A DNA stretch of 64,000 nucleotides from a virus (taxonomy: Duplodnaviria > Heunggongvirae > Uroviricota > Caudoviricetes): positions 1-64,000 of the IMG/VR virus record IMGVR_UViG_3300013105_000002; one strand, 5' to 3'. How positions within the stretch are numbered: position 1 is the first letter of the stretch; the number at the start of each line of letters is the position of its first letter. Shown in pieces: positions 1 to 64,000 of this stretch. The notes under the pieces are model-generated. The model searched no databases. It was not told the DNA's origin and saw only the letters and a list, made by a program, of their open reading frames with translations. The translations under genes were made by a program, and so were the position numbers.

Positions 1-438
1 AACTTTGTATTCGGCTTCAGGATCATCAAGTCCAAGTTCACATCAGGAGAATACACCCTTGAAGAAATTCAAAAGGCCGGTACGTTGTACAATGCAGGTA
101 ATCTCAACAACGGTATTACCGCATACGGATACGATGTAGCAACGAGAGCAATGAAGTTCAAGGAACTGCTTGCTGCTCCTGTTGTCACCCCGCCTCCTGT
201 TGTGACTCAACCAGCACCAGTAACACCGGCTCCTGCCAAGAAGGGGGTTTTGGTTTTGCTTCTAGTACAGAAGAAGGGTGACAAGGCAATTTGGGTAACC
301 AACTTCGTCACTCGTCGTCATGTTCCAAACAGCGCAGCATTGGTTGTGTTGAAGGAAGAAATGAAGGCACTAGGATTTTCTACAACTGTCAAGACTGTAG
401 CGTCACTTGACGCCTATGGCGCTCCCGTTGTAGGATGA
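1..438 (+). CDS. hypothetical protein, C-terminal part (CDS begins upstream of window)
   Basis: frame-1 ORF open from nt 1 to TGA 436-438; Pro/Val-rich linker PVVTPPPVVTQPAPVTPAP. Confidence 0.5.
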   Translation, partial: NFVFGFRIIKSKFTSGEYTLEEIQKAGTLYNAGNLNNGITAYGYDVATRAMKFKELLAAPVVTPPPVVTQPAPVTPAPAKKGVLVLLLVQKKGDKAIWVTNFVTRRHVPNSAALVVLKEEMKALGFSTTVKTVASLDAYGAPVVG

Positions 439-579
439 TAAATGGAGGGTAAACCAGTGAGGTCACTGGGCTCGTTTGCTAAACGATGCGGAGGTAACAC
501 TCTGGGATTCAAGTTCTCTGCCTTCCGCTTCCAACAGAAAGAGAGTTCATGAAGGCTCACTACTACATCACTGCCGCCC

Positions 580-951
580 GTGATTGACAAGTACGCAGAC
601 CGCCGCAGGTGTGACTGCTGGCGAGACGGAAACGACAAACTCCATCAGTGTGACAGGCACAAGTCAGATGACTGCATGGACTGTGGAGAAGACGTATTTG
701 AACTGAAGGAATACTACATGCTCACAGATGACCTGTGGGCCTCCATCACGGTTGACGACGAGTTCCTTGGGATGCTATGCTTCGGCTGTGCACAGGAAAG
801 GGCCGGTAGGTTCCTGAACAGGGATGATTTCAACCATTCACCATTGAATATGGTACCTGACAACAAGTCATACAGACTCATGTCTGCACTGCTTTATGTG
901 AATCATGAAAACTGCAACTGTGACATTTGTGATTGGATGAACGATGGCTGA
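580..951 (+). CDS. hypothetical Cys-rich protein
   Basis: 123-aa ORF, GTG start; multiple CxxC/CxC pairs suggest metal binding. Confidence 0.45.
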   Translation: MIDKYADRRRCDCWRDGNDKLHQCDRHKSDDCMDCGEDVFELKEYYMLTDDLWASITVDDEFLGMLCFGCAQERAGRFLNRDDFNHSPLNMVPDNKSYRLMSALLYVNHENCNCDICDWMNDG

Positions 952-1228
952 ATACATAATCTACGGATTTGGTTCGGATGAGCAGCACATGCTAGGATAC
1001 TTCTTGTGCAGGAACGTAGAATCCTGCACGCCAGAGTTTGAGAAGGTTTCATTCATTGGCAAGGCAAACAAGCCGTACACAATTTTCTTTGATGGTGAAC
1101 TGCTTGACTACATCCTTATAATTCCAGAAGAGGATGTGGACGAGCCTTACATTCCTAGGAGTGAAGATGGAGATTCTATTTCTGATAGCAGCGCTAGCAC
1201 TGACAGCGACGGTACTCTTCCTCTGTGA
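944..1228 (+). CDS. hypothetical protein (acidic C-terminus)
   Basis: 94-aa ORF, ATGA overlap with upstream gene. Confidence 0.45.
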   Translation: MAEYIIYGFGSDEQHMLGYFLCRNVESCTPEFEKVSFIGKANKPYTIFFDGELLDYILIIPEEDVDEPYIPRSEDGDSISDSSASTDSDGTLPL

Positions 1229-1296
1229 CCTTGCAGTAAAAAAGGTTCGCGGACTAGAGACTCAGGAACTTTACTACGAAGACTTTTGGGAGAATC

Positions 1297-1524
1297 GTGA
1301 TCGAGAGACACCTTGATGCAAAGATCGAGCAGGCAGCAGCATGGAATCAGCAGTACGTGGTTCACTTCGAGGGTCCACAAGGCCTAGAGTTCTATGAGTC
1401 ATTCAGGGACGAGTACGAACTTGCCAGAGGCAGCATTTTCTGGCGAGGATTCGACCCGCCATTCCGAACCAGCAAGGTCTACGATGTTGACTACTGGGTT
1501 GACAGGGACAAGACGGACTGCTAG
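1297..1524 (+). CDS. hypothetical protein
   Basis: 75-aa ORF ending just before tRNA cluster. Confidence 0.4.
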   Translation: MIERHLDAKIEQAAAWNQQYVVHFEGPQGLEFYESFRDEYELARGSIFWRGFDPPFRTSKVYDVDYWVDRDKTDC

Positions 1525-1571
1525 AATAGTTCTACATGACGGTGCGAGGCGTCTATAAATAAATCGCATAT

Positions 1572-1655
1572 GCGGGTGTGGTGGAATTGGTAGTCACGCC
1601 GGATTTAGGTTCCGGTGCTCGTGAGAGCGTGTCGGTTCGAGTCCGACCATCCGTA
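1572..1655 (+). tRNA. tRNA-Leu (anticodon TAG), type II long variable arm
   Basis: hand-folded cloverleaf: acceptor gcgggtg/catccgt (2 GU), anticodon stem ccgga/tccgg loop tttaggt, T-arm gtcgg-ttcgagt-ccgac. Confidence 0.65.
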
Positions 1656-1793
1656 CAGATGTTGAAGCGTTGCGCAACGTGAATACATTCAGGATACAAT
1701 AGTTCAAGAAAATAGCCGCAGGAAGATAGAGCGCCTATTAATACTAGTTAATGGAAATGCACATTTATAGGTTGGGCTTGTATCCGAAACAAT

Positions 1794-1876
1794 GCCGGTG
1801 TGGTGGAATGGCAGACACGCTAGATTCAAAACCTAGTTCCCGCAAGGGAGTACGAGTTCAAGTCTCGTGGCCGGTA
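1794..1876 (+). tRNA. tRNA-Leu (anticodon CAA), type II; imperfect acceptor stem
   Basis: anticodon loop ttcaaaa, variable arm tcccgcaaggga, T-arm acgag-ttcaagt-ctcgt; acceptor has a G-G mismatch and 2 GU, so possibly degenerate. Confidence 0.5.
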
Positions 1877-1890
1877 CTTTAAGTAAATAT

Positions 1891-1976
1891 GCCCCCATGG
1901 CGAAACTGGAATCACGCAGCAGGCTCAGACCCTGTGCATTAAGTTGCTCTCGGTTCGACTCCGAGTGGGGGTACCA
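1891..1976 (+). tRNA. tRNA-Leu (anticodon CAG), type II, encoded CCA
   Basis: acceptor gccccca/tgggggt, anticodon stem gcagg/cctgt loop ctcagac, T-arm ctcgg-ttcgact-ccgag, ends ACCA. Confidence 0.65.
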
Positions 1977-2034
1977 TTGACGCACACCGCCCGGTGTGCT
2001 AGACTCCATCCGTAACTACAACCACGGAGGTACC

Positions 2035-2409
2035 ATGACTACGTACAAGAAGCAGTGGAAGAATATGACTTCCATGGAACAGAACGCGTTTCTATGGGCT
2101 GTGTCTGCGGACACTGCTGGCGACAGACTGATCGACAGGCTGTCTGATCTTGGTCGTGAGGGCAAGAATGACGTTCCCGAGTTTACCTTCACCATGCAGA
2201 TCAATGGTGTTGAGGTTGATGCTGAGCGTGTCATGGAGCGCATGGAGCAGGCGTGCGAGTACACCGCTGCTGTCAAGTCTCGTGAGGCTCTGGAAGCAAA
2301 GTTCAATGAATTCTCCGAGGCTTTTGAGCCAATCAAGAGCATCCTTGACGCTGCTGAGGCACGCCTCCGCGTTGATCTTGGTATCGAGAAGGACAGTTGG
2401 GACTACTGA
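2035..2409 (+). CDS. hypothetical protein
   Basis: ORF 1996-2409, start moved to ATG 2035 preceded by GGAGG; upstream part overlaps tRNA. Confidence 0.5.
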   Translation: MTTYKKQWKNMTSMEQNAFLWAVSADTAGDRLIDRLSDLGREGKNDVPEFTFTMQINGVEVDAERVMERMEQACEYTAAVKSREALEAKFNEFSEAFEPIKSILDAAEARLRVDLGIEKDSWDY

Positions 2410-2630
2410 TGCTGGATCGTACGTGTTACTTCAACAATGAGAATTGTGACAGCACTGGCAATTTCGCTGTTGTGCATACCACGAACGTCGGCTATCATAT
2501 CATGTGCAACCTGCATGCCCAGTGCTTCTCTGTAATCAAGCAGCATATCGCCAATCCTCACGAAGAGTTTGAGTGCAAAGAGCACCCCGGCGATCACTGG
2601 GTAAACGTCGTTCTCGTCCGTCTAGTTTAA
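2409..2630 (+). CDS. hypothetical Cys/His-rich protein
   Basis: ATGA overlap with upstream stop; 73 aa. Confidence 0.4.
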   Translation: MLDRTCYFNNENCDSTGNFAVVHTTNVGYHIMCNLHAQCFSVIKQHIANPHEEFECKEHPGDHWVNVVLVRLV

Positions 2631-2638
2631 GGAGATTC

Positions 2639-3460
2639 ATGCGTACCATTCTGGTGGGCTCTGCTGCAACTCGTGCGTGGCGTCCTGACTTCCGAGTCCC
2701 CTCCGACCTTGACTACTTCACCGACAAGGAAATGCCAAAGGAACTGAACGGCAAGCGTGTCGAGAAGTTCTATCACCCTGATCTGGAAAAGTGGAATTGG
2801 GCTGAGGAAAAGCCTATAGAACTTTTTGAAGGCGTATTGGTGGCACCTTCAAAGACCCGTGCCACTCTCAACGAACTGTACACGCTGAAGGTTTCTCACA
2901 TGTTCTGGCCCAACCGCTGGGTCAAGCATGCCAAGGACATTCTGTGGTTCCAGACAGAGACCGATGCGCAGTTCCTTCCTGATCTGTATGATATTCTCTA
3001 TCCCATCTGGGTGGAGCATTACGGAAAGAAGCGAGCCTCGCTGCCCAAGGGCACAAAGGCTGAGGATTTCTTTAAGTCCAACATCGTCCGAAAGTTTGAC
3101 CACGATTCGTTGCACGCGTCGGTGGCATACTATGATAAGCCTCTATTTGAGGTCATCCTTCAGGATGGAGAGGACGTTGCAGTCTCGTGGGAGAAATTCG
3201 AACAGATGACCCACACAGACAAGTTGCGCCTGTGCCGTGAGGAAATTTACGCCACTGCTCTAGAGCGCAAGGTGATACCTTCTGACTACACCGTCAACCC
3301 GCTGAGCGCCTACCGATGGGCGATGCAGCAGACCATCACTTCCTTCTGGAAGGGAAAGTGGGCACTCTTCATGGTGCTCAACTTGAAGGATTTGGTCGTG
3401 CCTGAGGTAGACTACGTTCAGGTCCATAAGGACAATAGTGAAAGGCTGGTAATGCTATGA
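2639..3460 (+). CDS. Pol-beta superfamily nucleotidyltransferase (unknown substrate)
   Basis: RBS AAGGAG + ATG 2639; N-terminal minimal nucleotidyltransferase motif LVGSAATRAWRPDFRVPSDLDYF (G-S-x13-D-x-D). Confidence 0.6.
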   Translation: MRTILVGSAATRAWRPDFRVPSDLDYFTDKEMPKELNGKRVEKFYHPDLEKWNWAEEKPIELFEGVLVAPSKTRATLNELYTLKVSHMFWPNRWVKHAKDILWFQTETDAQFLPDLYDILYPIWVEHYGKKRASLPKGTKAEDFFKSNIVRKFDHDSLHASVAYYDKPLFEVILQDGEDVAVSWEKFEQMTHTDKLRLCREEIYATALERKVIPSDYTVNPLSAYRWAMQQTITSFWKGKWALFMVLNLKDLVVPEVDYVQVHKDNSERLVML

Positions 3461-3804
3461 GTGACAAGAGAGATTTGCTGAATCTTGTAGAGGGCGATGA
3501 GGACAACTACAGCGGCTATGGTCCGTGGGAGAGGTTTGTTCCGGGCCGGGGTGGGTATGACGGTAGCAAGTACGTCAGTTATGACGGTAACGCCACGCTG
3601 TCAAATGGTGAAGAGGTGAGACTCGTTGCTCATTGGAACACTTTCGATGAGAGCGAGGTCTGGCACTCTGTAGTAAAGTTCCGTGGCGCTCTTTATGAGT
3701 TGGTCATCTACAACGACTCATGGAACGATGGTGGCATTGAACTTAACGGCATCTACCCGGTAGAGGCTCGTCAGGTGACCAAGACGGAGTACGTGCGAGC
3801 ATGA
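3457..3804 (+). CDS. hypothetical protein, DSW-motif paralog 1
   Basis: 115-aa ORF, contains YNDSWNDGG; ATGA overlaps. Confidence 0.5.
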   Translation: MSDKRDLLNLVEGDEDNYSGYGPWERFVPGRGGYDGSKYVSYDGNATLSNGEEVRLVAHWNTFDESEVWHSVVKFRGALYELVIYNDSWNDGGIELNGIYPVEARQVTKTEYVRA

Positions 3805-4214
3805 GTGATGTGCTGAAGGAACTTCAGGGAAAACTCGATGCTTATGATGCCAAGTATGTGGATGCATACGAGAACGAAGACCCACCGAAGGACGATTCCG
3901 ATGAGGACGTGGGGTCACTCTTGCAGGCTTGGGGACGCATGTATTCCGGCTGGGACATTGACCCAGAGAATCCATACCGAAAAGTGGAGAAGCCATTTCT
4001 CTACGCCCTACCGGGCGTCGGTACGGTTGAGGTTGTGGACGATGACGATGACCACTCTGATGGTCATACCCTTTACGTGATCTTCAAGTACAAGGGCCGC
4101 TATTTCCGTTACCAAGGGTGGGATGACTCATGGAGCGGTGACGGTGGATGGGAAGGGCCTCTTGAAGAGGTAGAGCCTAAGCAGGTAACAACGACAGTTT
4201 GGAGCAAGGTATGA
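3801..4214 (+). CDS. hypothetical protein, DSW-motif paralog 2
   Basis: 137-aa ORF, contains WDDSWSGDGGW; acidic. Confidence 0.5.
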   Translation: MSDVLKELQGKLDAYDAKYVDAYENEDPPKDDSDEDVGSLLQAWGRMYSGWDIDPENPYRKVEKPFLYALPGVGTVEVVDDDDDHSDGHTLYVIFKYKGRYFRYQGWDDSWSGDGGWEGPLEEVEPKQVTTTVWSKV

Positions 4215-4543
4215 AGGCCAAGAGGCTTGTTGATTTGATGGACGAGGGTCTGGTTCTCGATCCGGATGATGACTTTGAGCAGGTTGACTACGATCTGCTA
4301 AAGGAAATGATTCGTGACGAGTGGTCGGGAGAACTTGACGTGGATGGTGAGCGTGTAAAGTTTGAGAATGTTGATTCCATCCGTGACTATGATCAGTATT
4401 GGGTTGTCGTAAAGGTTGGAGAAGACCTGATCGGCATGTGCGGTTACTACGATTCATGGAATGGCACCGAGTGGTCAGACGCTGATCTTGTAGACGTAGA
4501 GTCTTACGAGACCGTCGAGAGGCATTGGAGGGAAAAGCAGTGA
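4199..4543 (+). CDS. hypothetical protein, DSW-motif paralog 3
   Basis: 114-aa ORF, contains YYDSWNGTEW. Confidence 0.5.
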   Translation: MEQGMKAKRLVDLMDEGLVLDPDDDFEQVDYDLLKEMIRDEWSGELDVDGERVKFENVDSIRDYDQYWVVVKVGEDLIGMCGYYDSWNGTEWSDADLVDVESYETVERHWREKQ

Positions 4544-4887
4544 AGTTCACCTTGGATGATTTGAAGCAGGCTGTGAAGGCTGGACATTTCACGTGTGACG
4601 ATGGATACTCTGGCGGACCAGAACGGGTGGGCACACTGGCCTACCTCCTATGGAATGACGAAAGTGTTTCGGTCAACGGTCACAGTGTCGAGGTACTTGA
4701 AAGCACTGACCTAGATCACGAGGACAACGATCACGGTAAGCCCGTCAAGGTTGTCTTCAAGGTCTATGACACAGTGTTCATTGCCGAAGACGTGTATGAC
4801 TCATGGGGTGGATCGCACTTTGACGATGATGATTGTGTGTCTGAGGCGGAGTTGGTAGATGTACCCACGTGGGTTGCCAAGCCTTAA
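4540..4887 (+). CDS. hypothetical protein, DSW-motif paralog 4
   Basis: GTG 4540 with GGAGGG 7 nt upstream; contains VYDSWGGSHFDDDD. Confidence 0.5.
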   Translation: MKFTLDDLKQAVKAGHFTCDDGYSGGPERVGTLAYLLWNDESVSVNGHSVEVLESTDLDHEDNDHGKPVKVVFKVYDTVFIAEDVYDSWGGSHFDDDDCVSEAELVDVPTWVAKP

Positions 4888-4911
4888 TTCGTCTGGTAGA
4901 CTGGTATAACT

Positions 4912-4950
4912 CCACCGGCCCGCTTTTTCTCACGGAAGTAGGGCCGGTGG
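4912..4950 (+). terminator. 10-bp stem hairpin (ccaccggccc...gggccggtgg) with 19-nt loop; terminator or protein-binding palindrome
   Basis: perfect inverted repeat after gene 4540-4887. Confidence 0.3.
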
Positions 4951-4972
4951 ACAAATACTTTAGGAGGCAGAT

Positions 4973-5188
4973 ATGAGCAACGCAAGTTCATTCTCATCTG
5001 TCGCTGCCAAGGCATTCTTGCGAGACAAGAGTGGAAACGAATACACGGGCGAGGCCCTGTTCCTAGCCATTCTGCTGCACTGCTCTGGTGGAGACAGAAA
5101 TGCGCAAGTGGAGAAGGAAGTCGCTGGTATGCTGGATGACGTTAATATCAAGGCAGACCAGCGAAACAAGAATAGGAAGAAGAAGTAA
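4973..5188 (+). CDS. hypothetical protein
   Basis: 71-aa ORF, RBS AGGAGG before ATG; basic C-terminus. Confidence 0.45.
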   Translation: MSNASSFSSVAAKAFLRDKSGNEYTGEALFLAILLHCSGGDRNAQVEKEVAGMLDDVNIKADQRNKNRKKK

Positions 5189-5511
5189 TGGTCACCCTAG
5201 AACCACACATTGACCACGACAAGTATTACGTAAAGACACCCACGAAGTACATTGGTATTCAGTGGAATGGTGCACCGGAGACTGGTCAGAAGATTCTGAG
5301 AAGCCTTGACATGGATGCAAAGATCGAGTTTACCCATGACGGCGTTCTTGAATTGAGGGTCAGGGACAAGGGTTTCGACTCTCTCGACTGGGTTTCAGTT
5401 CCTTTGGGAGCGTGGCTGGTAATCTCCGGATATGACTATATCAGAATGAAGACGCCCTTTGAAATCATGAGCGAAGAACGATTCCGCAAGGAATTCCAAG
5501 AACTAGTTTGA
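5188..5511 (+). CDS. hypothetical protein
   Basis: 107-aa ORF, TAATG overlap. Confidence 0.5.
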   Translation: MVTLEPHIDHDKYYVKTPTKYIGIQWNGAPETGQKILRSLDMDAKIEFTHDGVLELRVRDKGFDSLDWVSVPLGAWLVISGYDYIRMKTPFEIMSEERFRKEFQELV

Positions 5512-5518
5512 GGTAAAT

Positions 5519-6034
5519 ATGAGCCATCTTGTATTTCTGGACCTAGAGACAACAGGTCTGGACGAAAAGAAGCATCAGGTGTGGGAAGCGGCATATGCCA
5601 TTAACGATGACGATGTTAAGTCGTCACTTCTGAACCACGCTCTGAAGAATGCAAACCCAGTTGCTTTGGGTATCAATAACTATTCAGAGCGCATCAAGGC
5701 GTGGGTGGATACCAATTCTGGGTTCGCCGAGAGAAACGCATGGGAGACCAAGTTGCGTGCCGTCCTTGCAGGTGCTACGCTGGTCGCAGCAAACCCGACG
5801 TTCGACGCGACGATGCTGAAGGCCCGGTGGGGCGAGGCTCCATGGGCCTACAGAATGATTGACCTAGAGGCATACGCCATGCCATATCTAGGACTTGACA
5901 GGCCGCGAGGACTAGCGTATATTGCTGAGAAGTTGGGCGTTGAGGCACCTGACCACAGCGCACGTCAGGACGTAGTGACACTCAGACAGTGTTACCGTCT
6001 TCTACAAGACAAGTATCAGATTCCAAGAGGATGA
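5519..6034 (+). CDS. DnaQ-like (DEDDh) 3'-5' exonuclease
   Basis: Exo I FLDLETTGL, Exo II ANPTFD, Exo III HSARQD motifs. Confidence 0.8.
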   Translation: MSHLVFLDLETTGLDEKKHQVWEAAYAINDDDVKSSLLNHALKNANPVALGINNYSERIKAWVDTNSGFAERNAWETKLRAVLAGATLVAANPTFDATMLKARWGEAPWAYRMIDLEAYAMPYLGLDRPRGLAYIAEKLGVEAPDHSARQDVVTLRQCYRLLQDKYQIPRG

Positions 6035-6043
6035 GGTAATCAC

Positions 6044-6211
6044 ATGGCACGCTCTATGCTTAACAATCAAAGGAAAAAGCAAAGGGCGTGCCATTGTGGT
6101 AGAAACACCATTTACACTGGCGACAATGCCAAGTACAACAAGAAAATCGACGGCGTGGAAGTCTGCAATGACTGCTACGTGGACAGCATTAAGAAGAGGT
6201 TTGGACTATGA
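6044..6211 (+). CDS. small zinc-ribbon-like protein (55 aa)
   Basis: ATG 6044 after AGGTAA, CHCG...CNDC pairs; below the 60-aa track cutoff; ATGA overlap with next gene. Confidence 0.35.
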   Translation: MARSMLNNQRKKQRACHCGRNTIYTGDNAKYNKKIDGVEVCNDCYVDSIKKRFGL

Positions 6212-7005
6212 AGAGTTTGATTGCGGGTGACTGGCATGGGAGTATCTCGGCAGCCAAGGGTTGCATCGAGCAGGCTTCCGAAGAGGGCTGCACCCGAGTA
6301 ATTCAGGTTGGCGACTTCGGTATTCCGTTTTACACCGGCAGTGACTTCCTAGATCGTGTCTCCGACCTTGGTGTCGAGCACGATGTTGAGGTTTTCTTCC
6401 TTGACGGTAACCACGAGAACTTCGATACGGTCGAGAAGTGGGTAAACACCTACAAGCGTGACCCTAATGGCCTTATTCCAATACTTCCCAATCTTACCTA
6501 TATGCCACGAGGCGCGGTGTGGAAGGACGAGGATGGTCTTGTGTATGCAGTTATGGGTGGTGCCGCAAGCATTGACCGTGATTGGCGTACCCTCGGCTTT
6601 GACTACTTTCCTCAGGAGTTGATCACACCCGGTGATGTTTTCCGACTTTTCAACAAGGCTTCTGACTTTGAGAAGATCGACGTTCTGTTGACGCACGACT
6701 GTTCTAACAGAACTGATTGGGGCTTTGCTCTGATTCCTGACAGTCAGAGTCAGATGAACCGTCGAGTCATCGATGAGATTCTGGATTATCTGAAGCCAGA
6801 TTTCCACTTCCATGGTCACATGCACAAGCGCTATGAGTGGGTTCTCAATGGCATCACCAAGGTGTATGGCTTGAATCTGGAAAACGACCGTCACTCGCGG
6901 GGTGTGCTAGAAGTCGATGCCAAGGGTACTACCTTTGAGTATTATCCTTACAAGGTTCGTCCGACCATTGACATGGTTCAGAGGATTGGATACACTCTTG
7001 GCTGA
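6208..7005 (+). CDS. calcineurin-like metallophosphoesterase
   Basis: GDWHG, GDFG, GNHE phosphoesterase motifs. Confidence 0.8.
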   Translation: MKSLIAGDWHGSISAAKGCIEQASEEGCTRVIQVGDFGIPFYTGSDFLDRVSDLGVEHDVEVFFLDGNHENFDTVEKWVNTYKRDPNGLIPILPNLTYMPRGAVWKDEDGLVYAVMGGAASIDRDWRTLGFDYFPQELITPGDVFRLFNKASDFEKIDVLLTHDCSNRTDWGFALIPDSQSQMNRRVIDEILDYLKPDFHFHGHMHKRYEWVLNGITKVYGLNLENDRHSRGVLEVDAKGTTFEYYPYKVRPTIDMVQRIGYTLG

Positions 7006-7030
7006 CAGACTGCCCCATAAGTTCTACCGA

Positions 7031-7234
7031 GTGGTAGCACATGGCACAGGAAAACTCAGAACATCCGAGCGTGCCAGTCAGACATATGCCAATAAGGTTC
7101 ACGCCGAGGCACGGGTTGACTGGCTGGCCGCTCGTGGTGTAGACTCTGATCTGTACGAGTCAGAGCCAGTAGTCTGGCACAAAATAAGCACTGACAAAGT
7201 TCCTGAGGGTCAAGACCCTCTCCCCTTCGATTGA
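7031..7234 (+). CDS. hypothetical protein
   Basis: ORF 6917-7234 overlaps upstream gene by 88 nt; in-frame GTG 7031 after upstream stop taken as start. Confidence 0.3.
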   Translation: MVAHGTGKLRTSERASQTYANKVHAEARVDWLAARGVDSDLYESEPVVWHKISTDKVPEGQDPLPFD

Positions 7235-7246
7235 CAGGAGCGATCC

Positions 7247-9292
7247 TTGATTCCCAATAACGTTCAGGTAGCACAGAAGTCAGGAAGCCTTGGTGGTCGC
7301 AAGATCGCCATGAAGATTTCCGAAAAGGGTGTACCGTACCTGATGAACCTGCTGACGGACCTGTATTCTGATCCGGTCCTCGCGGTCATCCGAGAGTATT
7401 CCACAAACGCATGGGACAGCCATGTTGATGCTGGCATGACCCACCGCCCGATTGAGGTCACACTGCCCAATCGTATGTCTCCCTACTTCATCATTCGTGA
7501 CTTTGGTGTCGGTATGGATGCTGACACCATTGAGGAAATCTACTCCCAGTACGGTGAGTCCACCAAGCGTGAGCAGAAGACCACAAATGGCTCCATGGGT
7601 ATTGGTGCAAAGGCTGCTCTCGGCTACACCTCCCAGTTCATGGTCACCGGATGGAAGAATGGCACCAAGACTCTCGTGGCAGTGGGCCGCGAAGAGGATG
7701 GTACCGGCTCCATGGATATTGTTTACGAAGGTCCAGACGACGGTGAAACTGGCGTGGAAATTCGTGTCCCCGTCCAGCGGGAGTCTGACTTCGAACACAA
7801 GGCTCGTGAATTCTACTCGTACTGGAAGCCCGGTACGGTACTGCTGGACAGCGTTGACCCTTCTCTGGCTCGCACGAAGATCACCGACCGTATCTACGAG
7901 CACAACAACAGTCGCTATGACGTTGTGGTGATGGGTAACGTCGCTTACCCCATTGACCCGTCGTACGGAATCTCTGGTGGCGGAAACGGAGTTGTCTGCT
8001 ATGTCACAATGAACGGTCACGATGAGGTTGTGTTCGCACCCTCTCGTGAGTCGCTGATCTACAACGATCTGACAAAGAGCAGTCTTGCAGGTCTGCGCGA
8101 GGACTACGACAAGGAAATTCGTAAGCACCTTCAGGCCGAACTGGACCAGTGTGCGACATTCGTTGATGCATGGAACAAGATGCAGCAGATTCGTTCTTCC
8201 TACGGTATGAGCATCTACAACGAACTTCGATTCAATGGCATGGCCGTTGACAACTTTATGCCTTCCGAGCCCGTGGTGCAGGATGATGGAACCATTAAGA
8301 ACGTCACTTTTCAGTTTGTCAAGTGGAAGGTTGGCAAGACTCGTCATGCTGTGGAACGCGGCGGTGCGTTCTTTGAGAATCTGATTGAACAAAAGAATGT
8401 CATCATCGTTAACTACCGTAGCGAAAAGGGCGTTTCTGGTCAGGACAAGAAGCGAATCAAGGAATACTTCAACGAGCACGTCGATGATGTAACTCTGAGT
8501 TATTACTACTACAACACGTCCACGGTCTTCCTGACGAAGCAGAGTGCTCTGCCAAACCCGGATCGCCTCGGCGGGCTGAAGGTCTATGACTGGAAGCACA
8601 TTCTGAAGGTCACCCGTACGCCTAACACATCTGGCAGTTCTGGCGTCACCTCGGGCGGCAAGTTTGCAATCTTCGATGGCAATTACTCTTACCCCTACGG
8701 TGAGATTGATGGCAAGGAAGTTGTTTACTGGTCTTCCGCTGACTTCCGACCGAACGGTGATCTTCTGAGGCGTGCCCAGAAGTTGAACCCGGATATTCTA
8801 TTCGTCAATGAGAACAGGAACAGGCACACGCGAATCATCCGTCTTGCCAGCAAGGCTACCGAGTGGGGTACGTGGTACAGTGACGTTCTCCGCAAGGAAG
8901 TTGCCAAGCAGGATTTCGATGAACTGACGGTTGACAACCTGAAGGTACTAGCGTATGATCGTGTCTATAATCAGGTGTCGCACAACGATGCCTTCGGCAC
9001 GCACAACAAGTACGAGTTCACTTCCTTCTACAAGGATGTGAAGTCTGGAAAGATTGAGATTGACGATCCTGAGTTCAAGGATGCGATTCTCATGGTGCAT
9101 GCCGCGCATGTTCACACCGGCTATGCTTCCGAAGACCCACGCTACAAGGACGCACTCGTGAAATATGCTCCAAAGTCAGAGACGAGGTGGGTCAGGAAAT
9201 ACTACCCGCTGATCAACGGAAACAACATTAAGTACCGGACACAGATCGCTGAGTACATCAACTCAGAATACGCCAAGAGAAACGGAGTTTGA
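7247..9292 (+). CDS. rIIA-like GHKL-family ATPase
   Basis: RBS AGGAG + TTG 7247; N-box IREYSTNAWDS, G1 box DFGVGMD, G2 box GSMGIGAKAALG; 681 aa, followed by a ~330-aa partner as for T4 rIIA/rIIB. Confidence 0.65.
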   Translation: MIPNNVQVAQKSGSLGGRKIAMKISEKGVPYLMNLLTDLYSDPVLAVIREYSTNAWDSHVDAGMTHRPIEVTLPNRMSPYFIIRDFGVGMDADTIEEIYSQYGESTKREQKTTNGSMGIGAKAALGYTSQFMVTGWKNGTKTLVAVGREEDGTGSMDIVYEGPDDGETGVEIRVPVQRESDFEHKAREFYSYWKPGTVLLDSVDPSLARTKITDRIYEHNNSRYDVVVMGNVAYPIDPSYGISGGGNGVVCYVTMNGHDEVVFAPSRESLIYNDLTKSSLAGLREDYDKEIRKHLQAELDQCATFVDAWNKMQQIRSSYGMSIYNELRFNGMAVDNFMPSEPVVQDDGTIKNVTFQFVKWKVGKTRHAVERGGAFFENLIEQKNVIIVNYRSEKGVSGQDKKRIKEYFNEHVDDVTLSYYYYNTSTVFLTKQSALPNPDRLGGLKVYDWKHILKVTRTPNTSGSSGVTSGGKFAIFDGNYSYPYGEIDGKEVVYWSSADFRPNGDLLRRAQKLNPDILFVNENRNRHTRIIRLASKATEWGTWYSDVLRKEVAKQDFDELTVDNLKVLAYDRVYNQVSHNDAFGTHNKYEFTSFYKDVKSGKIEIDDPEFKDAILMVHAAHVHTGYASEDPRYKDALVKYAPKSETRWVRKYYPLINGNNIKYRTQIAEYINSEYAKRNGV

Positions 9293-9294
9293 CA

Positions 9295-10278
9295 ATGGCG
9301 CTAAAGTACAATCTGGTTCACTACGGTGACCAGTCCAACATCACTGTCGTACTAGATGGTGAAATGTATGTGGCCGACAATGAGCATCCGAACTGGAATG
9401 CAATTGTCAAGGCCGTAGAGGCAGGCGACGAGAGCAATCTCGGTGACCTCTTCGACACCCAGAAGGCTATCGACTCTCGATTCAAGCGTGTTTCTGAGCG
9501 CGTCTCGGTGCGCGGTGGAAAGGTGCTCTTTGATGGTGACGCGGTGCACAACTCGCTCACTGACAAGATCATGCGTTTCCTAGAGGAAGACGTAGAGGAC
9601 TGGCAGCCGCTCGTTGCCTTCATGGAGAAGGTTTACACCAATCCTTCTGAGCACTCTCGTGACCAGTTGTTCGACTTCCTTGCGAGGAACGAGTTCTCTA
9701 TTACCCCTGAAGGCGATATCATCGGCTACAAGGGTCTGTACAGCAACGGTGACGGCACCTTTAAGTCTTGGCACTCTGGTGAGGCATTCGTCAATGGCGA
9801 GTTCCGTGTCGGCCAGATTCACCAGACCTACGGTGACGTTGTGGAAATGCCACGTTCGCAGGTTGTCTTCGATCCTGCTCAGGGCTGCACCGTTGGACTT
9901 CACGTGTCCAACCGTCGCTACGCAACGTCTTACGGTGATCACGTTGTGACCGTTCTGGTCAACCCACGTGACGTGGTTTCTGTTCCGGATCACGATAACT
10001 GGCAGAAGGTTCGTGTCTGCCGCTACACCGTTCTTGAAGACAGCGAGGTCGAACTGACCGATGCCGTCTACGAGCCCAAGCACCGTGCTCCTGTATTCGA
10101 CGTTCAGCCCAACCCGTATGTGGACGCTACGTCTGCATTCGATGAGGACGACGAGGATGAGGATGACGTGTGGGGCGATGGCGAGCCTGACTCGTGGGGT
10201 GACGATGAGGACGATTCGTGGAATCCTCCTTCGTTCCTGACGCAGCACCCATTCTTCGGCAGTAACTGGCCGTTCTGA
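9295..10278 (+). CDS. rIIB-like protein (by size and synteny), acidic DE/W-rich tail
   Basis: GGAG + ATG 9295; 327 aa immediately downstream of GHKL ATPase; C-terminal DEDDEDEDDVWGDGEPDSWGDDEDDSW. Confidence 0.45.
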   Translation: MALKYNLVHYGDQSNITVVLDGEMYVADNEHPNWNAIVKAVEAGDESNLGDLFDTQKAIDSRFKRVSERVSVRGGKVLFDGDAVHNSLTDKIMRFLEEDVEDWQPLVAFMEKVYTNPSEHSRDQLFDFLARNEFSITPEGDIIGYKGLYSNGDGTFKSWHSGEAFVNGEFRVGQIHQTYGDVVEMPRSQVVFDPAQGCTVGLHVSNRRYATSYGDHVVTVLVNPRDVVSVPDHDNWQKVRVCRYTVLEDSEVELTDAVYEPKHRAPVFDVQPNPYVDATSAFDEDDEDEDDVWGDGEPDSWGDDEDDSWNPPSFLTQHPFFGSNWPF

Positions 10279-10284
10279 TTTAGT

Positions 10285-10317
10285 GGAAGGCCGGTAGGTA
10301 AAAACTACCGGCCTTCC
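10285..10317 (+). terminator. rho-independent terminator
   Basis: 13-bp perfect stem ggaaggccggtag / loop gtaaaaa. Confidence 0.6.
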
Positions 10318-10335
10318 CTCTACCAAAGGATATAC

Positions 10336-10647
10336 ATGATTGTAAACATGCACATTCGCAAGGACTTCCAGAAGTGGCTGCTGCCCAAGAGTCCGACTGG
10401 TAGAGTCATGTCTGTGTGTGGCAAGAAGACCCCTGTAAAATTCGCCGGTATCCCCGGTGTGACCAAGCAGGACGCATTCGTCTCAGACAAATACACAGGC
10501 TGGTGCGTGCACTGCTGTGGACAGGCTCTGGACAAGATGAACAAGGCAATGCAGGGAACCAAGACAAACCCGTTCGTGCACAATACCTATGTGCTGGCAA
10601 TGGAGATTTGCGCCAAGCAGATTGTAATGTCCAATACTGGACGTTAG
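10336..10647 (+). CDS. hypothetical Cys-rich protein
   Basis: 103-aa ORF; CVHCCG motif. Confidence 0.45.
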   Translation: MIVNMHIRKDFQKWLLPKSPTGRVMSVCGKKTPVKFAGIPGVTKQDAFVSDKYTGWCVHCCGQALDKMNKAMQGTKTNPFVHNTYVLAMEICAKQIVMSNTGR

Positions 10648-10649
10648 AT

Positions 10650-10678
10650 TTGACATTTGAATAAACCTCCTGTAAACT
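10650..10678 (+). promoter_or_regulatory. sigma70-like promoter TTGACA-17-TAAACT
   Basis: -35 10650-10655, -10 10673-10678, followed by strong RBS GAAGGAGG and ATG 10714. Confidence 0.5.
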
Positions 10679-10713
10679 AAAGACATACTTTAGAAGGAGG
10701 TGTAAACAAAAAT

Positions 10714-10989
10714 ATGGCATACCTAGACACCGTTCGTACGGCAAAGCAGGTTGTTGCAGACCTAGACCCAGCAACATGGGGTGGTACCGATGTAGACGCA
10801 GACGCAAAGTCTCGCGCCGACGCAGCAAACGTTCGTCACGTTTCTTTCATCGACTACGCACAGGCTCTGACCAACTACGAGTCTCGTGATGACGTTGAGA
10901 CTCTGGCTCACCGCCGTGCTCGTGACATTGGCGACCAGTTCTCTGACACTGACTTCGTTCGTGCAGAGGGTTACGACCCATTCGCGTGA
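10714..10989 (+). CDS. hypothetical acidic protein
   Basis: strong RBS GAAGGAGG; 91 aa. Confidence 0.55.
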   Translation: MAYLDTVRTAKQVVADLDPATWGGTDVDADAKSRADAANVRHVSFIDYAQALTNYESRDDVETLAHRRARDIGDQFSDTDFVRAEGYDPFA

Positions 10990-11003
10990 TAAGAATTAAC
11001 GGG

Positions 11004-11031
11004 AGGGCCGGTATGTAAAAGTACCGGCCCT
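11004..11031 (+). terminator. rho-independent terminator
   Basis: stem agggccggta/taccggccct + T-rich tail. Confidence 0.6.
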
Positions 11032-11051
11032 TCTTTTATATAAGGAGTAGT

Positions 11052-11507
11052 ATGAGTAATAACGACTGGGAACCAGACCCGCAGATTGTAGCAGTGGTAG
11101 ATAAGAAAATGGTAGAAGTCAAGCGGCAATTCTTAGACAAGATGAACAATCCTGACGTTGTTGACGGAGACCCAAAGAGGGTGTACGTTGGTGTGAGCCA
11201 TGACAAGGCTCGTCAAATGCTTAGACTTGACTGGGAATTGAATACCGAGGTCATGCCAGATGCTTCCAACGAATTGATTGTGGACCTGATCCTGACTCAA
11301 ATGTCTGTCGATTTCTATGACATTCTAGAGAATGGAGACTCTTCAACTAACTACCCACTTTTGAGTCTTTTTGACGGAAAGAAGAAGGTTGGCAAGGACT
11401 TGGCAGATATTGAACTTGGAGATATTGCAATCTACAAGGAATGGATTCCGAATAAGAAGTCTGTTGAATATACAATCTACACGAGGTTGTCCCCAGTTTG
11501 GGCTTGA
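11052..11507 (+). CDS. hypothetical protein
   Basis: RBS AAGGAG; 151 aa. Confidence 0.55.
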   Translation: MSNNDWEPDPQIVAVVDKKMVEVKRQFLDKMNNPDVVDGDPKRVYVGVSHDKARQMLRLDWELNTEVMPDASNELIVDLILTQMSVDFYDILENGDSSTNYPLLSLFDGKKKVGKDLADIELGDIAIYKEWIPNKKSVEYTIYTRLSPVWA

Positions 11508-11542
11508 CAGCCAATATGTCAGGGTGATACACTTGGCATATT

Positions 11543-11616
11543 GCCTTCTTAGTTCAATGGCAGAATATTTCTTTCGTAATGAAAAGATGCGTGTTCGACT
11601 CACGTAGAAGGCTCCA
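11543..11616 (+). tRNA. tRNA-Thr (anticodon CGT, tentative), encoded CCA
   Basis: acceptor gccttct/agaaggc perfect, T-arm gcgtg-ttcgact-cacgt, anticodon loop ttcgtaa with one stem mismatch. Confidence 0.5.
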
Positions 11617-11642
11617 CCGGGTTCGTATGGTATACTGGCTCT

Positions 11643-12011
11643 ATGGCTTACAAAGACAAGCAACAGCAGCGAGAATTCCAGCGAGCATGGAGAACAAAGA
11701 GAAGGTCAGAGTATTTTCAGGGCAAGTCCTGCGCGGTCTGTGGATCGGTAGAGAGTCTTGAACTGGATCACATCGACCCTTCTCAGAAGAAGTACAACCC
11801 AGCAGCACTGTGGGGAATGTCAGACGACAATCCAAACAAGATCGCTGAGTTTGCCAAGTGTCAGGTTTTGTGTCTGGACCACCACAAGGAAAAGACTAAG
11901 GCTTGGCACGAGGCCAATAGAAGCCACGGAAGATCGTGGTACGCATATGGATGCAAGTGTGATATTTGTGTAGAGGCTCAAAGGCTACACAACGCACAGA
12001 GGTATTCATAG
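11643..12011 (+). CDS. HNH homing endonuclease
   Basis: CAVCGS...LELDHIDP...NLQ-like...CLDHH motifs; inserted between two tRNA-Thr genes. Confidence 0.8.
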   Translation: MAYKDKQQQREFQRAWRTKRRSEYFQGKSCAVCGSVESLELDHIDPSQKKYNPAALWGMSDDNPNKIAEFAKCQVLCLDHHKEKTKAWHEANRSHGRSWYAYGCKCDICVEAQRLHNAQRYS

Positions 12012-12017
12012 CGGATT

Positions 12018-12089
12018 GCCCCGTTAGTTTAAATGGTATAACTTGTCCTTGGTACGGACAGATTACGTGTTCGATTCACGTACGGGGCT
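12018..12089 (+). tRNA. tRNA-Thr (anticodon GGT)
   Basis: acceptor gccccgt/acggggc, anticodon stem tgtcc/ggaca loop ttggtac, T-arm acgtg-ttcgatt-cacgt. Confidence 0.7.
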
Positions 12090-12146
12090 CGCGCCAGCGC
12101 CCGCTGGTTGTTTCGCAAGATTGACTCCAAAAAGGAGAAACACACT

Positions 12147-12371
12147 ATGAAGCACAATTACCTTAACCCCAAGCAGGCCCACAAGTACGTTGCTGACAAC
12201 GCTGAGAAGGGCAAGGATATTTTCTGGGATGGCTGGGATATCGTCATCTTCAAGAGGAACCCAAGCGGTTACATGGTAAAGAACGGAATGTTCCGTAACG
12301 GTCAGTGGGGAACCACTCGACGCGTCAAGGTTTCGGATCGCGGTACGTGGAGGCTTCCGGTTACGCCGTGA
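12147..12371 (+). CDS. hypothetical protein
   Basis: RBS AAAGGAG + ATG 12147; 74 aa. Confidence 0.5.
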   Translation: MKHNYLNPKQAHKYVADNAEKGKDIFWDGWDIVIFKRNPSGYMVKNGMFRNGQWGTTRRVKVSDRGTWRLPVTP

Positions 12372-12682
12372 ACTTTCTAGAGCAGTTGGGTCTTGACCCC
12401 GAGACATTCACATGGCACGATCTTGCCCTATGTGATGGCATTCCGGATGCCGACATGTACTTTGACAAGTACGAGAACGACAAAACGATAGCCAAGCAGA
12501 TAGATGAGATGTGCCTTCATTGCCCAGTGCTGAAGCAATGTGCTGAGACCGGCATGAAGAATCGTGAGCGTGGCGTCTGGGGAGGCATTTACTGGAATGG
12601 TTCAGGAAAGCCTGACGCTAACTTCAATGCTCATAAGAGCGAAGAGACGTGGGGAAAGATCAGGGAGAGGCTTAGCGAATGA
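12368..12682 (+). CDS. whiB: WhiB-family transcription regulator (Fe-S)
   Basis: 4 Cys C-x(n)-CLHCPVLKQC and GVWGG turn motif; GTGA overlap start (start uncertain). Confidence 0.7.
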   Translation: MNFLEQLGLDPETFTWHDLALCDGIPDADMYFDKYENDKTIAKQIDEMCLHCPVLKQCAETGMKNRERGVWGGIYWNGSGKPDANFNAHKSEETWGKIRERLSE

Positions 12683-12951
12683 TCAATATGTTTCACTCCG
12701 AGGAATATCGGAACCAGACAATCGCTGAGGTAATTCAATCGACACCCCCGCCCTACAAAAGCGTCAAGGCAAGAATTGTTCCGGACCCAGAGGGAGACCC
12801 GTGTCTCTATCTGGTACTCTTTCTAGAGAACTTTGCAGCCCACAGCACAGCGCAGCAAACCAGCATTGGCGAGTGGGCCGGTGTTGTGATCACTAAAATC
12901 CGAGACAAGGGCATCCCTTGCTATCTCATGAGAATTAAGGACATTGAATGA
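12679..12951 (+). CDS. hypothetical protein
   Basis: 90-aa ORF, ATGA overlap. Confidence 0.5.
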   Translation: MINMFHSEEYRNQTIAEVIQSTPPPYKSVKARIVPDPEGDPCLYLVLFLENFAAHSTAQQTSIGEWAGVVITKIRDKGIPCYLMRIKDIE

Positions 12952-13172
12952 AGTGCAGTTCATGCGGTAAGGACAAGAATAGCCTTACACCGAAGAAGTC
13001 CAAACTGTCAGGAACGCCAATATTCCTATGTGGAGAGTGCATTGAGAAGAAGCGTGAACCACGCTATCTCATCATCATCTACGGACGTGCAAACGGATTC
13101 GATTCGGTGGCTGAGTACGTCAAGCAGCAGCGCTACGTTGGAGACAAGATTCTAGCAGAAGAGTTTGTCTGA
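12948..13172 (+). CDS. zinc-ribbon protein
   Basis: CSSCG...CGEC; ATGA overlap. Confidence 0.5.
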   Translation: MKCSSCGKDKNSLTPKKSKLSGTPIFLCGECIEKKREPRYLIIIYGRANGFDSVAEYVKQQRYVGDKILAEEFV

Positions 13173-13211
13173 ACGCTGACATTAGTAAAATGTTAGTCAA
13201 GTTTGCCTTCG

Positions 13212-13240
13212 TTGACTTTTGACGAATATCACCATATACT
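13212..13240 (+). promoter_or_regulatory. sigma70-like promoter TTGACT-17-TATACT; leaderless start
   Basis: -35 13212-13217, -10 13235-13240, ATG 13247 sits 7 nt after -10. Confidence 0.5.
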
Positions 13241-13246
13241 TGTGGT

Positions 13247-13657
13247 ATGTCTAGACTGTCAAAAACATTGCTATGGATGGAGGAACACCCGGAATACCTG
13301 ATTCAAGTGTTCCTCGCGGTGACGCTTACCGCTACCGGCCTTTACATCGCCGGTCCATGGTATGTTGGTGGAGGAACCACCGCAGTGGGCGTACTCTCGG
13401 ACTCTTTGATCGGTCATACGGTCATTGGTCTGGGGTATGCCGCTGCCGGTGGTGTGGCCTTGTATGGAGTGGCAAAGAACTCCATAACTGCAAGGTACTG
13501 GGGAACCATGGCTCTATTTGGTTCCTTCTTCTTCATGACCCTACTTCGGCTTTTGACGATTGGTTTCACCCCGATCATCTGGCTGCTAGTCCTGTGTCTG
13601 GCATTTATCTCAGGACTCCTACACATCGTAGAGTCACGCAGGAGAGCCCGTGGCTAA
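13247..13657 (+). CDS. membrane protein (3-4 TM helices)
   Basis: hydrophobic 136-aa ORF. Confidence 0.55.
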   Translation: MSRLSKTLLWMEEHPEYLIQVFLAVTLTATGLYIAGPWYVGGGTTAVGVLSDSLIGHTVIGLGYAAAGGVALYGVAKNSITARYWGTMALFGSFFFMTLLRLLTIGFTPIIWLLVLCLAFISGLLHIVESRRRARG

Positions 13658-14021
13658 CATGAATGACTGGCTGATCCCGGTCCTAACTTTTCTCGGCACC
13701 GTCTTTGCAGGTGCTGGTCTAAAGTGGATTGAAGGCTGGCTGAAGAAGGCCAAGGACAAGGATGACACCGCCACCAATCTTCGTAATGAACTGCGCGGTG
13801 AGTTGACCAGTCTGAAGGCAGAGATTCAGCAGACGGAAAAGGAACTTGACGAATGGAAGGGCAAGTATTATCTTCTGATCGAACAATATTTGTCTGTGCG
13901 CTCTCAGTTGGAGACAGCCAAGAGCCTATTGAACAATGCAGGCATCCAAGTGCCTGAGGTTCCTACCTTGACACCCGCTCAGGTGTCTGCTACCATGGAC
14001 CCTAAGATCACCCCAGAGTGA
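13650..14021 (+). CDS. membrane-anchored coiled-coil protein (holin-like?)
   Basis: N-terminal TM + coiled coil; 123 aa. Confidence 0.5.
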   Translation: MANMNDWLIPVLTFLGTVFAGAGLKWIEGWLKKAKDKDDTATNLRNELRGELTSLKAEIQQTEKELDEWKGKYYLLIEQYLSVRSQLETAKSLLNNAGIQVPEVPTLTPAQVSATMDPKITPE

Positions 14022-14104
14022 TCTTCATGCCCTATTGGAGTAGAAGTAACTCGTTAGACCCTCAATCTAAAGTCCTCGGAGCGTTACCGGGATAGGGTAC
14101 CCAC

Positions 14105-14133
14105 TTGACACCCAGTCTGACAACTGTTAGGCT
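14105..14133 (+). promoter_or_regulatory. sigma70-like promoter TTGACA-17-TAGGCT
   Basis: -35 14105-14110, -10 14128-14133; RBS AAGGAG then ATG 14169. Confidence 0.45.
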
Positions 14134-14168
14134 GTGTCCATCATCAGTTCCAAACCTAAGGAGCACAC

Positions 14169-14396
14169 ATGGCACTCACCAAGCCTCCCGTTGGCACTCG
14201 TGTTCGTCACCTGACTTTCAACGGTGACGACCATGGGCGTATGGACTACCTCGCCGTGGAGGAAATTTACGGCACCGTTGTCCCCGATCCCGAGGGCTAC
14301 AGCGATCGTATCAAGCGCATGTATCTCGATGTGCTTTTCGATGACGGCACCGCCGTGCTGTACATGGATGACTCTGAGTTTGAGGTGGCGAAGTGA
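14169..14396 (+). CDS. hypothetical protein
   Basis: RBS AAGGAG; 75 aa. Confidence 0.55.
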   Translation: MALTKPPVGTRVRHLTFNGDDHGRMDYLAVEEIYGTVVPDPEGYSDRIKRMYLDVLFDDGTAVLYMDDSEFEVAK

Positions 14397-14566
14397 CCAT
14401 CAAGCAGATGTTCTACACCATGTACACTGCTGGTATGGTGTGCATTCTGATCACCAGCATTCCATCCACCAACCCGCTTTATGGCATCATCGCAACGCTG
14501 GTCATGCTGGCCGTTGCGCTGGTTGTCTACCTGCTCGTCTTCGCAGGAGGTACGCACCGTGGATAG
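14393..14566 (+). CDS. small membrane protein (57 aa)
   Basis: GTGA overlap; two hydrophobic helices; below ORF-track cutoff. Confidence 0.35.
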   Translation: MTIKQMFYTMYTAGMVCILITSIPSTNPLYGIIATLVMLAVALVVYLLVFAGGTHRG

Positions 14567-15050
14567 TCTATACGGCAAGGAATCGTACTCACAGTCCAAG
14601 TGTATTTTCCTCGCTGGTCCCATCGAGGCTTGGTGGGACACTCCTGAGAATCCCAATATGTGGAATTCTCCTGAGGCGGTGGCGTATCGAGAGCATCGCA
14701 CAAAGGTGGCTGACGCACTGGTTGCTGAAGGCTTCCTTGTGTACCGCCCGTGGGGTGCGTTCCGTGGAGACTGGAATGAGAAGTTCCAAGGTGTCAATGA
14801 CTATGTGCTTCTGCGTTCAGATGCAGTCACAGAACTGACACCGCCGAACACACCAGCGGTCGGTACGCGTCATGAGGTTGGCCTAGCACTTCGTAACAAG
14901 ATTCCTGTCATCGGCTTCCCTCCCGTTCCACCGGAGCACTTTGATCGATTCATGGAGCATCACATCAAGTACACGATTGATGCAATCGACAGGTGGGCGG
15001 TGTACCGTCAGGAGGCTCTTGACAGGGGCGATCTGCCTGTGCTAGACTAA
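14559..15050 (+). CDS. nucleoside 2-deoxyribosyltransferase-like protein
   Basis: GGAGG + GTG 14559; IFLAGPIE motif typical of nucleoside deoxyribosyltransferase family. Confidence 0.55.
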   Translation: MDSLYGKESYSQSKCIFLAGPIEAWWDTPENPNMWNSPEAVAYREHRTKVADALVAEGFLVYRPWGAFRGDWNEKFQGVNDYVLLRSDAVTELTPPNTPAVGTRHEVGLALRNKIPVIGFPPVPPEHFDRFMEHHIKYTIDAIDRWAVYRQEALDRGDLPVLD

Positions 15051-15065
15051 TACAACTGAATAATT

Positions 15066-15136
15066 GGGATATAGATGTTGTGGCCGCATGTCACCTTGCC
15101 ATGGTGATCGCACGGGTTCGATTCCCGTATATCCCT
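15066..15136 (+). tRNA. tRNA-Gly (anticodon GCC)
   Basis: acceptor gggatat/atatccc, anticodon stem tcacc/ggtga loop ttgccat, T-arm acggg-ttcgatt-cccgt. Confidence 0.75.
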
Positions 15137-15138
15137 CT

Positions 15139-15210
15139 GAGTCCGAGCCGGAGGCATCAGGAGTTGCACTGTGACTGCAATTATCGTGGGTTCGAATCCC
15201 ACCGGACTCC
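15139..15210 (+). tRNA. tRNA-His (anticodon GTG)
   Basis: acceptor gagtccg/cggactc, anticodon stem ttgca/tgcaa loop ctgtgac, T-arm gtggg-ttcgaat-cccac. Confidence 0.7.
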
Positions 15211-15227
15211 CTCAATAAAGGAGAATC

Positions 15228-15407
15228 ATGTATTGGAAGTTGGACGCTGAAATTTGGCGTGACGAAGAGGGCGGTGTAGTATACTACGTCGCCCAAAACT
15301 TTTCTGAAGACGGCTCAGACCCCGAGGTGCTGGCCAGCGGAGAAGCGACAGACGAGGAAGATGCCCGCAAGCAAGTCTTTCAGGCAATATCTGAGGTCTG
15401 CAAGTGA
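15228..15407 (+). CDS. hypothetical acidic protein (59 aa)
   Basis: strong RBS AAAGGAG; below track cutoff; GTGA overlap with next gene. Confidence 0.4.
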   Translation: MYWKLDAEIWRDEEGGVVYYVAQNFSEDGSDPEVLASGEATDEEDARKQVFQAISEVCK

Positions 15408-15631
15408 AGTTGGAAGAGGAACTAGAGTCCCATTTCATTGTGAACAACTATCAATGGAAGGTTGACGGAGAACTGGTTACACCTTCCGCCGATGACATTA
15501 GAAAGGTCATCGACCGTTGCAAGGAAATGCTTGGCGACGGTGGACAGATTGAAGTAGCGCGTCTCATCGTCCGAAGAGAGCGCAAGGAAGACCCATTCGA
15601 CATTTATGTCCATGTAGGAAATGAGGAATAA
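15404..15631 (+). CDS. hypothetical protein
   Basis: 75-aa ORF. Confidence 0.5.
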   Translation: MKLEEELESHFIVNNYQWKVDGELVTPSADDIRKVIDRCKEMLGDGGQIEVARLIVRRERKEDPFDIYVHVGNEE

Positions 15632-15632
15632 C

Positions 15633-16091
15633 ATGCAGGCTTATGAGACTTTTGTCTTCACCGATTACTCTGTCTTTGACTCCACCGCACTTCGTCGTGC
15701 GTGGTACAACAAGGACACAAACCGTCTTGTCGTGCAGTTCCGTGAGCGCGACAACTACGCAGGCTACAATGATGTTTCCCCCGACGAGTGGCAGGCCCTA
15801 AAGACTGCTCAGTCCGTTGGTGCATTCTACGCTTACAGCATCAAGCCGCGCAAGTCTGGATTCAGCACGCCGGATGAAATCCTGTTTGAGCGTCACTTCG
15901 ACCGCCCGGTGCAGAAGGTGGAAATCAAGGATTCTCCCACGTTCAAGGTCACCGCTCGTGTCTCTGCTGAGACGAGTGTAGACATTGCCGCTGGGAATAT
16001 TCAGGAGGCGATTGACGCTTTCACCAAGCGACTCGTTGAGGGTCTGGGCGAGAGCGTAGAAATTGATATCAAGGGAGTAGTTAGGAATTGA
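15633..16091 (+). CDS. hypothetical protein (possible KTSC-like domain)
   Basis: RBS GAGGA + ATG 15633. Confidence 0.5.
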   Translation: MQAYETFVFTDYSVFDSTALRRAWYNKDTNRLVVQFRERDNYAGYNDVSPDEWQALKTAQSVGAFYAYSIKPRKSGFSTPDEILFERHFDRPVQKVEIKDSPTFKVTARVSAETSVDIAAGNIQEAIDAFTKRLVEGLGESVEIDIKGVVRN

Positions 16092-16417
16092 CAGTAGTTG
16101 AAGTATCGAGTCTAGAAGGTCTAAACACCATCTTGACAAGCAATGATCAGGTTGTGGTAGACTTCGCAGCGCCTGCTTGGTGTGTACCGTGTCAGAGATT
16201 GGCACCACACTATGAGAAGGTGGCTGAGAAGTCTGAGGACGGGACAGTATTCGTGTCTGTAGATATTGACACGGCTGACGCCGATCTGGTAGGCTCCTAT
16301 CAGATTCAGTCGGTGCCCACCGTTCTGGCATTCAAGGCTGGTCAACCAGTCGGGCCGGTAGAAGGTAAGACTGGTCCAAAAATCATCAAAGAACTAGACG
16401 CTCTATTTAAGGAGTAA
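16088..16417 (+). CDS. thioredoxin
   Basis: WCVPC active-site motif in thioredoxin-fold context. Confidence 0.8.
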   Translation: MTVVEVSSLEGLNTILTSNDQVVVDFAAPAWCVPCQRLAPHYEKVAEKSEDGTVFVSVDIDTADADLVGSYQIQSVPTVLAFKAGQPVGPVEGKTGPKIIKELDALFKE

Positions 16418-16419
16418 GC

Positions 16420-16560
16420 ATGAACGCTCTACGCGATGCAGTTATCTCGCTAGTATATCTGGCAGGAGTCCCAACGCTTGCGTGGGGCGTTTCTGCTGCC
16501 ATCGACAAGGTTGGCGACTTCTTCAGGAAGGATGACAGCAATGATTCAACTGATCACTGA
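16420..16560 (+). CDS. small hydrophobic protein (46 aa)
   Basis: strong RBS AAGGAG 7 nt before ATG 16420. Confidence 0.3.
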   Translation: MNALRDAVISLVYLAGVPTLAWGVSAAIDKVGDFFRKDDSNDSTDH

Positions 16561-16813
16561 CAATTATGTGTGGATCACGGTAACCATCGCAATTCTTGCG
16601 GCTGCTGCCTTTATCGTCTGCTTCATTTGCAGACTTGACCACCGCGCAGGCTCCAAGAACAGGGCCATTCTGGCTATGTGGAGTCTTCGTTGGCTGGCTG
16701 TGTCGGCAACGTCTCCGCTCTGGCCTCTTGCGCTGCCTGTCGCTGTCCTGTATGGTGTGTGGAACGCGGTCAAAATCTGCCGTGCTGAGATTAAGGGAGA
16801 GGTGCCCGCATGA
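16532..16813 (+). CDS. small membrane protein, PLWP-motif paralog 1
   Basis: TM helices; SPLWPLALPVAVLYGVW. Confidence 0.5.
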   Translation: MTAMIQLITDNYVWITVTIAILAAAAFIVCFICRLDHRAGSKNRAILAMWSLRWLAVSATSPLWPLALPVAVLYGVWNAVKICRAEIKGEVPA

Positions 16814-17121
16814 TGTGGTTCTATCTGGTTCCGGCCATTATCGGGGTGGTTGTTTCCACCATCTGTGTCGTCGTAAACTACATTGACTGGAAGAGTGCAA
16901 TCAAGAATCTGGCAAGGTCACGCCGTGGCGGTATGTACTCCGTGGAAGAGAGAAAGCAGATGCTTGCACGTGGCGCATACCTGCTGAAAATGTCTTTCAG
17001 GTGGCTGATCATTTCTCTGTTCTGGCCGCTGGTTCCCCTCTGGGGCATCTACTGGCTTTTCAAGAACCTGCCTCAGATTTCTCGTCAGGTCAACAGCCAC
17101 ATTGCGGGTGAGTTTGAGTGA
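16810..17121 (+). CDS. small membrane protein, PLWP-motif paralog 2
   Basis: FWPLVPLWGIYWLF; ATGA overlap. Confidence 0.5.
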   Translation: MMWFYLVPAIIGVVVSTICVVVNYIDWKSAIKNLARSRRGGMYSVEERKQMLARGAYLLKMSFRWLIISLFWPLVPLWGIYWLFKNLPQISRQVNSHIAGEFE

Positions 17122-17381
17122 TTCTCTACATGTGGTTCAGCATCATCGCCACCGTTATTCTGGCTGTACACGCAGTCATCGCTGTGGTAGAGTGGTCAAG
17201 CGCTAGGAACGGTGGCTACAGCCGTGACCGCGTAGAAGTTGCCAAGCGTGCAACCTACGCCAAGTGGTCGATTGTAGCAATTCTGGCTGGCCCGCTGTGG
17301 CCGGTTGCCGTGCCCACAGTTGTGGTGTATGGTTTGTTCCGACTCTTCAGAGCACTGAACGACTCTGAGAAGACCAACTAA
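17118..17381 (+). CDS. small membrane protein, PLWP-motif paralog 3
   Basis: GPLWPVAVPTVVVYGLF; GTGA/ATGA overlap. Confidence 0.5.
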   Translation: MILYMWFSIIATVILAVHAVIAVVEWSSARNGGYSRDRVEVAKRATYAKWSIVAILAGPLWPVAVPTVVVYGLFRLFRALNDSEKTN

Positions 17382-17390
17382 GGAGAAACA

Positions 17391-18323
17391 ATGAAGCGAA
17401 TTATCAAGGGGCTCGCCGCTGGCGTCCTCGCTGTCGGTGTCATGTTCGGTACCGGAGCCTGTACTGTTCCGAGCACGTCCGGTGACGAGATTCTTGTCCA
17501 CCGTGGCGGCGGCGTGTTTGAGGACCAGTCCCCGAAGGGCTGTATCAACCCCGCTCAGCGCAGCGTGGAGGGTCCGGGTGACAACTACTACTCGTATCCC
17601 GCAAATCAGCGGACCTACAACTTCAATTCTGGTCAGGACGCCGATGGTCCTCCGATTGAGGTTGTGTCCAAGGATGGTCAGCGTCTGGCCATTTCTGGTA
17701 CGCTCTCGTTCAACCTGAACACGGACTGTAATGTCCTTCAGGCTTTCCACACCAAGGTGGGTAACCGTGAGCACGCTTACTTCGACAACTTCCCCGAGAC
17801 GCCTGCGGGCTGGGTGAAGGTTCTGAACACCTACATGCGACCGGCTCTAGATGCCACGCTTGACCGTACTGCAAAGCAGTATGACTGGCGTACGCTGTAT
17901 CAGGACGTGACGATCAAGGACAAGATGAATCAGGACGTGAATGACCAGATTCTCCGCCTCGTCAATGACCGTTTTGAGGGCAACGAGCAGTTCTTCATCA
18001 ACTTCTCTTCTCTGATTCTTCAGCCTCAGGCAGATGCCGACATGCTGAAGACTGTAAAGGACAATGAACTGTCCAAGGCTCAGGCTGCTGCTACCGAGTC
18101 CAAGGCAAAGGCAGATGCTGCCGCTGCTGAGGCCGCTGCAAAGTCTCAGGTCGCGCAGAAGGAAGCCGAGTTGAAGGTTGCCGAGATTCAGGCAAAGATC
18201 AAGCGCGCAGAGATTGACGCTTACGGTGGTATCAAGGATTACAACAACAACCTTGCCATCGAGAAGGGTCTTAACCCGTTCCAGCCGACCTACGGTGGAA
18301 GCGTTCTGACTCCTGCAAAGTGA
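17391..18323 (+). CDS. secreted lipoprotein with C-terminal coiled coil
   Basis: signal peptide + lipobox-like FGTGAC; Ala/Lys/Glu-rich coiled coil. Confidence 0.6.
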   Translation: MKRIIKGLAAGVLAVGVMFGTGACTVPSTSGDEILVHRGGGVFEDQSPKGCINPAQRSVEGPGDNYYSYPANQRTYNFNSGQDADGPPIEVVSKDGQRLAISGTLSFNLNTDCNVLQAFHTKVGNREHAYFDNFPETPAGWVKVLNTYMRPALDATLDRTAKQYDWRTLYQDVTIKDKMNQDVNDQILRLVNDRFEGNEQFFINFSSLILQPQADADMLKTVKDNELSKAQAAATESKAKADAAAAEAAAKSQVAQKEAELKVAEIQAKIKRAEIDAYGGIKDYNNNLAIEKGLNPFQPTYGGSVLTPAK

Positions 18324-18335
18324 CCTGAAGTAGTT

Positions 18336-18365
18336 GGGCGGCATGTGTTGACTCACATGCCGCCC
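18336..18365 (+). terminator. rho-independent terminator
   Basis: 12-bp stem gggcggcatgtg/cacatgccgccc. Confidence 0.6.
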
Positions 18366-18398
18366 TTCTGCTAGGCTAGCACCAACGACACCGAGTGA

Positions 18399-18731
18399 AT
18401 GGAGACGAACATGATGACTCTTCCGAATGGCTACCGTTGGGCTACTGAGGCTGAGACCGAGTGCTTTTGGCACGAGGCCGACAAGATCATGGTGCATGAC
18501 TCTGAATTTCCTGAGCACGCTGACGTGGCTCTCCCGACCTACCGCCCGGTGGGCTGTGATGCCGAGAATGGCAGTATCTCGTGGACCTGTGTTGACGAGT
18601 TCGGAGAGCACCCGTTCCACAACGACTGTGCCTTCATCATTCAGGGAATGAGTGACGGCTACAACCCTGACTCATACGACTGGTCTGACCACGAATACCA
18701 GAACTACATGTACGGCAGCAGCCGGTACTAA
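18399..18731 (+). CDS. hypothetical protein
   Basis: 110-aa ORF. Confidence 0.5.
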   Translation: METNMMTLPNGYRWATEAETECFWHEADKIMVHDSEFPEHADVALPTYRPVGCDAENGSISWTCVDEFGEHPFHNDCAFIIQGMSDGYNPDSYDWSDHEYQNYMYGSSRY

Positions 18732-18740
18732 GGAGAATCG

Positions 18741-18959
18741 ATGAATGAGTATGAGCGTCTTCTGGCCCGTAACACAAACCCTCCAACCACCCAGTGCCTT
18801 TTGAGCAATGCTCATGCCCCTCACGAGTGGTGGTACACATCATCGGGCGGTGGTCACATGCTATACACCATCGATGCGTCCGACCTAAACTGTGAGAAGG
18901 GTCTAAAGAAGCACAAATGCCCCGGACTTTCAGGTTGGACTTCTGATCACATGATGTGA
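18741..18959 (+). CDS. hypothetical protein
   Basis: RBS AAGGAG; 72 aa. Confidence 0.5.
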   Translation: MNEYERLLARNTNPPTTQCLLSNAHAPHEWWYTSSGGGHMLYTIDASDLNCEKGLKKHKCPGLSGWTSDHMM

Positions 18960-18998
18960 AGCCAGTTGTGCTATCATTATCTAACAGGAGGTGATGAT

Positions 18999-19172
18999 AT
19001 GGCATGGAAGCGCGAAGGTGGCGGTTACTCAAATGACACCGGCCTGCGCATCCTGAAGGTAGAAGACCCTGAAACGGGAAAGAACCTCTGGGGCGTGTTT
19101 GACCTGAACAACTCACGTGTTGGTGACCTTCACCGCACACTAAAGGATGCGAAGGCATCTGTAGACAGATAG
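18999..19172 (+). CDS. hypothetical protein
   Basis: RBS AGGAGG + ATG 18999. Confidence 0.45.
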   Translation: MAWKREGGGYSNDTGLRILKVEDPETGKNLWGVFDLNNSRVGDLHRTLKDAKASVDR

Positions 19173-19178
19173 GGCTTG

Positions 19179-19200
19179 ACACCGGCCTTCGGGCCGGTGT
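19179..19200 (+). terminator. hairpin terminator
   Basis: acaccggcc ttcg ggccggtgt. Confidence 0.5.
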
Positions 19201-19235
19201 AGGCTCGTCTCAACAGATCAAGCACAGGAGGAACA

Positions 19236-19961
19236 ATGGAATTCTACGAGGTTGGCGGGTGCGTTCGTGATGAACTGCTCGGTGTTCAGTCAAAGGACAT
19301 TGACTTCACTGTGGTTCTAGACAATGAAGACCTTATTGCTAGTGGTTCTGCAAATCCATTCAATGTGATGGTGCAGCGTCTAAACCAGATGGGCTTTGAG
19401 ATTTTCTTGAAGACTCCTGAGTTCCTGACCATTCGTGCAAAGTTTCCCAAGGGTCACGAGAATGCCAATCTTACGGCTGACTTTGTGCTTGCTCGTAAGG
19501 AAAGCGACTACACAGATGGTCGTCGTCCTGACAAGGTTGAGCCGGGTACACTTATGGATGACTTGCGGAGGCGAGATTTTACAGTCAACGCCATCGCCAA
19601 GGACTCTGAGGGAAACCTCATCGATCCGTTTAGTGGTCAGCAGGATATCAACGACCGAATTATTCGTGCCGTTGGCGACCCTTGTGACCGCTTCGAAGAG
19701 GATGCTTTGAGAATTCTACGTGCTATGCGCTTTGCCGTGACCAAGGGCTTCAAGATCGAGTATGAAACCCAGAAGGCCATGGCGGGATACGTGGAGACAG
19801 TGGCCGATGTGTCGGCAGAGCGTGTCCGTGAAGAACTGACAAAGATGTTCAACGTTGACCCCATGAGGACTATTCGTATTCTTGATGAGTTCGAAGTCTT
19901 GCACGTCATCTTCGATATGGGCATCAACTTTCAGCCGACCATGAAATCCAGAGTTAAGTAA
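19236..19961 (+). CDS. cca: tRNA nucleotidyltransferase (CCA-adding enzyme), head domain
   Basis: GGCVRDELLG...DIDF and RRDFTVNA motifs. Confidence 0.8.
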   Translation: MEFYEVGGCVRDELLGVQSKDIDFTVVLDNEDLIASGSANPFNVMVQRLNQMGFEIFLKTPEFLTIRAKFPKGHENANLTADFVLARKESDYTDGRRPDKVEPGTLMDDLRRRDFTVNAIAKDSEGNLIDPFSGQQDINDRIIRAVGDPCDRFEEDALRILRAMRFAVTKGFKIEYETQKAMAGYVETVADVSAERVREELTKMFNVDPMRTIRILDEFEVLHVIFDMGINFQPTMKSRVK

Positions 19962-19981
19962 CACCAACCACAAGGAGATAT

Positions 19982-20410
19982 ATGAACATTCAGGCAAAGC
20001 CCCTCTTCAGGGCTGCACTTCTGGCAATTCTCGTTCTCATGGGTAGCACCATGGTGAACGTTGCCCAGCCACCGGCAGCGCAGGCTGCCACGTGGTATGA
20101 CAATGTGGTGCTAGAGGGATATGGCTCAACGGCCAACGTCCGAATTCTGGCACCCACCGCCACCGTATACAAGACGATGCGTCCCAACACTTCGTCCAAT
20201 GGCTGGCCTACATTTATGCCAAACGTTGGCAGGTTCTCCATCCCTTCTGGCTACGTCGGGGTCTCTCGTTGGGGATATGGCTATAAGAGCGGTACGTGGT
20301 ACTCGTTCTCATCTAGCCATAACGATCTGTTTCTACAGGTAGAGACTGAGTATTGCTGGTTCCTGCGCTCCCAGATGGGGACTCCCTGTAAGGTTCCCAT
20401 TTCTTCGTGA
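19982..20410 (+). CDS. secreted protein
   Basis: signal peptide ...AAQA-AT. Confidence 0.5.
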   Translation: MNIQAKPLFRAALLAILVLMGSTMVNVAQPPAAQAATWYDNVVLEGYGSTANVRILAPTATVYKTMRPNTSSNGWPTFMPNVGRFSIPSGYVGVSRWGYGYKSGTWYSFSSSHNDLFLQVETEYCWFLRSQMGTPCKVPISS

Positions 20411-20595
20411 AAAAGGTCAGGGTCAACAGCAGTATCCTCGCGGCTCGCAAGACATTCGACGGTTCGTTGGATGCACTTGTGGGCCGCGAGGGTGTTGTGG
20501 TAGAGTACAACGGTAGATACAAGATGGTGCGGCTGGACGACGGTGGCACCTTTCCCTTTGAGAGTCATGAGTTGACGGAGGTTCCAAATGTCTAA
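20407..20595 (+). CDS. hypothetical protein
   Basis: 62-aa ORF, GTGA overlap. Confidence 0.4.
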   Translation: MKKVRVNSSILAARKTFDGSLDALVGREGVVVEYNGRYKMVRLDDGGTFPFESHELTEVPNV

Positions 20596-21028
20596 CTTTC
20601 CACGTAAGTTCAAGATCGGTGATCGTGTCAGGCCCATCGATGGTAGGTTCGTTGCGAGTTCTGAGGTTGGCACGGTCAATTCCTATGGAGACAACAAGAA
20701 CCGCTCGTCTTACAATCCAAATACGTACCTTGTGGTGTGGGACGGTGGCACTGCCAACACCGAAATGCACGAAGACTTCATTGAGAAGGCTTCGGAAGGC
20801 GTTCCTATCAAGGTAACCATCCTCGGTACAAACGGCGGCTTTTCTACCTATCCTGAAAAGACTGATCTGATCGAAGACCTTGTGTCTATGAAGATTCTGT
20901 ATCATGTCAAGACGACTGTGCACGACGACTACGTTGTCAACACGTATGCCAAGGCTTTTAGCGGATACTCGGTTGAGGACAAGCGCACCAAAGCCTCCCT
21001 GTTTGAGCAGTACCCGCAGGAGGTCTGA
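20588..21028 (+). CDS. hypothetical protein
   Basis: 146-aa ORF. Confidence 0.5.
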   Translation: MSNFPRKFKIGDRVRPIDGRFVASSEVGTVNSYGDNKNRSSYNPNTYLVVWDGGTANTEMHEDFIEKASEGVPIKVTILGTNGGFSTYPEKTDLIEDLVSMKILYHVKTTVHDDYVVNTYAKAFSGYSVEDKRTKASLFEQYPQEV

Positions 21029-21204
21029 TGAAGGATCGTTACGAGATTTTCAGCCAGCCGAAGACGCGCACGCGCCGGTACTGGTTCAAGGATCAGGAAG
21101 TCACTCCTGAGTTCGCCAAGGAACTTCAGGCACTAGGAGTAAACAAGATACACAGCCAGCGTGATGACGACTGGTTCTGGGACACATGGAAGGAACGAGC
21201 ATAA
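21028..21204 (+). CDS. hypothetical protein (58 aa)
   Basis: strong RBS AGGAGG before ATG 21028; below track cutoff. Confidence 0.4.
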   Translation: MKDRYEIFSQPKTRTRRYWFKDQEVTPEFAKELQALGVNKIHSQRDDDWFWDTWKERA

Positions 21205-21488
21205 TGTGGATTCAATTCAATCTCGTCAGTGGTAAGACAGCAAGCACCGAAGATATCTCGATTGAGTTCTTCGACGCTCAGGTTCAGGAGGCTGGTGCCA
21301 CTGAGCGTGACGCAAAAGACTCAATCGCTGGTTTAATCTCTCTGGTTTGGGATTTCCCCAAGTCGGCGTACGTTCGGATTGGGCACCGCATCTACAACCC
21401 TTCCGCCATCGAGAGCGCACAGGTAATGGATTATGAAGACTTCGCAGAAAGGTTCCCCGATCTAAATTGGCCTCACCTGCAAGACTAG
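21204..21488 (+). CDS. hypothetical protein
   Basis: TAATG overlap start. Confidence 0.45.
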   Translation: MWIQFNLVSGKTASTEDISIEFFDAQVQEAGATERDAKDSIAGLISLVWDFPKSAYVRIGHRIYNPSAIESAQVMDYEDFAERFPDLNWPHLQD

Positions 21489-21520
21489 TAATCCCTGAGT
21501 TCAAGGGGGAGGATTATTTC

Positions 21521-21997
21521 ATGAGCAACTTCTACGCTCATGAACAGCATTTCAGGACAGCGGACAAGCCTTTGCGCATGCCTACCGCCGAGCATGTCTT
21601 TCAGGCTGCAAAGTACAAGGCACTTGATGCGGACGAGGATGCCAAGGTAGCGTACGTGGTGAAGGTTGCAGCAGCAAAGACACCCACAGAGGCTCGTAAA
21701 TTGGGCAAGTCTGTCAAGGGTCTGGACATTCAAGCATGGGATGACATGAAAATTGAGGTCATGCGAGAGATTCTGCTCAGCAAGTTCTCTGACCCTGACC
21801 TAGAGGCTAGACTTCTAGGTACTGGTGATGCTATGTTGGTTGAAGGCAACACGTGGGGTGACACGTTCTGGGGCCGGTGCGACAAGAAGGGTTACAACAT
21901 TCTTGGTGTACTGCTCATGGAACTAAGAGGCTACTTCCGACTGTGCAACAACAAGTGGCCGGTAATGACTAGGGATATTCAACTACCACCGTACTAG
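21521..21997 (+). CDS. NADAR (YbiA-like) domain protein
   Basis: RBS GGGGAGG + ATG 21521; MSNFY, NTWGDTFWG, NILGVLLMELR motifs (alternative TTG start 21467). Confidence 0.7.
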   Translation: MSNFYAHEQHFRTADKPLRMPTAEHVFQAAKYKALDADEDAKVAYVVKVAAAKTPTEARKLGKSVKGLDIQAWDDMKIEVMREILLSKFSDPDLEARLLGTGDAMLVEGNTWGDTFWGRCDKKGYNILGVLLMELRGYFRLCNNKWPVMTRDIQLPPY

Positions 21998-22004
21998 GAG
22001 AATC

Positions 22005-22214
22005 ATGGCATATCGTGATATCAGCCCCGGCGCTGTTCAAGAATACTGGACCGTTGCCCTCGTTCGTAATGACAGGAGCGCACAAGAAGTTCACTTCGGA
22101 GTCTTTGCTCAGAGCGATGCTCGCGAGGCATTGAATTCTGGAATGGTCAAGTGTCTTGATGACGAGCACCTAGAACTACGACGCATCCGAGCATTTCCGA
22201 AGGAGAAGAGGTAA
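22005..22214 (+). CDS. hypothetical protein
   Basis: RBS AGGAGA; 69 aa. Confidence 0.5.
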   Translation: MAYRDISPGAVQEYWTVALVRNDRSAQEVHFGVFAQSDAREALNSGMVKCLDDEHLELRRIRAFPKEKR

Positions 22215-22218
22215 AAAT

Positions 22219-22647
22219 ATGGGTAAGCGAGCAAAGTTGAGCCAGATTCGCGTTGGCCAACTGGTAAAGATCAGCGAGCAGTACGTCAACAGCGATGCGC
22301 CTGATCCAGAGTACAAGTTTGTCGAGACATTCGTGTGGTTCGGTCGAGTTAACGCTGTCAATGTGGACAACGAGACAATTTCTCTCAATCGTGGTGGCAG
22401 TCTACTGGACTTCGTGGTTTCCATCGTTTCCGGTCACCGTTTGGAAATTCTTGAAGACTCCCCCTTCAACATGAGGCCCGGTTACTACCGTTACCACCAC
22501 GCCAAGCAGGGTGTTACGGCAATCGTGCACTTCGATGGTCACCACTTTGGTCATTCCGACATGAGCGACCACAAGCGTGCGCTTGACTACTTCGGCTTCG
22601 ACCCGGTACAGTGTGACACGTTGTTTGAGCGAATCACCCAGTCCTGA
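22219..22647 (+). CDS. hypothetical protein
   Basis: RBS AAGGAG; 142 aa. Confidence 0.5.
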   Translation: MGKRAKLSQIRVGQLVKISEQYVNSDAPDPEYKFVETFVWFGRVNAVNVDNETISLNRGGSLLDFVVSIVSGHRLEILEDSPFNMRPGYYRYHHAKQGVTAIVHFDGHHFGHSDMSDHKRALDYFGFDPVQCDTLFERITQS

Positions 22648-22741
22648 GAAAGTCTTTGAGAAGGGCTTGACAGGCGGTTGACGAGCGTGTAGTGTTGGTC
22701 TTGTTGGAGGGAATGGCCCTCCTGAACTAAGGAGAATGACT

Positions 22742-23707
22742 ATGGCTTCCAAGAAGTACGCAGTGGCTTACCGTCAGGATGGCGGTCGTCCGTGGATGGG
22801 CCTTCCGGGTGTCACCACTTCTGGTGGCGACCTTCAGACCATGTTCAAGAACGCCGGTCTGGCTGACTGGAACATGCAGAAGCGTCTCATCGACACCGGG
22901 GCCTTCACCGACTCGCCCGATTTCGAAATCGTGCGTGATAACCCTGCCGAGGGTGGACGCTTGGAGCGTCTGCACGTGTCCAAGGAGCGGTACGAACTGT
23001 ACCCCAACGAGAACGTGCTGGCCTTCGTGGACAACGTGGCTTTCGGCAATCTGGAAGCCGATGCCATGGGCACGCTCAACAACGGTCGCAAGGTCTTCAT
23101 GTCCTTCAAGGTCGGTGACGACGTGGAGGTCAAGGGCACGGACGACAAGATCGCCACGTACCTGCACGTCCGCACCTCGCACGACGGCTCGTGGGCCTTC
23201 GGTACCTACTCCGGTCAGTACCGTCTCGCCTGCCAGAACCAGTTGACCTCCATCAAGGCAAACGCGATTTCCTCATTCACCATCCGTCACACCAAGACCA
23301 TGGAGGGTCGTGTGGAGGATGCCCGCGTTGCTCTCGGTCTCTCGATCAAGCAGTCCGACCTGTTCCTCACGGACATGGCCGTGCTGGCTGACTCCAAGAT
23401 GACGGATTCCAAGTTCTGGGCTCTCGTCAAGGACATTTACCCTGAGCCCCAGAAGGACGTGAAGGGTTCCAAGGCCAAGTGGGAAAGCAAGACGGACACC
23501 ATCATGGGTCTGTGGAACGGTCCCACTGTCGCCAACCTTGACAAGAACGCGTACCGTGCCTACAACGCGCTGAACGAGGAACTGATGTGGTACGCTACGG
23601 TCCGTGCCGGAAACGTGGAGAACGCTCTGGCTCGCACCACTGGCTTCGATGCCACCACGCAGCGCCACAACGTGGACCTTTACCGTAAGGTTCTGGCTGC
23701 TGCCTGA
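22742..23707 (+). CDS. DUF932-like protein
   Basis: RBS AAGGAG + ATG 22742; VRTSHDGSWAF motif; GC-rich island. Confidence 0.6.
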   Translation: MASKKYAVAYRQDGGRPWMGLPGVTTSGGDLQTMFKNAGLADWNMQKRLIDTGAFTDSPDFEIVRDNPAEGGRLERLHVSKERYELYPNENVLAFVDNVAFGNLEADAMGTLNNGRKVFMSFKVGDDVEVKGTDDKIATYLHVRTSHDGSWAFGTYSGQYRLACQNQLTSIKANAISSFTIRHTKTMEGRVEDARVALGLSIKQSDLFLTDMAVLADSKMTDSKFWALVKDIYPEPQKDVKGSKAKWESKTDTIMGLWNGPTVANLDKNAYRAYNALNEELMWYATVRAGNVENALARTTGFDATTQRHNVDLYRKVLAAA

Positions 23708-23718
23708 TCCATCGTAAA

Positions 23719-23746
23719 AGGGCGGGGTGTGGAAACGCACCCCGCC
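23719..23746 (+). terminator. hairpin terminator preceded by ATCGTAAA motif
   Basis: stem gggcggggtg/caccccgccc. Confidence 0.55.
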
Positions 23747-23768
23747 CCACCTGTCTCTAGGAGATTAA

Positions 23769-24008
23769 ATGGCAACCATGAACGTGTTCACGAGAGCAGC
23801 CCACGAGCGTGTTGAGGTCATCGATGATGAGCAGCGCTTGGCTGTGGTACTCAATGTTTACAACATCAACAAGGGTATGGAGGGCAACTACGTCCTCCCC
23901 CACGAAGACCGAGCATCGTTTGATGGTCGGATCACTGAAATCGGTATCGGCCTGAGCACTCGTCACTTTGTGCTTCAGGACACATACGAAGTCGAACTGG
24001 ACGATTAG
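23769..24008 (+). CDS. hypothetical protein
   Basis: RBS AGGAGA; 79 aa. Confidence 0.5.
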   Translation: MATMNVFTRAAHERVEVIDDEQRLAVVLNVYNINKGMEGNYVLPHEDRASFDGRITEIGIGLSTRHFVLQDTYEVELDD

Positions 24009-24019
24009 GAGAAATTGAT

Positions 24020-24259
24020 ATGAAGAAGTTTGCAATGCCTTTCGTGGCCGGTATGCTGGTCACTGCTCTCGCTGCTTGTGGTGGCACCTTTGACGGAACC
24101 TCGCAGAACAAGACCGCCAGCGGAGAGGTTCGCAAGGTCATTGTCCAGTATGATGGAAAGCCTCTGACCTGTGTGCAGTTCGACCCCTCCACCAATGCCA
24201 GTTCTTATTCTTGTGACTTCGTGAAGTACCACGCTGAGAACCAGAATGTCAATTCCTGA
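24020..24259 (+). CDS. lipoprotein
   Basis: signal peptide with lipobox LAAC. Confidence 0.55.
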   Translation: MKKFAMPFVAGMLVTALAACGGTFDGTSQNKTASGEVRKVIVQYDGKPLTCVQFDPSTNASSYSCDFVKYHAENQNVNS

Positions 24260-25043
24260 GTACATCATAGAGAGGCAGGCATGGAGGCTTGCCAACCTGC
24301 CAACCAGTGAGTACACTCCGTACTGTGACATTGACTGTCAGGAAATGGTCTCAGACCAGAGTCTGAAGTCTGTCAGACACATGCACTCACCAGCCACCAA
24401 AGAGCGTCTTGGACACATAAAGGACGTGCTCTCAGACCGAAGGGGTAAAATGCCACGAGTCACCCGCGCTGACCTTGATGAGAAGATCAAGGAAATGCGC
24501 GAGAAGAGCGGCGAACTCATGTCTAGCAATCTTGCCACACTGGAAGCCATCGACAAGGCCGAAGCAGACATGAAGGCAGTCAAGGCAAAGGCGGCACTCG
24601 ATGCCGTTCGTAAGCACCAGTACAGCAAGGCTGGCGAGAAAAAGGCGGCAGAGGTGGCGGTGCGTCCAGACAACGTGCCCACCCAGTTCGTAAATTACAA
24701 GCGCCCTGTGGCCTCTCCAAAGATGGAGGTTCAGGTGCCCTACACCACGGATGGAGGCACTGTCTTGCCTGATCTACCCAAGCACGAATGCGAATTCCCC
24801 TCGGTCATCGAGACCAAGGCTGGTAAGTTCTCAGCCTCACACTCAAACGACAAGCACGATGAGGTGCTGGTTGCAGACAACACGATTTTCAAGTGCATCT
24901 GTGGTAAGGCATGGTACGTGCGTGTTCGTAATGTGCCATTCCACGCTGCTGACTACAAGGGCCAGAAGACATTCAAGTGGTACGAGATTCACTGGTACAA
25001 CTTTGCTCGTCGGATGGACCTCAACAAGAGGGAGGCAAAGTAA
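24246..25043 (+). CDS. hypothetical protein
   Basis: 265-aa ORF. Confidence 0.5.
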   Translation: MSIPEYIIERQAWRLANLPTSEYTPYCDIDCQEMVSDQSLKSVRHMHSPATKERLGHIKDVLSDRRGKMPRVTRADLDEKIKEMREKSGELMSSNLATLEAIDKAEADMKAVKAKAALDAVRKHQYSKAGEKKAAEVAVRPDNVPTQFVNYKRPVASPKMEVQVPYTTDGGTVLPDLPKHECEFPSVIETKAGKFSASHSNDKHDEVLVADNTIFKCICGKAWYVRVRNVPFHAADYKGQKTFKWYEIHWYNFARRMDLNKREAK

Positions 25044-25453
25044 TGGAGGTATTCCTGTTCTTCGTAATCGTCCTTACGTGTATGGCGGTTGTGAAAATCT
25101 GGAACGAACTCGTGGAGAAGCGTGTGCCCGGTGGCGTGTTCACCAAGGGCAAGCAAGAGCCCGATGTGACTTTTGTTCCACAGTCTGAGGACGAGGAAGC
25201 ATACGTGCCATCAGCGGGCGGTAGGTATGAGGTACGCATGCACCCATGGTCACCTGACTATTCTTCAGAGTTTCGCACTCACGTCAAGTGGATGGTCAAG
25301 GATTTGTCCAAGGGTCAGGTGAGGCAGGGTCACGTCAGGACCGATGCACCTCTCTCCAAGGCAGTTGAGCAGGCAAAGGCTGAGGCTCAGGCTGCTGTCA
25401 GGAGTATGAAGGAAGCCGAGAAGTTCGCTGACGTTCGATACACTTTGGACTAA
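25043..25453 (+). CDS. membrane-anchored protein
   Basis: RBS GGGAGG + TAATG overlap; N-terminal TM. Confidence 0.5.
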   Translation: MEVFLFFVIVLTCMAVVKIWNELVEKRVPGGVFTKGKQEPDVTFVPQSEDEEAYVPSAGGRYEVRMHPWSPDYSSEFRTHVKWMVKDLSKGQVRQGHVRTDAPLSKAVEQAKAEAQAAVRSMKEAEKFADVRYTLD

Positions 25454-25685
25454 TTCGGGTGTGTATGGTCCCCATCGTAAAGGGCGGTGGGGATCAACCA
25501 CTTGGCTTGATTTGGACCAGATGAAGGCTCAGCCTTCAGTCGCCAGATGGCTTTCTAACGGCCTTGAAAATAGAACAGTGCATCGACAGACCCTAGGCAC
25601 TCGTGCTTATTTTAGCGGGGGTGTGCAGCAGGGTGTACAATGGATATAGGGGCATAGCCCTAGTTCATCGTAAAGGAATGAGAGC

Positions 25686-25814
25686 ATGAAAACAGCACTC
25701 AGAATCGTCGGCGGTATGTGGGCGGTGGCTGTGTCAATCAATGCCATCGTGTCCTTGGTAGAGTATCAGACAGGAAGTCCGAATACTCTGAAGTGGGCAA
25801 GACCATGGAGTTGA
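25686..25814 (+). CDS. small membrane peptide (42 aa)
   Basis: RBS AAGGAA; hydrophobic. Confidence 0.3.
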   Translation: MKTALRIVGGMWAVAVSINAIVSLVEYQTGSPNTLKWARPWS

Positions 25815-25847
25815 TTGAAAAGATGAACTTGTGGTACGGTCTGGAAT

Positions 25848-26060
25848 ATGATCGAGAAGGCTATGAAGAAGAATACGAATATGAAGACGCAGGAAGAACT
25901 GCTAGAGGAACTTCTAGAAGAGGCAAGACAGGCGCGCCGGTACGCAGAAGAACTACGCAACTCATCAACAAGAATCATCGAACTGATTAGTACAGTGTTT
26001 GAAGACGTTGAAGAGGCCGGTGAGTCGACTGACCCCTCATACAACACCAAAGAAGAGTAA
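25848..26060 (+). CDS. hypothetical coiled-coil acidic protein
   Basis: better third-position GC than overlapping 25805-25990 frame. Confidence 0.35.
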   Translation: MIEKAMKKNTNMKTQEELLEELLEEARQARRYAEELRNSSTRIIELISTVFEDVEEAGESTDPSYNTKEE

Positions 26061-26390
26061 AAAGACATAGTATAGGTATAGAAAACAAAGGTCTAGAGGT
26101 ACAAATGGATACTTCCTTGTACATAACTTGGGACAAAGGCTGAAAAAGAAGGGCCTAGTCGAAGAACAAGCATATTGCTATGAAATGGCGACACCCCATA
26201 TGAAGGCTTTTTAGCGCTAAAATGATGAATAAATCTGCTTTATTGGACCAAAATGAGCCAAAAAGCAGAGATTCGGGCTACAAAATGGCCCAATCGTAAT
26301 GGCTACAGGAAAATTCGGGCTATTTGGGCCTCCATCGTAAAGGGGCCTTCCGATGTGAGAATGGTTTTCATTATTTGAATCCCCAAAGAG

Positions 26391-26445
26391 ATACCCCGGG
26401 GGTATGGTGTTTTCTATACTCTTCTTTGGTATACACTGGGGGTAT
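26391..26445 (+). repeat. two operator-type palindromes without promoter (ATACCCCGGGGGTAT 26391-26405; ATACACTGGGGGTAT 26431-26445)
   Basis: same ATACCC-N-GGGTAT family as downstream array. Confidence 0.6.
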
Positions 26446-26462
26446 ACACCTACCGGCGATAG

Positions 26463-26514
26463 ATACCCCGAAGGGTATCTATGGACTTGACACGTCTTTA
26501 CAGACTGATAGTCT
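26463..26514 (+). promoter_or_regulatory. operator + promoter P1 (leaderless gene 26521)
   Basis: op 26463-26478; -35 TTGACA 26487-26492; -10 TAGTCT 26509-26514; ATG 6 nt downstream. Confidence 0.6.
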
Positions 26515-26520
26515 TCTCTC

Positions 26521-27102
26521 ATGACAACAAACACCACGCCCCACACGAACCACATCCTTGCGGCATACCTGCGAGCATCCGAGGACGACCGTGCCTTTGG
26601 TATCGCTTGGTACCCCGCCGCTCGTGCCCTTGCTGAGAATCTTCTACCTGAGGACGTGAGCACCGCCGCAGGTGTTCTTGCTGCCATGTCTCCCATGACG
26701 TCATGGCCCGAGAACGTCAAGCGCGCGACTGTCGCCATCATGGGTGGCAAGGTCTCGCACACTGGCCCGAACGTTGACAAGGTTCTGCGCATCCTGTCCG
26801 GTGAGCACCCGCTCGACGTGCTGTCCGGTCCCAAGACTCGCGCGTTCTACCTCAACATCATGGGAATCGACAGTGACGAGACGGTCACTGTGGACAGACA
26901 CGCTATCGACGTGGCATGCGGTAATGTCCTCTCGGACTCCGACCGTGCCGGTGCCATCCGTGGCAAGGCAGGCTATGGTAAGGTCGCCGGTATGTACCGT
27001 GAGGCTGCAAGCGTTATCGGAATCACCCCGTGTGCCCTACAGGCCGTTGTTTGGGTGTACTGGCGGCGAAACGTTGCTCAGGCTTTCCACGGTGACGCGT
27101 GA
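26521..27102 (+). CDS. hypothetical protein
   Basis: 193-aa GC-rich ORF. Confidence 0.55.
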   Translation: MTTNTTPHTNHILAAYLRASEDDRAFGIAWYPAARALAENLLPEDVSTAAGVLAAMSPMTSWPENVKRATVAIMGGKVSHTGPNVDKVLRILSGEHPLDVLSGPKTRAFYLNIMGIDSDETVTVDRHAIDVACGNVLSDSDRAGAIRGKAGYGKVAGMYREAASVIGITPCALQAVVWVYWRRNVAQAFHGDA

Positions 27103-27234
27103 GGCTTGACACAAAAATCATTGCGGGGCTAGTGATCATGCTTGCCACTAGCCCCGTATGGTTTCCCATAGCGGTATTTTTCTACCTACTAGCACAGTGA
27201 GGTAGGTGGGCGCAAGCCCACCGGCCTTACATTT

Positions 27235-27305
27235 GTACCCCGAGGGTATTAGATACACCGGGGGTATGTGTAGGGCTTGACGCCCGGTAGGTACTCGGGT
27301 AATGT
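27235..27305 (+). promoter_or_regulatory. two operators + promoter P2 (drives ORF-less transcript)
   Basis: ops 27235-27249, 27253-27267; -35 TTGACG 27277-27282; -10 TAATGT 27300-27305. Confidence 0.55.
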
Positions 27306-27311
27306 TGTCCT

Positions 27312-27685
27312 TGTTGGAAGAGACCGAGGCACACAAGCGGTGAGAGTCCGTTATTCCAACGCACTACCGGAGTGGATAGCAAGTCGCTGCTTGGCTTGCA
27401 AGGACGAAACTCCACTAGGGTTGACTTTAAATCAGCCCCTTTGATTTGTGAATAGAGAGAGTCCACGACTCAGACACAAGCCTCTCATGGCGAGCCGTCA
27501 ATGATTTAGACACCACGCTACTAGTGACACGTTCCATGGAACACGTCCACGCCTCTGACGTTCTCTATTAAACGTTGTATCCGAATGCACGCATCCGTGA
27601 TAACATGACCAATGTCTCTCTCTAGGGTAGGTCTGATCAACCTACCGGCCCCGAGCGCAATGCATGGCGCTCGGGGTCTCATATT
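27312..27685 (+). ncRNA. candidate ~375-nt noncoding RNA (ncRNA-1)
   Basis: promoter P2 to strong terminator (ggccccgagcgc/gcgctcggggtc 27647-27678 + U tail); no ORF >11 aa; multiple hairpins incl. GNRA-looped stems. Confidence 0.5.
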
Positions 27686-27694
27686 GTCATCCAT

Positions 27695-27745
27695 ATACAC
27701 TGGGGGTATCTAGACTCTTGACATGAGCGCTGGTAGGCATAGACT
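27695..27745 (+). promoter_or_regulatory. operator + promoter P3
   Basis: op ATACACTGGGGGTAT 27695-27709; -35 TTGACA 27718-27723; -10 TAGACT 27740-27745. Confidence 0.55.
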
Positions 27746-27751
27746 GAGGAT

Positions 27752-27949
27752 ATGAAATCACCACGAAGAGCAATCATCTACAGCCACGGGCTACGCCCTG
27801 CATTTGACAAGCGCAAGTACAGCGATGACAAGAATCAGGCGCGGCGTGCTGCGAAGGGCGGTGTGCCTTGTGAGAAGTGTGGCAGGGTATACAAAGACCC
27901 CAACAGAAAGCACAACTCCGATCCCAAGAACAAGACGCCATGCCTTTGA
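27752..27949 (+). CDS. hypothetical basic protein
   Basis: 65 aa; CEKCG pair. Confidence 0.5.
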   Translation: MKSPRRAIIYSHGLRPAFDKRKYSDDKNQARRAAKGGVPCEKCGRVYKDPNRKHNSDPKNKTPCL

Positions 27950-27963
27950 GCATGGCCCCCTAT

Positions 27964-27993
27964 ATATCCCTAGGGTATGTCAGAGACTTGACA
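27964..27993 (+). promoter_or_regulatory. operator + -35 of promoter P4
   Basis: op ATATCCCTAGGGTAT 27964-27978; -35 TTGACA 27988-27993; -10 unclear. Confidence 0.4.
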
Positions 27994-28022
27994 GCCCTGA
28001 AGACACATGAGAGAGTATGCAT

Positions 28023-28178
28023 ATGAACAGGAACAAGCGGGCGCAGGCCCCCAAGCGAATCAACCGTCATGACTCTGCAATCGGTGACAAGCGCCGTGCG
28101 CGAAGTGGTCCGGTCATCCGAGGACAGCGTTTCGACAGGAACGATTTCCGCAACCAGAGCATGCGGGGTGAGTGGTGA
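28023..28178 (+). CDS. small basic protein (51 aa)
   Basis: ATG directly downstream of P4. Confidence 0.35.
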   Translation: MNRNKRAQAPKRINRHDSAIGDKRRARSGPVIRGQRFDRNDFRNQSMRGEW

Positions 28179-28336
28179 AGACTTTCGATCCTCTAGAGGT
28201 GACCCTCGTTTATGTCGATGTTCTTGGTACTGAGTACCGACAGAGTGCTGCCGACATTGTGGAAGTTGGAACCCTCATCGATCCTGACACCGGCGACGAT
28301 ATGGAACTCGTGCGAGTCGAAGTTCCCAACAACTAG
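28175..28336 (+). CDS. small acidic protein (53 aa)
   Basis: GTGA overlap; ends before next operator. Confidence 0.35.
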   Translation: MKTFDPLEVTLVYVDVLGTEYRQSAADIVEVGTLIDPDTGDDMELVRVEVPNN

Positions 28337-28366
28337 CAGATTGGCCCTTCGGGGTCAAGCCCCAAT

Positions 28367-28447
28367 ATACCCTGAGTGTATGTCTTGGAGGTATATACCC
28401 TAGGGGTACCAAACCGTATTGACACACCCCCGGCATCCCTGTAATGT
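28367..28447 (+). promoter_or_regulatory. two operators + promoter P5
   Basis: ops 28367-28381, 28395-28409; -35 TTGACA 28419-28424; -10 TAATGT 28442-28447. Confidence 0.55.
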
Positions 28448-28453
28448 TTGAGT

Positions 28454-28550
28454 TGTTGGAGAGAGCAACGGTGAACCAAAGAGTGTGCTTCAAGTCTGGC
28501 ACCGGATTGGGAAAGGGCACTCTCTCCAACTCAGAAAGTTTCTTAGCACA
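28454..28550 (+). ncRNA. structured RNA element (ncRNA-2 or long 5' leader of Lsr2-like gene)
   Basis: 5' TTGTTGGAGAGAG pairs with downstream CTCTCTCCAAC; 5' end paralogous to ncRNA-1; no ORF. Confidence 0.4.
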
Positions 28551-28555
28551 ATCGC

Positions 28556-28584
28556 TTGACACTCTGGTCTACATGGATTAGAGT
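28556..28584 (+). promoter_or_regulatory. promoter P6 (no operator) TTGACA-17-TAGAGT
   Basis: -35 28556-28561, -10 28579-28584; RBS GAAAGGA then ATG 28639. Confidence 0.5.
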
Positions 28585-28638
28585 ACGTAGTACCGGGAAA
28601 GAGACACACGGTCTCTCCCAAACGAAAGGACAACCATC

Positions 28639-29025
28639 ATGGCTTCCAAGCGCATCGCCAACCCGACCGAGGTCCGCACGTGGGCTGCCGCCAACCTCGC
28701 CACCATCGACGGGCTCCCCGAGGGCTACCGCCTCGGTGACCGGGGTCAGTTCCCGCCCGCCGTCATCACCGCCTTCAACAAGGCGCACAAGAACGTCAAG
28801 TACGTGCGTGGCGCGTTCGTCAACAAGACGGCGGTCAAGTTCACCCGCGTGACCGACAAGGGCCGCAAGGTGCCCGGTGTGGCTCACATCGACACCACGA
28901 AGGTCCGTGAGGCTGCCCGTGAGGCCGGTCTGGCGCTCCCGTCCAAGGGCCGTCTTCCGCAGGCCGTGAAGGTCGCCTACGCGCAGGGTCCGGACGCCCT
29001 GAAGGCGCTTGCCGCCACGGTCTGA
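28639..29025 (+). CDS. Lsr2-like DNA-binding protein with two tandem Lsr2-type C-terminal domains
   Basis: VRTWAAANL..LGDRGQFPPAVITAF and VREAAREAGLALPSKGRLPQAVKVAY resemble Lsr2 DBD (RGRIPADVIDAY). Confidence 0.65.
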   Translation: MASKRIANPTEVRTWAAANLATIDGLPEGYRLGDRGQFPPAVITAFNKAHKNVKYVRGAFVNKTAVKFTRVTDKGRKVPGVAHIDTTKVREAAREAGLALPSKGRLPQAVKVAYAQGPDALKALAATV

Positions 29026-29033
29026 AGGCCGCA

Positions 29034-29057
29034 GGGCCTCCCCTCCGGGGGAGGCCC
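29034..29057 (+). terminator. hairpin terminator
   Basis: gggcctcccc tcc ggggaggccc. Confidence 0.55.
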
Positions 29058-29075
29058 TAGCCTTTCGTCTATCAC

Positions 29076-29128
29076 ATACCCCAAGGGTATCCCATCGGAG
29101 TTGACAGGCTACTGTGAGCGTGTAGACT
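29076..29128 (+). promoter_or_regulatory. operator + promoter P7
   Basis: op ATACCCCAAGGGTAT 29076-29090; -35 TTGACA 29101-29106; -10 TAGACT 29123-29128. Confidence 0.6.
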
Positions 29129-29160
29129 GAACCTATCAACCCACGACATTGGAGGAACCA

Positions 29161-29586
29161 ATGAGCAAGCACTACCCCGGAACTCCCAAGGCATGGGCCG
29201 CCGAGCGCGGTCTCTGTGGCACGGGACGTGGACGCCCGCCCAAGGCTGCCATGGATGCCATTGCGGCTGCCATCGCTGACGGTTGGACGTTCGGCGGTGG
29301 GTCGGTGGTGGTGAACAAGTCCGCTGAGCCCACGGGGCCGGTGGTGGAGAAGCCCAAGGACGACAGCCCCAAGGGTGAGGCTGAAGGCGTGAACGTCTAC
29401 GCTGACGCGTTCTACCGCTATGACCGTGAGCAGAAATTCTACTATGAGCATGAGGGCAAGCGTCACGAGTGCTCTGGTCGCACGGCTTGCATGGGCTGTG
29501 GATACAGTCTCATTGGACACACGTGCAACGAAATGGTAGGCTTGACCAAGCACGGACAGAAAGTCATCAAGCCGCTGGGAGAGTGA
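29161..29586 (+). CDS. protein with N-terminal Lsr2-type DNA-binding motif and C-terminal Cys cluster
   Basis: RBS GGAGG; KAWAAERG..GRGRPPKAAMDAIAAA; C-terminal HECSGRTACMGCG. Confidence 0.55.
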   Translation: MSKHYPGTPKAWAAERGLCGTGRGRPPKAAMDAIAAAIADGWTFGGGSVVVNKSAEPTGPVVEKPKDDSPKGEAEGVNVYADAFYRYDREQKFYYEHEGKRHECSGRTACMGCGYSLIGHTCNEMVGLTKHGQKVIKPLGE

Positions 29587-29589
29587 CAT

Positions 29590-29862
29590 ATGGCACGCAT
29601 GAGCATTGAACAGAAACTCGCTGACAAGGTGGTGGATGCCACTCTGAGAGCAGACTTCGATGCGCCTCGGTTTGCCTACATCATGAACCGTTGTGGATGG
29701 AAGATTCAGGAAGTTCTGTTTCAGGTGGTGCTCGGGATGATCCGTCACTGGGCTATTGACCTAGAGACGGACAACACCAAGGGTGGAGCCGATGAGTATT
29801 ACCGGCTGACCATCAAGGCGAAAATCCTGCAGGATGCCATCGACCGTAACAAAATCGAGTGA
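29590..29862 (+). CDS. hypothetical protein
   Basis: 90-aa ORF. Confidence 0.5.
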   Translation: MARMSIEQKLADKVVDATLRADFDAPRFAYIMNRCGWKIQEVLFQVVLGMIRHWAIDLETDNTKGGADEYYRLTIKAKILQDAIDRNKIE

Positions 29863-29911
29863 GATTAGGGAGTCATCGTAAGAGGTGGCTCCCTACCTCA
29901 TTGGGGTATGC

Positions 29912-29990
29912 ATACCCTTGGGGTATTTGTATTGATACATACCCCGGGGGTATTGTCAGGGCTTGACGGATGACTCTGAGGTGATAGTCT
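29912..29990 (+). promoter_or_regulatory. operators + promoter P8 (leaderless)
   Basis: ops 29912-29926, 29939-29953 (plus inverted copy 29903-29917); -35 TTGACG 29963-29968; -10 TAGTCT 29985-29990; ATG 6 nt later. Confidence 0.6.
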
Positions 29991-29996
29991 TTAGCC

Positions 29997-30509
29997 ATGA
30001 ACCTCACAGACGCACAGATGCTCGCACGCACGGCTCTCGACGCCCACGGTCTCACCGACAAGGGTTGGCGAGTCGAGTGGGACAATGCCAAGAGGCGCAA
30101 CGGCTCTGCCTCATCCTCTGCTCGTGTCATCACCCTGTCGGCACCGCTGACGCACCTGAAGACACCTGAAGAGATGCGTCAGACCATTGGTCACGAAATC
30201 GCTCACGCCCTTGTTGGTACCCAGCACGGACACGGGCCGGTGTGGAAGGCCAAGATGCGGGAGTTGGGCCTAGTCGTGTCCACTACGGCAGTCCTCTCGG
30301 AAGAGACACGCGGCCAGATTGCCACGCTGAGGAACTACACCCTCACGTGCGTGGTGAACGGCAAGAGTCTCGGACACCTTGACAGGATCGTCAAGCAGCG
30401 CAAGGTCAGGCGCGGGGGCGGGTATGTCCTACGTACCTATGGCGCTCGTGTCTGCAAGTGCCACGGGGAGCCTGTCCTCTACAACGGCAAGTCATGGGAC
30501 GATATCTGA
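29997..30509 (+). CDS. SprT-like zinc metallopeptidase
   Basis: GHEIAHAL (HExxH) + downstream H/G; C-terminal CKCHG zinc ribbon. Confidence 0.7.
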   Translation: MNLTDAQMLARTALDAHGLTDKGWRVEWDNAKRRNGSASSSARVITLSAPLTHLKTPEEMRQTIGHEIAHALVGTQHGHGPVWKAKMRELGLVVSTTAVLSEETRGQIATLRNYTLTCVVNGKSLGHLDRIVKQRKVRRGGGYVLRTYGARVCKCHGEPVLYNGKSWDDI

Positions 30510-30538
30510 AAGGCAAGGCCCTACGGGGTCTAACCGTT

Positions 30539-30590
30539 ATACCCTGAGGGTAATTCCACCATTGACACCCGCGCCGGTAGGTGGTTGAAT
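30539..30590 (+). promoter_or_regulatory. operator + promoter P9
   Basis: op 30539-30553; -35 TTGACA 30562-30567; -10 TTGAAT 30585-30590. Confidence 0.5.
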
Positions 30591-30622
30591 AGCACTATCA
30601 ACCAAACGTCCTAGGAGGACAC

Positions 30623-30805
30623 ATGAAGACGGTAACTCTCTACTTCGTTGCACAGCCCGAGCCTGATGGCAGCACGCCGAACCCGAGCCTCTTCTACCTG
30701 AACGAAGACTACGACTTCGTGTCTCAGGAAGTTCCTCAGGGTGAGCGTGTCTACAGCGTCGGCGCGATCCTCATGGATGACACTGTGGAGGAAGTTGCCA
30801 ACTGA
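30623..30805 (+). CDS. hypothetical protein
   Basis: RBS AGGAGG; 60 aa. Confidence 0.5.
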   Translation: MKTVTLYFVAQPEPDGSTPNPSLFYLNEDYDFVSQEVPQGERVYSVGAILMDDTVEEVAN

Positions 30806-30825
30806 GCCCTTCGGGGTTTAGCCAC

Positions 30826-30875
30826 ATACCCTGAGGGTATGTCTCACTTGACAAGCGCCGGTGGATGCGTAGACT
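30826..30875 (+). promoter_or_regulatory. operator + promoter P10 (leaderless)
   Basis: op ATACCCTGAGGGTAT 30826-30840; -35 30848-30853; -10 TAGACT 30870-30875. Confidence 0.6.
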
Positions 30876-30881
30876 AGAGGC

Positions 30882-31097
30882 ATGGACATGGAAATCATTG
30901 ACACAGTACAGGCCCACACGTTGGAGCCGGGAGACACCATCGAGTACATCGATGACGAGGGACGCCGCTCACTTCAAGAAATCAAGAGCGCCGAAGACCT
31001 CGGAGACACCATCCGTGTGCAGTTGGAAGACTACGACGACGTAGACCTCTATGCTGATGGTGAGCAGAACATCTACGGATATCCTGCCGAAGACTGA
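30882..31097 (+). CDS. hypothetical acidic protein
   Basis: 71-aa ORF. Confidence 0.5.
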   Translation: MDMEIIDTVQAHTLEPGDTIEYIDDEGRRSLQEIKSAEDLGDTIRVQLEDYDDVDLYADGEQNIYGYPAED

Positions 31098-31162
31098 CAG
31101 GAACGCGGGGGAGTCGGAGAAATTCGGCTCCCCCAAACCTGTATCGTAAAGCCCATGAACAT

Positions 31163-31263
31163 TTCCCGAGGGTATCTACATACCCCAAGGGTATAGGATC
31201 ACACAAAACAAATACCCCATGAGGTATGGATGGGCTTGACAGGTCTCTGGGAACTGATAGTCT
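31163..31263 (+). promoter_or_regulatory. three operators + promoter P11 (leaderless)
   Basis: ops 31163-31175, 31180-31194, 31212-31227; -35 TTGACA 31236-31241; -10 TAGTCT 31258-31263. Confidence 0.6.
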
Positions 31264-31269
31264 TTACCT

Positions 31270-31635
31270 ATGAACGAACGAGACAAGCCGATGACCGGCG
31301 AGCACGCAGCAATCATCTTCGCGCAGGGCCTCACCGCCAAGTTCGCAGACAGCGAGTGGCCGTACAACCCTGAGTTCTCCGCTGATCTTTCGGGCAAGAA
31401 GTACATCCGAATCGTCAATGAGGGCAACCCTCACCCCGAGGACCAGACAACGAACCTGTACCGTCGTCAGCGCTCGTGCCACGCGTACGTGGACCGCGAG
31501 ACGGGCGAGGTGTACAAGTCCTCAGGATGGAAGGGTGGACCGGCCAAGGTCAACGGCAAGGCCGATGCACGATACCCCAACGTTTGGGAGGCTCTGGTCA
31601 AGGCTGACCGGAACGGAGGATACCTGTACAAGTAA
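31270..31635 (+). CDS. hypothetical protein
   Basis: 121-aa ORF. Confidence 0.55.
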   Translation: MNERDKPMTGEHAAIIFAQGLTAKFADSEWPYNPEFSADLSGKKYIRIVNEGNPHPEDQTTNLYRRQRSCHAYVDRETGEVYKSSGWKGGPAKVNGKADARYPNVWEALVKADRNGGYLYK

Positions 31636-31653
31636 CAGGTGTCAAGCAGGGAA

Positions 31654-31767
31654 ATACCCTTCGGGGTATTTTCTTGTTCTTACCCTATACCCTAGGGGTA
31701 TGCCTTGAAACGAAATACCCTTGGGGTATGGGATGGTGTTGACAGCCCTGCTCCCATGGTGTTTACT
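31654..31767 (+). promoter_or_regulatory. three operators + promoter P12 (leaderless)
   Basis: ops 31654-31669, 31687-31701, 31715-31729; -35 TTGACA 31739-31744; -10 TTTACT 31762-31767. Confidence 0.55.
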
Positions 31768-31773
31768 AGAGAT

Positions 31774-32037
31774 ATGAACAAGCAGACGCGCAAAGCGTAC
31801 CTCACTGACCTTGGTGCCCGTATCTACAATGCGGACACCTCCACCGAACTCATCGTGATCGCCACGGACATGGCAGATGCCGCGTCCATGGGTCGCTCGG
31901 AGACATGGAAGGGTGCTTGCACGATGGCAGGACGACGCACCCTCGCCAAGTTCAACATCGGTGTCCCGGTGCCATTCAAGGACGTTGGTGCCGTGGTCCA
32001 GCAAGGCTACGATGCCATGGTGGCAGCCAACAAGTAA
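31774..32037 (+). CDS. hypothetical protein
   Basis: ORF 31705 start overlaps promoter; ATG 31774 used. Confidence 0.5.
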   Translation: MNKQTRKAYLTDLGARIYNADTSTELIVIATDMADAASMGRSETWKGACTMAGRRTLAKFNIGVPVPFKDVGAVVQQGYDAMVAANK

Positions 32038-32042
32038 GCCCG

Positions 32043-32064
32043 CTAGGCCCCTCCGGGGGCCTAG
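32043..32064 (+). terminator. hairpin terminator
   Basis: ctaggcccc tccg ggggcctag. Confidence 0.5.
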
Positions 32065-32079
32065 CCTTATTAGCATGAG

Positions 32080-32131
32080 ATACACCGGGGGTATGTTCTA
32101 GGCTTGACACACACTACCAGACTGATAGTAT
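32080..32131 (+). promoter_or_regulatory. operator + promoter P13 (leaderless)
   Basis: op ATACACCGGGGGTAT 32080-32094; -35 32104-32109; -10 TAGTAT 32126-32131. Confidence 0.6.
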
Positions 32132-32137
32132 TTACCC

Positions 32138-32371
32138 ATGAGCCAAATGACATTCCACGAGCAGTTCGGTGAAGTTTCTGTCGCACAACTCCGTGCATAC
32201 AAGGCGCACAACGTCTCTCAGTCCGACCACGACTCCCTCGCCACGTTCTACTCCGAGGGCGGCCACGAGTCCATCACAAAGGCGGTGAAAGACCCACGCA
32301 ACCACGTGCCCGGAACGAGGTTGTTCTCGTGGCACACGTGGTACTCCAACACCGAGCGTTACAACTGGTGA
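32138..32371 (+). CDS. hypothetical protein
   Basis: 77-aa ORF. Confidence 0.5.
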   Translation: MSQMTFHEQFGEVSVAQLRAYKAHNVSQSDHDSLATFYSEGGHESITKAVKDPRNHVPGTRLFSWHTWYSNTERYNW

Positions 32372-32406
32372 ACACACCGGCCCTACGGGGTCCGTGTGTA
32401 TACCCC

Positions 32407-32458
32407 GGGGGTAATTAGAGTGTTGACCACCAGCGCCGGTAGGTGTAGAGTAAAGGTA
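32407..32458 (+). promoter_or_regulatory. operator + promoter P14 (drives ORF-less transcript)
   Basis: op 32407-32421; -35 TTGACC 32430-32435; -10 TAGAGT 32453-32458. Confidence 0.5.
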
Positions 32459-32464
32459 TTGAAG

Positions 32465-32606
32465 GGGATGGAAGGACGCAAGGTGCAAATCCCTGCTAGC
32501 AATTGAACCCTTCGACGCAAGACATGTATGTGACAGTGCATGCCATAGAGACTAGTCATCTCGCCGGGGCCTGAGCCTGACTAACTCAGGTCTCTTGCTT
32601 TTGCCA
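32465..32606 (+). ncRNA. candidate ~140-nt noncoding RNA (ncRNA-3)
   Basis: no + strand ORF; ends in hairpin cctgag...ctcagg + tctcttgcttttg. Confidence 0.4.
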
Positions 32607-32611
32607 TACAC

Positions 32612-32758
32612 ATACCCTAGGGGTAAATTCGGCTCCTAGAATCGCTTATCGTAAACGGTCTGTTCGCTATCCCCCAAGGGTGCACATACCCTCGTGGGAT
32701 TTGATATACCCTTGGGGTATGCCAGACAGGTTGACACGTCCCGGCATGTGAGTAGACT
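32612..32758 (+). promoter_or_regulatory. operators + promoter P15
   Basis: ops 32612-32626, 32686-32700, 32706-32720; -35 32731-32736; -10 TAGACT 32753-32758; leader with RBS GAGGAAA. Confidence 0.55.
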
Positions 32759-32795
32759 TGGACCATCAGCCAAACCGAGTAGTGAGGAAACTACA

Positions 32796-33065
32796 ATGGC
32801 ACGTCAACTCCGAGTCATCGCCCGCGAGATCGTGAAGGACTACGCAGACAAGGGCAAGCCGGTCACGCCGTTTGCCAAGCCGTACGTGGACGCGATGCTC
32901 ACGATGGACAGCGTGGCCGACACCTACGGAGCCGAGAGTGGCGAGTACGTCGTCCTCTACGGGCTGCACAACCTCTCCGGATGGCGAGGCGAGAAGGCAC
33001 GCGAGGTGAAGGCCGAACTGAAGGCTCTTGTCTCCGAGCATCGCAGGGCGAACCCGCGCCGGTGA
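32796..33065 (+). CDS. hypothetical protein
   Basis: ATG 32796 after RBS; 89 aa. Confidence 0.5.
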   Translation: MARQLRVIAREIVKDYADKGKPVTPFAKPYVDAMLTMDSVADTYGAESGEYVVLYGLHNLSGWRGEKAREVKAELKALVSEHRRANPRR

Positions 33066-33070
33066 GTGGA

Positions 33071-33090
33071 GGGGACTTCGGTCCCCTTTT
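33071..33090 (+). terminator. rho-independent terminator
   Basis: ggggac ttcg gtcccc tttt. Confidence 0.6.
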
Positions 33091-33104
33091 CTCATACCCT
33101 GCCA

Positions 33105-33156
33105 ATACCCCGAGGGTATAGTTTGGTGTTGACAGGTCGGGCGGTAGGAGTAGACT
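33105..33156 (+). promoter_or_regulatory. operator + promoter P16 (leaderless)
   Basis: op ATACCCCGAGGGTAT 33105-33119; -35 33129-33134; -10 TAGACT 33151-33156. Confidence 0.6.
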
Positions 33157-33162
33157 GAGAAC

Positions 33163-33375
33163 ATGAAAACGATCAATGGATGCGCAGTCATCGCCCACCG
33201 TCCCTACGGCAACACCCTTCCGTCTGAGGGTTTCGTGATCCTCGCAGTCAAGACGCTCGGTGACTCTTACGAGTACATCACTGCTGTTGTCTCCACGCTC
33301 GATGACAGGGAGTGGTTCTGGGGTCACTACATCACCTCGCTAGAGGAAGCCACGTCCGACTACTTCTCTCGCTGA
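33163..33375 (+). CDS. hypothetical protein
   Basis: 70-aa ORF. Confidence 0.5.
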   Translation: MKTINGCAVIAHRPYGNTLPSEGFVILAVKTLGDSYEYITAVVSTLDDREWFWGHYITSLEEATSDYFSR

Positions 33376-33405
33376 GAGGGGAGGCCCCACGGGGTCTTTC
33401 CATAT

Positions 33406-33457
33406 ATACCCTGAGGGTATGTCAACGCATTGACAGCCCTCCAATCCTTGATAGGAT
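33406..33457 (+). promoter_or_regulatory. operator + promoter P17 (leaderless)
   Basis: op 33406-33420; -35 33430-33435; -10 TAGGAT 33452-33457. Confidence 0.55.
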
Positions 33458-33463
33458 GTAGTC

Positions 33464-33631
33464 ATGTACTACGACATGGACGACCACCGTTGCTTCGACT
33501 GTGATGGGCGCTACTGCCCACCGGGCCAGTGCCTCCGTACCGAGACCTCCGTGTGGGTCGTGGGTCACGGTTGGACCGACCCCGAGACTGCCAAGGGCTT
33601 TGAGGCTCTGGGAAGGACGGTGCAGTGGTGA
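33464..33631 (+). CDS. small Cys-rich protein (55 aa)
   Basis: CFDCDGRYCPPGQC; below track cutoff. Confidence 0.4.
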   Translation: MYYDMDDHRCFDCDGRYCPPGQCLRTETSVWVVGHGWTDPETAKGFEALGRTVQW

Positions 33632-33649
33632 GGCTTCGGCCTTACACAT

Positions 33650-33701
33650 ATCCCCTAAGGGTATGTCTAGGTGTTGACACCTGACCTGTAGGGTGTAGAC
33701 T
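33650..33701 (+). promoter_or_regulatory. operator + promoter P18
   Basis: op ATCCCCTAAGGGTAT 33650-33664; -35 33674-33679; -10 TAGACT 33696-33701. Confidence 0.55.
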
Positions 33702-33708
33702 TAGGGAC

Positions 33709-33918
33709 ATGAAGACGATCACAGTGACCATGACCGGCGAGGCTTTCGAGTCCTACAGCGTGGACGGGGCCTACTTCCCCGAGTTCAAGAACGACGAGAG
33801 CGGCGAGTGGGATGCCATTCCTGCCGTCTTCGTCGGACGCCCCATCATGCACCGTGGACAGGTGGGAGACGCAACGATCCTCTACGGGCTCGACGTTCGG
33901 AAGGTGACAATGCAGTAA
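33709..33918 (+). CDS. hypothetical protein
   Basis: 69-aa ORF. Confidence 0.5.
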   Translation: MKTITVTMTGEAFESYSVDGAYFPEFKNDESGEWDAIPAVFVGRPIMHRGQVGDATILYGLDVRKVTMQ

Positions 33919-33950
33919 AGGGCAGGCCCCTCCGGGGGTCACTCCCATAT

Positions 33951-34003
33951 ATACCCTCGGGGTAAGTCTGAGACTTGACATGCATGCCCTAGGGGTACAT
34001 AAT
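33951..34003 (+). promoter_or_regulatory. operator + promoter P19 (leaderless); half-operator inside spacer
   Basis: op 33951-33965; -35 33975-33980; -10 CATAAT 33998-34003. Confidence 0.5.
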
Positions 34004-34009
34004 TGGAAC

Positions 34010-34213
34010 ATGAACACGATCCGAGACCTCATCCTCACCGCCAACGGTGGCAGTATGCACACGGCCACCCTGAACACGCTCACCATGCTTGTGTTCGCGG
34101 TCCTCTTCATCGCTGCCGGTGTTGCTTGCGCCTACGTCGTGGCAGCCCTCACGGCACAGCACAAGGCTCACATGCACACCGACAAGGTGACCGTCATCAC
34201 CGACGCACAGTGA
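34010..34213 (+). CDS. small membrane protein
   Basis: ATG 34010; one TM helix. Confidence 0.5.
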   Translation: MNTIRDLILTANGGSMHTATLNTLTMLVFAVLFIAAGVACAYVVAALTAQHKAHMHTDKVTVITDAQ

Positions 34214-34229
34214 CCCCGGAAGGGGCTAT

Positions 34230-34281
34230 ATACCCTTAGGGTATGTTTGAGGTTTGACACAATGCCCCAAACTGATATGCT
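34230..34281 (+). promoter_or_regulatory. operator + promoter P20
   Basis: op ATACCCTTAGGGTAT 34230-34244; -35 34254-34259; -10 TATGCT 34276-34281. Confidence 0.55.
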
Positions 34282-34309
34282 TGTCCTACCAACCACGGAA
34301 GGGGACACA

Positions 34310-34516
34310 ATGTCTCGCAAGGATTACGAAGCGCTCGCGGCAGTCATCGCGGGTGAGGTGGCATGTGCGGCAGGTAACAAGGACAAACTGCGCACGTCCT
34401 CCAACATCGCTCGGAGCATGGCTGACGTGTTCCACCGTGGAAACGAGCGTTTCGACCGTGTGCGCTTTTACAAGGCTTGCGGACTGGACATGACGGGCGG
34501 TTTCCCCGACGTGTGA
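34310..34516 (+). CDS. hypothetical protein
   Basis: RBS GGAAGGGGA + ATG 34310. Confidence 0.5.
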   Translation: MSRKDYEALAAVIAGEVACAAGNKDKLRTSSNIARSMADVFHRGNERFDRVRFYKACGLDMTGGFPDV

Positions 34517-34521
34517 GAGCG

Positions 34522-34545
34522 TGGCCCCTACGGGGGCCATTGCTT
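34522..34545 (+). terminator. rho-independent terminator
   Basis: tggcccc tacg ggggcca + ttgctttt. Confidence 0.6.
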
Positions 34546-34556
34546 TTACCTAGCAT

Positions 34557-34608
34557 ATACCCTCGGGGTATATATAGGCTTGACAGTGCACCTAGGGTGT
34601 GATTGAAT
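34557..34608 (+). promoter_or_regulatory. operator + promoter P21
   Basis: op ATACCCTCGGGGTAT 34557-34571; -35 34580-34585; -10 TTGAAT 34603-34608. Confidence 0.55.
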
Positions 34609-34644
34609 TGTCTTCTCAACCAGAACACCTCCCAAGGAGACACC

Positions 34645-34785
34645 ATGATCGTCGAAATCCGCAACAACGGTCTCATCATCGACTACGTGGTAATGCCTAA
34701 CTTCCGAGCGGCTGTCATGTTCACCCAGAGATTCAACCGAGTCTCCACAAACAAGGGTTTCACCCAGAGGGCGGTGATCGCCTGA
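34645..34785 (+). CDS. hypothetical protein (46 aa)
   Basis: RBS AAGGAGA + ATG 34645. Confidence 0.4.
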   Translation: MIVEIRNNGLIIDYVVMPNFRAAVMFTQRFNRVSTNKGFTQRAVIA

Positions 34786-34806
34786 GCCCTTCGGGGCTTT
34801 CCCCAT

Positions 34807-34858
34807 ATACACTCGGGGTATATCAATGGCTTGACACGAGGCCGGTATTTGATATGCT
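34807..34858 (+). promoter_or_regulatory. operator + promoter P22 (drives ORF-less transcript)
   Basis: op ATACACTCGGGGTAT 34807-34821; -35 34831-34836; -10 TATGCT 34853-34858. Confidence 0.55.
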
Positions 34859-34864
34859 TGTTAT

Positions 34865-34968
34865 ATGAGGTCGGAGGGAGAGCGGACCAAAAAAGTCTCA
34901 CCGTCAGAGAAGACGCAAATCGCACAGTGAGTCTAGGCTGCAAGGGTCTAGGCTCACTTGTTTGTCTA
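34865..34968 (+). ncRNA. candidate ~105-nt noncoding RNA (ncRNA-4)
   Basis: no ORF; 3' hairpin gtgagtctaggc...ctaggctcac 34927-34957 + TTGTTTG. Confidence 0.45.
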
Positions 34969-34972
34969 TAGA

Positions 34973-35023
34973 ATACCCTAGGGGTATACAAGTGGCTTGA
35001 CACATGCCGCCGATCTGATAGAG
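34973..35023 (+). promoter_or_regulatory. operator + promoter P23 (leaderless)
   Basis: op ATACCCTAGGGTAT 34973-34986; -35 34996-35001; -10 TAGAGT 35018-35023. Confidence 0.55.
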
Positions 35024-35029
35024 TTCTCA

Positions 35030-35113
35030 CATGGGAATCATCATCGTGTCACTGCTCGCAGCAATCTTTTGGCGCATCGCCATCAGCCCGATCATCGACA
35101 GTTTCAACAAGTA
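35030..35113 (+). CDS. tiny hydrophobic peptide (27 aa)
   Basis: ATG 6 nt after -10; followed by strong terminator. Confidence 0.25.
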
Positions 35114-35120
35114 GGGCGTG

Positions 35121-35148
35121 AAAGGCCCGGAGAAATCCGGGCCTTTTG
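35121..35148 (+). terminator. rho-independent terminator
   Basis: aaggcccgga gaaa tccgggcctt + ttgcg. Confidence 0.65.
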
Positions 35149-35175
35149 CGTGTCATCGTAAAAGGCCCAATTGGT

Positions 35176-35190
35176 ATACCCCAAGGGTAC
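35176..35190 (+). repeat. orphan operator copy ATACCCCAAGGGTAC
   Basis: no -35 downstream; sits before bidirectional terminator. Confidence 0.5.
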
Positions 35191-35206
35191 AAAACGGGCA
35201 TGAGAA

Positions 35207-35235
35207 GACCCTAGGTGCGCCGCTCACCTAGGGTC
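35207..35235. terminator. bidirectional terminator (perfect 11-bp stem)
   Basis: gaccctaggtg cgccgct cacctagggtc between convergent + and - genes. Confidence 0.6.
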
Positions 35236-35245
35236 TCTCTGGGTC

Positions 35246-35398
35246 TCAGGCCATGGACACCTCACGCTTCCACGTGGAGCGCTCACGGCGCTTGGCGATC
35301 CGTCGTGCCATCTTACGGGCGCTGGGCGCGTCACCGCAGCAAGAGCAGTCACGACCACCGGGGCCGTAGGGGCAGGACTTGCCAATCATGCGAGCCAT
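35246..35398 (-). CDS. small basic Cys-rich protein (50 aa), only minus-strand gene in the early array
   Basis: MARMIGKSCPYGPGGRDCSCCGD...RRIAKRRERSTWKR; own promoter. Confidence 0.45.
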   Translation of the reverse strand: MARMIGKSCPYGPGGRDCSCCGDAPSARKMARRIAKRRERSTWKREVSMA

Positions 35399-35437
35399 GA
35401 TTTTCTCTCTCTGTAGTTGTTTTTTCTTGCTGGGATA

Positions 35438-35467
35438 AACATATGACAGATGGCCGGTGGTGTCAAG
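35438..35467 (-). promoter_or_regulatory. minus-strand promoter CTTGACA-17-TATGTT
   Basis: revcomp of 35461-35467 = -35; revcomp of 35438-35443 = -10; divergent from P25. Confidence 0.5.
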
Positions 35468-35475
35468 CCGATCCA

Positions 35476-35555
35476 ATACCCCAAGGGTAAATCATCAGAC
35501 AGATACCCCTAGGGTATGTTTTTGGCTTGACGATGTTTCCGCATTCCCGTAGTGT
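35476..35555 (+). promoter_or_regulatory. two operators + promoter P25
   Basis: ops 35476-35490, 35503-35517; -35 TTGACG 35527-35532; -10 TAGTGT 35550-35555. Confidence 0.5.
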
Positions 35556-35601
35556 TTCTCTTGTCAGGAGGAAACGCCTCCCCCACACAAAAGGATTTGA
35601 A

Positions 35602-35895
35602 ATGTCGCTCTCCCTCGCCGGAACCAAGTCCACGGTTGTCTCGCCCGCCTCGCACGGCATCGACAACTACGGCCCCGAGGTGCAGGCAATCACCTTCAAG
35701 TACAACGGGGTCGCCTACACGATCAACCGTCGTGGCAACTCCAACGTCAAGGGCTTCCACTCCTTCCGGAACAACACGTACACGGTCACCAACGGCACCG
35801 ACCGTGTGTCGAACATGATCGTCAACCGTTTCGACTTCGTGTCCATCCTCTACACTGACGGTCGAATCGAGTCGAACGACTACACCGCTCGATGA
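35602..35895 (+). CDS. hypothetical protein
   Basis: RBS AAAGGA + ATG 35602; 97 aa. Confidence 0.5.
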   Translation: MSLSLAGTKSTVVSPASHGIDNYGPEVQAITFKYNGVAYTINRRGNSNVKGFHSFRNNTYTVTNGTDRVSNMIVNRFDFVSILYTDGRIESNDYTAR

Positions 35896-35900
35896 GAGGC

Positions 35901-35918
35901 AGGCCCCTTCGGGGGCCT
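35901..35918 (+). terminator. hairpin terminator
   Basis: aggcccc ttcg ggggcct. Confidence 0.55.
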
Positions 35919-35940
35919 AGCCTTTCGCCCATGACATACC

Positions 35941-35955
35941 CTCGGGGTATGTAGT
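35941..35955 (+). repeat. operator copy ATACCCTCGGGGTAT (weak promoter downstream)
   Basis: -35-like TTGTGT 35964-35969 only. Confidence 0.4.
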
Positions 35956-35993
35956 CTATTGTGTTACTGTCCGGTAGGGTATAGGGTGGTCAC

Positions 35994-36155
35994 ATGACCA
36001 AATACAAGTATGAGATTTTCCACGCTGTCAGTGGCGGCTTTTTCACGGGTCACCTTCACACGGTGTACTCCAACTCCAACGATGCCAACCTGTGGTGCGA
36101 GACGTTCGAACGTCAGGGCTACACGGGCCTCTACATGATCCGCAGGGAGGTCTAG
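35994..36155 (+). CDS. hypothetical protein (53 aa)
   Basis: + strand ORF; overlapping minus-strand ORF 35964-36239 judged spurious. Confidence 0.4.
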   Translation: MTKYKYEIFHAVSGGFFTGHLHTVYSNSNDANLWCETFERQGYTGLYMIRREV

Positions 36156-36183
36156 CACAAAGACCCTTCGGGGTCCATTAACA

Positions 36184-36236
36184 ATTACCCTCGGGGTATG
36201 TGTAGGGCTTGACATGATCCCCAGAACTGATAAACT
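36184..36236 (+). promoter_or_regulatory. operator + promoter P26 (leaderless)
   Basis: op 36184-36199; -35 36209-36214; -10 TAAACT 36231-36236. Confidence 0.55.
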
Positions 36237-36242
36237 CATGCC

Positions 36243-36461
36243 ATGAACGAAAACGAGATCACCCGCATCGTGGCCGACGCTCTGCGTGAGGCTTACGCCA
36301 TCAACACCGCTCAGTTCAAGGACGAGAAGGTGGAGCGTGAGACCGTGGACAGCGTGCTGTATGACGTTGCCTACAACATCGCTCAGGAGGTATGGCCCAC
36401 GCGCAGCCCTGAGTCTCCGGTCATGCCAGACGAGTGGTTGGAGGCGATCAAGGGTCGCTGA
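36243..36461 (+). CDS. hypothetical protein
   Basis: 72-aa ORF. Confidence 0.5.
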   Translation: MNENEITRIVADALREAYAINTAQFKDEKVERETVDSVLYDVAYNIAQEVWPTRSPESPVMPDEWLEAIKGR

Positions 36462-36466
36462 GGATA

Positions 36467-36487
36467 GGCTCCCACGGGAGCCTTTTC
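36467..36487 (+). terminator. rho-independent terminator
   Basis: ggctccc ac gggagcc + ttttcc. Confidence 0.6.
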
Positions 36488-36501
36488 CTTTACCCTACCG
36501 C

Positions 36502-36554
36502 ATACCCTAGGGGTATATATGGGGCTTGACATGGAGTCGGGCGGCAGGTAATGT
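36502..36554 (+). promoter_or_regulatory. operator + promoter P27
   Basis: op ATACCCTAGGGGTAT 36502-36516; -35 36526-36531; -10 TAATGT 36549-36554. Confidence 0.55.
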
Positions 36555-36589
36555 TCTTCTTGTCAGAACATCGATGAAAGGAAACTGAC

Positions 36590-36736
36590 ATGTACGAGCA
36601 CCCCGACCACGGCATCATGACTCTGGAAGAAGTTTGGATGACCGACGCTGGTGTGAAGTACGGTCGATTCGTGACCGTCAAGTGGGGAACGTCCATCAAC
36701 ATGCCCATCTGCATGGTGCACAAGTTGCCATCATGA
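36590..36736 (+). CDS. hypothetical protein (48 aa)
   Basis: RBS AAAGGA + ATG 36590. Confidence 0.4.
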   Translation: MYEHPDHGIMTLEEVWMTDAGVKYGRFVTVKWGTSINMPICMVHKLPS

Positions 36737-36753
36737 TGTAAAGGAAATCCGGT

Positions 36754-36778
36754 CAGCCCTTCGGGGTTGGCTGTTTTT
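36754..36778 (+). terminator. rho-independent terminator
   Basis: cagccc ttcg gggttg + ctgttttt. Confidence 0.6.
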
Positions 36779-36790
36779 CCGGTCAAGCCT

Positions 36791-36843
36791 ATACCCTTGG
36801 GGTATATCAGTACGCTTGACATGCCCCGATTTTCTGATTAGGC
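36791..36843 (+). promoter_or_regulatory. operator + promoter P28
   Basis: op ATACCCTTGGGGTAT 36791-36805; -35 36816-36821; weak -10 TTAGGC 36838-36843. Confidence 0.45.
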
Positions 36844-36881
36844 TGGGGCTACGCCCAAGCAACACCGACTAAGGAGACACC

Positions 36882-37151
36882 GTGAACGTCACCCCGAAGA
36901 CCGCCGCTCGCCAGATCGTCCTCGCCCGTGCGGAGCGTGCTGCAAAGCCCGTTTACACGTCCGAGACGGGCGTGGTGCGTCCGGTTCGCGTGGAGGCCGC
37001 TCCCATCGTGGAGGACGACCCGCACTGCTTCGTTTGTGGTCGGCACACGGATCACTTCGCAGAGCACGACGACATGGTGGAGGCTGGCACGGCCACCTAC
37101 GGCGAGGACGGGAGTGTCTACCCTGTCCCGTGGAACTTCATCCTCGGGTGA
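36882..37151 (+). CDS. hypothetical protein
   Basis: RBS AAGGAGA + GTG 36882; CFVCG..H pair. Confidence 0.5.
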   Translation: MNVTPKTAARQIVLARAERAAKPVYTSETGVVRPVRVEAAPIVEDDPHCFVCGRHTDHFAEHDDMVEAGTATYGEDGSVYPVPWNFILG

Positions 37152-37156
37152 GGCGA

Positions 37157-37178
37157 GGGGCCGAAAGGCCCCTTTCTT
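37157..37178 (+). terminator. rho-independent terminator
   Basis: ggggcc gaaa ggcccc + tttctt. Confidence 0.65.
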
Positions 37179-37190
37179 CATGTGTGTGAC

Positions 37191-37243
37191 ATACCCTCGG
37201 GGTATCCCAAAGTATTGACAAAAGCGCCGGTAGCAAATAGGCT
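37191..37243 (+). promoter_or_regulatory. operator + promoter P29
   Basis: op ATACCCTCGGGGTAT 37191-37205; -35 37215-37220; -10 TAGGCT 37238-37243. Confidence 0.55.
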
Positions 37244-37278
37244 ATGCGTAGCAAGCCAAACAGAAGAGAGAAGGAACA

Positions 37279-37491
37279 ATGTCTTTCCTTGCAGAAGCAC
37301 ATCAGGAATGGCACACGGTTCATGGACAGGTCGTTTGTCCTCTGGATTGTGGAATCGGAGAGGGTCAGGACGACTACGATCACGAGCCCATGACCGAAGA
37401 AGAGGAAATCGAACTTCAAGCATGGCGAGCACGACAGGAAGCGATGGATTCCACTGATGATCCCGCTCCTTGGGAGGTTGCCCCGTTTTGA
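37279..37491 (+). CDS. hypothetical acidic protein
   Basis: RBS AGAAGGA + ATG 37279; 70 aa. Confidence 0.5.
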   Translation: MSFLAEAHQEWHTVHGQVVCPLDCGIGEGQDDYDHEPMTEEEEIELQAWRARQEAMDSTDDPAPWEVAPF

Positions 37492-37550
37492 GAAGAAGGC
37501 CCGAAGAAATTCGGGTCTTTTTTCTTTTTATCGTAAGCGACCATCATGAC

Positions 37551-37623
37551 ATACCCCCGGGGGAATTCGGGTTGTTTTGGGCTCTATCGTAAATGAGCCT
37601 TTTGATATACCCCCGGGGGATAT
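37551..37623 (+). repeat. two variant operator copies (ATACCCCCGGGGGAAT 37551-37566; ATACCCCCGGGGGATAT 37607-37623) abutting the DnaA-box cluster
   Basis: each preceded by ATCGTAA(A/G) motif. Confidence 0.5.
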
Positions 37624-37728
37624 CCACAGGATATCCACAGCTGTGGATAAGTTGTGGATAAGTTATCCACAGCCTGTGCAAAAGTTATCCACAGGTTGTC
37701 CACATATGGGGATAACCCCTGTGGATAG
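37620..37728. promoter_or_regulatory. cluster of 8 DnaA-box 9-mers (oriC-like / DnaA-binding region)
   Basis: ATATCCACA x2 (37620, 37631), TGTGGATAA x2 (37642, 37653), TTATCCACA x2 (37663, 37685), TTGTCCACA (37696), TGTGGATAG (37720). Confidence 0.7.
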
Positions 37729-37847
37729 GATTCACAGGAAAGTCTTTCCGAGATTGGCCCGTTTCGGGGTTACAGGTCTCCCCTATGGGGTATGTTTGTC
37801 ATGTAGGGCGGCGCACACGGCGCGGCTCACGACACGGAGGTACTGAC

Positions 37848-38468
37848 ATGGCTGCTAAGGGTCGTCCGACCACAAACCCGATGGCGCTGGACCGCAAGGC
37901 AATGGCTGCCGAAATCAACATCCTTTCGGCAACGGAGTCCGACCCCATCGCTCGCGTTGCTGGCGTTGTCGCCATCATGGAACGTCACGCGGACGGGTTC
38001 GCTTACGCCACGGCATCCAACGTTCTTGGGAACGGTCTCCGGGCGGACGTTCGGGACGCGATGGTTAAGGCTCAGGACGGCCAGTGCTTCACGTGCGGCG
38101 TGACGCTCAACAACGCAAAGCACATGCGCCAGACTGAGGCTGTGCTCTTCCGTCTCGTCCCTTCCATCGTCGGCGCGGATCACTTCGTGGCAGGCAATGA
38201 CGCGATGGCGGCAGGCACGGTCCCCGGAAACGTCGTGGCCGTGTGCGCACACTGCAACCGAAAGCGCAACGCCGCGAGCGCTGCAATGGGTACGCCCGTG
38301 TGCGTCACGTCCGACGTTCTCCACGCTGACTCGGACGGGCCGGTCATGCTCAACGCAACGCGCATTCTCTACGTCTGGCCCGCCACGCCCAAGGCGCGCG
38401 ACACGGGCAAGGGTGACGCGGTGATGGCCGACCGGGATGCGGCTCGCGTGTCGGTTCTCGGATGGTGA
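37848..38468 (+). CDS. HNH-like nuclease (putative)
   Basis: RBS GGAGG + ATG 37848; CFTCG...ADHFVAGND...AVCAHCNRKRN pattern. Confidence 0.45.
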   Translation: MAAKGRPTTNPMALDRKAMAAEINILSATESDPIARVAGVVAIMERHADGFAYATASNVLGNGLRADVRDAMVKAQDGQCFTCGVTLNNAKHMRQTEAVLFRLVPSIVGADHFVAGNDAMAAGTVPGNVVAVCAHCNRKRNAASAAMGTPVCVTSDVLHADSDGPVMLNATRILYVWPATPKARDTGKGDAVMADRDAARVSVLGW

Positions 38469-38484
38469 ATCCGAAATAAGAATC

Positions 38485-38510
38485 GGGCCGGTCCCTACGG
38501 GGACCGGCCC
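38485..38510 (+). terminator. rho-independent terminator
   Basis: gggccggtccc tacg gggaccggccc + attcttttg. Confidence 0.65.
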
Positions 38511-38679
38511 ATTCTTTTGCCTCGTTTGAGGTGCCTGGACGCCCTTCTAAGCGACTTTCGTGCGAAACCCTACCGGAAACCCATGGGCGCACTATTCCGC
38601 CGCCACGGGCCCGCCAGCGGCCTGTATCATTACAGAGACAGATTTTTTAACATTTTGCACATTGAAAATTGTTGATCGA

Positions 38680-38916
38680 CTAAGAATTGGCCGGTGGCTG
38701 ATGAGGCCATTCCTCACCAGATGCCCGGTGCCAAAGAACATGAGCCCACCACGTTGAGTTGAGTTTTTCACTGCCGTATCCCTTGACAACGGCGGCGTGA
38801 CACAGAGGACACTCAATGATGCTGTCATAGTTTGCAAAGGGAATCCGGTGAAACCCCCACTGCTCCCATTCGGGTTCGTCCCTGACGTAGCCCATTTCAC
38901 TTGCGTAGTGACCCAT
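38680..38916 (-). CDS. hypothetical Cys/His protein
   Basis: RBS GGAGGG before ATG 38916; CPLCH..H..H. Confidence 0.45.
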   Translation of the reverse strand: MGHYASEMGYVRDEPEWEQWGFHRIPFANYDSIIECPLCHAAVVKGYGSEKLNSTWWAHVLWHRASGEEWPHQPPANS

Positions 38917-39169
38917 GAGTGCCCTCCAAAATTCTTGCAACGTGAGCCTCTAGGGCTTCTCGGTCGAATTTACTTGACGAATTTAGAGACCAGTCTTGGT
39001 AGGTGGGCCGGTCATACTCCACGATATCTCCCACATGAAAGGAATTGGCCTCAAACCATTCCGGTTTCAGATGTGTTGTCTCTTCTCTACCGTCTTGGTT
39101 GATACCTGTGATTGTTATTGTATGCTCACCGCGCTTTATGTCGGTGACAATCAGTTCGATGTGCGCCAC
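38897..39169 (-). CDS. hypothetical protein
   Basis: 90-aa ORF, GTG start. Confidence 0.45.
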   Translation of the reverse strand: MAHIELIVTDIKRGEHTITITGINQDGREETTHLKPEWFEANSFHVGDIVEYDRPTYQDWSLNSSSKFDREALEAHVARILEGTHGSLRK

Positions 39170-39360
39170 TACTCACCGGCCATGTCAATCGCCGGTGGAG
39201 AGCCTATGAGGATGCCCTGTTCGTGGGCATCCAATACTGCCTTGGCCTCTTCTGGACTTACCGCCCGCGCAATGACAGCAAGAAGGTCATAGATGCGGGC
39301 GAGTGTGATGAAAGAGGCTGTTTCCATGTCATCAAACAGCCTCTGCTCAACGTCGTCCAA
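39169..39360 (-). CDS. hypothetical protein
   Basis: 63-aa ORF. Confidence 0.4.
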   Translation of the reverse strand: MDDVEQRLFDDMETASFITLARIYDLLAVIARAVSPEEAKAVLDAHEQGILIGSPPAIDMAGE

Positions 39361-39574
39361 TGGTCACGTCTCCCTTGACAAAAGCAAAGCCTGAGGAAAT
39401 GACTGACTCTACAATGCTCATGGCATCTGAATGGATCATTGCCTCTTCCCCGTCATCATAGCGCGTACCGCCGATTTCGAATAGCGCATCGATGATTGCT
39501 GTCTCCAACTCGATGTATGTTGCTCCGAACTTGTTTTCTACTGAGGTTTCACCATCTGTCGCGGTCTCACTCAT
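39347..39574 (-). CDS. hypothetical acidic protein
   Basis: 75-aa ORF. Confidence 0.45.
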   Translation of the reverse strand: MSETATDGETSVENKFGATYIELETAIIDALFEIGGTRYDDGEEAMIHSDAMSIVESVISSGFAFVKGDVTIGRR

Positions 39575-39762
39575 AGCCTTGCTCCATTTCCGAAGTCGGT
39601 TTCGTAGGTTGTCTTACGGATGACACAGCCAGAGCCGTGCACAAAGAGGGCATTGTTAAGGATATCATCCTCGGTAACCCACTCTCCGGTTCCATACATG
39701 AACTTCTCGTATTCGTCAATGGTCCAGTCGGTACCATCGACCTCTACATATGCCTTAGCCAT
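39571..39762 (-). CDS. hypothetical protein
   Basis: RBS GAGG; 63 aa. Confidence 0.45.
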   Translation of the reverse strand: MAKAYVEVDGTDWTIDEYEKFMYGTGEWVTEDDILNNALFVHGSGCVIRKTTYETDFGNGARL

Positions 39763-39931
39763 TAGTTTTATGCCTCAATTCTGATAAATGATTGGTAGGG
39801 CCAGAACGCCATGAACTTGCCATCTTCGTTTAAAATTCTGACACCATGGTCAAGATAGTCGATACTGCATGTGTCATCATAGGAAACGCTGGATGATCCG
39901 CTACCGTATGAGTATACTACTCGCCAGCAGG

Positions 39932-40150
39932 TCACTGCTCATCCTTAATGTACCAGAAGTTCCAGACACCCTTGGCAAATCCGCCTACTATCTGTGCATA
40001 CTTACCGGGCACATTCTTGTAGAGAAATAGGACTCCATCGGTAACCTCGGCGTAGTCGGCCTCGATGTCCTCAATTGACTCATCTGTATCCACATAGGCA
40101 ATCCTCTTGTTCTCAGGAAAAGCCACGTGCTTGTCTTCCAGTTCTGCCAT
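39932..40150 (-). CDS. hypothetical protein
   Basis: 72-aa ORF. Confidence 0.45.
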   Translation of the reverse strand: MAELEDKHVAFPENKRIAYVDTDESIEDIEADYAEVTDGVLFLYKNVPGKYAQIVGGFAKGVWNFWYIKDEQ

Positions 40151-40962
40151 CAGTGTCTCCCTCTGTCGAATGAACGCTGCACTTCGTTTCTTGTCATTAT
40201 TCCTTCATCGATCTTGATTTCAAGGCGTACGTGTGGGCCTGTTGACTTTCCTGTGCCTACGTGACCAACTACCTCACCGGCATCAACCGGGCCCTTGGGC
40301 TTCCATGCATCATACGTCATCGGCATCTGCTCCGCAAGTGCCTTCTCCATGTCTTCCGCTACCTGTCGAATTTCATAGAGTGCCTGAGGCGAGGTGCGCA
40401 GTCCAAGGAAGTGCATGAGATTTCTGGGGTTGACTGTAGCGTAGAACTGAGTCATAAGGTTAAGAGGAAGAACCATGCGAGCAACTTCCTTTGCCACCCC
40501 GCCAGCAATCAAATCTTCATAATGTTCCCAAGACTTGTAGATGCTTGTCTCGATTTCATCCTGAACCTGATCTAGCAATTCGGCGTCCTGAACAAAGGTG
40601 TACTTTCCGGCCTTACCCTGCTGAACTACCGGCCTTGCATTGCCCGGTACATAGAAGCGAGGCTTCATTTCTGTGTATCGTCCGGACACCTCATTGTATG
40701 CCATGGTGCGGTGTCGGTGGAATTCACGAGCCACAAAGATAGGACAGTCAATCTTGAAGGTGAATGAGCCATGTTCAAATGGGCTCATGTGCTTCTCACG
40801 CATTAGGAAGTTAATAAGGCCCTTCATTCGGTCCTTGTCATTCAGGCGTTCCTCAGAATCCCTATCGAAAGAAACCCACGCCGCCATTGCCACCATATCG
40901 TCAGTGGCATTGCTCTGAACCAGCGTTGCGCTGGCCTTTGTTACGAACTCAAACTCTGTCAT
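40150..40962 (-). CDS. thyX: flavin-dependent thymidylate synthase ThyX
   Basis: ThyX signature RHRTMAYNEVS (RHR-x7-S) and overall length 270 aa. Confidence 0.8.
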   Translation of the reverse strand: MTEFEFVTKASATLVQSNATDDMVAMAAWVSFDRDSEERLNDKDRMKGLINFLMREKHMSPFEHGSFTFKIDCPIFVAREFHRHRTMAYNEVSGRYTEMKPRFYVPGNARPVVQQGKAGKYTFVQDAELLDQVQDEIETSIYKSWEHYEDLIAGGVAKEVARMVLPLNLMTQFYATVNPRNLMHFLGLRTSPQALYEIRQVAEDMEKALAEQMPMTYDAWKPKGPVDAGEVVGHVGTGKSTGPHVRLEIKIDEGIMTRNEVQRSFDRGRH

Positions 40963-41137
40963 TATCTCTTTTCACCGTTTGCTCAATGTAACTAACGACA
41001 AGCAGTACCTTTGTTGAATTGTAGGTGCCGTATCGCTTATTTGCCCACTTTACCTTATCAGCATCGCTTAGATTCTTGATGGTGTGGTAGGCATAGTCAA
41101 TCTCTTCGAAGATATTACCTTCGGTTAGTTTCGTCAA
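40949..41137 (-). CDS. hypothetical protein
   Basis: 62-aa ORF. Confidence 0.4.
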   Translation of the reverse strand: MTKLTEGNIFEEIDYAYHTIKNLSDADKVKWANKRYGTYNSTKVLLVVSYIEQTVKRDNDRV

Positions 41138-41603
41138 TGCGTAGTTCTCCTGAATTAGTGTCTACCCAAGCAGGGTACCGCCCATTTTCGTCTGGAACGG
41201 GAATTGCTGTACGCGCTGCTGCCTTAGAAACTCGGCATGCGCTCTTGTCACACAGAGGCGGGTGCATGAGTCCAAGACTGTCATCTTTCACCTCAATGGC
41301 ATGGTCAGCAGAACGTGCTGGATCGAGCAGGGAGTCAAAAACGTCAAGGATGATCTTTTCAGCCTCATCGTTATCGTAGTCGTACTCGATATAGTCCTCG
41401 TCCTGATAAGCAATGCTGCGCTCAATCAGGTCAGCGCGGGCCAGTGATGAGTATACCTCATCCTTCCAGCCAGAATTGCCAAACGGACGCTTGATGGTGT
41501 CCTCACCGTGACCCCAGCAAACCTTAGCCAAGGCTACCAGATACTGACCAACGGTGTCGACACCTGCGTCATTTGCCACCATGGGCACATCTAGAGGGTT
41601 CAC
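41115..41603 (-). CDS. hypothetical protein
   Basis: 162-aa ORF, GTG start. Confidence 0.5.
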   Translation of the reverse strand: MNPLDVPMVANDAGVDTVGQYLVALAKVCWGHGEDTIKRPFGNSGWKDEVYSSLARADLIERSIAYQDEDYIEYDYDNDEAEKIILDVFDSLLDPARSADHAIEVKDDSLGLMHPPLCDKSACRVSKAAARTAIPVPDENGRYPAWVDTNSGELRIDETNRR

Positions 41604-41758
41604 TTAGCCTCTCTCAGATACGAAAGTGCCAGATTCACACCATCAATCTTTCCAGAGAGGCGAGTGGCCTCTGAACCTGCACCACTCTCGATTGCATCCT
41701 TGCGCATCTGCATAAGAGCAATCTTGGCGCTGAGCAACCTGTCTCGCAGAGTATCCAT
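41600..41758 (-). CDS. small coiled-coil protein (52 aa)
   Basis: ATGA/GTGA overlaps on both sides; below track cutoff. Confidence 0.35.
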   Translation of the reverse strand: MDTLRDRLLSAKIALMQMRKDAIESGAGSEATRLSGKIDGVNLALSYLREAK

Positions 41759-41874
41759 CAATCTACCTCGTCTTCCTCATCGTCCCAAAACTTGTTATTG
41801 ATTGCGTCGGTGTCAAGAAAGTCAGCAACTCTGTCAAGGAGCCGACCGATCCAATATCCAATCATCTTCCTCAT
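41758..41874 (-). CDS. small acidic protein (38 aa)
   Basis: ATGA overlap with upstream membrane-peptide gene. Confidence 0.25.
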   Translation of the reverse strand: MRKMIGYWIGRLLDRVADFLDTDAINNKFWDDEEDEVD

Positions 41875-42023
41875 TCTCTTCCGTCTCCGTTGCCGCTTGT
41901 TGTGAAAATGCACATTAGAAGTGCAAAAAGGGCGGTAACAATGAGCGTAGAAATAGGGTGCGTCAATAGAGCCATGAACCAAAAGAACGCGATTACCCAA
42001 AATACTACTACAGCAAGTTCCAT
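41871..42023 (-). CDS. small membrane protein (50 aa)
   Basis: strong RBS GGGAGG 6 nt before ATG; replaces spurious 109-aa ORF 41758-42087. Confidence 0.45.
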   Translation of the reverse strand: MELAVVVFWVIAFFWFMALLTHPISTLIVTALFALLMCIFTTSGNGDGRE

Positions 42024-42083
42024 TGTTACCTCCCAAAGTGTAGTGGGGCAGTTTAGACTGTGGTGATGCCCAGCACCAGCGAC

Positions 42084-42263
42084 TCAACCCTTCAGGGAAG
42101 TCTTTGCGTAGCGAATCTCACTCTTCTTGAAGAAGAGGGAGTTGCGAGGACCAACCTCGGCAACCGGGAAGACGCCAGCAGCAGCAAGACGCTGAACCTG
42201 TCGGACGCCGATACCACGGTACTCCGCAGCCTGACGAGCATTCAAAAGTGTGACCTTGGCCAT
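42084..42263 (-). CDS. helix-turn-helix DNA-binding protein (Xis/AlpA/MerR-like HTH)
   Basis: RBS AAGGAGA; LLNARQAAEYRGIGVRQVQRLAAAGVFP. Confidence 0.55.
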   Translation of the reverse strand: MAKVTLLNARQAAEYRGIGVRQVQRLAAAGVFPVAEVGPRNSLFFKKSEIRYAKTSLKG

Positions 42264-42823
42264 ATGTATGTTCTCCTTGTGTTGGTTGTGAGCAGTTGTG
42301 TGGCGTGCTCAGGCTCTCAGTACCCGACGAGTCTAGCAGAATCGTCGCAGTCCGTCAACCTCCGGTACATGTGGTACAGTGGAGGCATGCAGAGCACACT
42401 ACCACACAGATCGCCGGGTGCCAACTTGACGACCCTATGGGGTATCTGCTACCATAGTACATAGTTCGACAGGTTAGCCGCCTTTCCCTAGAAACTTCAT
42501 AGATTTCACCCGACAAGGTGAGCACGTATGAAATACCCGGTTTACAAGGCGGCTACCAGTAGACCGGGTATTTCTGTACCCTCTACCAAGCAGGCCGGTA
42601 GGTCGAACGTACCGGCGTGGGGGAAACCGGGCCACATGATGGCTACTCCTGACCCTAAGCGCAAAGAAAAGTATCAGTCAACAAGATCGGCTACTGCGAA
42701 AATATCATCTAGGTGATATTTTTGAAGCACTGACTGCTTGACTTCGATACTATCCTATGCGTGAGCGACCCCTAGGCTTGTAAAACCATATAGGGTACGC
42801 CTATGTCCAAAAGAAAGAGAACA

Positions 42824-43816
42824 ATGAGAATTTCCTTCAACACAAACCCCGGAAACCTAAACCTGAACACAGGTTATGGAGTCGCCGGGTTCGGAGTCGT
42901 AACAGCACTTCAGGCTCTTGGTCATGAAGTAAACTTCAAAGACTCATCTGCCCCAGTAGAAATCGCCATGTGTATGCCCGATTTCTCTTCTTGGTCAGAC
43001 AAGCACGCTTTTCATATCCAGTACACCCCTTGGGAGTCTACTGAACTGAAGCCGGGGTGGCTAGAAGCCTTCAATGGAAACTCCGATGAAGTATGGACCA
43101 CCTCTCCTTTGATCAGAAAGTGGTACATGCAGGCTGGTGTAACAAAGCCGGTACATACGTATGAACACGGAATTGACCCTCTTTGGACACCACGTAGACG
43201 CCGCAGGGACAAAGTTCTACGTTTCTTGCACATCGGTGAACCGGCGGTACGCAAGGGAGGCCAGATGGCCTATGAGGCTTTCAAGGAAGCCTTCGGTGAT
43301 CGTGAAGATGTTCATTTGACCATCAAGGCATGGAACCGCTCCAACGTGCGCGAGTACAAGGGGCAGTCTATCGTCGGCCTACCACACGAGTCAAGAGCCA
43401 ATGTAACCACCATTTACAATGACTTCAACACTGCTGAAATGGTCTTTCTGATGCACCGTCACCACGCTTTGGTGTATCCCTCTTGGGGAGAGGGCTTTGG
43501 GTTCATTCCTTTGGAGGCTATGGCTACTGGTCTTCCTACGGTTGTACCGGGCTCTTGGGCTCCATACCGGCGCTTCATCCAGCCCGAGTTGAACCTCGCA
43601 AGCAGTCTGGTAGACTCGCCATGGCCCATCGAGCACCCCGGCAAGATGTACGCACCAGACTACGATGATCTGGTCAAGCGTATGAAGGCGATTGACGAAA
43701 ACTATGACTACCTTGCGGGTAGAGCCTACAGATCGTCCTTTGACATTCACCGGGAGTACACGTGGGAGGCCGTTACGTCGAAGGCGTGGGACAGAATCTT
43801 CAAAATCTTTTCCTGA
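42824..43816 (+). CDS. GT-B fold glycosyltransferase (family 1/4-like)
   Basis: EGFGFIPLEAMATGLPTV (E-x7-E) motif; alternative start 42803. Confidence 0.7.
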   Translation: MRISFNTNPGNLNLNTGYGVAGFGVVTALQALGHEVNFKDSSAPVEIAMCMPDFSSWSDKHAFHIQYTPWESTELKPGWLEAFNGNSDEVWTTSPLIRKWYMQAGVTKPVHTYEHGIDPLWTPRRRRRDKVLRFLHIGEPAVRKGGQMAYEAFKEAFGDREDVHLTIKAWNRSNVREYKGQSIVGLPHESRANVTTIYNDFNTAEMVFLMHRHHALVYPSWGEGFGFIPLEAMATGLPTVVPGSWAPYRRFIQPELNLASSLVDSPWPIEHPGKMYAPDYDDLVKRMKAIDENYDYLAGRAYRSSFDIHREYTWEAVTSKAWDRIFKIFS

Positions 43817-43877
43817 TGGAGTGCTTTAGGAAGACCACGGACGTATACTGAGAGAACCACATTTTATAAAAGGAGAC

Positions 43878-45809
43878 ATGCAATACATGGAAGGATTTAT
43901 CCACAATGGCGACCTAACTGACCCGTTCAGGTCGTTCATTTCGAAGTCCAGATACGCCCGCTGGATTCCGGAAGCAAACCGTCGAGAGACATGGGAAGAG
44001 ACTTCCCACCGATACGCCGATTTCATCGCGCCGAAGGTCGGACTGTCACCCGAGACAAAGGGCGAACTGATCAACAAGATCATGCAGCATGAGGTAATGC
44101 CCTCAATGCGTGCAATCATGACCGCTGGCGAGGCGCTAGAGCGTAGCAACGTCGCTGGCTACAACTGTTCATTCATCGCAATCGATGACCTACGAGCCTT
44201 TGACGAGGCTCTGTACATTCTTATGTGTGGTACCGGGCTAGGTTTCTCCGCTGAGAAGAAGCACGTTCGTTACTTGCCAGAGGTTCCTGCCTCCATTGAG
44301 GCTTCAGAGACGGTTATCGTTGTTGAGGACTCCAAGGAAGGTTGGGCACGAGCATACCGCGAGTTGATTGAAAGCCTGTTCCGTGGCGAACTGCCTAAGT
44401 GGGACTTGCGTCAGTTGCGCCCAGAGGGTGCACGTCTAAAGACTTTCGGTGGACGTTCATCTGGTCCAGCACCTCTGAATGAACTGTTTGAGTTCACAGT
44501 GGCAATGGTTGCCGGTGCACGTGGCCGTCGTCTAAAGCCAATTGAGGTTCATGACCTCATGTGCAAGATCGGATCGGTAGTTGTTGTAGGTGGCGTGCGC
44601 CGCTCAGCACTTATCTCTCTATCTTCACTGACTGACGAGGACATTCGTGACGCAAAGTCCGGTGAATGGTGGCAGGACTACCCACACCGTGCACTTTCAA
44701 ACAACTCCGCAGTCTACAACTCAAAGCCGAGCCGTTCTGAGTTTGACCGTGAGTGGGAGGCATTGGTTGCTTCTGGTTCTGGTGAGCGTGGAATCTTCAA
44801 TCTCGCGGGTGCGCGTGCGCACGTGCCTGAGCGCAGAGACGAATCACAGATCATGGGAACCAATCCTTGCGCCGAGATTCTTCTTCGCTCTATGGGATTC
44901 TGTAACCTGACAGAGATTATCGTCCGTGAGGGCGATGACCTAGAGACTTTGAAGGAAAAGGTTCGCTGGGCAACTCTCATCGGTACGTGGCAGTCTACGC
45001 TAGTAAACTTCCCTTACCTGCGTGAAGAGTGGAAGAAGAATGCAGAAGAGGAACGTCTTCTAGGCGTTTCCATGACCGGCCAGATGGGACACCCTGTTCT
45101 AAACGGTCGTTCAGGCCGTGCCGAGCGCAAGAAGTGGCTTCAGGAACTGAAGAAGGTTGCTATTGCCACAAACAAGAAGGAAGCACGTCGTCTGGGCATC
45201 AATCCAGCAGCGGCTATTACTACAGTAAAGCCGTCCGGTACCGTTTCCACACTAACGAATACCGCATCTGGAATGCACGCATGGCACGACGATTTCTACA
45301 TTCGCACCGTGCGCTGCGACAAGAATGACCCGATTGCTCGCTTCATGGAGGACGCGGGTGTGCCGGTGGAGGATGACGTTATGAATCCAAAGGCAGTTGT
45401 GTTCTCATTCCCGTTCAAGGCTCCGGAGGGTGCTATCACACGTAACGACCAGAACGCCATCGAGCAGTTGGAGAACTGGCTTGACTACAAGATGTACTGG
45501 ACAGAGCACTCTCCGTCCGTTACCGTCTCTGTAAAGCCAGAGGAATGGAAGGAAGTTGGTGACTGGGTATTCAAGCACTTTGATCTGGTCACTGGAATTT
45601 CATTCCTGCCTTACGCGGATCACGTGTACAAGCAGGCTCCATTCCAGACTGTCGATCAGGCCACCTATGAGGCTGCAAAGGCAGAAATGCCTGAGGTTCT
45701 AGAGTGGGACTGGCTTCCAATGTACGAAAAGGAAGACACGACCACTGGATCACAGACTCTTGCCTGCACCGCTGGTGTGTGTGATGTTGTCGATCTAATC
45801 AAGTCATAA
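43878..45809 (+). CDS. nrdJ: ribonucleotide reductase, class II (adenosylcobalamin-dependent, monomeric type)
   Basis: RBS AAGGAGA; GFCNLTE active-site loop, C-terminal CTAGVC pair; no beta subunit nearby. Confidence 0.7.
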   Translation: MQYMEGFIHNGDLTDPFRSFISKSRYARWIPEANRRETWEETSHRYADFIAPKVGLSPETKGELINKIMQHEVMPSMRAIMTAGEALERSNVAGYNCSFIAIDDLRAFDEALYILMCGTGLGFSAEKKHVRYLPEVPASIEASETVIVVEDSKEGWARAYRELIESLFRGELPKWDLRQLRPEGARLKTFGGRSSGPAPLNELFEFTVAMVAGARGRRLKPIEVHDLMCKIGSVVVVGGVRRSALISLSSLTDEDIRDAKSGEWWQDYPHRALSNNSAVYNSKPSRSEFDREWEALVASGSGERGIFNLAGARAHVPERRDESQIMGTNPCAEILLRSMGFCNLTEIIVREGDDLETLKEKVRWATLIGTWQSTLVNFPYLREEWKKNAEEERLLGVSMTGQMGHPVLNGRSGRAERKKWLQELKKVAIATNKKEARRLGINPAAAITTVKPSGTVSTLTNTASGMHAWHDDFYIRTVRCDKNDPIARFMEDAGVPVEDDVMNPKAVVFSFPFKAPEGAITRNDQNAIEQLENWLDYKMYWTEHSPSVTVSVKPEEWKEVGDWVFKHFDLVTGISFLPYADHVYKQAPFQTVDQATYEAAKAEMPEVLEWDWLPMYEKEDTTTGSQTLACTAGVCDVVDLIKS

Positions 45810-45825
45810 CAGGACAAATGCGATG

Positions 45826-45849
45826 GGCCGGTATCTTCGGATACCGGCC
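45826..45849 (+). terminator. rho-independent terminator
   Basis: ggccggtatc ttcg gataccggcc + ttttg. Confidence 0.65.
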
Positions 45850-45850
45850 T

Positions 45851-45879
45851 TTTGCATTCTAAGCCTAAACGAGTATAAT
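45851..45879 (+). promoter_or_regulatory. late-type promoter TTTGCA-17-TATAAT
   Basis: -35 45851-45856, -10 45874-45879. Confidence 0.5.
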
Positions 45880-45909
45880 TTGACTTGAAAAGAGGTGAGA
45901 TTTACAAAC

Positions 45910-47139
45910 ATGGCAACAAAGACATACAACGGAGTGACCCTAGAGGTCACCAAGCGACAGGGTTGGACTCTGGACACGCGTACGGCTGCGTATTTTGATG
46001 CAGTCAACTCAGGCATGCCGGGAGGCGTAGTTATTATTCAGGGCTCCTACAACACCAGTGTGGGCGCTTCAGCAGGTACCCACGATGGCCCCGGTGCTCT
46101 AGACCTAAAGCCTGCGGACCCAAACAAGCGTAACACTGCTGGATACAAGCAACTGGAAACGGTGGCTCGTCAGCGCGGTGGTGCAGCATGGTTCCGTCCA
46201 TGGGCTAACAACTACCACGTCCACATCATTGTGATTGGAACTCGTGGTCTTCCAGCAATTGCAGCGAAGCAGGTTGTGTCATACCAGAACGGACGTGACG
46301 GACTTGTCTCTAACCTACGAATCACTGGCGTGATCAACACGACCTTTGAGAAGTGGAAGAATGCAGTTCTCAACATCGGTGCAGCAGTGTCAGACAATGC
46401 AAAGGTTCGACTAATGCAGAAGGCTGTTCGTCAAACTGTAGACGGCGTGTGGGGAGAGCAGACCGACATTGATCTACGTAACACTCGTGCAGAGGCACTT
46501 GCCGGATACAAGGGCAAGTATTTCAACATGTGGAATGATGTTCAGCAGAAGCGCATGCAGAAGTCTTGGGGAGCATATCAGGACGGACTTTGGGGACCGG
46601 CAACGGCAGCCCTAGCAAAGAAGGCCGTCATCGATATTCAGCGTGCTCTAGGACAGACCGCCGATGGCATCTGGGGACCAGTTACAGACCGCGCATTTGT
46701 AGCGCTTCGTCAGAAGATTTACAAGGGCACGTCTGGACTGCCTTCAGTTCCAGTGGCTACTGCTCCAAAGCCAGCCGCTCCGAAGCCTATCGACTTCTCC
46801 TACCCGTTCGCTCGTGGACACGCAAACTTCTTCCCATATCCGGGTAAGCAGGGTGCGTCATACTACGGACCAAGCGTAGCAGGTAGAGCGTGGTACTCTG
46901 GCAAGACTGCCGGTGGCACCAATGGGGAGAGCACTTGGGATACAGGCAATCTAAACCTTGCCGCTATCCGTAGCCGTATCAAGAAGATTCAGAAGTTCCT
47001 AGGAATTACTCAGGACGGAATGTACGGCGCACAGACTGTGGCAGCAGTGAAGAGATATCAGGCCAAGAAGAAGTTCAACCAAGACGGAATCGTTGGTCCC
47101 GGCACGTGGCAGGCAATGGCCCGTGACCGTGGTCAGTGA
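45910..47139 (+). CDS. endolysin: M15-family peptidase domain + 4-5 peptidoglycan-binding repeats
   Basis: SAGTHDGPGALDL and HVHI zinc-peptidase-like motifs; repeats DGVWGEQT, DGLWGPAT, DGIWGPVT, DGMYGAQT, DGIVGPGTW. Confidence 0.6.
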   Translation: MATKTYNGVTLEVTKRQGWTLDTRTAAYFDAVNSGMPGGVVIIQGSYNTSVGASAGTHDGPGALDLKPADPNKRNTAGYKQLETVARQRGGAAWFRPWANNYHVHIIVIGTRGLPAIAAKQVVSYQNGRDGLVSNLRITGVINTTFEKWKNAVLNIGAAVSDNAKVRLMQKAVRQTVDGVWGEQTDIDLRNTRAEALAGYKGKYFNMWNDVQQKRMQKSWGAYQDGLWGPATAALAKKAVIDIQRALGQTADGIWGPVTDRAFVALRQKIYKGTSGLPSVPVATAPKPAAPKPIDFSYPFARGHANFFPYPGKQGASYYGPSVAGRAWYSGKTAGGTNGESTWDTGNLNLAAIRSRIKKIQKFLGITQDGMYGAQTVAAVKRYQAKKKFNQDGIVGPGTWQAMARDRGQ

Positions 47140-47270
47140 TTGACAGCCAAAAGGGTTGGGTGTATAATTAGAACTGTCGGAAGTTCGTGGTTGGACTTCA
47201 CATGACAGTGGCGAATTCCATTACGCCTTTAGTGCAGTGAATTCGTTATCCTTAGGTTGGTTTGGTTACA

Positions 47271-47301
47271 GGAAGGCCCCCGCTCAATGCGGGGGCCTTC
47301 C
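47271..47301 (+). terminator. rho-independent terminator
   Basis: 13-bp stem ggaaggcccccgc/gcgggggccttcc. Confidence 0.65.
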
Positions 47302-47324
47302 GCTATTTATGCTATACTTTCAAC

Positions 47325-49067
47325 ATGAACTTCTACGATTACGTTCTCAGAGACAGTCCCCGAGCAGCCTACAAGCCGAACACAGCAGGCACAACATGGG
47401 TTGATATCTCTGGAAACGGCTTCTCAAACTATCTGGGAACACAGAACAAGACTTCGGCTCTAGTGGCTGGCAACGACTATTCACTGATTGTTGGTCCATC
47501 CAGTGCTTTCGGATTCTCTGTGGGCGAGGTATGGAAGATCGGCAAGGAGTTCCAGCCATTCACGATTGAGTGCGTTCTATTGCCTCTCGTAAATGTTGGA
47601 GATATGAATATTGCATCCCACTACTCTGGCTCACCGCCCGATGGGCTGCACATCGACTCAAACAAGATTTACTTCGATGTGGTATTCGGCGCGGGGCGTG
47701 TATCCGCTGCGTGGGAGTACCCAGATGTTGTAGAGGCATACACGCTTCATGCAGTCTACACCCCGAATAAGTTGCAACTGTGGGCCAATGGCGAACTGGT
47801 TGCAGAAACATCTATTCCAGATGGCTTCGTAGCCACTGGATTCTCACAGTCACCAGACGGAGACCTCTATGTAGGAAACTCATCGTCCAATGGTGACAAG
47901 GCGGCATTCGACGGGCTGGCATTCTACAACTACGCTTTGACTGAAGACCAGATCAAGCAGCACTTCAATGCAGCACGCGATGTTGTTTCGATGGAGCATA
48001 ACGTACTTGCTCAGGGCGGTTCATGGAGAGACGGAACTGACCGTAACATCTATCTTCAGAAGACTTTCAACAGCACGGCAACATTCTACTCTGACAACAT
48101 GACCAATGTGTCAATTGCAGATGGCGAACTGAAGCCAGCGCTCGATGCAACCACAAACCTGTCATTGGCCGGTACGTGGGTCGGTAGATTCGAAATCAGT
48201 TCAGACGATATCAGCAGCATCGCCGGTATCAAGGCTGAATGGAATGCAAATGGAGTCTACACAGTACAAACGTCCCTTGATGGCGGGTCCACATGGAGTG
48301 CCGTTACGAACGGCGAATTGATCGCAGCCAGTCAAGGGCTTAACCCTAGCGGAAAGATTCTGCTAGTAAAGGTCACATTCCCCGGTGGTCTGTCAAATGA
48401 CCCTGCTGAGATTCGTGATCTGACTCTAACGGCGTATCTGGACTACTTCGCCTATGGCTCAAACAACAGCAGACTACTACAGTTGAGCACTCTGAGTTCA
48501 ACATCGCTGGTGAGAAATGAGCCAATCGAGTCCAACTCACGCCCCGGCATTCACGTGTACGGCAACAATCTTCTGTTGCAGCCAGACGCTGATGCCACCC
48601 CTAGCATGATCAGAACCATGGAGTTCTGGGTAAAGGTGGCCGGTGTCACTTCTGGAAGCGGCGGTTATCTCTTTGACACCAGAGGATACGGCGGCACAGC
48701 ATACATGTGGCTTCCAGAGGCCAGCACCACATGGGGGTATGCAGGAGCAACCGCTGTATACATCAATGGTCAGTCGGTGGCAAATGGTGTGGCTGCCAAG
48801 AAGAACGAGTGGGCACATATCATCTTCGTCTTCCCGGCAGACTTCAACACCAATGTGACCATTGCAGCAGGGCAGCAAATCGCTGAGTACAACCTGATTG
48901 CAACATACCCTACGGCATTTACCGCCGCTCAGGCTCTTGCCCAGTATCAGAACTACAGCAGGGTTCCAGTGGCCTCAATTGTCGATCCGGCAGTCGTTAC
49001 TGTCTTTGAACCAGTAAATCCGTATGTCCTGACCATGCGTGACTGGACCAATCTACCGCAGCAGTAA
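47325..49067 (+). CDS. LamG/concanavalin-like jelly-roll domain protein (possible virion or surface-binding protein)
   Basis: extended -10 TGCTATACT 7 nt before ATG 47325 (leaderless); LamG-like sequence features. Confidence 0.5.
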   Translation: MNFYDYVLRDSPRAAYKPNTAGTTWVDISGNGFSNYLGTQNKTSALVAGNDYSLIVGPSSAFGFSVGEVWKIGKEFQPFTIECVLLPLVNVGDMNIASHYSGSPPDGLHIDSNKIYFDVVFGAGRVSAAWEYPDVVEAYTLHAVYTPNKLQLWANGELVAETSIPDGFVATGFSQSPDGDLYVGNSSSNGDKAAFDGLAFYNYALTEDQIKQHFNAARDVVSMEHNVLAQGGSWRDGTDRNIYLQKTFNSTATFYSDNMTNVSIADGELKPALDATTNLSLAGTWVGRFEISSDDISSIAGIKAEWNANGVYTVQTSLDGGSTWSAVTNGELIAASQGLNPSGKILLVKVTFPGGLSNDPAEIRDLTLTAYLDYFAYGSNNSRLLQLSTLSSTSLVRNEPIESNSRPGIHVYGNNLLLQPDADATPSMIRTMEFWVKVAGVTSGSGGYLFDTRGYGGTAYMWLPEASTTWGYAGATAVYINGQSVANGVAAKKNEWAHIIFVFPADFNTNVTIAAGQQIAEYNLIATYPTAFTAAQALAQYQNYSRVPVASIVDPAVVTVFEPVNPYVLTMRDWTNLPQQ

Positions 49068-49088
49068 TGTCCTGAGCGTGTCCATTCG

Positions 49089-49117
49089 TTTGCACATATG
49101 AAATAAGATGGTACAAT
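49089..49117 (+). promoter_or_regulatory. late-type promoter TTTGCA-17-TACAAT, leaderless
   Basis: -10 49112-49117; ATG 49125 is 7 nt downstream. Confidence 0.5.
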
Positions 49118-49124
49118 TTTCATT

Positions 49125-49475
49125 ATGGGAAGAATTCAAGCAATCGAAGAGTCAGAATACGGTGTGTATGTCTGGCTAGACGCAGATGGAAAGATTCTAG
49201 CGGACGAAGAGTTCCGCATGCTTTCCGTTCCTGCGAAGAAGGGTGACATGACAAAGGTCATGGCATTGAAGAGGGTAGCCTTTGAGGTCATGAAGGACTA
49301 CGGTATGGAGCCCGGTGGCATGCCCCACTTCATGTCAGGCCGTCGTCAAATTACGGACGATGAGTTCGAACACCAGAGGGCACGTCACAACATGGGGCTA
49401 ATTCCTGACCCTTATGACGACGCTGCACTGAAGGAAGAAGCGGAGTTGTTGAAGAAGAATGTCAGACGAGACTAA
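49125..49475 (+). CDS. hypothetical protein
   Basis: 116-aa ORF. Confidence 0.5.
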   Translation: MGRIQAIEESEYGVYVWLDADGKILADEEFRMLSVPAKKGDMTKVMALKRVAFEVMKDYGMEPGGMPHFMSGRRQITDDEFEHQRARHNMGLIPDPYDDAALKEEAELLKKNVRRD

Positions 49476-51090
49476 GGAGCCAAAGGCTACGCGCAGCGTA
49501 GTTGACGAGGCAGCAATGGTCGGCGGTGCTGTGGACGACGCCGGTAGAAAGGCGTATGACCATGTAATCGTCGGCATGACCAAGGATGCTGAGCCCGTCC
49601 CAGAAACAGACCCGTTCGCACAGGACGCTGAGGTGTTCAAGACCATGGATGGCCTTTCTGACACCTCAAAGAAGCGTGCCTACAGGGCCTTCAAGAAGGC
49701 TTTCGAAGGCGCGGACGGTGCCAAGAGCACTCAGCGTGAGAGAAACGAAGAGTTCGTCTCAGGCTATCAGTTGCTCGACGTGGCGCTACCTCCACACAAC
49801 CTTGACTATCTAGCCAAGTTGTACTTCCTTTCTTCACCGCACTTTGCTGCTGTGAATGTAAAGGTGTCAAACATCGTTGGACTGGGATATGACTTCCTTG
49901 ACTCTCCGGACACTCAGGACACATTGAGTGACGCCGAGGAAAGCAAGCGTGCCAAGATGCAGAAGAAGTTGCGTACCCAGCGACAGATGATGTTCAAGTG
50001 GCTGGATTCATGCAACAAGGAACTGACCTTCCTAGAGGTTCTGAAGAACATCTACATCGACTACGAAGCAACCGGAAACGGTTACATGGAGATTGGTCGC
50101 AAGAAGAATGGCGAGATTGGCTACATCGGCCACATTCCGTCAGCAACAATGCGCGTGCGCCGCAAGCGTGATGGCTATGTCCAGATCACTGGAAAGACTG
50201 CACAGTTCTTCAAGCACTTCGGTAGCGATACGGAAGACCCAATCGGTGAGAACGTGGGCGGTGTCAATGAGGTTATCCACTTCAAGAAGTACAGCCCAAG
50301 CAACTCATACTACGGCGTTCCGGATATCATCGCTGCATCACAGGCTGTGGCCGGTAACGAGTTTGCCGCACGCTTCAACCTAGACTACTTCGAAAACAAG
50401 GCTGTGCCTCGTTACGTTGTTGTGGTCAAGGGTGGAAACCTAGGCGTAGGCTCACAGCGTCAGATTGTGGAGTTCTTCGAAACGGGTATGCGTGGAAAGA
50501 ACCACCGCACCCTGTTCGTGCCTCTGCCTGCTGACCGTGGAGACGAGAAGGTTTCATTCGAAATGAAGCCGGTAGAGTCTGGAACGCAGGATGCATCATT
50601 CGTGAACTACAATAGAGTTAACAACGCAAGCATCTTCATGGTGCACCGCACACCGGCCTCAAAGACTGGTTTCGCGGGCGATGGTATCTCTCTTGCAGCA
50701 GCACGAGACGCTGACAAGACATTCAAGGAAGGTGTATGCCGTCCAGAGCAGAAGATTTTCGAGAAGAAGGTTGCCCCTATCTTCTCGGAGAAGACAGACA
50801 TGTTCATCTTCAAGTTGAACGAGTTGACTCTAACCGATGAGGACACTCAGAGCAAGATCGATGAGCGTTACCTACGTATGCAGGTTCTTGTACCTAACGA
50901 GATTCGCGCACGCGCAGGCATGCCGGGTCTAAAGGGCGGGGACAAGGTTGTTGACCTAAAGGCACAGGCAGCAGAGCAGACAGCACAGGCAACAGGAAAC
51001 AGGGTGAGAGACCAAAACCGCTCAGCAGGGGCGACTGACAGCGCAGGCGAAGGTCGTAACGCGAAGGGCGACGGTAGGTCAACGAGTTAA
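49459..51090 (+). CDS. portal protein
   Basis: 543 aa; YYGVPDIIAASQAVAG, LDYFENKAVPRYVVVVKGG portal-like motifs; position upstream of protease/MCP. Confidence 0.7.
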   Translation: MSDETKEPKATRSVVDEAAMVGGAVDDAGRKAYDHVIVGMTKDAEPVPETDPFAQDAEVFKTMDGLSDTSKKRAYRAFKKAFEGADGAKSTQRERNEEFVSGYQLLDVALPPHNLDYLAKLYFLSSPHFAAVNVKVSNIVGLGYDFLDSPDTQDTLSDAEESKRAKMQKKLRTQRQMMFKWLDSCNKELTFLEVLKNIYIDYEATGNGYMEIGRKKNGEIGYIGHIPSATMRVRRKRDGYVQITGKTAQFFKHFGSDTEDPIGENVGGVNEVIHFKKYSPSNSYYGVPDIIAASQAVAGNEFAARFNLDYFENKAVPRYVVVVKGGNLGVGSQRQIVEFFETGMRGKNHRTLFVPLPADRGDEKVSFEMKPVESGTQDASFVNYNRVNNASIFMVHRTPASKTGFAGDGISLAAARDADKTFKEGVCRPEQKIFEKKVAPIFSEKTDMFIFKLNELTLTDEDTQSKIDERYLRMQVLVPNEIRARAGMPGLKGGDKVVDLKAQAAEQTAQATGNRVRDQNRSAGATDSAGEGRNAKGDGRSTS

Positions 51091-51503
51091 TGATTAGATC
51101 ACTGAAGCGAGCATTGAGGGAAATCATTCAGCCAATCAACACGGCTGCCGTGATGATTCTTGGCGTCTTCACGATCTTGTGGGGCGCTTGGGTGTTCATT
51201 CCATTCTGGGACGTGTTCACCCGAGCGCCCGCATTTCAATACTTCCTGATCCTTCCAGAATATTTCTGGGGAGGCGTGGCTATCGCAGCCGGTTCAGCAA
51301 TGATGTATGGTGTTCTGAAGTCGTCATACCGCTCTCTGTCAATTGGAGCAATGACAGGCTTCCTGCACTGGTTGGTAATTTGTGTGTTCTTCTTCGCAGG
51401 AGACTGGCAGAACGTCGGCGGTGTCACCTATATGATGATTGCAGTGTACTGTGCATTCATTCGTGTTAATCTCGCAGCAAATCGTAAGACGTTTGAAAAG
51501 TAA
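51090..51503 (+). CDS. membrane protein
   Basis: ATGA overlap; 4 TM helices. Confidence 0.55.
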   Translation: MIRSLKRALREIIQPINTAAVMILGVFTILWGAWVFIPFWDVFTRAPAFQYFLILPEYFWGGVAIAAGSAMMYGVLKSSYRSLSIGAMTGFLHWLVICVFFFAGDWQNVGGVTYMMIAVYCAFIRVNLAANRKTFEK

Positions 51504-51515
51504 TCGACTGAAATT

Positions 51516-51544
51516 TTGCTTTGTGAAAACACTTCTGATATTAT
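51516..51544 (+). promoter_or_regulatory. late-type promoter TTGCTT-17-TATTAT inside conserved TTTTGCTTTGTGA motif, leaderless
   Basis: -10 51539-51544, ATG 51552. Confidence 0.45.
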
Positions 51545-51551
51545 TCATAAC

Positions 51552-52886
51552 ATGACGATCGAAAAGGCACATTGGGCTACTGACGGAAACTCTGTCCGTC
51601 TAGCAATGCCGTTGACCAAGGTAAATCAGGAGAAGCGACTAGTCTCCGGTTTCGCATCCTTGGACAACGCGGACTCTCAGGACGACATTGTTTTGTCCGA
51701 CGCTTCCGTGCGCGCTTTTTCTCGCTTCCGTGGAAACATCCGTGAAATGCACCAGCCAATCGCTGTGGGCAAGATGGTTGATTTCAAGGAACAAGAGTTT
51801 TATGACCCTAAGGACGAGAAGTTCTACAAGGGTGTCTACGTTACTGTTTACGTCTCAAAGGGCGCTCAGGACACGTGGGAAAAGGTTCTTGACGGAACGC
51901 TAACTGGTTTCTCAATCGGCGGTAACGTCCTAGAGGCAGATACCGAGTTCGACAAGGCAGCCGGTAAGTCACTTCGCAGAATCACAGACTACGAGTTGGT
52001 TGAGTTGTCACTTGTTGACTCACCAGCAAACAACAAGGCAAACATCGTCTCTGTTGAGAAGGTAATTGGTGGACAGGATATCTACAAGGGAATCCTTGTG
52101 GACACCAAGTCCGAGATTGCTTTCTACTGCAACACCGACGAGATTGCAAAGACTTCCACCGAGCAGGAGTTGGACTGCCCATCATGTGGCGATCCAATGC
52201 AGAATGTTGGGTGGTTTGAGTACAGCAATGACACTGATCGTACAGAGAAGATGGCTGAGGCTGTACAGAAGTATCTTTCTTCGATCAACGAAAAGCAGGT
52301 TGAGCCTGCAACTAACGAAGGAGGTGTTGACGTGGCAGAAGATACAGTAGAAAAGGCCGCTGCAACTGAGGGTGAAAACCCTGTAGTTGAAGAGGGTAAG
52401 GCCGAGACCGAAGTTACCGCTTCCGTAGAGTCAGAGGAAACTGACCTAAGCGACGGCGGTGAAGAGGTGAAGGCAGATGAGGCTGATGCTGAGGCTACGG
52501 ACGTGTCCGAAGTTGAGAGTGCAGAAGACGACCTTGCAAAGATGCTAGCCGATCTTGACACCAAGATTTCTAGCAACCTAGAGAAGAACCGCGAGGCTAT
52601 TGACGAGGCTCTGAGCGAAGTCAATGCAAAGGTAGAGAAGTTTACTTCGGAACTAGATTCCAAGTATGCAGAACTATCACAGAAGCACGGTGAACTCAGC
52701 GAAAAGTTTGCTGGTATCAAGGAAGAGTTGGGCAAGATGGAGAAGTCCGTCACCGACCTACTAGATGCAAGCGCAGTAAAGAAGTCTGGCGACCTTGGCG
52801 GGGAGTCAGAAACAGTAGTCGAAAAGAAGGCTACGAGTACATGGGGTGGACACTTCCTCGGTGTAAATTCCCTAAGGGACAACTAA
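51552..52886 (+). CDS. prohead protease (HK97/S78-like) fused to acidic coiled-coil scaffold-like domain
   Basis: RLVSGFASLDNADSQDDIVLSDASVRAF protease core; C-terminal E/D/K-rich coiled coil. Confidence 0.65.
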   Translation: MTIEKAHWATDGNSVRLAMPLTKVNQEKRLVSGFASLDNADSQDDIVLSDASVRAFSRFRGNIREMHQPIAVGKMVDFKEQEFYDPKDEKFYKGVYVTVYVSKGAQDTWEKVLDGTLTGFSIGGNVLEADTEFDKAAGKSLRRITDYELVELSLVDSPANNKANIVSVEKVIGGQDIYKGILVDTKSEIAFYCNTDEIAKTSTEQELDCPSCGDPMQNVGWFEYSNDTDRTEKMAEAVQKYLSSINEKQVEPATNEGGVDVAEDTVEKAAATEGENPVVEEGKAETEVTASVESEETDLSDGGEEVKADEADAEATDVSEVESAEDDLAKMLADLDTKISSNLEKNREAIDEALSEVNAKVEKFTSELDSKYAELSQKHGELSEKFAGIKEELGKMEKSVTDLLDASAVKKSGDLGGESETVVEKKATSTWGGHFLGVNSLRDN

Positions 52887-52911
52887 AAGAAGGAGAGGTG
52901 AAACAAACAAA

Positions 52912-53895
52912 ATGACTGAAAATCTACTAGAGAAGGTTATTACCACGACCACGTTGGGACAGGCTCCTGACGGTTCTGGTTCTGGCCTACTACCACCAGA
53001 GCAGGCAGAGCGCTTCATTGACTACACCTTTGAGTCAACTGTTCTGGGATCACAGGTTCGTACGATTCGTCTACGTGCCGATTCACAGGAGATTGACCGT
53101 ATCGGTGTTGGTGAGCGTTTGCTACGCGTTGCTACCGAGGCTGTTGACGACGCCGTGAACGTTGGCGTTGCATTCAGCAAGGTTTCTCTTGGAACCACGA
53201 AGTACCGTCTAGACTGGGAACTTTCAACTGAGAGCCTAGAGGACGGTAAGGAAGGCGATGCACTAGAGGATCACATTGCTCGTATGCTTGCTTCTCAGGT
53301 CGGTAACGACCTAGAAGACCTAGCGATCAACGGTGACACCACTAAGACCACCGACCCATTCTTGAAGGGTGTCGATGGTTGGGACCGCCGTGCTCGTCTG
53401 GGTGGACACATCATCGACCACGCCGGTGGCGAGGCCGACCGCGATGTATTCCACAAGGCCATCAAGGCAATGCCGCGTAAGTACATGCAGCGTCGTAACC
53501 AGTTGAAGTTCTTCACTGGCGCAAACGTGTTGCAGGACTACACGTACAACCTACAGTTGAAGTCTAACGACTATGTTCTTCCTGAGAGCGTAGCACAGAG
53601 CAACTTCAACAACTTCGATGGATTGGGCCGTGCATTCGGAATTCCTGTACAGGAAGTTCCTCTGATGGACGAGACCAAGGCCGGTGACTACTCAGGTGCA
53701 GCAGGAGAGCACTCTGACGTATGGCTGACCTTCCCAAAGAACATGATTTGGGCAATCAAGCGCGACATTGTGGTTTACCGCGAGTTCGTGCCGCGTAAGG
53801 ACGCGATTGAGTACACGCTATTCACTCGTATCGGTGCAAACATCGAGAACCCTGACGCATTCGTTGTGGTTAAGAACGTGAAGGCTAACGCCTGA
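52912..53895 (+). CDS. major capsid protein (HK97 fold)
   Basis: strong RBS AAGGAGAGG; 327 aa; position after protease; followed by strong terminator. Confidence 0.7.
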   Translation: MTENLLEKVITTTTLGQAPDGSGSGLLPPEQAERFIDYTFESTVLGSQVRTIRLRADSQEIDRIGVGERLLRVATEAVDDAVNVGVAFSKVSLGTTKYRLDWELSTESLEDGKEGDALEDHIARMLASQVGNDLEDLAINGDTTKTTDPFLKGVDGWDRRARLGGHIIDHAGGEADRDVFHKAIKAMPRKYMQRRNQLKFFTGANVLQDYTYNLQLKSNDYVLPESVAQSNFNNFDGLGRAFGIPVQEVPLMDETKAGDYSGAAGEHSDVWLTFPKNMIWAIKRDIVVYREFVPRKDAIEYTLFTRIGANIENPDAFVVVKNVKANA

Positions 53896-53910
53896 ACAAC
53901 CTGAGCATTA

Positions 53911-53934
53911 GGCCGGTCCCTTCGGGGACCGGCC
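53911..53934 (+). terminator. rho-independent terminator
   Basis: ggccggtccc ttcg gggaccggcc. Confidence 0.65.
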
Positions 53935-53963
53935 TTTGCCATATGAACGAAGTGGCGCTATAA
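53935..53963 (+). promoter_or_regulatory. late-type promoter TTTGCC-17-TATAAT
   Basis: -35 53935-53940, -10 53958-53963. Confidence 0.5.
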
Positions 53964-53989
53964 TGAGAGTCACAACGAAAGGATTTACT

Positions 53990-54388
53990 ATGAGTTTTGA
54001 AACACTGAACAAGCCCGTGCTGCTACAGGTGGCCGAGGACTTCGCGGTAGACGTTAAGGCTACCGACAACAAGGCAACGATTATTGCAGCACTTGTTGAG
54101 GATGGCGTTACGTGGGATATGTACAAGGCTGCATTCCCAGACCCAGAGGACGAGCCAGATGTGACCCCAGAAGCGCCGGTAGCAGAAAAGCCTGCTGTCG
54201 TACGTGAGGTACCAAAGGTTCTTGTCAAGATGGAGCGTCAGAACCCACGCTTTGAGATTCGTGGATACACATTCTCCAAGCAGCACCCATTTGTGCCGGT
54301 AACCGAGGAAGATGCTAACTACATCATCAGCCACTTGGATGGTTTCCGAATTGCCATGCCACAGGAGGCTCAGGACTTCTACGGCTGA
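53990..54388 (+). CDS. hypothetical head-associated protein (SAP/Rho-N-like N-terminus)
   Basis: RBS GAAAGGA + ATG 53990. Confidence 0.5.
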   Translation: MSFETLNKPVLLQVAEDFAVDVKATDNKATIIAALVEDGVTWDMYKAAFPDPEDEPDVTPEAPVAEKPAVVREVPKVLVKMERQNPRFEIRGYTFSKQHPFVPVTEEDANYIISHLDGFRIAMPQEAQDFYG

Positions 54389-54412
54389 TAGACCGTAGTG
54401 TATAATTAAAAC

Positions 54413-55267
54413 ATGAGCGATATTTACAGAGATTCAGTAGACGACACCGTGGAATTGGGTGTTACAGGAGCAGACATTACCTCTGTGACCTTTATGCGTC
54501 ACGGCAAGGTGGTTAGCACTGCTACCACTTCTCCTGCCCAAGTTCCATATGCTGTTACCCACGTAGATGGGGAATTCTCTGTACTCTGGGAGTATGAGGT
54601 TGATGGAAACACATACTCACGCTCTGAGGACTACAAGGTAGTCACACCTCTATTCACATCTCAGGAACTGAAGGACTTCAACGACCAGTTCAACGTGCTA
54701 ACCGACCAGAAGGTCGAAGTGCTAGAGCGTCTTGTTCGTGAAGTAATCGAGGCCATCACTGGTCAGTCCTTTGGATACGAAGAGGGAAGTTACACCACGT
54801 GGGGCGGTGGGGACACGGTACTTCTAACGGATAAGCGTGTCCTCTCCGTCACCTCAATTGGCTACGGCCAGTATGGACTATTGCCGTACACCTACCGACC
54901 AATCAAGAACGGATTCGGCATCGAGAAGGACGGCGAACTGTGGGATGGATCGACATACACCACCGCAGGCCCAATGCGCAGCCCGTACGCCCTACATTCA
55001 TCTTCTGGTTTCCAGAACAATACCCGCTACACCATCACTGGTACTTTCGGTTGGTCCACAGTACCTCGTGAAATCAAGGACGCGGCTTTGCTTATTGCTG
55101 AGTTGTTCTCTTGCAAGGAAGCATCATGGCGTGACCGCTATCTAAAGGCAGTCACCGCAGCCGACTGGCGTTTTGACTTCGACAGCCGAGCATTCACAGG
55201 AACAGGAAGCGTCACAGCAGACCGACTGCTAGAGAAGTTTGTGGTTGGTCGCTGGGCGATCATCTGA
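54413..55267 (+). CDS. virion structural protein (head-tail connector region)
   Basis: 284-aa ORF in structural operon. Confidence 0.5.
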   Translation: MSDIYRDSVDDTVELGVTGADITSVTFMRHGKVVSTATTSPAQVPYAVTHVDGEFSVLWEYEVDGNTYSRSEDYKVVTPLFTSQELKDFNDQFNVLTDQKVEVLERLVREVIEAITGQSFGYEEGSYTTWGGGDTVLLTDKRVLSVTSIGYGQYGLLPYTYRPIKNGFGIEKDGELWDGSTYTTAGPMRSPYALHSSSGFQNNTRYTITGTFGWSTVPREIKDAALLIAELFSCKEASWRDRYLKAVTAADWRFDFDSRAFTGTGSVTADRLLEKFVVGRWAII

Positions 55268-55770
55268 TGTTTGGGTGCCTAGTCTCGTCAAAGTACAACA
55301 TGACGGCCACCATTCTTACTCAGGGACCAACTGCTCCGGTAACGCCTGAAGGCGATGGACACTGGGAACAGAAGCAAGACCCGGACACTGGTGAAATCAT
55401 CCGTGTTTGGGTTGAGGATTCTGACCCGGACACTCCCGGCACTCAGACTCGCACTGTGCCATGCATGGTGCGTGGTGTAATTGTCGGTGGTGTTCGTGCT
55501 GCCGGAACTACCGAGAGATTCGACCCAAAGGGTGTATACGAAAACATCGACTTCGTGAAGATGAACTTCCCTGCTGATGTGGTCATCACCAAGCGCGACA
55601 GAATTACTAACGTAACTGGACCGGACGGTACGGTCATCTGGAAGGAAGAGGAATTTAGCGGTGCTCCTACGGTGTTCGACGTTCTGGGTATTACGCCTGT
55701 CGTTGACCCGTTCGGAATGCTCGTAGAGAACTTCGCTCTGCTTCAGAGAGCCGGGGTGCAAGGTGGGTAA
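55267..55770 (+). CDS. virion structural protein (head-tail joining)
   Basis: ATGA overlap. Confidence 0.5.
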   Translation: MFGCLVSSKYNMTATILTQGPTAPVTPEGDGHWEQKQDPDTGEIIRVWVEDSDPDTPGTQTRTVPCMVRGVIVGGVRAAGTTERFDPKGVYENIDFVKMNFPADVVITKRDRITNVTGPDGTVIWKEEEFSGAPTVFDVLGITPVVDPFGMLVENFALLQRAGVQGG

Positions 55771-56638
55771 GGCCAGACGCAATGCTGTAGACATTGAAGC
55801 CGACATGGCTGATGGCTACAAGGCTCTCGGCTTTGTACAGGGCATGTCAGAGGAACTTTCCACCGACCGATTCATCGGGCCGGTGATTGAGTTTGCTCAC
55901 AGCAGAATGGCCGAGTCCTTTGACGACGAGATTGACAACGCTGCCAGAGCAGGAACTGATTCTCTTCAGCACGTCTACGAGTGGAGGATGCTGGGTGTGC
56001 CTCAGGGCAGACTATGGCGTCACACGCTCACAGGACGCGGTGAGAATCGACAGGCATCGTGGAAGTGGGTTGCGTCCAAGTCTCCAATTCTGACGCCTTC
56101 AGAGCGCAAGGCCGAGGGAGACCCCAGCGACCCGATCAACAACGTGTCTGACGAGGCTCTGGCACGTCTTTCTGATCGCAAGTACATCTTCTACTGGAAG
56201 GCTCCGATTGTCGAGTACGGACTGTCGGTGAACATTCGCCCGGTGTATGCCAAGGCTCTATTCGTGCCTACTGATTCAAATGCACGAGGATACTACTTCT
56301 CCAAGGGAACGAGCAATCAGTTCCAAGAGGGTGGGCAGGGAAAGTTCACGGCATTCTGGACAACATGGTGGGCAAACGGAGCATCTGCTCTTTGGAGCGC
56401 AGAAATCAAGCGCACCATTGAAAAGGACTTGGGACGTTCTCGTACAGAACTGGCCAAGGTCACTGGCAGAAGAAGAAAGAAGTCATTCGGCATCAACGCA
56501 ATGTCTGACAACTTCGCTGCATATGAGGCCGGTAGAAATATGGCTGAAGCCTATATCAAGGGCAAGGCAAAGAGTTACAAGCAGGCGGCAAAGTACGTAG
56601 ACCGCTATGGACAATTTGGAGACGAGGTGAACTACTGA
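55763..56638 (+). CDS. virion structural protein
   Basis: 291-aa ORF. Confidence 0.5.
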   Translation: MGKARRNAVDIEADMADGYKALGFVQGMSEELSTDRFIGPVIEFAHSRMAESFDDEIDNAARAGTDSLQHVYEWRMLGVPQGRLWRHTLTGRGENRQASWKWVASKSPILTPSERKAEGDPSDPINNVSDEALARLSDRKYIFYWKAPIVEYGLSVNIRPVYAKALFVPTDSNARGYYFSKGTSNQFQEGGQGKFTAFWTTWWANGASALWSAEIKRTIEKDLGRSRTELAKVTGRRRKKSFGINAMSDNFAAYEAGRNMAEAYIKGKAKSYKQAAKYVDRYGQFGDEVNY

Positions 56639-57150
56639 TGCCAGTAGGCAAGTGGGATTTGGGCGGCGTGCACGGAGTGCGCCAGTACATGTGGAAGTTG
56701 CTACAGGATGAATTGGGATGGAAGGCATCAGACTATGGTGGCCTGACACCGATCACCACTCCTGAGCAGCAGCCAGAATTCAACAACTTCAACAAGCCGT
56801 ATATCGTCTACTCCTATTCGAAGAAGCAGGGTACAAACAACTACTTCCTAGAGGGAGAGATTGCAACGTTCGTGATTTACTCTTCGGACAGCGCAGACAT
56901 TAGACGAGCAATCAACCTGTTTGATGCAAAGTTGGACAAGCGTGACGAGAGTGCTGCCGAGGTCAACGACTTCATCAGTGCCTCATCACTTGATCCAGAA
57001 TACAAGTATTTTGATTACAAGTCGCTGTGGGTATCAATGATTCAAGGCCCACAGCCGGTGACAGAAGAGGGCGGTAGGCGTGATGGTCTCATCAACGTGA
57101 ACATCAATTACACACACTACGGTCCAGATGGAAAGGCAATCCGTTTCTGA
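56638..57150 (+). CDS. virion structural protein (tail terminator-like position)
   Basis: ATGA overlap; 170 aa. Confidence 0.5.
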   Translation: MPVGKWDLGGVHGVRQYMWKLLQDELGWKASDYGGLTPITTPEQQPEFNNFNKPYIVYSYSKKQGTNNYFLEGEIATFVIYSSDSADIRRAINLFDAKLDKRDESAAEVNDFISASSLDPEYKYFDYKSLWVSMIQGPQPVTEEGGRRDGLINVNINYTHYGPDGKAIRF

Positions 57151-57152
57151 TT

Positions 57153-57181
57153 TTGCTTTGTGATACCGCCTACGGTACTAT
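57153..57181 (+). promoter_or_regulatory. late-type promoter TTGCTT-17-TACTAT within second TTTTGCTTTGTGA motif
   Basis: -35 57153-57158, -10 57176-57181. Confidence 0.45.
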
Positions 57182-57245
57182 TAGCAATGAGGAAGTATTC
57201 AGCCTAGCCAGCAAAAACAATCACGATGGAGGTGAAAGATAAAGA

Positions 57246-57908
57246 ATGGCATACAGTGTAAAGAACATTATCGTGGGTGCTGCGGCACTTTACGTTTCAG
57301 TTAAGGACTCAACCGATTCTACTTTCTACGGGGCCAATGGCAACGTAGCAGTGTCTCTACCAGCCCTTACCGCTAACACGCCAGCCGGTCCTGTCCTAGA
57401 GGCAGATACGACCAACTGGCGTCACCTTGGTTTCACGACTGATGGTGTTGAGTTCTCATACGAGCCTGACTTCGGTGAGGTAAACGTTGACCAGTTGCTT
57501 GACGCTGCAAAGTTGTTCAAGCAGGGAATGAGTGCAACCGTTAACACCTCTCTAGCAGAGGCTACGCTAACGAACTTGATTCTTGCTTGGGGACAGAAGA
57601 ACAGCAGCCTTGGTGCTGCTACGGCTCCTGACACAACGGGACAGGAACTAGGTATCGCATCGGGAGCGCTCCTAGATGAGCCAGTCGAGCGCTCTCTTGT
57701 TTTTGTTGGTCCAGCACCTCGTAGCGCAACCAACAAGCGTATGGAGCGTCTGTACCACGTACGTCGCGCTTTGAATGTTGAGTCATCTGCTCACAGCCTA
57801 GCAAAGACGGACGCTACGACAGTTCCGATTGCGCTCCGTTTGCTACCAGACCCTTACTACACTGGTAAGGAATACGGTATCATCCGAGACCGCCAGATCG
57901 AGACCTGA
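57246..57908 (+). CDS. major tail protein (putative)
   Basis: strong RBS GGAGGTG; own promoter and terminator; position before tail assembly chaperone. Confidence 0.55.
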   Translation: MAYSVKNIIVGAAALYVSVKDSTDSTFYGANGNVAVSLPALTANTPAGPVLEADTTNWRHLGFTTDGVEFSYEPDFGEVNVDQLLDAAKLFKQGMSATVNTSLAEATLTNLILAWGQKNSSLGAATAPDTTGQELGIASGALLDEPVERSLVFVGPAPRSATNKRMERLYHVRRALNVESSAHSLAKTDATTVPIALRLLPDPYYTGKEYGIIRDRQIET

Positions 57909-57926
57909 TCTGAATAGCGACATATA

Positions 57927-57954
57927 GAAGGGCCACTCTTCGGGGTGGCCCTTC
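57927..57954 (+). terminator. rho-independent terminator
   Basis: gaagggccac...gtggcccttc. Confidence 0.6.
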
Positions 57955-58024
57955 TGTTTGCCCGAAATTTGCCAAGACTGCTAAACCCCTGATATACTTT
58001 AGACACAATCTATAAGGAGAGAAT

Positions 58025-58384
58025 ATGGCAACATTTGTAGGATCAATTGAAACGCTAGAGTTTGCAGACGGCACCATTGCAACTGTGCGTTCCCTTCCGA
58101 TTAAGCCACTTCGTAAGTTCATGGAGAAGTTGACCGGACTGGAAGAGGCAAAGACGGAAGTAGAGTTTGTTGACGCAGTAGTCGCACTCGCAGTATTTTG
58201 TCTAAAGGACAACAAGGATTTGAAGGAAGCCGGTGTGGCTGACCCAGAGGACGTTCTAGACCTACCGACCGCCTATAAGGTGATCGAGGTATGTGGCGGT
58301 GTCAAGTTGAATGACCCAAAACTGGTAGAACTGGCGATGGAGATGGCACAGAACCAGACGGCGGCAAAGGATGGGACGAACTAA
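58025..58384 (+). CDS. tail assembly chaperone (G-like)
   Basis: RBS AAGGAGAG; 119 aa directly upstream of tape measure. Confidence 0.6.
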   Translation: MATFVGSIETLEFADGTIATVRSLPIKPLRKFMEKLTGLEEAKTEVEFVDAVVALAVFCLKDNKDLKEAGVADPEDVLDLPTAYKVIEVCGGVKLNDPKLVELAMEMAQNQTAAKDGTN

Positions 58385-58689
58385 ATCTTGCCGAACTAGA
58401 GGCTGAGGCTTTCCTCCTTGGACATTGGAAGAACTTCGATGAACTGGAGGAAGCCCTCAATCTAGAGGAACTTAACGCCATCATTTCTGCTGCCAGAGAA
58501 CGGGAGCAAAGATCGAACAGGTTCCACGCAGCAATTAATGGAATTGACATGGACAAGCAATTGGCCGAGTCAAACAAGGAAAGATTTGAACGAATCGAGC
58601 GTGAAGCACGCGCTCAACTATCGGGACTGACACCGGAGGAACTAGAGTTCGGAGAACTCGGAATGGGAATCGAAGTCGAATCTGAATGA
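58025..58689 (+). CDS. tail assembly chaperone, putative -1 frameshift extension (G-T-like)
   Basis: -1 frame is open from 58315 to TGA 58687-58689 overlapping 3' end of G gene; slippery site not pinpointed. Confidence 0.35.
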
Positions 58690-58699
58690 AAAGGAATGA

Positions 58700-61600
58700 G
58701 CAGACATAGAGCAAATTGATATTCGCATTAACGGTCGCGCTGACTTCAAGCAAGCACAGCGTGAACTGAAGGCGTTTCAGGCCAGCCTGACGCAACTTCA
58801 GACGACCCTAGTTCAGAATGCGAATGCAACTGGTGGTACCCGAGGTTATCAGGATCAACTTTCAGCACTCCATGAAGTCCGTCAGGGCTTTGTGGGAACT
58901 GCTGCTGCCATGGATCAGTACCGTCTCCGTCAGGGACAGGTACTTTCCGCGCAGGACGCGTGGCAGAAGAAGATCATGGATGGAAAGGCAACTTTCCGTG
59001 ACCTCATCAATAACCACAAGATGCTCGGTACTGTTCTCCGTGACCAGATCGCTCTACAGCGATCAATGGGTGTTTCTTGGACACAGAGTTCCAAGACTGG
59101 CAAGTTCTCTGTCGATGCTCTAATTCCGCAGAACCTACCAAGAGACCTAAAGACGCTCCGCGCCGAACTAGGATTGTTCAGCAACGTTATGACCGTTGCC
59201 TCGGACAACATGGTCAAGTGGGGTAAGAATACGCAGTGGGCCGGTCGTCAGTTGATGGTCGGTTTTACTGTACCTATGGGCATTGCTGCTGCCGCTACAG
59301 GCAAGATGGCTTACGACCTTGACAAGTCTCTAACACAGGTTGTCAAGGTTTATGGTGATGCCACGCAGGAAATCCAGCAGGCTGCGGACAGCGTTCGCTC
59401 AACCGCCATGGCAACTGCTGAGGCTGCTGCCCGTATCTACGGCCAGTCAGCAGATACCACTTTGAAGATCATGGCTGATCTTGCTGCATCCGGTAAGTCT
59501 GGAAATGAACTTCAGCAGGCTACCATGCAGACCACTCGCGCTGCAATCCTTGGTGAACTGGATTGGCAGTCTGCCGTTAAGGCAACAATCTCCATGCAGG
59601 AAGTCTATCAGGCTGGGCAGAAGGAGATTGGTGAAAACTGGAACTACATCAACGCGATGGAGAACCAGACCGTTCTGAGCGCACAGGACTTCGTTACCGC
59701 AATCCCTAAGGTTGCCGGTGTTATGAACGAACTTGGTGCTGACTTGAAGCAGACCGGATCACTTCTAACCGCATTCAAGGCTGCCGGTATCGATGCAGCC
59801 GAGGGTGCTAACGCTCTAAAGTCCATCAACTTCCGCCTTGTCGCTACATACGGTAAGGGTCTAGAGACATTCAAGCAGAAGACCGGACAGGACTTGCGTG
59901 CAATTATCGATGAAACCAACGGTGAGACCATTCCCTCTTTGCAGAAGTTCGCAGCCGCTCTGGAAGATTTGAGCGCACCGGACAAGGTTGCCGTTACACG
60001 AGACGTGTTCGGTATCTATCAGGGTTCCAAGGGTTTGATGCTTCTAGAGCAGATGATTCAGAAGACCGACCAGTGGCAGCAGGCGCTTGATGTTGCAAAC
60101 AACACCGCGCTAGAGAATGCTGCTATCGCCCAGCAGGAGTTGGACCGTCAGAATGATCAGCCATTCAAGAAGTTGGACAAGGCTGTTGAGTCTCTGAAGT
60201 TGAACCTAGCCCAGTTGGGTCAGGTGTTCCTAGAGCCTGCCGCAATGCTACTTGGCGTTGTTGGTAAGTTGGTTGACGGATTCAACAACATGAACCCGGC
60301 AGTGAAGACAGTTCTGGCAATTGGTGCTGGTCTGGTCGCGCTCGCTGGTCCTATGGTGATGCTTGCAGGTCTAGGTGCCAACCTAGCCGGTAACGTCATG
60401 AAGGGCGTATTCAGTCTTATCCAGATGCGTACTGGATTCAAGATGATGACTGTCGAGGAACGCATGCAACAGATTGTGTCATCCAAGATGACCAATGCAT
60501 GGGACACTCAGACGGTTGCCGCCGCCGCTCTGACTACTCAGGTACAGCACCTGACGACCGCTCTAAATGCCTCAGTGATGGCACAGGGTGGTGCAGCCGC
60601 TGCTGCAATGAAGAACGCGTCACGTCCGCAGTTGCCTAATGGTGTGAAGTATGATACTGCCGGTAGGACTCGTTGGGAATCTGGAAATGAGTACAACCGC
60701 CCGGGTGGACAATTCGCAAGCGCCGCTCAGGTAGAGGCTGCTCGTCGTCTTCAAGACATGCAGGAGCGTGCACAGGCTGCTGAGGCCAAGATGCAGAAGT
60801 TGGCCGGTACGATGACGATGGTAGCAACGACTGCCGGTGTGCTAGGAAGCGCATTTGGTATGAATAGCGGTTTGACAGGACGCCTTGTTGAACTGATGAA
60901 CGTTGTCGGTATCTTCGGTATCATGTTCCCATCCGCAATGACCAAGGTAGTAACAAAGGTCAGCGGTGTTATGGCTGCACTTGGAACGAGAATGCTTTCA
61001 ACATTCGGTGTCGGTCAGGCCGGTGCCGGTAGACTCATGGGTGCTTTGACAAAGGCTGGTCCTATCATTGCCGGTGTGGCAATTGCTGGATTCGCTGTAT
61101 GGTCACACTTCAATGATCAGATCGAAGAGTCTGTAAAGAAGGTCGAGCGCTTCAACGACTATGCAAAGAGCATGGCCGACATTCTTGGTTACTCTTACAC
61201 ACCTTCTGCAAAGATGGGTGACAAGGGGCCACAGAATGGAATGGAGGCTACCCTAGTCCTTGTCGAGAAGTTGAAGAAGGAAAACAACGAGGCTTTCCAG
61301 CAGTTCGCAAGCATGGACAAGGAAGGCGTGAAGGTCGGTGAGAAGTGGGCTTTGGCTATCAGCGCTGGTCTTCGTGCAAAGATGCATGGTGCAGACCCTG
61401 CCTCCGTAGAGAACACTGTTCGTGTTGCAATGTCTGCAATGGGCGAGCAGTTCAATGACGCTGACTGGAAGTTGAACTTTGATCTAGAGGCTAACTTCGA
61501 TGATGCCACTGCAATGCTGAAGTTGAAGGCAAAGGAGTGGAAGCAGATCATCGATGATGCTCTGAGGGACAATGGTGCAAACTGGATGGAGGCAGCCTTT

Positions 61601-64000
61601 AACGACGGTGACCTCTCTGCTGGTTCTGCAAAGAAGGTCGCTCAGGCTGGTCAGGACTTCTGGGACATGTATCTTACCGCTGACCCGATGAAGCGTAAGC
61701 AGTTGCTGATGGATGTGGCACAGGAAAACGACAAGTTCATCAATGATGCTTACAAGAAGATGACGAGTAATGCAAGCGATGCTGAGGTTCTGCGTAGCCG
61801 TGGAATCAACAATGCCCATGACCTTTCCCGTGCAATCGGTGAAGGAAGACTATCATCATCCGACCTAAGCACATATGGCGCAGAGTCATTCCAAGACCTA
61901 CAGAAGCGCAATGACTTCCTGAACAACTTCGCTCAGCAGGCCGCCCGCGCTGGTGGAGTTGCCGAAGAGAATATTCCAAAGATCGCTACATTCTTTGACC
62001 TGTTTCAGCAGGGCAAGTTCATTGACCTATTCGGTGATGCTCCAAAGAAGACAGAGAACTTCACGGATGGTCTTGCTGGACTGTATGATGGAATGTCCGG
62101 TGTGGGCAAGTCAACCTCAAAGGTCTACGGAGCAATGGATTACTTCCGTCAGGCAGCCGGTGGCGCAGCAGTTGACTCTGAGGTGTTCACCCAGAAGTTG
62201 CAGGACTTGGGCTATCAGGCCGGTATCACATATGACGAAGTTGCAAACTCATTCAAGGGCATCATGACTGCTACCCAGAGTGCAATGTTCGAAACCTCTG
62301 GCCGTCTGTTCTCAGAATTCCAGCAGAGCCAGATGGATGGATACCAGAAGTGGGCTCAGGATCAGTTGGACGCTCTTGACAAGAAGTCCGAGGCAAATGA
62401 CGCAAAGTTCGAACGTCGTCAGCGTGCTCAGGAGGCTCGTCAGGAGAAGGAGAAGCGTGCATTCGACAAGCGTTGGGATGACCGTAAGAAGCGTGAAGAG
62501 GACGCTTACGACGCTCGCATTTCCAAGATCGATGAGGCAATCAAGGCTGAGCAGAAGGCCGAGGACATTCGTCAGAAGATTTTCGAAGCCGAGCAGACTC
62601 GTATCCAGCGTCTATCACAGATGTTCTCACAGAACATCGATATCAATGCAGCAATCAACTCTGGACAGTTGGACGAAGCCGCTAAGTTGCAGGCAGCCGG
62701 TGCTGCTCAGGAACTTCAGTGGAACCTTGACGACTCCGCAGCAAATGCAGGCTCTGCATCGGCACAGCGCGTAGACGACCTGAATAAGCAGAAGGATTCG
62801 ATCGAGAAGCAGAAGACTGCTCGTATGGACATGCTTGACCAGATCAAGGAACGCGAGAAGCAGGACATGGACGACCGTCAGAAGCGTGAGGATCAGGCTC
62901 TGAAGGATGAAGAGGCTCGCTCAAAGAAGCGTATCGAAAATCAGAAGAAGGAGCAGGCTGCTAGCAACAAGGCTTACATTGATCGTAAGCAGCGTGAGCA
63001 GGAGGCTGACCGTCGTGAAGCAGAAACAAAGTTGGCAATTCTTCGCGCCTATCTACCAAAGAATGCAGCCGAGGCGGAGAAGCAGCGTGCCGCAATTGAG
63101 GCCATCTACAAGAAGTACGGACTGAAGTTGACTGCCTATGGAAAGGAATGGTCTGGCATTGTCGGGTCATCACTTACTACCGCTGTGCAGACCGAGGGTA
63201 ACCGTTTGAAGAGTGTTGTCAACTGGGCATCTGTTGGTTCTGACATTGCAAACGCAATGATCAAGGGTGCATTCAACATGACCCCTCAGGAGTTTGCAAA
63301 GTTCATCAACGGTGGCACTGCGCCAGATAACTCACTGTTCGGAAGCAACCCACAGTCTGGACTTGCAAAGACGCCACCGCGTAAGAAGACCTCCACCTAC
63401 GGTGGCCGTCTGAATGACCCGAACGACCGGGCCTACCACATCGGTGGTGTCGTGTCTCACGGTAATTCTCCGGGCCGTGTGGGACGTTCTGGTGGACGTA
63501 CCGCTGGTGAGGTGGACACGCGTCTTCTAGTTGGCGAGGGTGTTGTCAACCGCGAGGCAATGCGCATGATCGGTAAGGCCGGTCTGGACAACATCAACAA
63601 CAAGAAGTTCGGCAAGGGTGGAAGCCTTGGAATGGGATCACTGCCTGCTGTCATGGGCGTTGCTGCTGCAAAGCCTTTGATTCAGGGGACGCTTCGGGCT
63701 GCCTACAATGCACGTACGGGAGCAGCAAACAAGTTCGGTAAGAATGTTGGTGTCGCCCCCGACATTGCTTCTATCGCAAGCAACGCATTCTCTGCTGGTG
63801 TCTCTGTGGCATACAAGTCTGGAAAGGTTGTCTACCTAGGACACGGTGGATACCCCGGCGGTGGTAACTTCTCTGGAAACGTGAAGCCTATCAATGGTCC
63901 TGTTACTTCTGGATTCGGTCCACGTAACTTCCTTGGCATGTCCTTCCACAATGGTATCGACCTTGGTGCAGCCAGCGGAACCCCAATTAGGGCTTCTCAG
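58700..64000 (+). CDS. tape measure protein (N-terminal ~1760 codons; continues past window end)
   Basis: single open frame (phase of 58712) to the end of window; TM segments and coiled-coil; no canonical in-frame start near 5' end. Confidence 0.7.

Follow-up and report, generated by a model that had tools for sequence, protein, structure and literature searches.

Two adjacent open reading frames, at positions 28639–29025 (gene A) and 29161–29586 (gene B), lie on the + strand of the window, that is, the whole 64,000-nt stretch of phage DNA analysed here, exactly where an earlier note made from the sequence alone had placed them. They are followed on the same strand by a conserved 90-aa partner gene (29590–29862; phrog_7210, function unassigned) and by a SprT-like metalloprotease gene (29997–30509), which is found downstream of the A/B pair in most relatives. 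The pair is located inside a block of about 25–30 tiny genes, each led by a promoter, and at the beginning of a GC-richer segment at ~28–39 kb (about 55–63% GC, with flanking segments of 49–52%), the GC of the window as a whole being 52%. The window belongs to a large tailed-phage genome and carries a portal gene (49459–51087) together with genes for a prohead protease, a ribonucleotide reductase (RNR), an endolysin and seven tRNAs. Its portal protein showed 57–60% identity to those of the Stanwilliamsviridae (PhagesDB cluster BE; Streptomyces phages of 125–135 kb), and the gene order glycosyltransferase, RNR, endolysin and portal is common to the window and the BE-cluster phages. The nearest cultured relatives have Streptomyces as hosts; related uncultured contigs span 128–134 kb. 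The lsr2 genes of BE-cluster phages are located in 10–12 kb terminal repeats with raised GC (PMC8612146; PMC10066036), and the GC-richer A/B block resembles this lsr2-housing terminal-repeat region.

Gene A encodes a protein of 128 aa with a pI of 10.5, and its ATG start, preceded by a Shine-Dalgarno sequence, fits the starts of its homologues. Two tandem copies of the Lsr2 DNA-binding domain (DBD) had been proposed in it by the earlier note, and this was confirmed by profile searches. The protein matched Pfam PF23359 (Lsr2_DNA-bd, the Lsr2 DNA-binding domain, now separate from PF11774) in two stretches with 45.9 bits (E=3.5e-12; cut-off 26.9 bits), and each half also matched alone, the N-terminal half (aa 1–60) with 28.7 bits (E=8e-7) in a match divided by a 12-residue loop insertion, and the C-terminal half with 22.4 bits (E=8e-5). 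In agreement, the solved Lsr2 DBD structures 2KNG, 6QKP and 6QKQ were matched by the gene-A family profile (E=2e-7 to 6e-7). The AlphaFold2 model built with the family alignment (pLDDT 93.4) consists of DBD1 (aa 9–49, nt 28663–28785; helix 9–22, loop, helix 40–49), a beta-hairpin (aa 63–85), DBD2 (aa 85–116, nt 28891–28986; helix 86–95, loop, helix 108–116) and a last, C-terminal helix, and these elements take up the whole chain. The two DBD loops carry the motifs R35-G36-Q37 and K103-G104-R105, respectively, the family consensus being R-G-R in both. The N-terminal oligomerisation domain of Lsr2 (PF11774 type) was not found in gene A by Pfam at E<=1, and no solved Lsr2 N-terminal domain structure was matched by the family profile even at E<=10, so that its apparent lack, also remarked on in the earlier note, held up.

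When 1.84 billion representative proteins were searched exhaustively with HMMER, 72 gene-A clusters were obtained at E<1e-3, nearly all of them 106–140 aa long and aligned end to end; by these alignments, therefore, gene A is a member of a family of small two-DBD proteins. PF23359 was matched by all 33 family members scanned, and the ten members that were looked up had no informative name, most being derived from metagenome assemblies. A word-indexed homologue search with gene A gave one match, and no significant match was obtained by Foldseek with the gene A model against the PDB and BFVD, its domains being too small.

Gene B encodes a protein of 141 aa that starts at the ATG at 29161 after GGAGGA, a start that likewise fits its homologues. 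Its N-terminus is predicted to form a helix-loop-helix and contains a divergent Lsr2-type DBD (aa 6–41, nt 29176–29283) with an R23-G24-R25-P26 core. This third DBD, claimed in the earlier note, was recovered in part of the comparisons: aa 10–49 matched phrog_6269 'Lsr2-like DNA bridging protein' (E=9e-6) and aa 6–41 aligned with DBD1 of the gene-A family by hhalign (92.6%, E=5e-7), but Pfam found no Lsr2 DBD and returned only sub-threshold AT_hook (E=0.04) and H-NS matches. The Pfam and profile check suggested in that note for both proteins thus succeeded with PF23359 for A, whereas B has no Pfam Lsr2 match and is detected by profile-profile and PHROG comparison only. The DBD is followed by an acidic, Pro/Lys-rich linker (aa 47–82) that is predicted to be disordered, and by a beta-rich C-terminal domain, in which four strands are predicted to surround a CxxC loop and which carries the motif C110-x2-C113-x6-H120-x-C122 (nt 29488–29526, + strand); the disordered linker and this Cys/His domain stand in place of an Lsr2 oligomerisation domain, which B lacks. 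C110, C113, H120 and C122 were invariant in all six gene-B homologues compared from uncultured (metagenome) lineages. The position of C104 is occupied by C, V, A or I among homologues, and a Cys4 site using C104 was ruled out because this residue is not conserved; the Cys4-like cluster of the earlier note is hence retained as a Cys/His cluster, of the CCHC (C2HC) type. In a joint alignment H120 aligns with a Cys of known phage homologues, and the motif is therefore classed from sequence as CCHC/CCCC. The small CCHC domain looks like a zinc site and is a putative metal site. It belongs to no Pfam or PHROG family, a sub-threshold Phage_zn_bind match was seen in one homologue only, and a third homologue search, with the profile of this domain, yielded no further relatives. 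The word-indexed homologue search with gene B gave six matches, and Foldseek with the low-confidence gene B model against the PDB gave no significant match, the domains again being too small.

Predicted expression signals, all on the + strand, precede both genes. A sigma70-type promoter, TTGACA-N17-TAGAGT (28556–28584), is the proximal consensus match upstream of gene A, and its −35 and −10 hexamers are kept in the related loci L001, L002, L006 and L007. A second consensus match, P1 (TTGACA-N17-TAATGT, 28419–28447), is located about 130 nt 5′ of the proximal promoter and ~190 nt 5′ of the gene A start codon, and is preceded by the palindrome TACCCTAGGGGTA (28396–28408) in a sequence block conserved in relatives. 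The 5′ UTR of gene A contains a hairpin read from the sequence, GGGAAAGAGAC..GGTCTCTCCC (28595–28619), with the ribosome binding site GAAAGGA after it; its arms differ in L001 and L007 with pairing maintained. Between the two genes, 3′ of gene A, a perfect 10-bp GC-rich hairpin, GGGCCTCCCC-TCCG-GGGGAGGCCC (29034–29057), is probably a terminator; a hairpin with different stem sequences is present at the equivalent site in L002, L006 and L007, and the T-tail-dependent terminator scan did not return the window hairpin. The gene B promoter, TTGACA-N16-TAGACT (29101–29128), is an exact consensus match with hexamers conserved in relatives, and the palindrome TACCCCAAGGGTA (29077–29089) lies 11 bp 5′ of it. 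An antisense ORF of 401 aa spanning both genes (28543–29748) was rejected as a gene, since its frame is interrupted in relatives and thus not conserved; it is a by-product of the high GC.

The third-codon-position GC (GC3) of gene A was 0.88, the highest of all ORFs in the 64 kb (mean 0.57, sd 0.08), and a high GC3 was also found in the gene-A counterpart of every relative examined (0.90 for Muntaha gp237). Since this bias persists in relatives that share only 40–58% protein identity with the window protein, we read it as selection for host-like codons, that is, for high expression, and recent horizontal transfer as its sole cause was rejected. The very basic nature of the gene A protein, together with its highest GC3, suggests an abundant early protein. 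The dN/dS of gene A against L001, a close pair and the only informative one, was 0.13, the values for distant pairs being unreliable owing to the GC3 bias.

Megablast and tblastn searches with the region, A, B and the gene-A family consensus gave no match among 50,697 phage records, and NCBIfam yielded nothing either. With these sequence searches silent, known phages were reached through portal synteny and the annotation of LukeCage and Muntaha. In LukeCage gp6 (170 aa), a divergent DBD is followed by a canonical one and, at the C-terminus, by the motif 'ACKCGYSLSHCSC', whose counterpart in B is 'ACMGCGYSLIGHTC', and tblastn with gp6 matched 113 Streptomyces phages, in which the protein is nearly always annotated as 'Lsr2-like DNA bridging protein'. 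In Muntaha, gp237 (92 aa) carries two DBDs, the adjoining gp238 (183 aa) carries two DBDs and a Cys domain, and the next protein, gp239, is similar to, and syntenic with, the product of window ORF 29590–29862. The hhalign comparison of the B clade with the known BE-phage proteins scored 99.3% (E=1e-20) across 123 columns that extend from the N-terminal DBD as far as the Cys motif, and the profile-profile comparison of the gene-A family with the two-DBD part of alignment A4, in which gene-B homologues and BE-phage proteins were combined, scored 97.8% (E=7e-13). By these alignments B is a clear homologue of the BE-phage bridging protein, and the A/B pair appears as a rearranged and divergent representative of a phage family for which database annotation exists. 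The novelty implied in the earlier note was therefore overstated: homologues with several DBDs and a Cys domain are annotated in >110 BE-cluster Streptomyces phages, and the adjacent pair itself is present in Muntaha.

The comparison with the BE-phage proteins (phrog_6269) also revealed the architecture of the family, which as judged from the alignments comprises two DBDs, one divergent and the other canonical, and a CCHC/CCCC domain, these parts being split or duplicated into two genes in some lineages. The N-terminal divergent DBD is common to B and the BE-phage proteins (..GLA..G(R/K)GR.S..A..A...A...G..F), with G17, G24, R25, A30, A33, A37, G41 and F44 invariant, as is the C-terminal CxxC...(C/H)xC domain, in which C110, C113 and C122 do not vary among cultured and uncultured phages alike. 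B differs from them in having H120 where they have Cys, and in lacking their middle canonical DBD, which is the only DBD that Pfam detects in the known BE proteins and is replaced in B by the Pro/Lys/acidic linker (aa 47–82). Muntaha and the window share the order of a small two-DBD gene, a DBD-plus-Cys-domain gene and a conserved ~100-aa gene, and both modules are located in a GC-richer genome part about 21–26 kb upstream of the portal gene; gene A differs from Muntaha gp237 in its inter-DBD beta-hairpin. PMC8612146 and PMC10066036 deal with lsr2 genes in BE phages; in the literature searched, the multi-DBD architecture without an oligomerisation domain was not spelled out. Among uncultured phages, the run of A, B, an 88–90-aa gene and the SprT-like protease is maintained at identities to the window down to 40% for A and 27% for B. 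Pattern scans of IMG/VR and GTDB genomes, for which the A and B alignments served as queries, were negative for relatives, so that at this sensitivity the module was seen neither in prophages nor among host genes. As the simplest history, we infer that a DBD-DBD-Cys gene was duplicated, after which A lost the Cys domain and B lost the middle DBD.

Lsr2 contacts AT-rich DNA in the minor groove by means of the R-G-R loop of its DBD, and both silencing and bridging by Lsr2 require N-terminal oligomerisation. Streptomyces genomes have a GC content of ~70% or more, so that a phage of 52% GC is a natural Lsr2 target. Taken together, these points lead us to favour, tentatively and at somewhat less than an even chance, a model in which A and B represent, in this lineage, the multi-DBD bridging-protein module known from the BE cluster (Stanwilliamsviridae) and act as early, abundant, multivalent and non-filamenting competitors of host Lsr2/LsrL. 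In this model, A and B would be transcribed by the host RNA polymerase immediately on infection, and A would become abundant. Their R/K-G-R/Q loops would enter the minor groove of AT-rich DNA as Lsr2 does, and the several DBDs of A, or the one DBD of B with a possibly dimerising zinc domain, would confer high avidity with no cooperative filament. The two proteins would thereby cover the phage genome, which is comparatively rich in AT, and keep host Lsr2/LsrL off it or dislodge it, with a competitive anti-silencer or a protective coat as the outcome. Such a strategy would mirror that of the N-terminal-only 'truncated Lsr2' of other lytic actinophages, which is thought to poison the filament.

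Several points bear on this competitor model. Phage Lsr2 variants have been proposed to interfere with host silencing (PMC8612146; PMC10066036), a 2026 preprint, as cited in PMC13587820, describes an Lsr2-like silencer that gives immunity against AT-rich phages, and the conservation of the module across divergent uncultured phages is counted in favour of the model. Counted against it are the R-G-Q (DBD1) and K-G-R (DBD2) loops, which, not being R-G-R, may lower the affinity below that of Lsr2; the failure of the B DBD to match the Pfam model; and the nature of the promoters, which are consensus matches only. In mycobacteria, moreover, host Lsr2 aids phage replication and its loss was not made good by phage lsr2 genes (PMC10066036), so that a benefit from antagonising Lsr2 is not obvious. 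Equally, a rigid chain with two DBDs could bridge DNA and so mimic Lsr2. A related reading, which we regard as possible but doubtful, is that A and B serve specifically as anti-silencers made of DBDs only, with which the phage counters Lsr2-type immunity, and are thus the mirror image of oligomerisation-domain-only decoys; multivalency with no filament would win the AT-rich phage DNA, the extreme codon optimisation of A would reflect stoichiometric coating of the genome, and the CCHC domain of B might recruit or poison host Lsr2 or read the promoter-linked palindromes. More generally, the role as counter-silencers, or as silencers of host or competitor DNA, that the earlier note had envisaged is a reasonable one for proteins of this predicted composition.

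Other functions have to be weighed against the competitor model. A and B may be architectural proteins of the phage's own, A bridging or compacting DNA through its two DBDs and B through zinc-domain dimers, which would organise the genome or a replication zone and supply or boost the pro-phage role that host Lsr2 plays in mycobacteria. This is rather unlikely in our judgement, yet several observations are consistent with it: the homologues carry the 'DNA bridging' annotation, the two DBDs of A are held in one confidently modelled fold, a strongly basic, codon-optimised protein such as A is what would be expected of an abundant structural DNA binder, and phage DNA replication zones need host Lsr2 (PMC10066036). 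The 'bridging' label, however, is an annotation transfer, and mycobacteriophage lsr2 genes did not substitute for host Lsr2 (PMC10066036). An improbable alternative is that A and B are host-takeover effectors, which would bind AT-rich host regions such as promoters, Lsr2-bound islands or the origin and switch off or redirect the transcription or replication of the host at an early stage, as might be expected of genes with predicted early-type promoters before them in a block of about 25–30 tiny promoter-led genes. This block recalls that of SPO1, whose terminal redundancy holds a host-takeover module. AT-rich targets are, however, far commoner on the phage than on the high-GC host genome, so that effectors of this kind would be titrated by phage DNA.

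The palindromes raise the further possibility that the proteins, B especially with its DBD and Cys/His domain, are sequence-specific regulators of the early block that read TACCC-N3/4-GGGTA palindromes ~10 bp upstream of many early promoters, that of B included. Thirty such palindromes were observed against 0.04 expected, all of them at 26.4–37.2 kb and 14 of them 8–11 bp upstream of a TTGACA. Nine uncultured-lineage loci with an A/B-type module were fetched, of which seven had the palindromes; the five fetched BE-phage loci had none. Despite this association we consider such a regulator very unlikely: Lsr2-type DBDs read the minor-groove shape of AT-rich DNA, whereas the palindrome is GC-rich; L013 and L014 have A/B homologues and lack the palindrome; and the palindromes may be mere RNA hairpins or terminators. 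Competition between phages has been suggested for phage lsr2 genes (PMC10066036); in an infected cell, A and B would silence incoming AT-rich rivals or other mobile DNA, or keep them out. Here such competition is the least probable of the functions considered, because silencing requires oligomerisation and A and B are devoid of that domain, and because the relatives are lytic-type large phages, for which the exclusion window is short. The non-filamenting competitor of host Lsr2/LsrL remains the reading that we favour.

In Actinobacteria, foreign DNA rich in AT is kept silent by Lsr2, whose targets include virulence genes of mycobacteria and antibiotic gene clusters of Streptomyces. The A/B module is a simple candidate for the means by which lytic actinophages of much lower GC than their hosts escape Lsr2, and if A and B displace Lsr2, they would be ready-made tools to wake silent biosynthetic clusters. 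The analysis also clarifies the architecture of a family that has been labelled 'DNA bridging' purely by annotation transfer.

Compared with the known systems, A and B share with bacterial Lsr2 (M. tuberculosis Rv3597c; Streptomyces Lsr2/LsrL) and with the prophage silencer CgpS a helix-loop-helix DBD with an R-G-R-type loop. In Lsr2 and CgpS, however, this DBD is C-terminal, whereas the DBDs of A and B are tandem or N-terminal, respectively, with no N-terminal dimerisation or oligomerisation domain. Silencing by Lsr2 depends on a filament formed via N-terminal oligomerisation (PMC5137423, PMC2367712), and by analogy A and B, since they lack this domain, presumably cannot form a silencing filament. 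Truncated, N-terminal-only phage Lsr2 proteins (clusters BD, BK, EE and EH) are likely dominant negatives (PMC8612146, PMC10066036), and they and the H-NST of pathogenic E. coli resemble A and B in being mobile-element fragments of a silencer with a proposed action against the silencer of the host (PMC10066036, PMC8612146). The truncated Lsr2 and H-NST keep the oligomerisation domain, whereas A and B keep the opposite half, the DBDs only, and would compete for DNA. The Ku-Lsr2-DBD fusion of cluster J mycobacteriophages shows the Lsr2 DBD as a portable module, as in A and B (PMC8612146). Unlike A and B, this fusion carries a single DBD at the Ku C-terminus and has a presumed role at DNA ends. 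Eukaryotic HMGA carries several R-G-R minor-groove AT-hooks on one non-oligomerising chain, which gives it avidity for AT-rich DNA and lets it compete with chromatin proteins. HMGA has no homology to A and B, its hooks being unstructured peptides and their DBDs folded helix-loop-helix units, but on paper its working is comparable, and the exact R-G-R-P core is present in B.

Gene A (28639-29025), which encodes the protein with two Lsr2 DNA-binding domains (DBDs), lies in an 11-kb stretch that carries many copies of one palindrome. Searching the window for the palindrome TACCC-N3/4-GGGTA gave 30 exact copies against 0.04 expected, all of them located within 26392-37204 and none in the remaining sequence. 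Nearly half (14 of 30) lie 8-11 bp upstream of the TTGACA -35 hexamer of a plus-strand promoter. The motif was also found in the related loci L001-L007 and L015, all from uncultured phages, and was not found in the five cultured BE-phage loci or in L013 and L014, two further loci carrying homologues of genes A and B. This palindrome may serve as an operator for some regulator, or alternatively may act at the RNA level as a hairpin or terminator.

The promoter pattern TTGACA-N16-18-TAnnnT was likewise enriched, with 35 matches in the window against 1.2 expected, about 21 of which are on the plus strand inside the block 26487-37243, where many stand ahead of ORFs of 40-130 aa. Judged from this arrangement, the block looks like an array of tiny early genes led by promoters. 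An overlapping segment, ~28000-39000, has a GC content of 55-63%, compared to 49-52% in the flanking segments.

Two tandem promoters stand upstream of gene A itself, in the region 28419-28638, together with a conserved leader block beginning at ATGTTTGAGTTGTTGGA (28444). The hairpin of the 5′ UTR (28595-28619) has both arms changed in L001 and L007, with pairing kept. The leader may encode a leader peptide or a small RNA, or may function as an mRNA-stabilising element. The GC3 of gene A, 0.88, is the highest among the window ORFs (mean 0.57), and high values of 0.74-0.90 were also determined for all its counterparts in L001, L002, L006, L007, L009, L013 and L015, with much lower GC3 in the adjoining genes. 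Protein identity to the window is unevenly distributed between A and the neighbouring gene B (29161-29586), being 44% and 77% in L002, 55% and 81% in L007, and 58% and 53% in L006, respectively, which hints at mosaic exchange. Among the metagenomic relatives of gene A, the proteins P0048, P0062, P0074 and P0071 exhibited further layouts: a single chain bearing three Lsr2 DBDs, a DBD pair with a C-terminal CxxC tail, acidic C-terminal tails, and two DBDs joined to an unrelated N-terminal domain. On these predicted layouts, the multi-DBD Lsr2-type proteins are a diverse class without a name.

Elsewhere, the window carries seven tRNA genes within 1572-15211 (three for Leu, two for Thr, and one each for Gly and His). 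It also encodes a 681-aa protein (7247-9292) whose N-terminus matches a GHKL-type ATPase domain (HATPase_c_3, E=2e-7), with no family match outside that domain. The glycosyltransferase gene at 42803-43816 (Pfam family 'GT4-conflict', E=2e-13) has the same placement as in the BE-cluster phage LukeCage, immediately upstream of RNR. BE-cluster phages have a described GC-rich long terminal repeat, which the ~28000-39000 segment parallels in its raised GC. The terminal redundancy of SPO1 holds a host-takeover module, to which the apparent mini-gene array at 26487-37243 is comparable.

Follow-up and report, generated by a model that had tools for sequence, protein, structure and literature searches.

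What does a phage promoter produce when no gene follows it? Promoter P14 belongs to an uncultivated phage of which we analysed a window of 64,000 nucleotides, half of a genome of ~130 kb. The sequence-only reading of this window had proposed that P14 drives an ORF-less transcription unit, ncRNA-3, and its non-coding character is supported by the lack of a conserved ORF, by a promoter and a T-tract that are kept and by five helices with compensatory changes. We estimate at about 0.55 the probability that positions 32458-32602 are a free-standing gene for a structured non-coding RNA of ~145 nt, which would act in trans as a folded particle.

Promoter, terminator and coding potential of the P14 unit

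P14 is present on the + strand upstream of ncRNA-3 in the form that had been described, with a -35 hexamer TTGACC (32423-32428), a 17-nt spacer and a -10 hexamer TAGAGT (32446-32451). A regulator-site palindrome, ATACCCCGGGGGTAA (32400-32414, + strand), lies 8 nt 5' of the -35. It is one of 42 matches to the palindrome ATACCCNNNGGGTAT found between 26391 and 37634, where 1.2 would be expected. Nearly all ATACCCNNNGGGTAT copies are located 8-9 nt upstream of a TTGACA-16/17-TAGACT promoter, and the region from 30 to 36 kb contains 14 promoter-like sites (2.8 expected). That P14 is 'operator-controlled', as the sequence-only reading has it, is inferred from its palindrome, a recurring site upstream of the -35 that could serve an activator and a repressor equally well. 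Ten or more of the other promoters in the region have an ATG exactly 7 nt past the -10, indicating that the mRNAs are leaderless, and a separate hairpin terminator stands after each small gene. Taken together, palindromes, sigma-70-type promoters, mostly leaderless ORFs and terminators define 26391-37634 as an array of one-gene early modules. P14 differs from the neighbouring promoters of this array in that no ATG is present at +7.

In Streptomyces BE1 phages, the region syntenic with this 11-kb array is the terminal repeat, of ~11 kb. The ribonucleotide reductase (RNR) encoded in the window is 57% identical at the protein level to that of the Streptomyces cluster BE1 phages, and the gene order matches that of phage Peebs: a set of small genes, one of them for an Lsr2-like protein, is followed by ThyX, glycosyltransferase, RNR, lysin and portal. 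An actinobacterium is the probable host. A DNA search of INPHARED with the ncRNA-3 locus and the 20 kb around it gave no match. Comparison of the neighbouring proteins with Pfam and PHROGs returned only families of unknown function, so that the context carries no functional hint.

The unit had been described as ending at a hairpin followed by a T-tract, and both were found at 32568-32602. The hairpin, flagged as terminator-like, has 8 bp formed by GGCCTGAG (32568-32575) and CTCAGGTC (32585-32592) with CCTGACTAA between the arms, and is located ~110 nt downstream of P14. The T-tract TCTTGCTTTT (32593-32602) follows directly; as RNA, this terminator tail reads UCUUGCUUUU and is invariant in all variants described below. 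Transcription would end within it, near 32598-32602. The start is most likely A32458, because the distance from the -10 to the ATG is fixed at 7 nt in the leaderless genes of the array. Of the earlier delimitation of the unit, 32465-32606, the ORF-less unit itself is thus retained; the start at 32465 is replaced by the likelier A32458 and the end is moved to about 32598-32602. On the + strand, the resulting ~145-nt RNA (32458-32602) has its 5' end placed by analogy with the leaderless genes and its 3' end in the T-tract.

These signals are also found in related phages. A copy of the palindrome precedes the ncRNA-3 promoter in contigs L003, L005-L007, L010 and L129. Both promoter hexamers are shared by the window and L129 types (TTGACG-17-TAGAGT in L129), whose spacer sequences differ, and L129 also retains the start region and the T-tract. 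Contig L012 starts within the promoter spacer and shows the -10, the start region and the T-tract only.

Does the unit encode a protein? About 140 nt without a + strand ORF had been noted after P14. The longest + strand ORFs past P14 are one of 36 aa, which starts upstream of the promoter, and a TTG ORF of 23 aa (32503-32574); neither is kept in the variants. On the minus strand, a 58-aa ORF (32383-32559) overlaps the P14 promoter; regarded from the outset as spurious, it is interrupted by stops in the L129 and L012 variants. Six-frame translation of the three variants revealed stops in all six frames and indels of 1, 2, 5 and 8 nt. A small coding ORF in relatives had been named as the finding that would speak against an RNA gene; none is conserved on either strand. 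We also considered a small-protein gene, or an RNA with a dual function, in which either the 23-aa ORF or a leaderless TTG ORF starting at 32459 (+ strand; 15 aa, MKGMEGRKVQIPASN if TTG is read as Met) would be translated. The TTG is located 8 nt past the -10, near the start position of the leaderless genes of the array, and a genuine leaderless ORF of only 27 aa exists at 35031. However, past its third codon the 15-aa peptide of TTG 32459 is unrelated to those of L012 (22 aa) and L129, while the indels shift the frames and every frame contains stops. Translation of the unit is therefore hardly credible. As to the 27-aa ORF (MGIIIVSLLAAIFWRIAISPIIDSFNK, 35031-35114), it encodes a hydrophobic peptide, starts 7 nt past the -10 of a promoter at 34997-35024, is followed by a terminator and falls below the threshold of most gene callers.

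A common fold kept by compensatory changes

In order to obtain relatives of the locus, we performed exact-protein look-ups of two flanking genes, which led to 12 ENA and Logan assembly contigs, of which two measure 130-131 kb. Two more contigs, L129 and L130, were reached via a 92%-identical homologue of the 89-aa protein encoded downstream. Conservation in related phages, suggested earlier as a check on the unit, was found: ncRNA-3 is present once in each of 13 related contigs, as three sequence variants that are 67-80% identical, and five helices are kept by compensatory changes. The structure was derived from the window sequence and the pattern of substitutions; a covariance model (R1) was then built and the homologues were realigned to it. 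In what follows 32458 is position 1 and all strands are +.

The predicted fold comprises a 5' and a 3' domain. In the 5' domain (32460-32514), helix P1 (3-9/51-57, i.e. 32460-32466/32508-32514) encloses hairpin P2 (21-26/34-39, 32478-32483/32491-32496), whose loop UGCAAAU is not conserved. P1 and P2 are separated by an internal loop of 11 x 11 nt, GAUGGAAGGAC/UAGCAAUUGAA. The 3' domain is closed by P3 (60-65/136-141), in which GCAAGA (32517-32522) pairs with UCUUGC (32593-32598), the first 6 nt of the terminator tail. It contains three arms. P4 (66-72/79-85, 32523-32542) pairs CAUGUAU with GUGCAUG around the loop GUGACA. The P5 arm (32543-32567) starts with a CC/GG extension (86-87/109-110, 32543-32544/32566-32567), continues with a 3 x 3 internal loop and ends with the inner stem GAGA/UCUC (91-94/102-105, 32548-32551/32559-32562) and the loop CUAGUCA (32552-32558). 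P6 is the terminator hairpin itself, GGCCUGAG/CUCAGGUC (111-118/128-135, 32568-32592), with the loop CCUGACUAA (32576-32584).

The variants share this one common fold, which is kept through compensatory changes in P1, P2, P4, P5 and P6. In an alignment of the four distinct sequences (A8), 97.3% of the pair cells are standard pairs and 13 of the 38 pairs are changed on both sides; these four sequences represent three independent variants, from which the structure was partly derived and which are too few for R-scape-level significance. When the 3' partners were slid by 1-3 columns as a control, 31-55% of the cells were paired and 0-3 pairs were changed on both sides, and none of 500 shuffles reached the observed pairing values. 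RNAalifold independently gave the same 37 pairs, 13 of them compensatory. Model R1 scored 175 bits on the window unit, 171-176 bits on the carriers and at most 21 bits on the reverse strand. For the window and L129 the common fold is essentially the minimum free energy (MFE) structure; in L012 it is 4.4 kcal/mol less stable than the MFE structure. The single-sequence folding energy of the window RNA is ordinary (z = -0.66), and it is the comparison with relatives, not the window by itself, that makes the case for more than chance.

The helices are not equally documented. Compensatory support is strong for P4, in which four of seven pairs are changed on both sides with 100% of cells paired, and for P6, with five such pairs out of eight. 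It extends to P2 (two such pairs), P1 (one such pair, plus two changed on one side) and P5 (one such pair, the closing A-U, which becomes U-A in L129). P3 is invariant in all variants and is predicted in the MFE fold and by RNAalifold. Since P3 and the CC/GG extension of P5 never vary, covariation neither supports nor refutes them, and both are to be taken as predicted pairings. Neither the 5' internal loop nor the P2 loop is conserved in L012 or L129: the P2 loop is CGUAAC in L129, and the 11 x 11 internal loop is replaced by one of 17 x 4 in L012. Judged from these substitutions, P2 is the least constrained helix of the RNA. A C-to-A change in L006 (position 5482) and L009, corresponding to window position 32491, breaks its loop-closing G-C pair.

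Does the structure act as RNA or as DNA? A DNA-level element, such as a replication origin or a packaging or recombination site, could use the same hairpins in single-stranded DNA; the locus is indeed rich in inverted repeats and its region is syntenic with the BE1 phage terminal repeat. However, each variant contains 2-4 G.U pairs on the + strand, which as G.T would become A.C mismatches on the other strand. These pairs, together with the low reverse-strand score, indicate that the folded molecule is a plus-strand RNA made in the direction of P14. The orientation also fits the promoter and the terminator, and close relatives, which need to replicate and package their DNA as well, lack the unit. 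We consider a role of the unit as DNA barely probable.

Provided that P3 and the CC/GG extension do form, the helices P3, P4, P5 and P6 of the 3' domain meet in a four-way junction without unpaired linkers, of which the terminator hairpin P6 is one arm. P5 (2 bp, 3 x 3 loop, 4 bp) makes an arm about as long as P6 (8-9 bp), and in both of them the loops are invariant and the stems variable: CUAGUCA of the P5 loop and GACUA of the P6 loop are found in all variants, as is UGACA of the P4 loop. The two invariant loops are complementary to each other, UAGUCA of P5 to UGACUA of P6; the match spans 6 nt in the window and L129 (chance probability ~0.002) and 5 nt in L012 (~0.013). This complementarity suggests a P5-P6 loop-loop contact that would compact the molecule. 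The sequence fits a contact between two molecules just as well, and a 4-nt pairing of UGACA in the P4 loop with GUCA in the P5 loop is also conceivable.

Gene context and distribution in related phages

The block 32400-32681 is 96-100% identical in 11 of the 12 look-up contigs, with differing neighbours, and the ncRNA-3 unit is 96-98% identical in L003, L005, L006, L007, L009, L010 and L011. The gene upstream of the unit varies, with a product of 77, 93 or 110 aa. Downstream, most relatives carry a gene for a 79-aa protein; in the window, L004 and L012 this gene is missing, the RNA is retained and is directly followed by the gene for the 89-aa protein. Whichever gene comes downstream of ncRNA-3, a palindrome and a promoter of its own precede it, and the 79-aa gene is leaderless from that promoter. 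Since the flanking genes differ between relatives, ncRNA-3 appears to be a free-standing module that moves between contexts, not a leader tied to one gene.

These data bear directly on a role in cis, in which the folded 5' part of a riboswitch or attenuator would sense a ligand or factor and control read-through of P6 into the downstream gene, with the P5-P6 contact tuning termination. The terminator hairpin does lie within the conserved fold, and its loop is both conserved and complementary to an upstream loop, a pairing that recalls the kissing loop of the cobalamin riboswitch. Such a leader is nevertheless distinctly unlikely, given a downstream gene that is not constant and is served by its own promoter, from which the 79-aa mRNA starts without a leader. 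Moreover, no alternative antiterminator pairing is evident and no riboswitch family was matched at E values up to 10.

Positions 32603-32681, immediately 3' of the RNA, are near-invariant in close relatives (2-3 substitutions), identical in L012 and absent in L129. They contain a palindrome (32612-32626) flanked by TTGCCA (32601) and TAAATT (32629), which together resemble a promoter with the site in its spacer, as well as 40 nt of unassigned role and a degenerate palindrome (32655-32671) without the promoter that is present there in L003.

The two diverged types are found in L129 and L130, whose unit is 80% identical to that of the window, and in L012, where the flanks are identical to the window and the transcribed core is 67% identical. 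Identical flanks around a diverged core are the pattern of an exchange between functional alleles, not of decay. Could the unit still be a non-functional remnant, i.e. a promoter-terminator cassette emptied by gene loss or decay and conserved through recent divergence only? Most copies are 96-100% identical and the distribution is narrow, the unit being absent in more distant relatives, as would be expected of such a cassette. However, the two diverged variants changed 20-33% of their positions while every helix was kept by paired substitutions, and the L012 configuration likewise argues against decay, which makes a remnant very improbable.

The distribution was further delimited with R1. Searches of the more distant relatives L119-L128 and L131-L144, reached via homologues of the 89-aa and 79-aa neighbour proteins, gave no match, nor did the first 30 kb of the Streptomyces phage Peebs (BE1). 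The absence of ncRNA-3 from L120-L128 and L131-L144 implies that it is dispensable. R1 detected no second copy of ncRNA-3 in the window, and the other ORF-less units are thus not paralogues of the whole RNA. Wider homologues were sought with the pattern GCAAGAC-N(12-40)-GAGACTAGTCA, which returned seven loci in IMG/VR and 99 in JGI metagenomes. All were rejected as chance matches, as nhmmer scored them at 12 bits or less, over the pattern only. Two stricter patterns had no match in IMG/VR, and one of them had none in GTDB genomes either. From these comparisons ncRNA-3 appears as a genuine accessory module, carried in the immediate-early array by a small clade of uncultivated viruses that resemble actinophages.

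Another ORF-less unit of the array, of ~100 nt (34865-34965), lies behind a promoter at 34831-34858 and is closed at its 3' end by a terminator hairpin of 14 bp (34926-34958); its identity in L120-L122, L129, L139 and L140 is 86-88%.

Known RNA families and possible mode of action

We compared ncRNA-3 with known RNAs. Rfam 15 (4227 models, among them Phage_pRNA, c4, T-box, Cobalamin, tRNA, tmRNA, 6S, Y RNA, GOLLD, ROOL and self-cleaving ribozymes), applied to the whole window at gathering thresholds, detected six tRNAs elsewhere and nothing at ncRNA-3. At E values up to 10, the locus and its L012 variant gave only noise matches to microRNA models, with 12-14 bits. ARAGORN predicted seven tRNAs in the window, at 1.5-15.2 kb, and no tRNA or tmRNA at 32.4-32.6 kb. 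A tRNA-like cloverleaf was considered for the 3' domain and discarded on the basis of ARAGORN, the Rfam tRNA model and the geometry of the arms, whose lengths of 6, 7, 2+4 and 8 bp, with loop pairing on the third and fourth arms, are unlike those of tRNA. Likewise, a cobalamin-like or T-loop character of the P2 hairpin (GG-UGCAAAU-CC) was rejected: it had no Rfam match, the loop is CGUAAC in L129 and the closing pair is broken in L006 and L009. A descriptor of a shared 5' domain, with P1 enclosing a UGNRA hairpin, gave five matches against 2.5 expected and was not discriminating. A literature search returned nothing on non-coding RNAs of this phage group. Altogether, the comparisons point to ncRNA-3 as a genuine new family of small structured phage RNAs with a narrow distribution.

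Several free-standing small RNAs of phages, lambda OOP, P22 sar, P1/P7 c4 and P4 CI RNA, have their own promoter and intrinsic terminator and act through antisense pairing to a nearby phage transcript. Like them, ncRNA-3 is a short ORF-less unit running from promoter to terminator in an early or regulatory region. Unlike them, it has no complementary phage target that we could find in the window; it is also more elaborately folded, with six helices, and has no match to the Rfam family of c4. For the loops of P4, P5 and P6 and for the 3' strand of the internal loop, the 64-kb window contains no complementary stretch of at least 9 nt, only scattered 8-mers at chance level. The purine-rich 5' strand of the internal loop has a few 9-mer complements in the window, two of them on the + strand (38160 and 63940), with no obvious target.

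This search is relevant to a base-pairing sRNA, whose loops UGACA (P4), CUAGUCA (P5) and GACUA (P6), or whose GGAAGGA internal loop, would be seeds that pair with mRNAs of the host or the phage and affect how stable these are or how they are translated. The promoter-to-terminator build and the size are typical of trans-acting sRNAs, and the loop sequences are invariant among the variants. On the other hand, the conserved unpaired stretches are just 5-7 nt long, two of the conserved loops are complementary to each other and hence not free, and the loops are not C-rich, unlike those of known actinobacterial sRNAs. With, in addition, no target in the 64-kb window indicated by either set of complements, we consider action by base pairing unlikely; a target would have to lie in the host or in the other half of the phage genome.

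The resemblance to the pRNA of phi29 is of another kind. That RNA has a three-way junction and a 4-nt intermolecular loop complementarity that builds a ring on the portal, and belongs to small protein-primed podoviruses. As in pRNA, an early RNA of 120-170 nt, the 5' and 3' regions of ncRNA-3 are predicted to pair into a closing helix next to a multi-helix junction, and two hairpin loops are complementary. However, the predicted junction is four-way, Phage_pRNA was not matched at E values up to 10, and the carrier is a 130-kb relative of the Streptomyces BE1 siphoviruses. Furthermore, pRNA is essential for packaging, whereas ncRNA-3 is absent from relatives such as L120-L128 and is dispensable.

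Species 1 and 2 of T4 (band C and band D) are small, stable, structured RNAs of unassigned function in a large lytic phage with tRNA genes. The ncRNA-3 phage also has tRNA genes, seven in number, and a CCA-adding-type enzyme. The T4 species are co-transcribed with the tRNA cluster and processed from it, whereas ncRNA-3 runs from a promoter to a terminator of its own, at a distance of 17 kb from the nearest tRNA gene. The tRNA genes of the window (1572-15211) correspond to three Leu, two Thr, one Gly and one His; one tRNA-Leu (1891-1976) was called by ARAGORN and not by Rfam. A gene of the CCA-adding/poly(A)-polymerase family (PF01743 and PF12627) is located at 19236-19961.

GOLLD, ROOL and HEARO share with ncRNA-3 a phage-borne structure supported by covariation, but these RNAs are of 300-800 nt and widespread, whereas ncRNA-3 measures 145 nt, occurs in a small clade only and has no match among them. 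In the cobalamin riboswitch (RF00174) a kissing loop connects the aptamer with the expression platform; similarly, the loop of the ncRNA-3 terminator hairpin is conserved and complementary to an upstream hairpin loop. The GGUGCAAAUCC hairpin of the window variant also recalls the cobalamin core, but its GGUG..UCC loop is not conserved in L129, neither RF00174 nor its variants were matched and no constant gene follows.

How could ncRNA-3 act? We favour a particle recognised by its shape and acting in trans, because conservation is concentrated in the junction and in the mutually pairing loops, because no long conserved single-stranded seed is present and because the downstream gene differs between relatives; this mode of action is read from the pattern of conservation only. 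In the mechanism that we propose, the ORF slot of one module of the array would be filled by an RNA, made from P14 and stopping at its own intrinsic terminator. The terminator hairpin P6 would be an integral arm of the mature fold, the tail UCUUGC would pair back to GCAAGA in P3 and close the four-way junction, and pairing of the P5 and P6 loops would lock a compact particle, preceded by the more variable P1-P2 domain. Produced early in infection, the RNA would bind or titrate a protein or another macromolecule, as a decoy or a scaffold. It would be neither an mRNA, nor the leader of the next gene, nor a linear antisense RNA.

Immediate-early arrays are the usual site of host-takeover and anti-defence functions in phages, and its place in such an array suggests that ncRNA-3 may be an RNA-based version of such a function. 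To our knowledge phage-encoded non-coding RNAs are few, and hardly any is characterised for actinobacterial phages. ncRNA-3 offers a compact candidate of 145 nt with a defined promoter and terminator and a fold backed by natural compensatory mutations. Its architecture would be unusual, with a terminator hairpin that is built into a four-way junction and carries a loop matching that of another arm. Its immediate impact is limited, since the distribution is narrow and no phage-host pair is in culture. The P5 and P6 loops might also join separate molecules hand in hand into a multimeric RNA particle that assembles itself right after infection, a speculation that we rate as a long shot. Such a particle could be a scaffold, or a decoy for a host factor or defence system, in principle like the phi29 pRNA ring or the RNA-only cages that have reportedly been described recently for ROOL and GOLLD.

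A further ORF-less unit, of ~380 nt (27312-27690), lies behind a promoter TTGACG-17-TAATGT (27277-27305). It has a folding z-score of -3.3 and no Rfam match, and is 71-73% conserved in L120, L121, L124 and L125, distant relatives without ncRNA-3; its 5' domain is strongly variable among relatives. The P2 hairpin of the L012 variant of ncRNA-3 (L012:48-67, TGGCGGTGAAACCCCGCAGG) is identical at 17 of 20 positions to the inner 5' hairpin of the 380-nt RNA in L124 (L124:6261-6280, TGACGGTGAAAGCCCGTAGG), and both occupy the same relative place inside a P1 helix. None of 2000 shuffles reached the score of this pair, and the other 11 pairs of variants were non-significant. The two RNAs may thus share, or have exchanged, a 5' hairpin module.

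Follow-up and report, generated by a model that had tools for sequence, protein, structure and literature searches.

The DNA between positions 34,865 and 34,965 of the window (the whole stretch of 64,000 nucleotides that was analysed) probably carries a real gene for a non-coding small RNA, with a promoter and a terminator of its own. As a phage-encoded small RNA it belongs to a known kind, within which it forms a new family; it matched no Rfam, Pfam or PHROG family. The pattern of change among its relatives indicates that the nucleotide sequence, and not a protein, is kept by selection. In any specific mechanism for the RNA we place far less confidence, well under half of that which we place in the gene. 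A preliminary description had proposed a discrete ncRNA of about 100 nt at this place. The unit's own promoter and terminator, an invariant body, covarying arms, the lack of a conserved frame and the inversion of the unit in one relative (L031) argue for that proposal, with the correction that the stretch is not literally ORF-less.

From what kind of phage does the window come? It looks like part of a large uncultured actinobacteriophage, and the source phage is a distant relative of the Streptomyces cluster BE phages (~133 kb), with whose ribonucleotide reductase that of the window shares 57.7% identity. At the nucleotide level the window has no match among deposited phages. Its G+C content is ~52%, and it holds seven tRNA genes (Leu ×3, Thr ×2, Gly, His) at 1572–15211, upstream of the early array, a set consistent with a BE-like large actinophage. 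Soil and rhizosphere metagenomes hold identical or near-identical contigs, and one protein cluster extends to a 131 kb contig.

The small RNA unit lies inside an array of short units at ~26.3–37.7 kb, comprising roughly 25 early-type transcription units. Each array unit opens with the palindrome TACCCnnnGGGTA, of which there are 79 strand-matches in the window against 0.8 expected, and 10 nt 3' of it stands a near-consensus promoter, TTGACA-16/17-TAnnnT. Fifteen window promoters have the palindrome. Between 32 and 38 kb we counted 13 promoter-like sites, against 3.3 in shuffles; promoter-like and terminator-like sites alike are 3–4 times commoner there than in shuffled sequence. About 39 copies of TACCCnnnGGGTA fall at 26392–37620 (for example 34231–34243, 34558–34570 and 34974–34986), 10 nt 5' of TTGACA promoters. 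In the distant relative L023, TTCCCnnnGGGAA replaces TACCCnnnGGGTA at the same position, which suggests that the regulator and its sites changed specificity together; L031 and L041 show neither motif clearly.

Twelve genes of the array, conserved ORFs of 27–193 aa, are predicted to be leaderless, the ATG following the −10 hexamer by 7 nt (once by 8 nt). This spacing is unusually uniform among the 12 predicted mRNAs.

Predicted leaderless gene starts: 26521, 27752, 29997, 30882, 31270, 32138, 33163, 33464, 33709, 34010, 35031, 36243.

The unit itself and its borders are made up as follows.

34808–34820, unstranded: upstream palindrome TACACTCGGGGTA, one mismatch to the TACCCnnnGGGTA ‘operator’, 10 nt 5' of the −35 box as in other units.
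34831–34858, plus strand: promoter P22, with −35 TTGACA (34831–34836), a 16-nt spacer and extended −10 TGaTATGCT (34850–34858; hexamer TATGCT 34853–34858).
34865–34965, plus strand: predicted small RNA, ~95–101 nt, from the inferred +1 A (34865) to the U-tract.
34865–34929, plus strand: body, 65 nt identical in lineages A and B, its first 51 nt identical at 50 of 51 positions in lineage D.
34926–34965, plus strand: predicted intrinsic terminator, a 14-bp stem with apex GGCU-GCAA(G)-GGUC (34926–34958), then TGTTTGT (34959–34965).
34974–34986, unstranded: palindrome TACCCTAGGGGTA of the next unit, whose promoter (34997–35024) precedes a leaderless 27-aa gene (35031–35114).

The promoter was correctly recognized in the preliminary description as TTGACA-16-TATGCT. 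It is near-consensus, with the features of a sigma-70-type promoter (10/12 matches), and we find in addition an extended-10 TG. A string said to be shared by P22 and the promoter P20 is likewise real: the 12-mer TGATATGCTTGT occurs twice in the 64-kb window, at 34273–34284 (P20) and 34850–34861 (P22), where 0.01 is expected. In the relative L024 the same −10 module, common to P20 and P22, drives a different, leaderless gene; the module is thus a recurring promoter variant of this phage group. The geometry of the promoter and its distance from the unit are the same in all six lineages in which the unit was found, including those where the promoter sequence is unrelated.

What marks the two ends of the RNA? 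The start was placed from the −10 spacing common to the 12 leaderless genes together with the sharp onset of conservation at 34865. The 3' end was placed from the predicted terminator, a hairpin followed by a U-rich tract, with the pairing kept in relatives. A covariance model built on the RNA so delimited recovers all the lineages. The 104-nt stretch folds better than its shuffles (z = −2.2). A hairpin had indeed been described in front of the next operator, as 10 bp at 34927–34957; its existence stands, and its size is revised to 14 bp with a 5-nt loop at 34926–34958. The T-rich tail claimed directly before that operator is present as TGTTTGT, after which comes the TACCCnnnGGGTA palindrome at 34974–34986.

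How widely does the unit occur? It is absent from the deposited phages, IMG/VR contigs and bacterial genomes searched. Megablast and blastn of 33–37 kb against 50,697 phage records returned nothing that matches the unit. Exact-pattern scans of IMG/VR gave 0 matches for the hairpin and 0 for core plus apex, the core-plus-apex scan of bacterial genomes also gave 0, the operator–promoter pattern gave single chance matches only in IMG/VR, and two metagenome pattern scans brought nothing new. One candidate relative, L028, was discarded as an unrelated chance match. The relatives were instead reached by walking from neighbouring proteins, after which the unit was placed in their contigs by nucleotide profiles and the covariance model. 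In all it was found in six lineages, that of the window and five from metagenome contigs; some of these roughly six are related to each other.

Lineage A: the window and L001–L006; reference.
Lineage B: L012–L015, L018–L020, L022 and L024–L026; an extra gene before the unit.
Lineage C: L023; distant, covariance model R1 E = 0.009.
Lineage D: L031; unit on the opposite strand.
Lineage E: L029 and L030.
Lineage F: L042 and L043; shares the 5' ~32 nt only, then has a longer 3' domain.

The median identity of window proteins is 86% to those of L024, 56% to those of L029 and 47–50% to those of L031, L042 and L023. For the lineage D phage the protein identity is ~50%, with a maximum of 59.5%.

Against this background the unit is conserved to a striking degree. 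Between A and B the body shows 0/65 differences and the immediate flanks 29–38/~136 (Fisher p 1e-7 to 6e-6). Conservation sets in exactly at the A of the ATG and ends at the hairpin base, and the 3–4 bases just before the ATG differ (ttat, ctc, tcc). Between A and D hardly any relationship is left upstream, where 34/57 positions differ, but the body has 1/51 differences over its first 51 nt and 7/15 over the 15 nt after them. Nowhere else do the window and the 20-kb L031 locus share so long a near-exact stretch as this block of 51 nt. Three segments are invariant across A, B, D and E: the core, AATCGC and the hairpin apex GGCTGCAAGG(G)TC.

34901–34915, plus strand: core CCGTCAGAGAAGACG, invariant in A, B, D and E, which can form the small hairpin CGUC-AGAGAA-GACG.

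The terminator behaves differently from the body. Its 5' arm reads AGTGAGTCTAGGCT in A, TGGGGATTGGCT in B, ATGGCTCTAGGCT in D, ATGGTCTTAGGCT in E and TGGGGATCGGC in C, and pairing is kept in all five. Since the arms differ and yet still pair, we conclude that the unit has diverged for a long time under structural constraint and was not recently transferred. The automatic alignments (A1, A2) misregister the terminator 3' arm in D and E, so that pair counts understate the pairing, and the helices were instead read lineage by lineage. The body gives no covariation because it is invariant where sampling is best.

Is the unit autonomous? Its neighbours differ among A, B, C, D and E, and in every lineage it has its own near-consensus promoter and its own terminator, although the promoters of the lineages are not all homologous. 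In lineage D the unit is inverted, stands behind an unrelated promoter and lies tail-to-tail with a convergent gene. From the varied neighbours, the private promoter and terminator and this inversion we conclude that the unit is autonomous.

The minimum free energy (MFE) and consensus (RNAalifold) folds share three elements: a 5' hairpin whose stem GGUC/GACC closes a G-rich loop of 12 nt, the 4-bp hairpin CGUC-AGAGAA-GACG, and the terminator. The elements of the 5' domain are these.

34869–34888, plus strand: 5' hairpin S1, GGUC (34869–34872) with GACC (34885–34888) around the G-rich loop GGAGGGAGAGCG (34873–34884), in the MFE and RNAalifold folds.
34889–34902, plus strand: A-run AAAAAAG (34889–34895) and S2 3' strand UCUCACC (34896–34902), with a proposed pairing to GGGAGA (34876–34881).

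The tail that follows the A-run probably pairs with the loop of S1, and S1 and S2 would then form an H-type pseudoknot with the A-run as third loop. S1 is kept or extended through paired insertions, GGGaUC/GACCC in E and AAGGUC/GACCUU in C. In F the 3 nt between the helices are deleted and the bulged A is lost, which leaves GGGAGG/UCUCCC, a helix that is itself the MFE structure and gains a new U-A pair. S2 reads GGUGG/UCACC in E. In C it reads GCCGGG/CUCGGC, a complete change of sequence; the third loop there is A-rich, and the first contains an additional hairpin. Compared with shuffled tails, the loop-by-tail duplex of S2 gives p = 0.034 (A), 0.002 (F), 0.036 (C) and 0.35 (E), and non-cognate pairs do equally well, because all the loops are G-rich and all the tails CU-rich. 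On this evidence the pseudoknot is moderately supported. Rfam gave no match at E≤1 in 30–40 kb or in the loci of four relatives; with the unit alone, preQ1 families included, it gave noise only (E 0.2–2.7, far below gathering score).

H-type pseudoknots with an A-rich third loop are exemplified by the preQ1-I riboswitch aptamer, in which the elements run S1 5', L1, S2 5', S1 3', A-rich L3, S2 3'. The unit has the same order of elements and a similar size (~38 nt). It differs in not being a gene leader and in having no Rfam score, and its pseudoknot is a proposal from the pairing described above.

What might the RNA do? Host polymerase of the sigma-70 type would start at A34865 from P22, and the TACCCnnnGGGTA palindrome 10 nt 5' of the −35 box would presumably be the site of a regulator. 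Transcription would end at the hairpin and U-tract (34926–34965), where structure and covariation are observed. The transcript would fold in three parts: a 5' domain, probably the H-type pseudoknot; the invariant hairpin CGUC-AGAGAA-GACG; and the terminator with its invariant apex GGCU-GCAA-GGUC. The product would be the RNA itself, not a peptide, and would act in trans in early infection. Our best guess is that it does so through its invariant exposed segments, which would base-pair with a transcript of the host or the phage or else attach to a protein. An independent unit with conserved exposed sequence is what a trans-acting sRNA would present, and at the level of sequence that is what we find. 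Conserved complementarity to a target transcript was not found in the window, to which this search was confined; the best complementarity there extends over 11 nt, the length most often reached by shuffled queries. One candidate target, the start of the 97-aa gene (35606–35616, codons 2–5), was rejected: its 11-nt match is no better than those of shuffles and is lost in L012. A scan of 185,579 bacterial species with a 16-mer of the core gave at least 120 matches, which are scattered over unrelated taxa and so are uninformative on host or target.

The RNA might not be antisense at all. As a structured decoy or aptamer it would, as a stand-alone H-type pseudoknot together with its invariant hairpins, bind a host protein or a small molecule early in infection. 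We consider this unlikely. Were it true, it would explain the fixed first 51 nt in phages whose proteins are at ~50% identity, and an anti-defence or take-over role would be possible.

Might the unit encode a peptide instead? The stretch had been called free of ORFs. This was an oversight, in that an ATG at 34865–34867, beginning at the seventh nucleotide after the −10 hexamer, opens a short frame.

34865–34930, plus strand: 21-codon frame MRSEGERTKKVSPSEKTQIAQ, starting at the predicted +1 AUG, with its stop TGA (34928–34930) within the hairpin 5' arm.

The unit would then be a leaderless mRNA for the charged 21-residue micropeptide MRSEGERTKKVSPSEKTQIAQ, a reading we hold to be unlikely. The 7-nt spacing from the −10 is that of the 12 adjacent leaderless genes, the 27-aa gene next door among them. 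The AUG is kept in four of the six lineages (A, B, D, F) though the 3–6 bases before it vary, and the peptides of A and F have a common MRS.G..TKK.SP-like beginning. In mycobacteria a 5' AUG is enough for translation (PMC4633059). On the other hand, the start codon is AUA in E and absent in C, and the frame closes before the U-tract in A (21 codons) and F (16 codons) alone. B has TGG in place of the stop, and the frame crosses the terminator and the next operator (44–83 codons); in D it runs for 65 codons. The terminated transcripts of B and D would therefore be non-stop mRNAs.

The substitutions point the same way. Against one synonymous change stand G5V (L019) and K10N, Q18I and Q21V (D), so that change is mostly non-synonymous, and the 62 invariant nt contain no synonymous variation. 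Between A and E, in the part where the frame is preserved, unchanged blocks lie beside codons altered at 2–3 positions. Insertions of 4 nt and 2 nt in E put the invariant 15-mer out of register with any upstream start, and in F the loss of single bases from the A-run and from CUCACC shifts the register over conserved nucleotides. Pfam and PHROG searches with the peptides found no match. Start, stop and register are thus not conserved, change is not mainly synonymous, and in two lineages the frame is absent. The 21-codon frame is probably not a functional product.

In the leaderless small ORFs of actinobacteria described by Shell et al. 2015 (PMC4633059) we see a likeness to the unit, which also has a predicted 5' AUG, a short 21-codon frame and leaderless neighbours. 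The difference is that the frame here is unconserved in start, stop and register, whereas the nucleotides are conserved. Since an AUG at the 5' end of a transcript suffices for leaderless translation in actinobacteria (PMC4633059), and A, B, D and F have one at the predicted +1, the RNA of these four would probably be visited by ribosomes, and a short peptide or a translation-dependent effect may result.

At 262–513 of L022 the AUG frame passes the terminator and the promoter that follows and joins the frame of the 27-aa gene, making 83 codons, probably by coincidence. A minus-strand ORF at 34683–35030 (115 aa) was rejected as a gene: it spans operators and promoters and is broken between A and B by a 1-nt indel in the hairpin loop. 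Also rejected was a dnaX-type −1 frameshift cassette (AGGGAG, A AAA AAG, hairpin), whose heptamer is not in phase with the AUG frame and is not conserved: D has AAAAAC there, F five A, and E seven A plus C.

Could the unit be a cis-acting leader, a riboswitch or attenuator whose 5' pseudoknot senses a ligand, or the translation of the micro-ORF, and gates read-through of the terminator? A transcriptional OFF switch would have its parts in this order too: first a promoter, then a structured 5' domain whose pseudoknot loop is A-rich, then an intrinsic terminator and finally the next gene. Moreover the stop of the 21-codon frame lies within the terminator 5' arm, so that a terminating ribosome would melt the stem. 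Yet the downstream gene varies by lineage and always has its own operator and promoter, and in L031 the inverted unit faces the 3' end of a convergent gene, which leaves nothing downstream to control. No alternative anti-terminator pairing is evident, and no Rfam riboswitch matched, even with the unit alone. The L031 inversion, the separate downstream promoters and the Rfam result lead us to reject the leader, which we regard as very improbable.

Just as improbable is that the conservation acts at the level of DNA (a protein-binding site, an origin-like element or a recombination module) or reflects recent horizontal exchange, the transcript being incidental: the genomes are mosaic, A and B share exact blocks of 60–138 nt elsewhere and the body has the short inverted repeats GGTC/GACC and CGTC/GACG, but the conserved block runs exactly from the predicted +1 to the terminator base between flanks that within 10–60 nt are 24–60% different, and for a recent exchange to have produced this both breakpoints would have had to fall precisely at these edges in several lineages; the terminator arms, too, have changed in a compensatory way, which implies a long divergence, and every lineage, even where these parts are non-homologous, has a promoter and a terminator.

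Other elements of the region deserve mention in their own right. A second class of promoter, TTGAC(A/G)-17-TA(A/G)TGT, occurs at 27277–27320, 28419–28460, 35527–35570 and 36526–36566, with the T-rich starts tgtccttgttgga, ttgagttgttgga, ttctcttgtcagga and tcttcttgtcaga. The blocks 27299–27320 and 28439–28460 are exact even in L031, whose proteins are ~50% identical. At 27306–27690 lies a unit of ~390 nt without a convincing ORF (nothing >34 codons), and L024 is identical over the 138 nt of the block 27183–27320, which takes in the unit's operator, promoter and first 15 nt. At 28448–28545 a ~95-nt RNA, also without a convincing ORF, has ends that form a long helix, GAGTTGTTGGAGAGAG ... CTCTCTCCAACTC, followed by AGAAAGTTTCTT. 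The 5' leader of the 97-aa gene contains the hairpin CAGGAGG-AAACG-CCTCCCC (35565–35584), with compensatory changes in relatives (GGGAGG/CCTCCC, GGGGGG/CCTCCC).

Directly 3' of the unit, the leaderless gene at 35031–35114 encodes the 27-aa hydrophobic peptide MGIIIVSLLAAIFWRIAISPIIDSFNK and is called in JGI annotations. It is present in lineage A and L022; L012 and L024 have other genes in its place. On the minus strand, 35246–35398 holds a small Cys-rich gene of 50 aa, MARMIGKSCPYGPGGRDCSCCGD..., the only part of 33–37 kb similar (~80% at the nucleotide level) to deposited phages, namely the Streptomyces phages BillNye, Circinus and Byblos.

To which known systems may the small RNA be compared? 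DicF, IpeX and the PAK_P3 sRNAs are trans-acting small RNAs encoded by phages or prophages. Like the unit, they are stand-alone cassettes of ~50–150 nt running from promoter to terminator, with a 3' terminator hairpin and conserved exposed segments. They have no sequence relationship to it, and for the unit no target or seed pairing was found. No Hfq is known in the likely host group.

The closest precedents are the small RNAs from Pleft of the cluster A mycobacteriophages, which are abundant, stable and early, and of unknown function (PMC5712189). Both they and the unit are actinobacteriophage elements with an early promoter of the sigma-70 type and no conserved ORF, in a region of small early genes. 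The Pleft RNAs arise within a stretch of ~500 bp at the genome end, and experiments have shown them to be expressed and toxic, whereas the unit is a predicted compact 100-nt cassette with its own terminator. Megablast and blastn found no match of the unit region among the 50,697 phage records that would link it to Pleft (L5/D29 right end).

Actinobacteriophage small RNAs are almost unexplored territory, and none of the few described has an assigned function. The present cassette is compact, its promoter and terminator are clear, and it is found in at least six lineages and conserved far above the proteins nearby; it is therefore a well-defined object for synthesis, for expression in Streptomyces and for the probing of partners. 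Two lessons extend beyond it. A lone AUG at the 5' end of a transcript is no evidence for a coding gene, and the ‘ORF-less’ gaps in the early gene arrays of phages can harbour RNA genes under selection.
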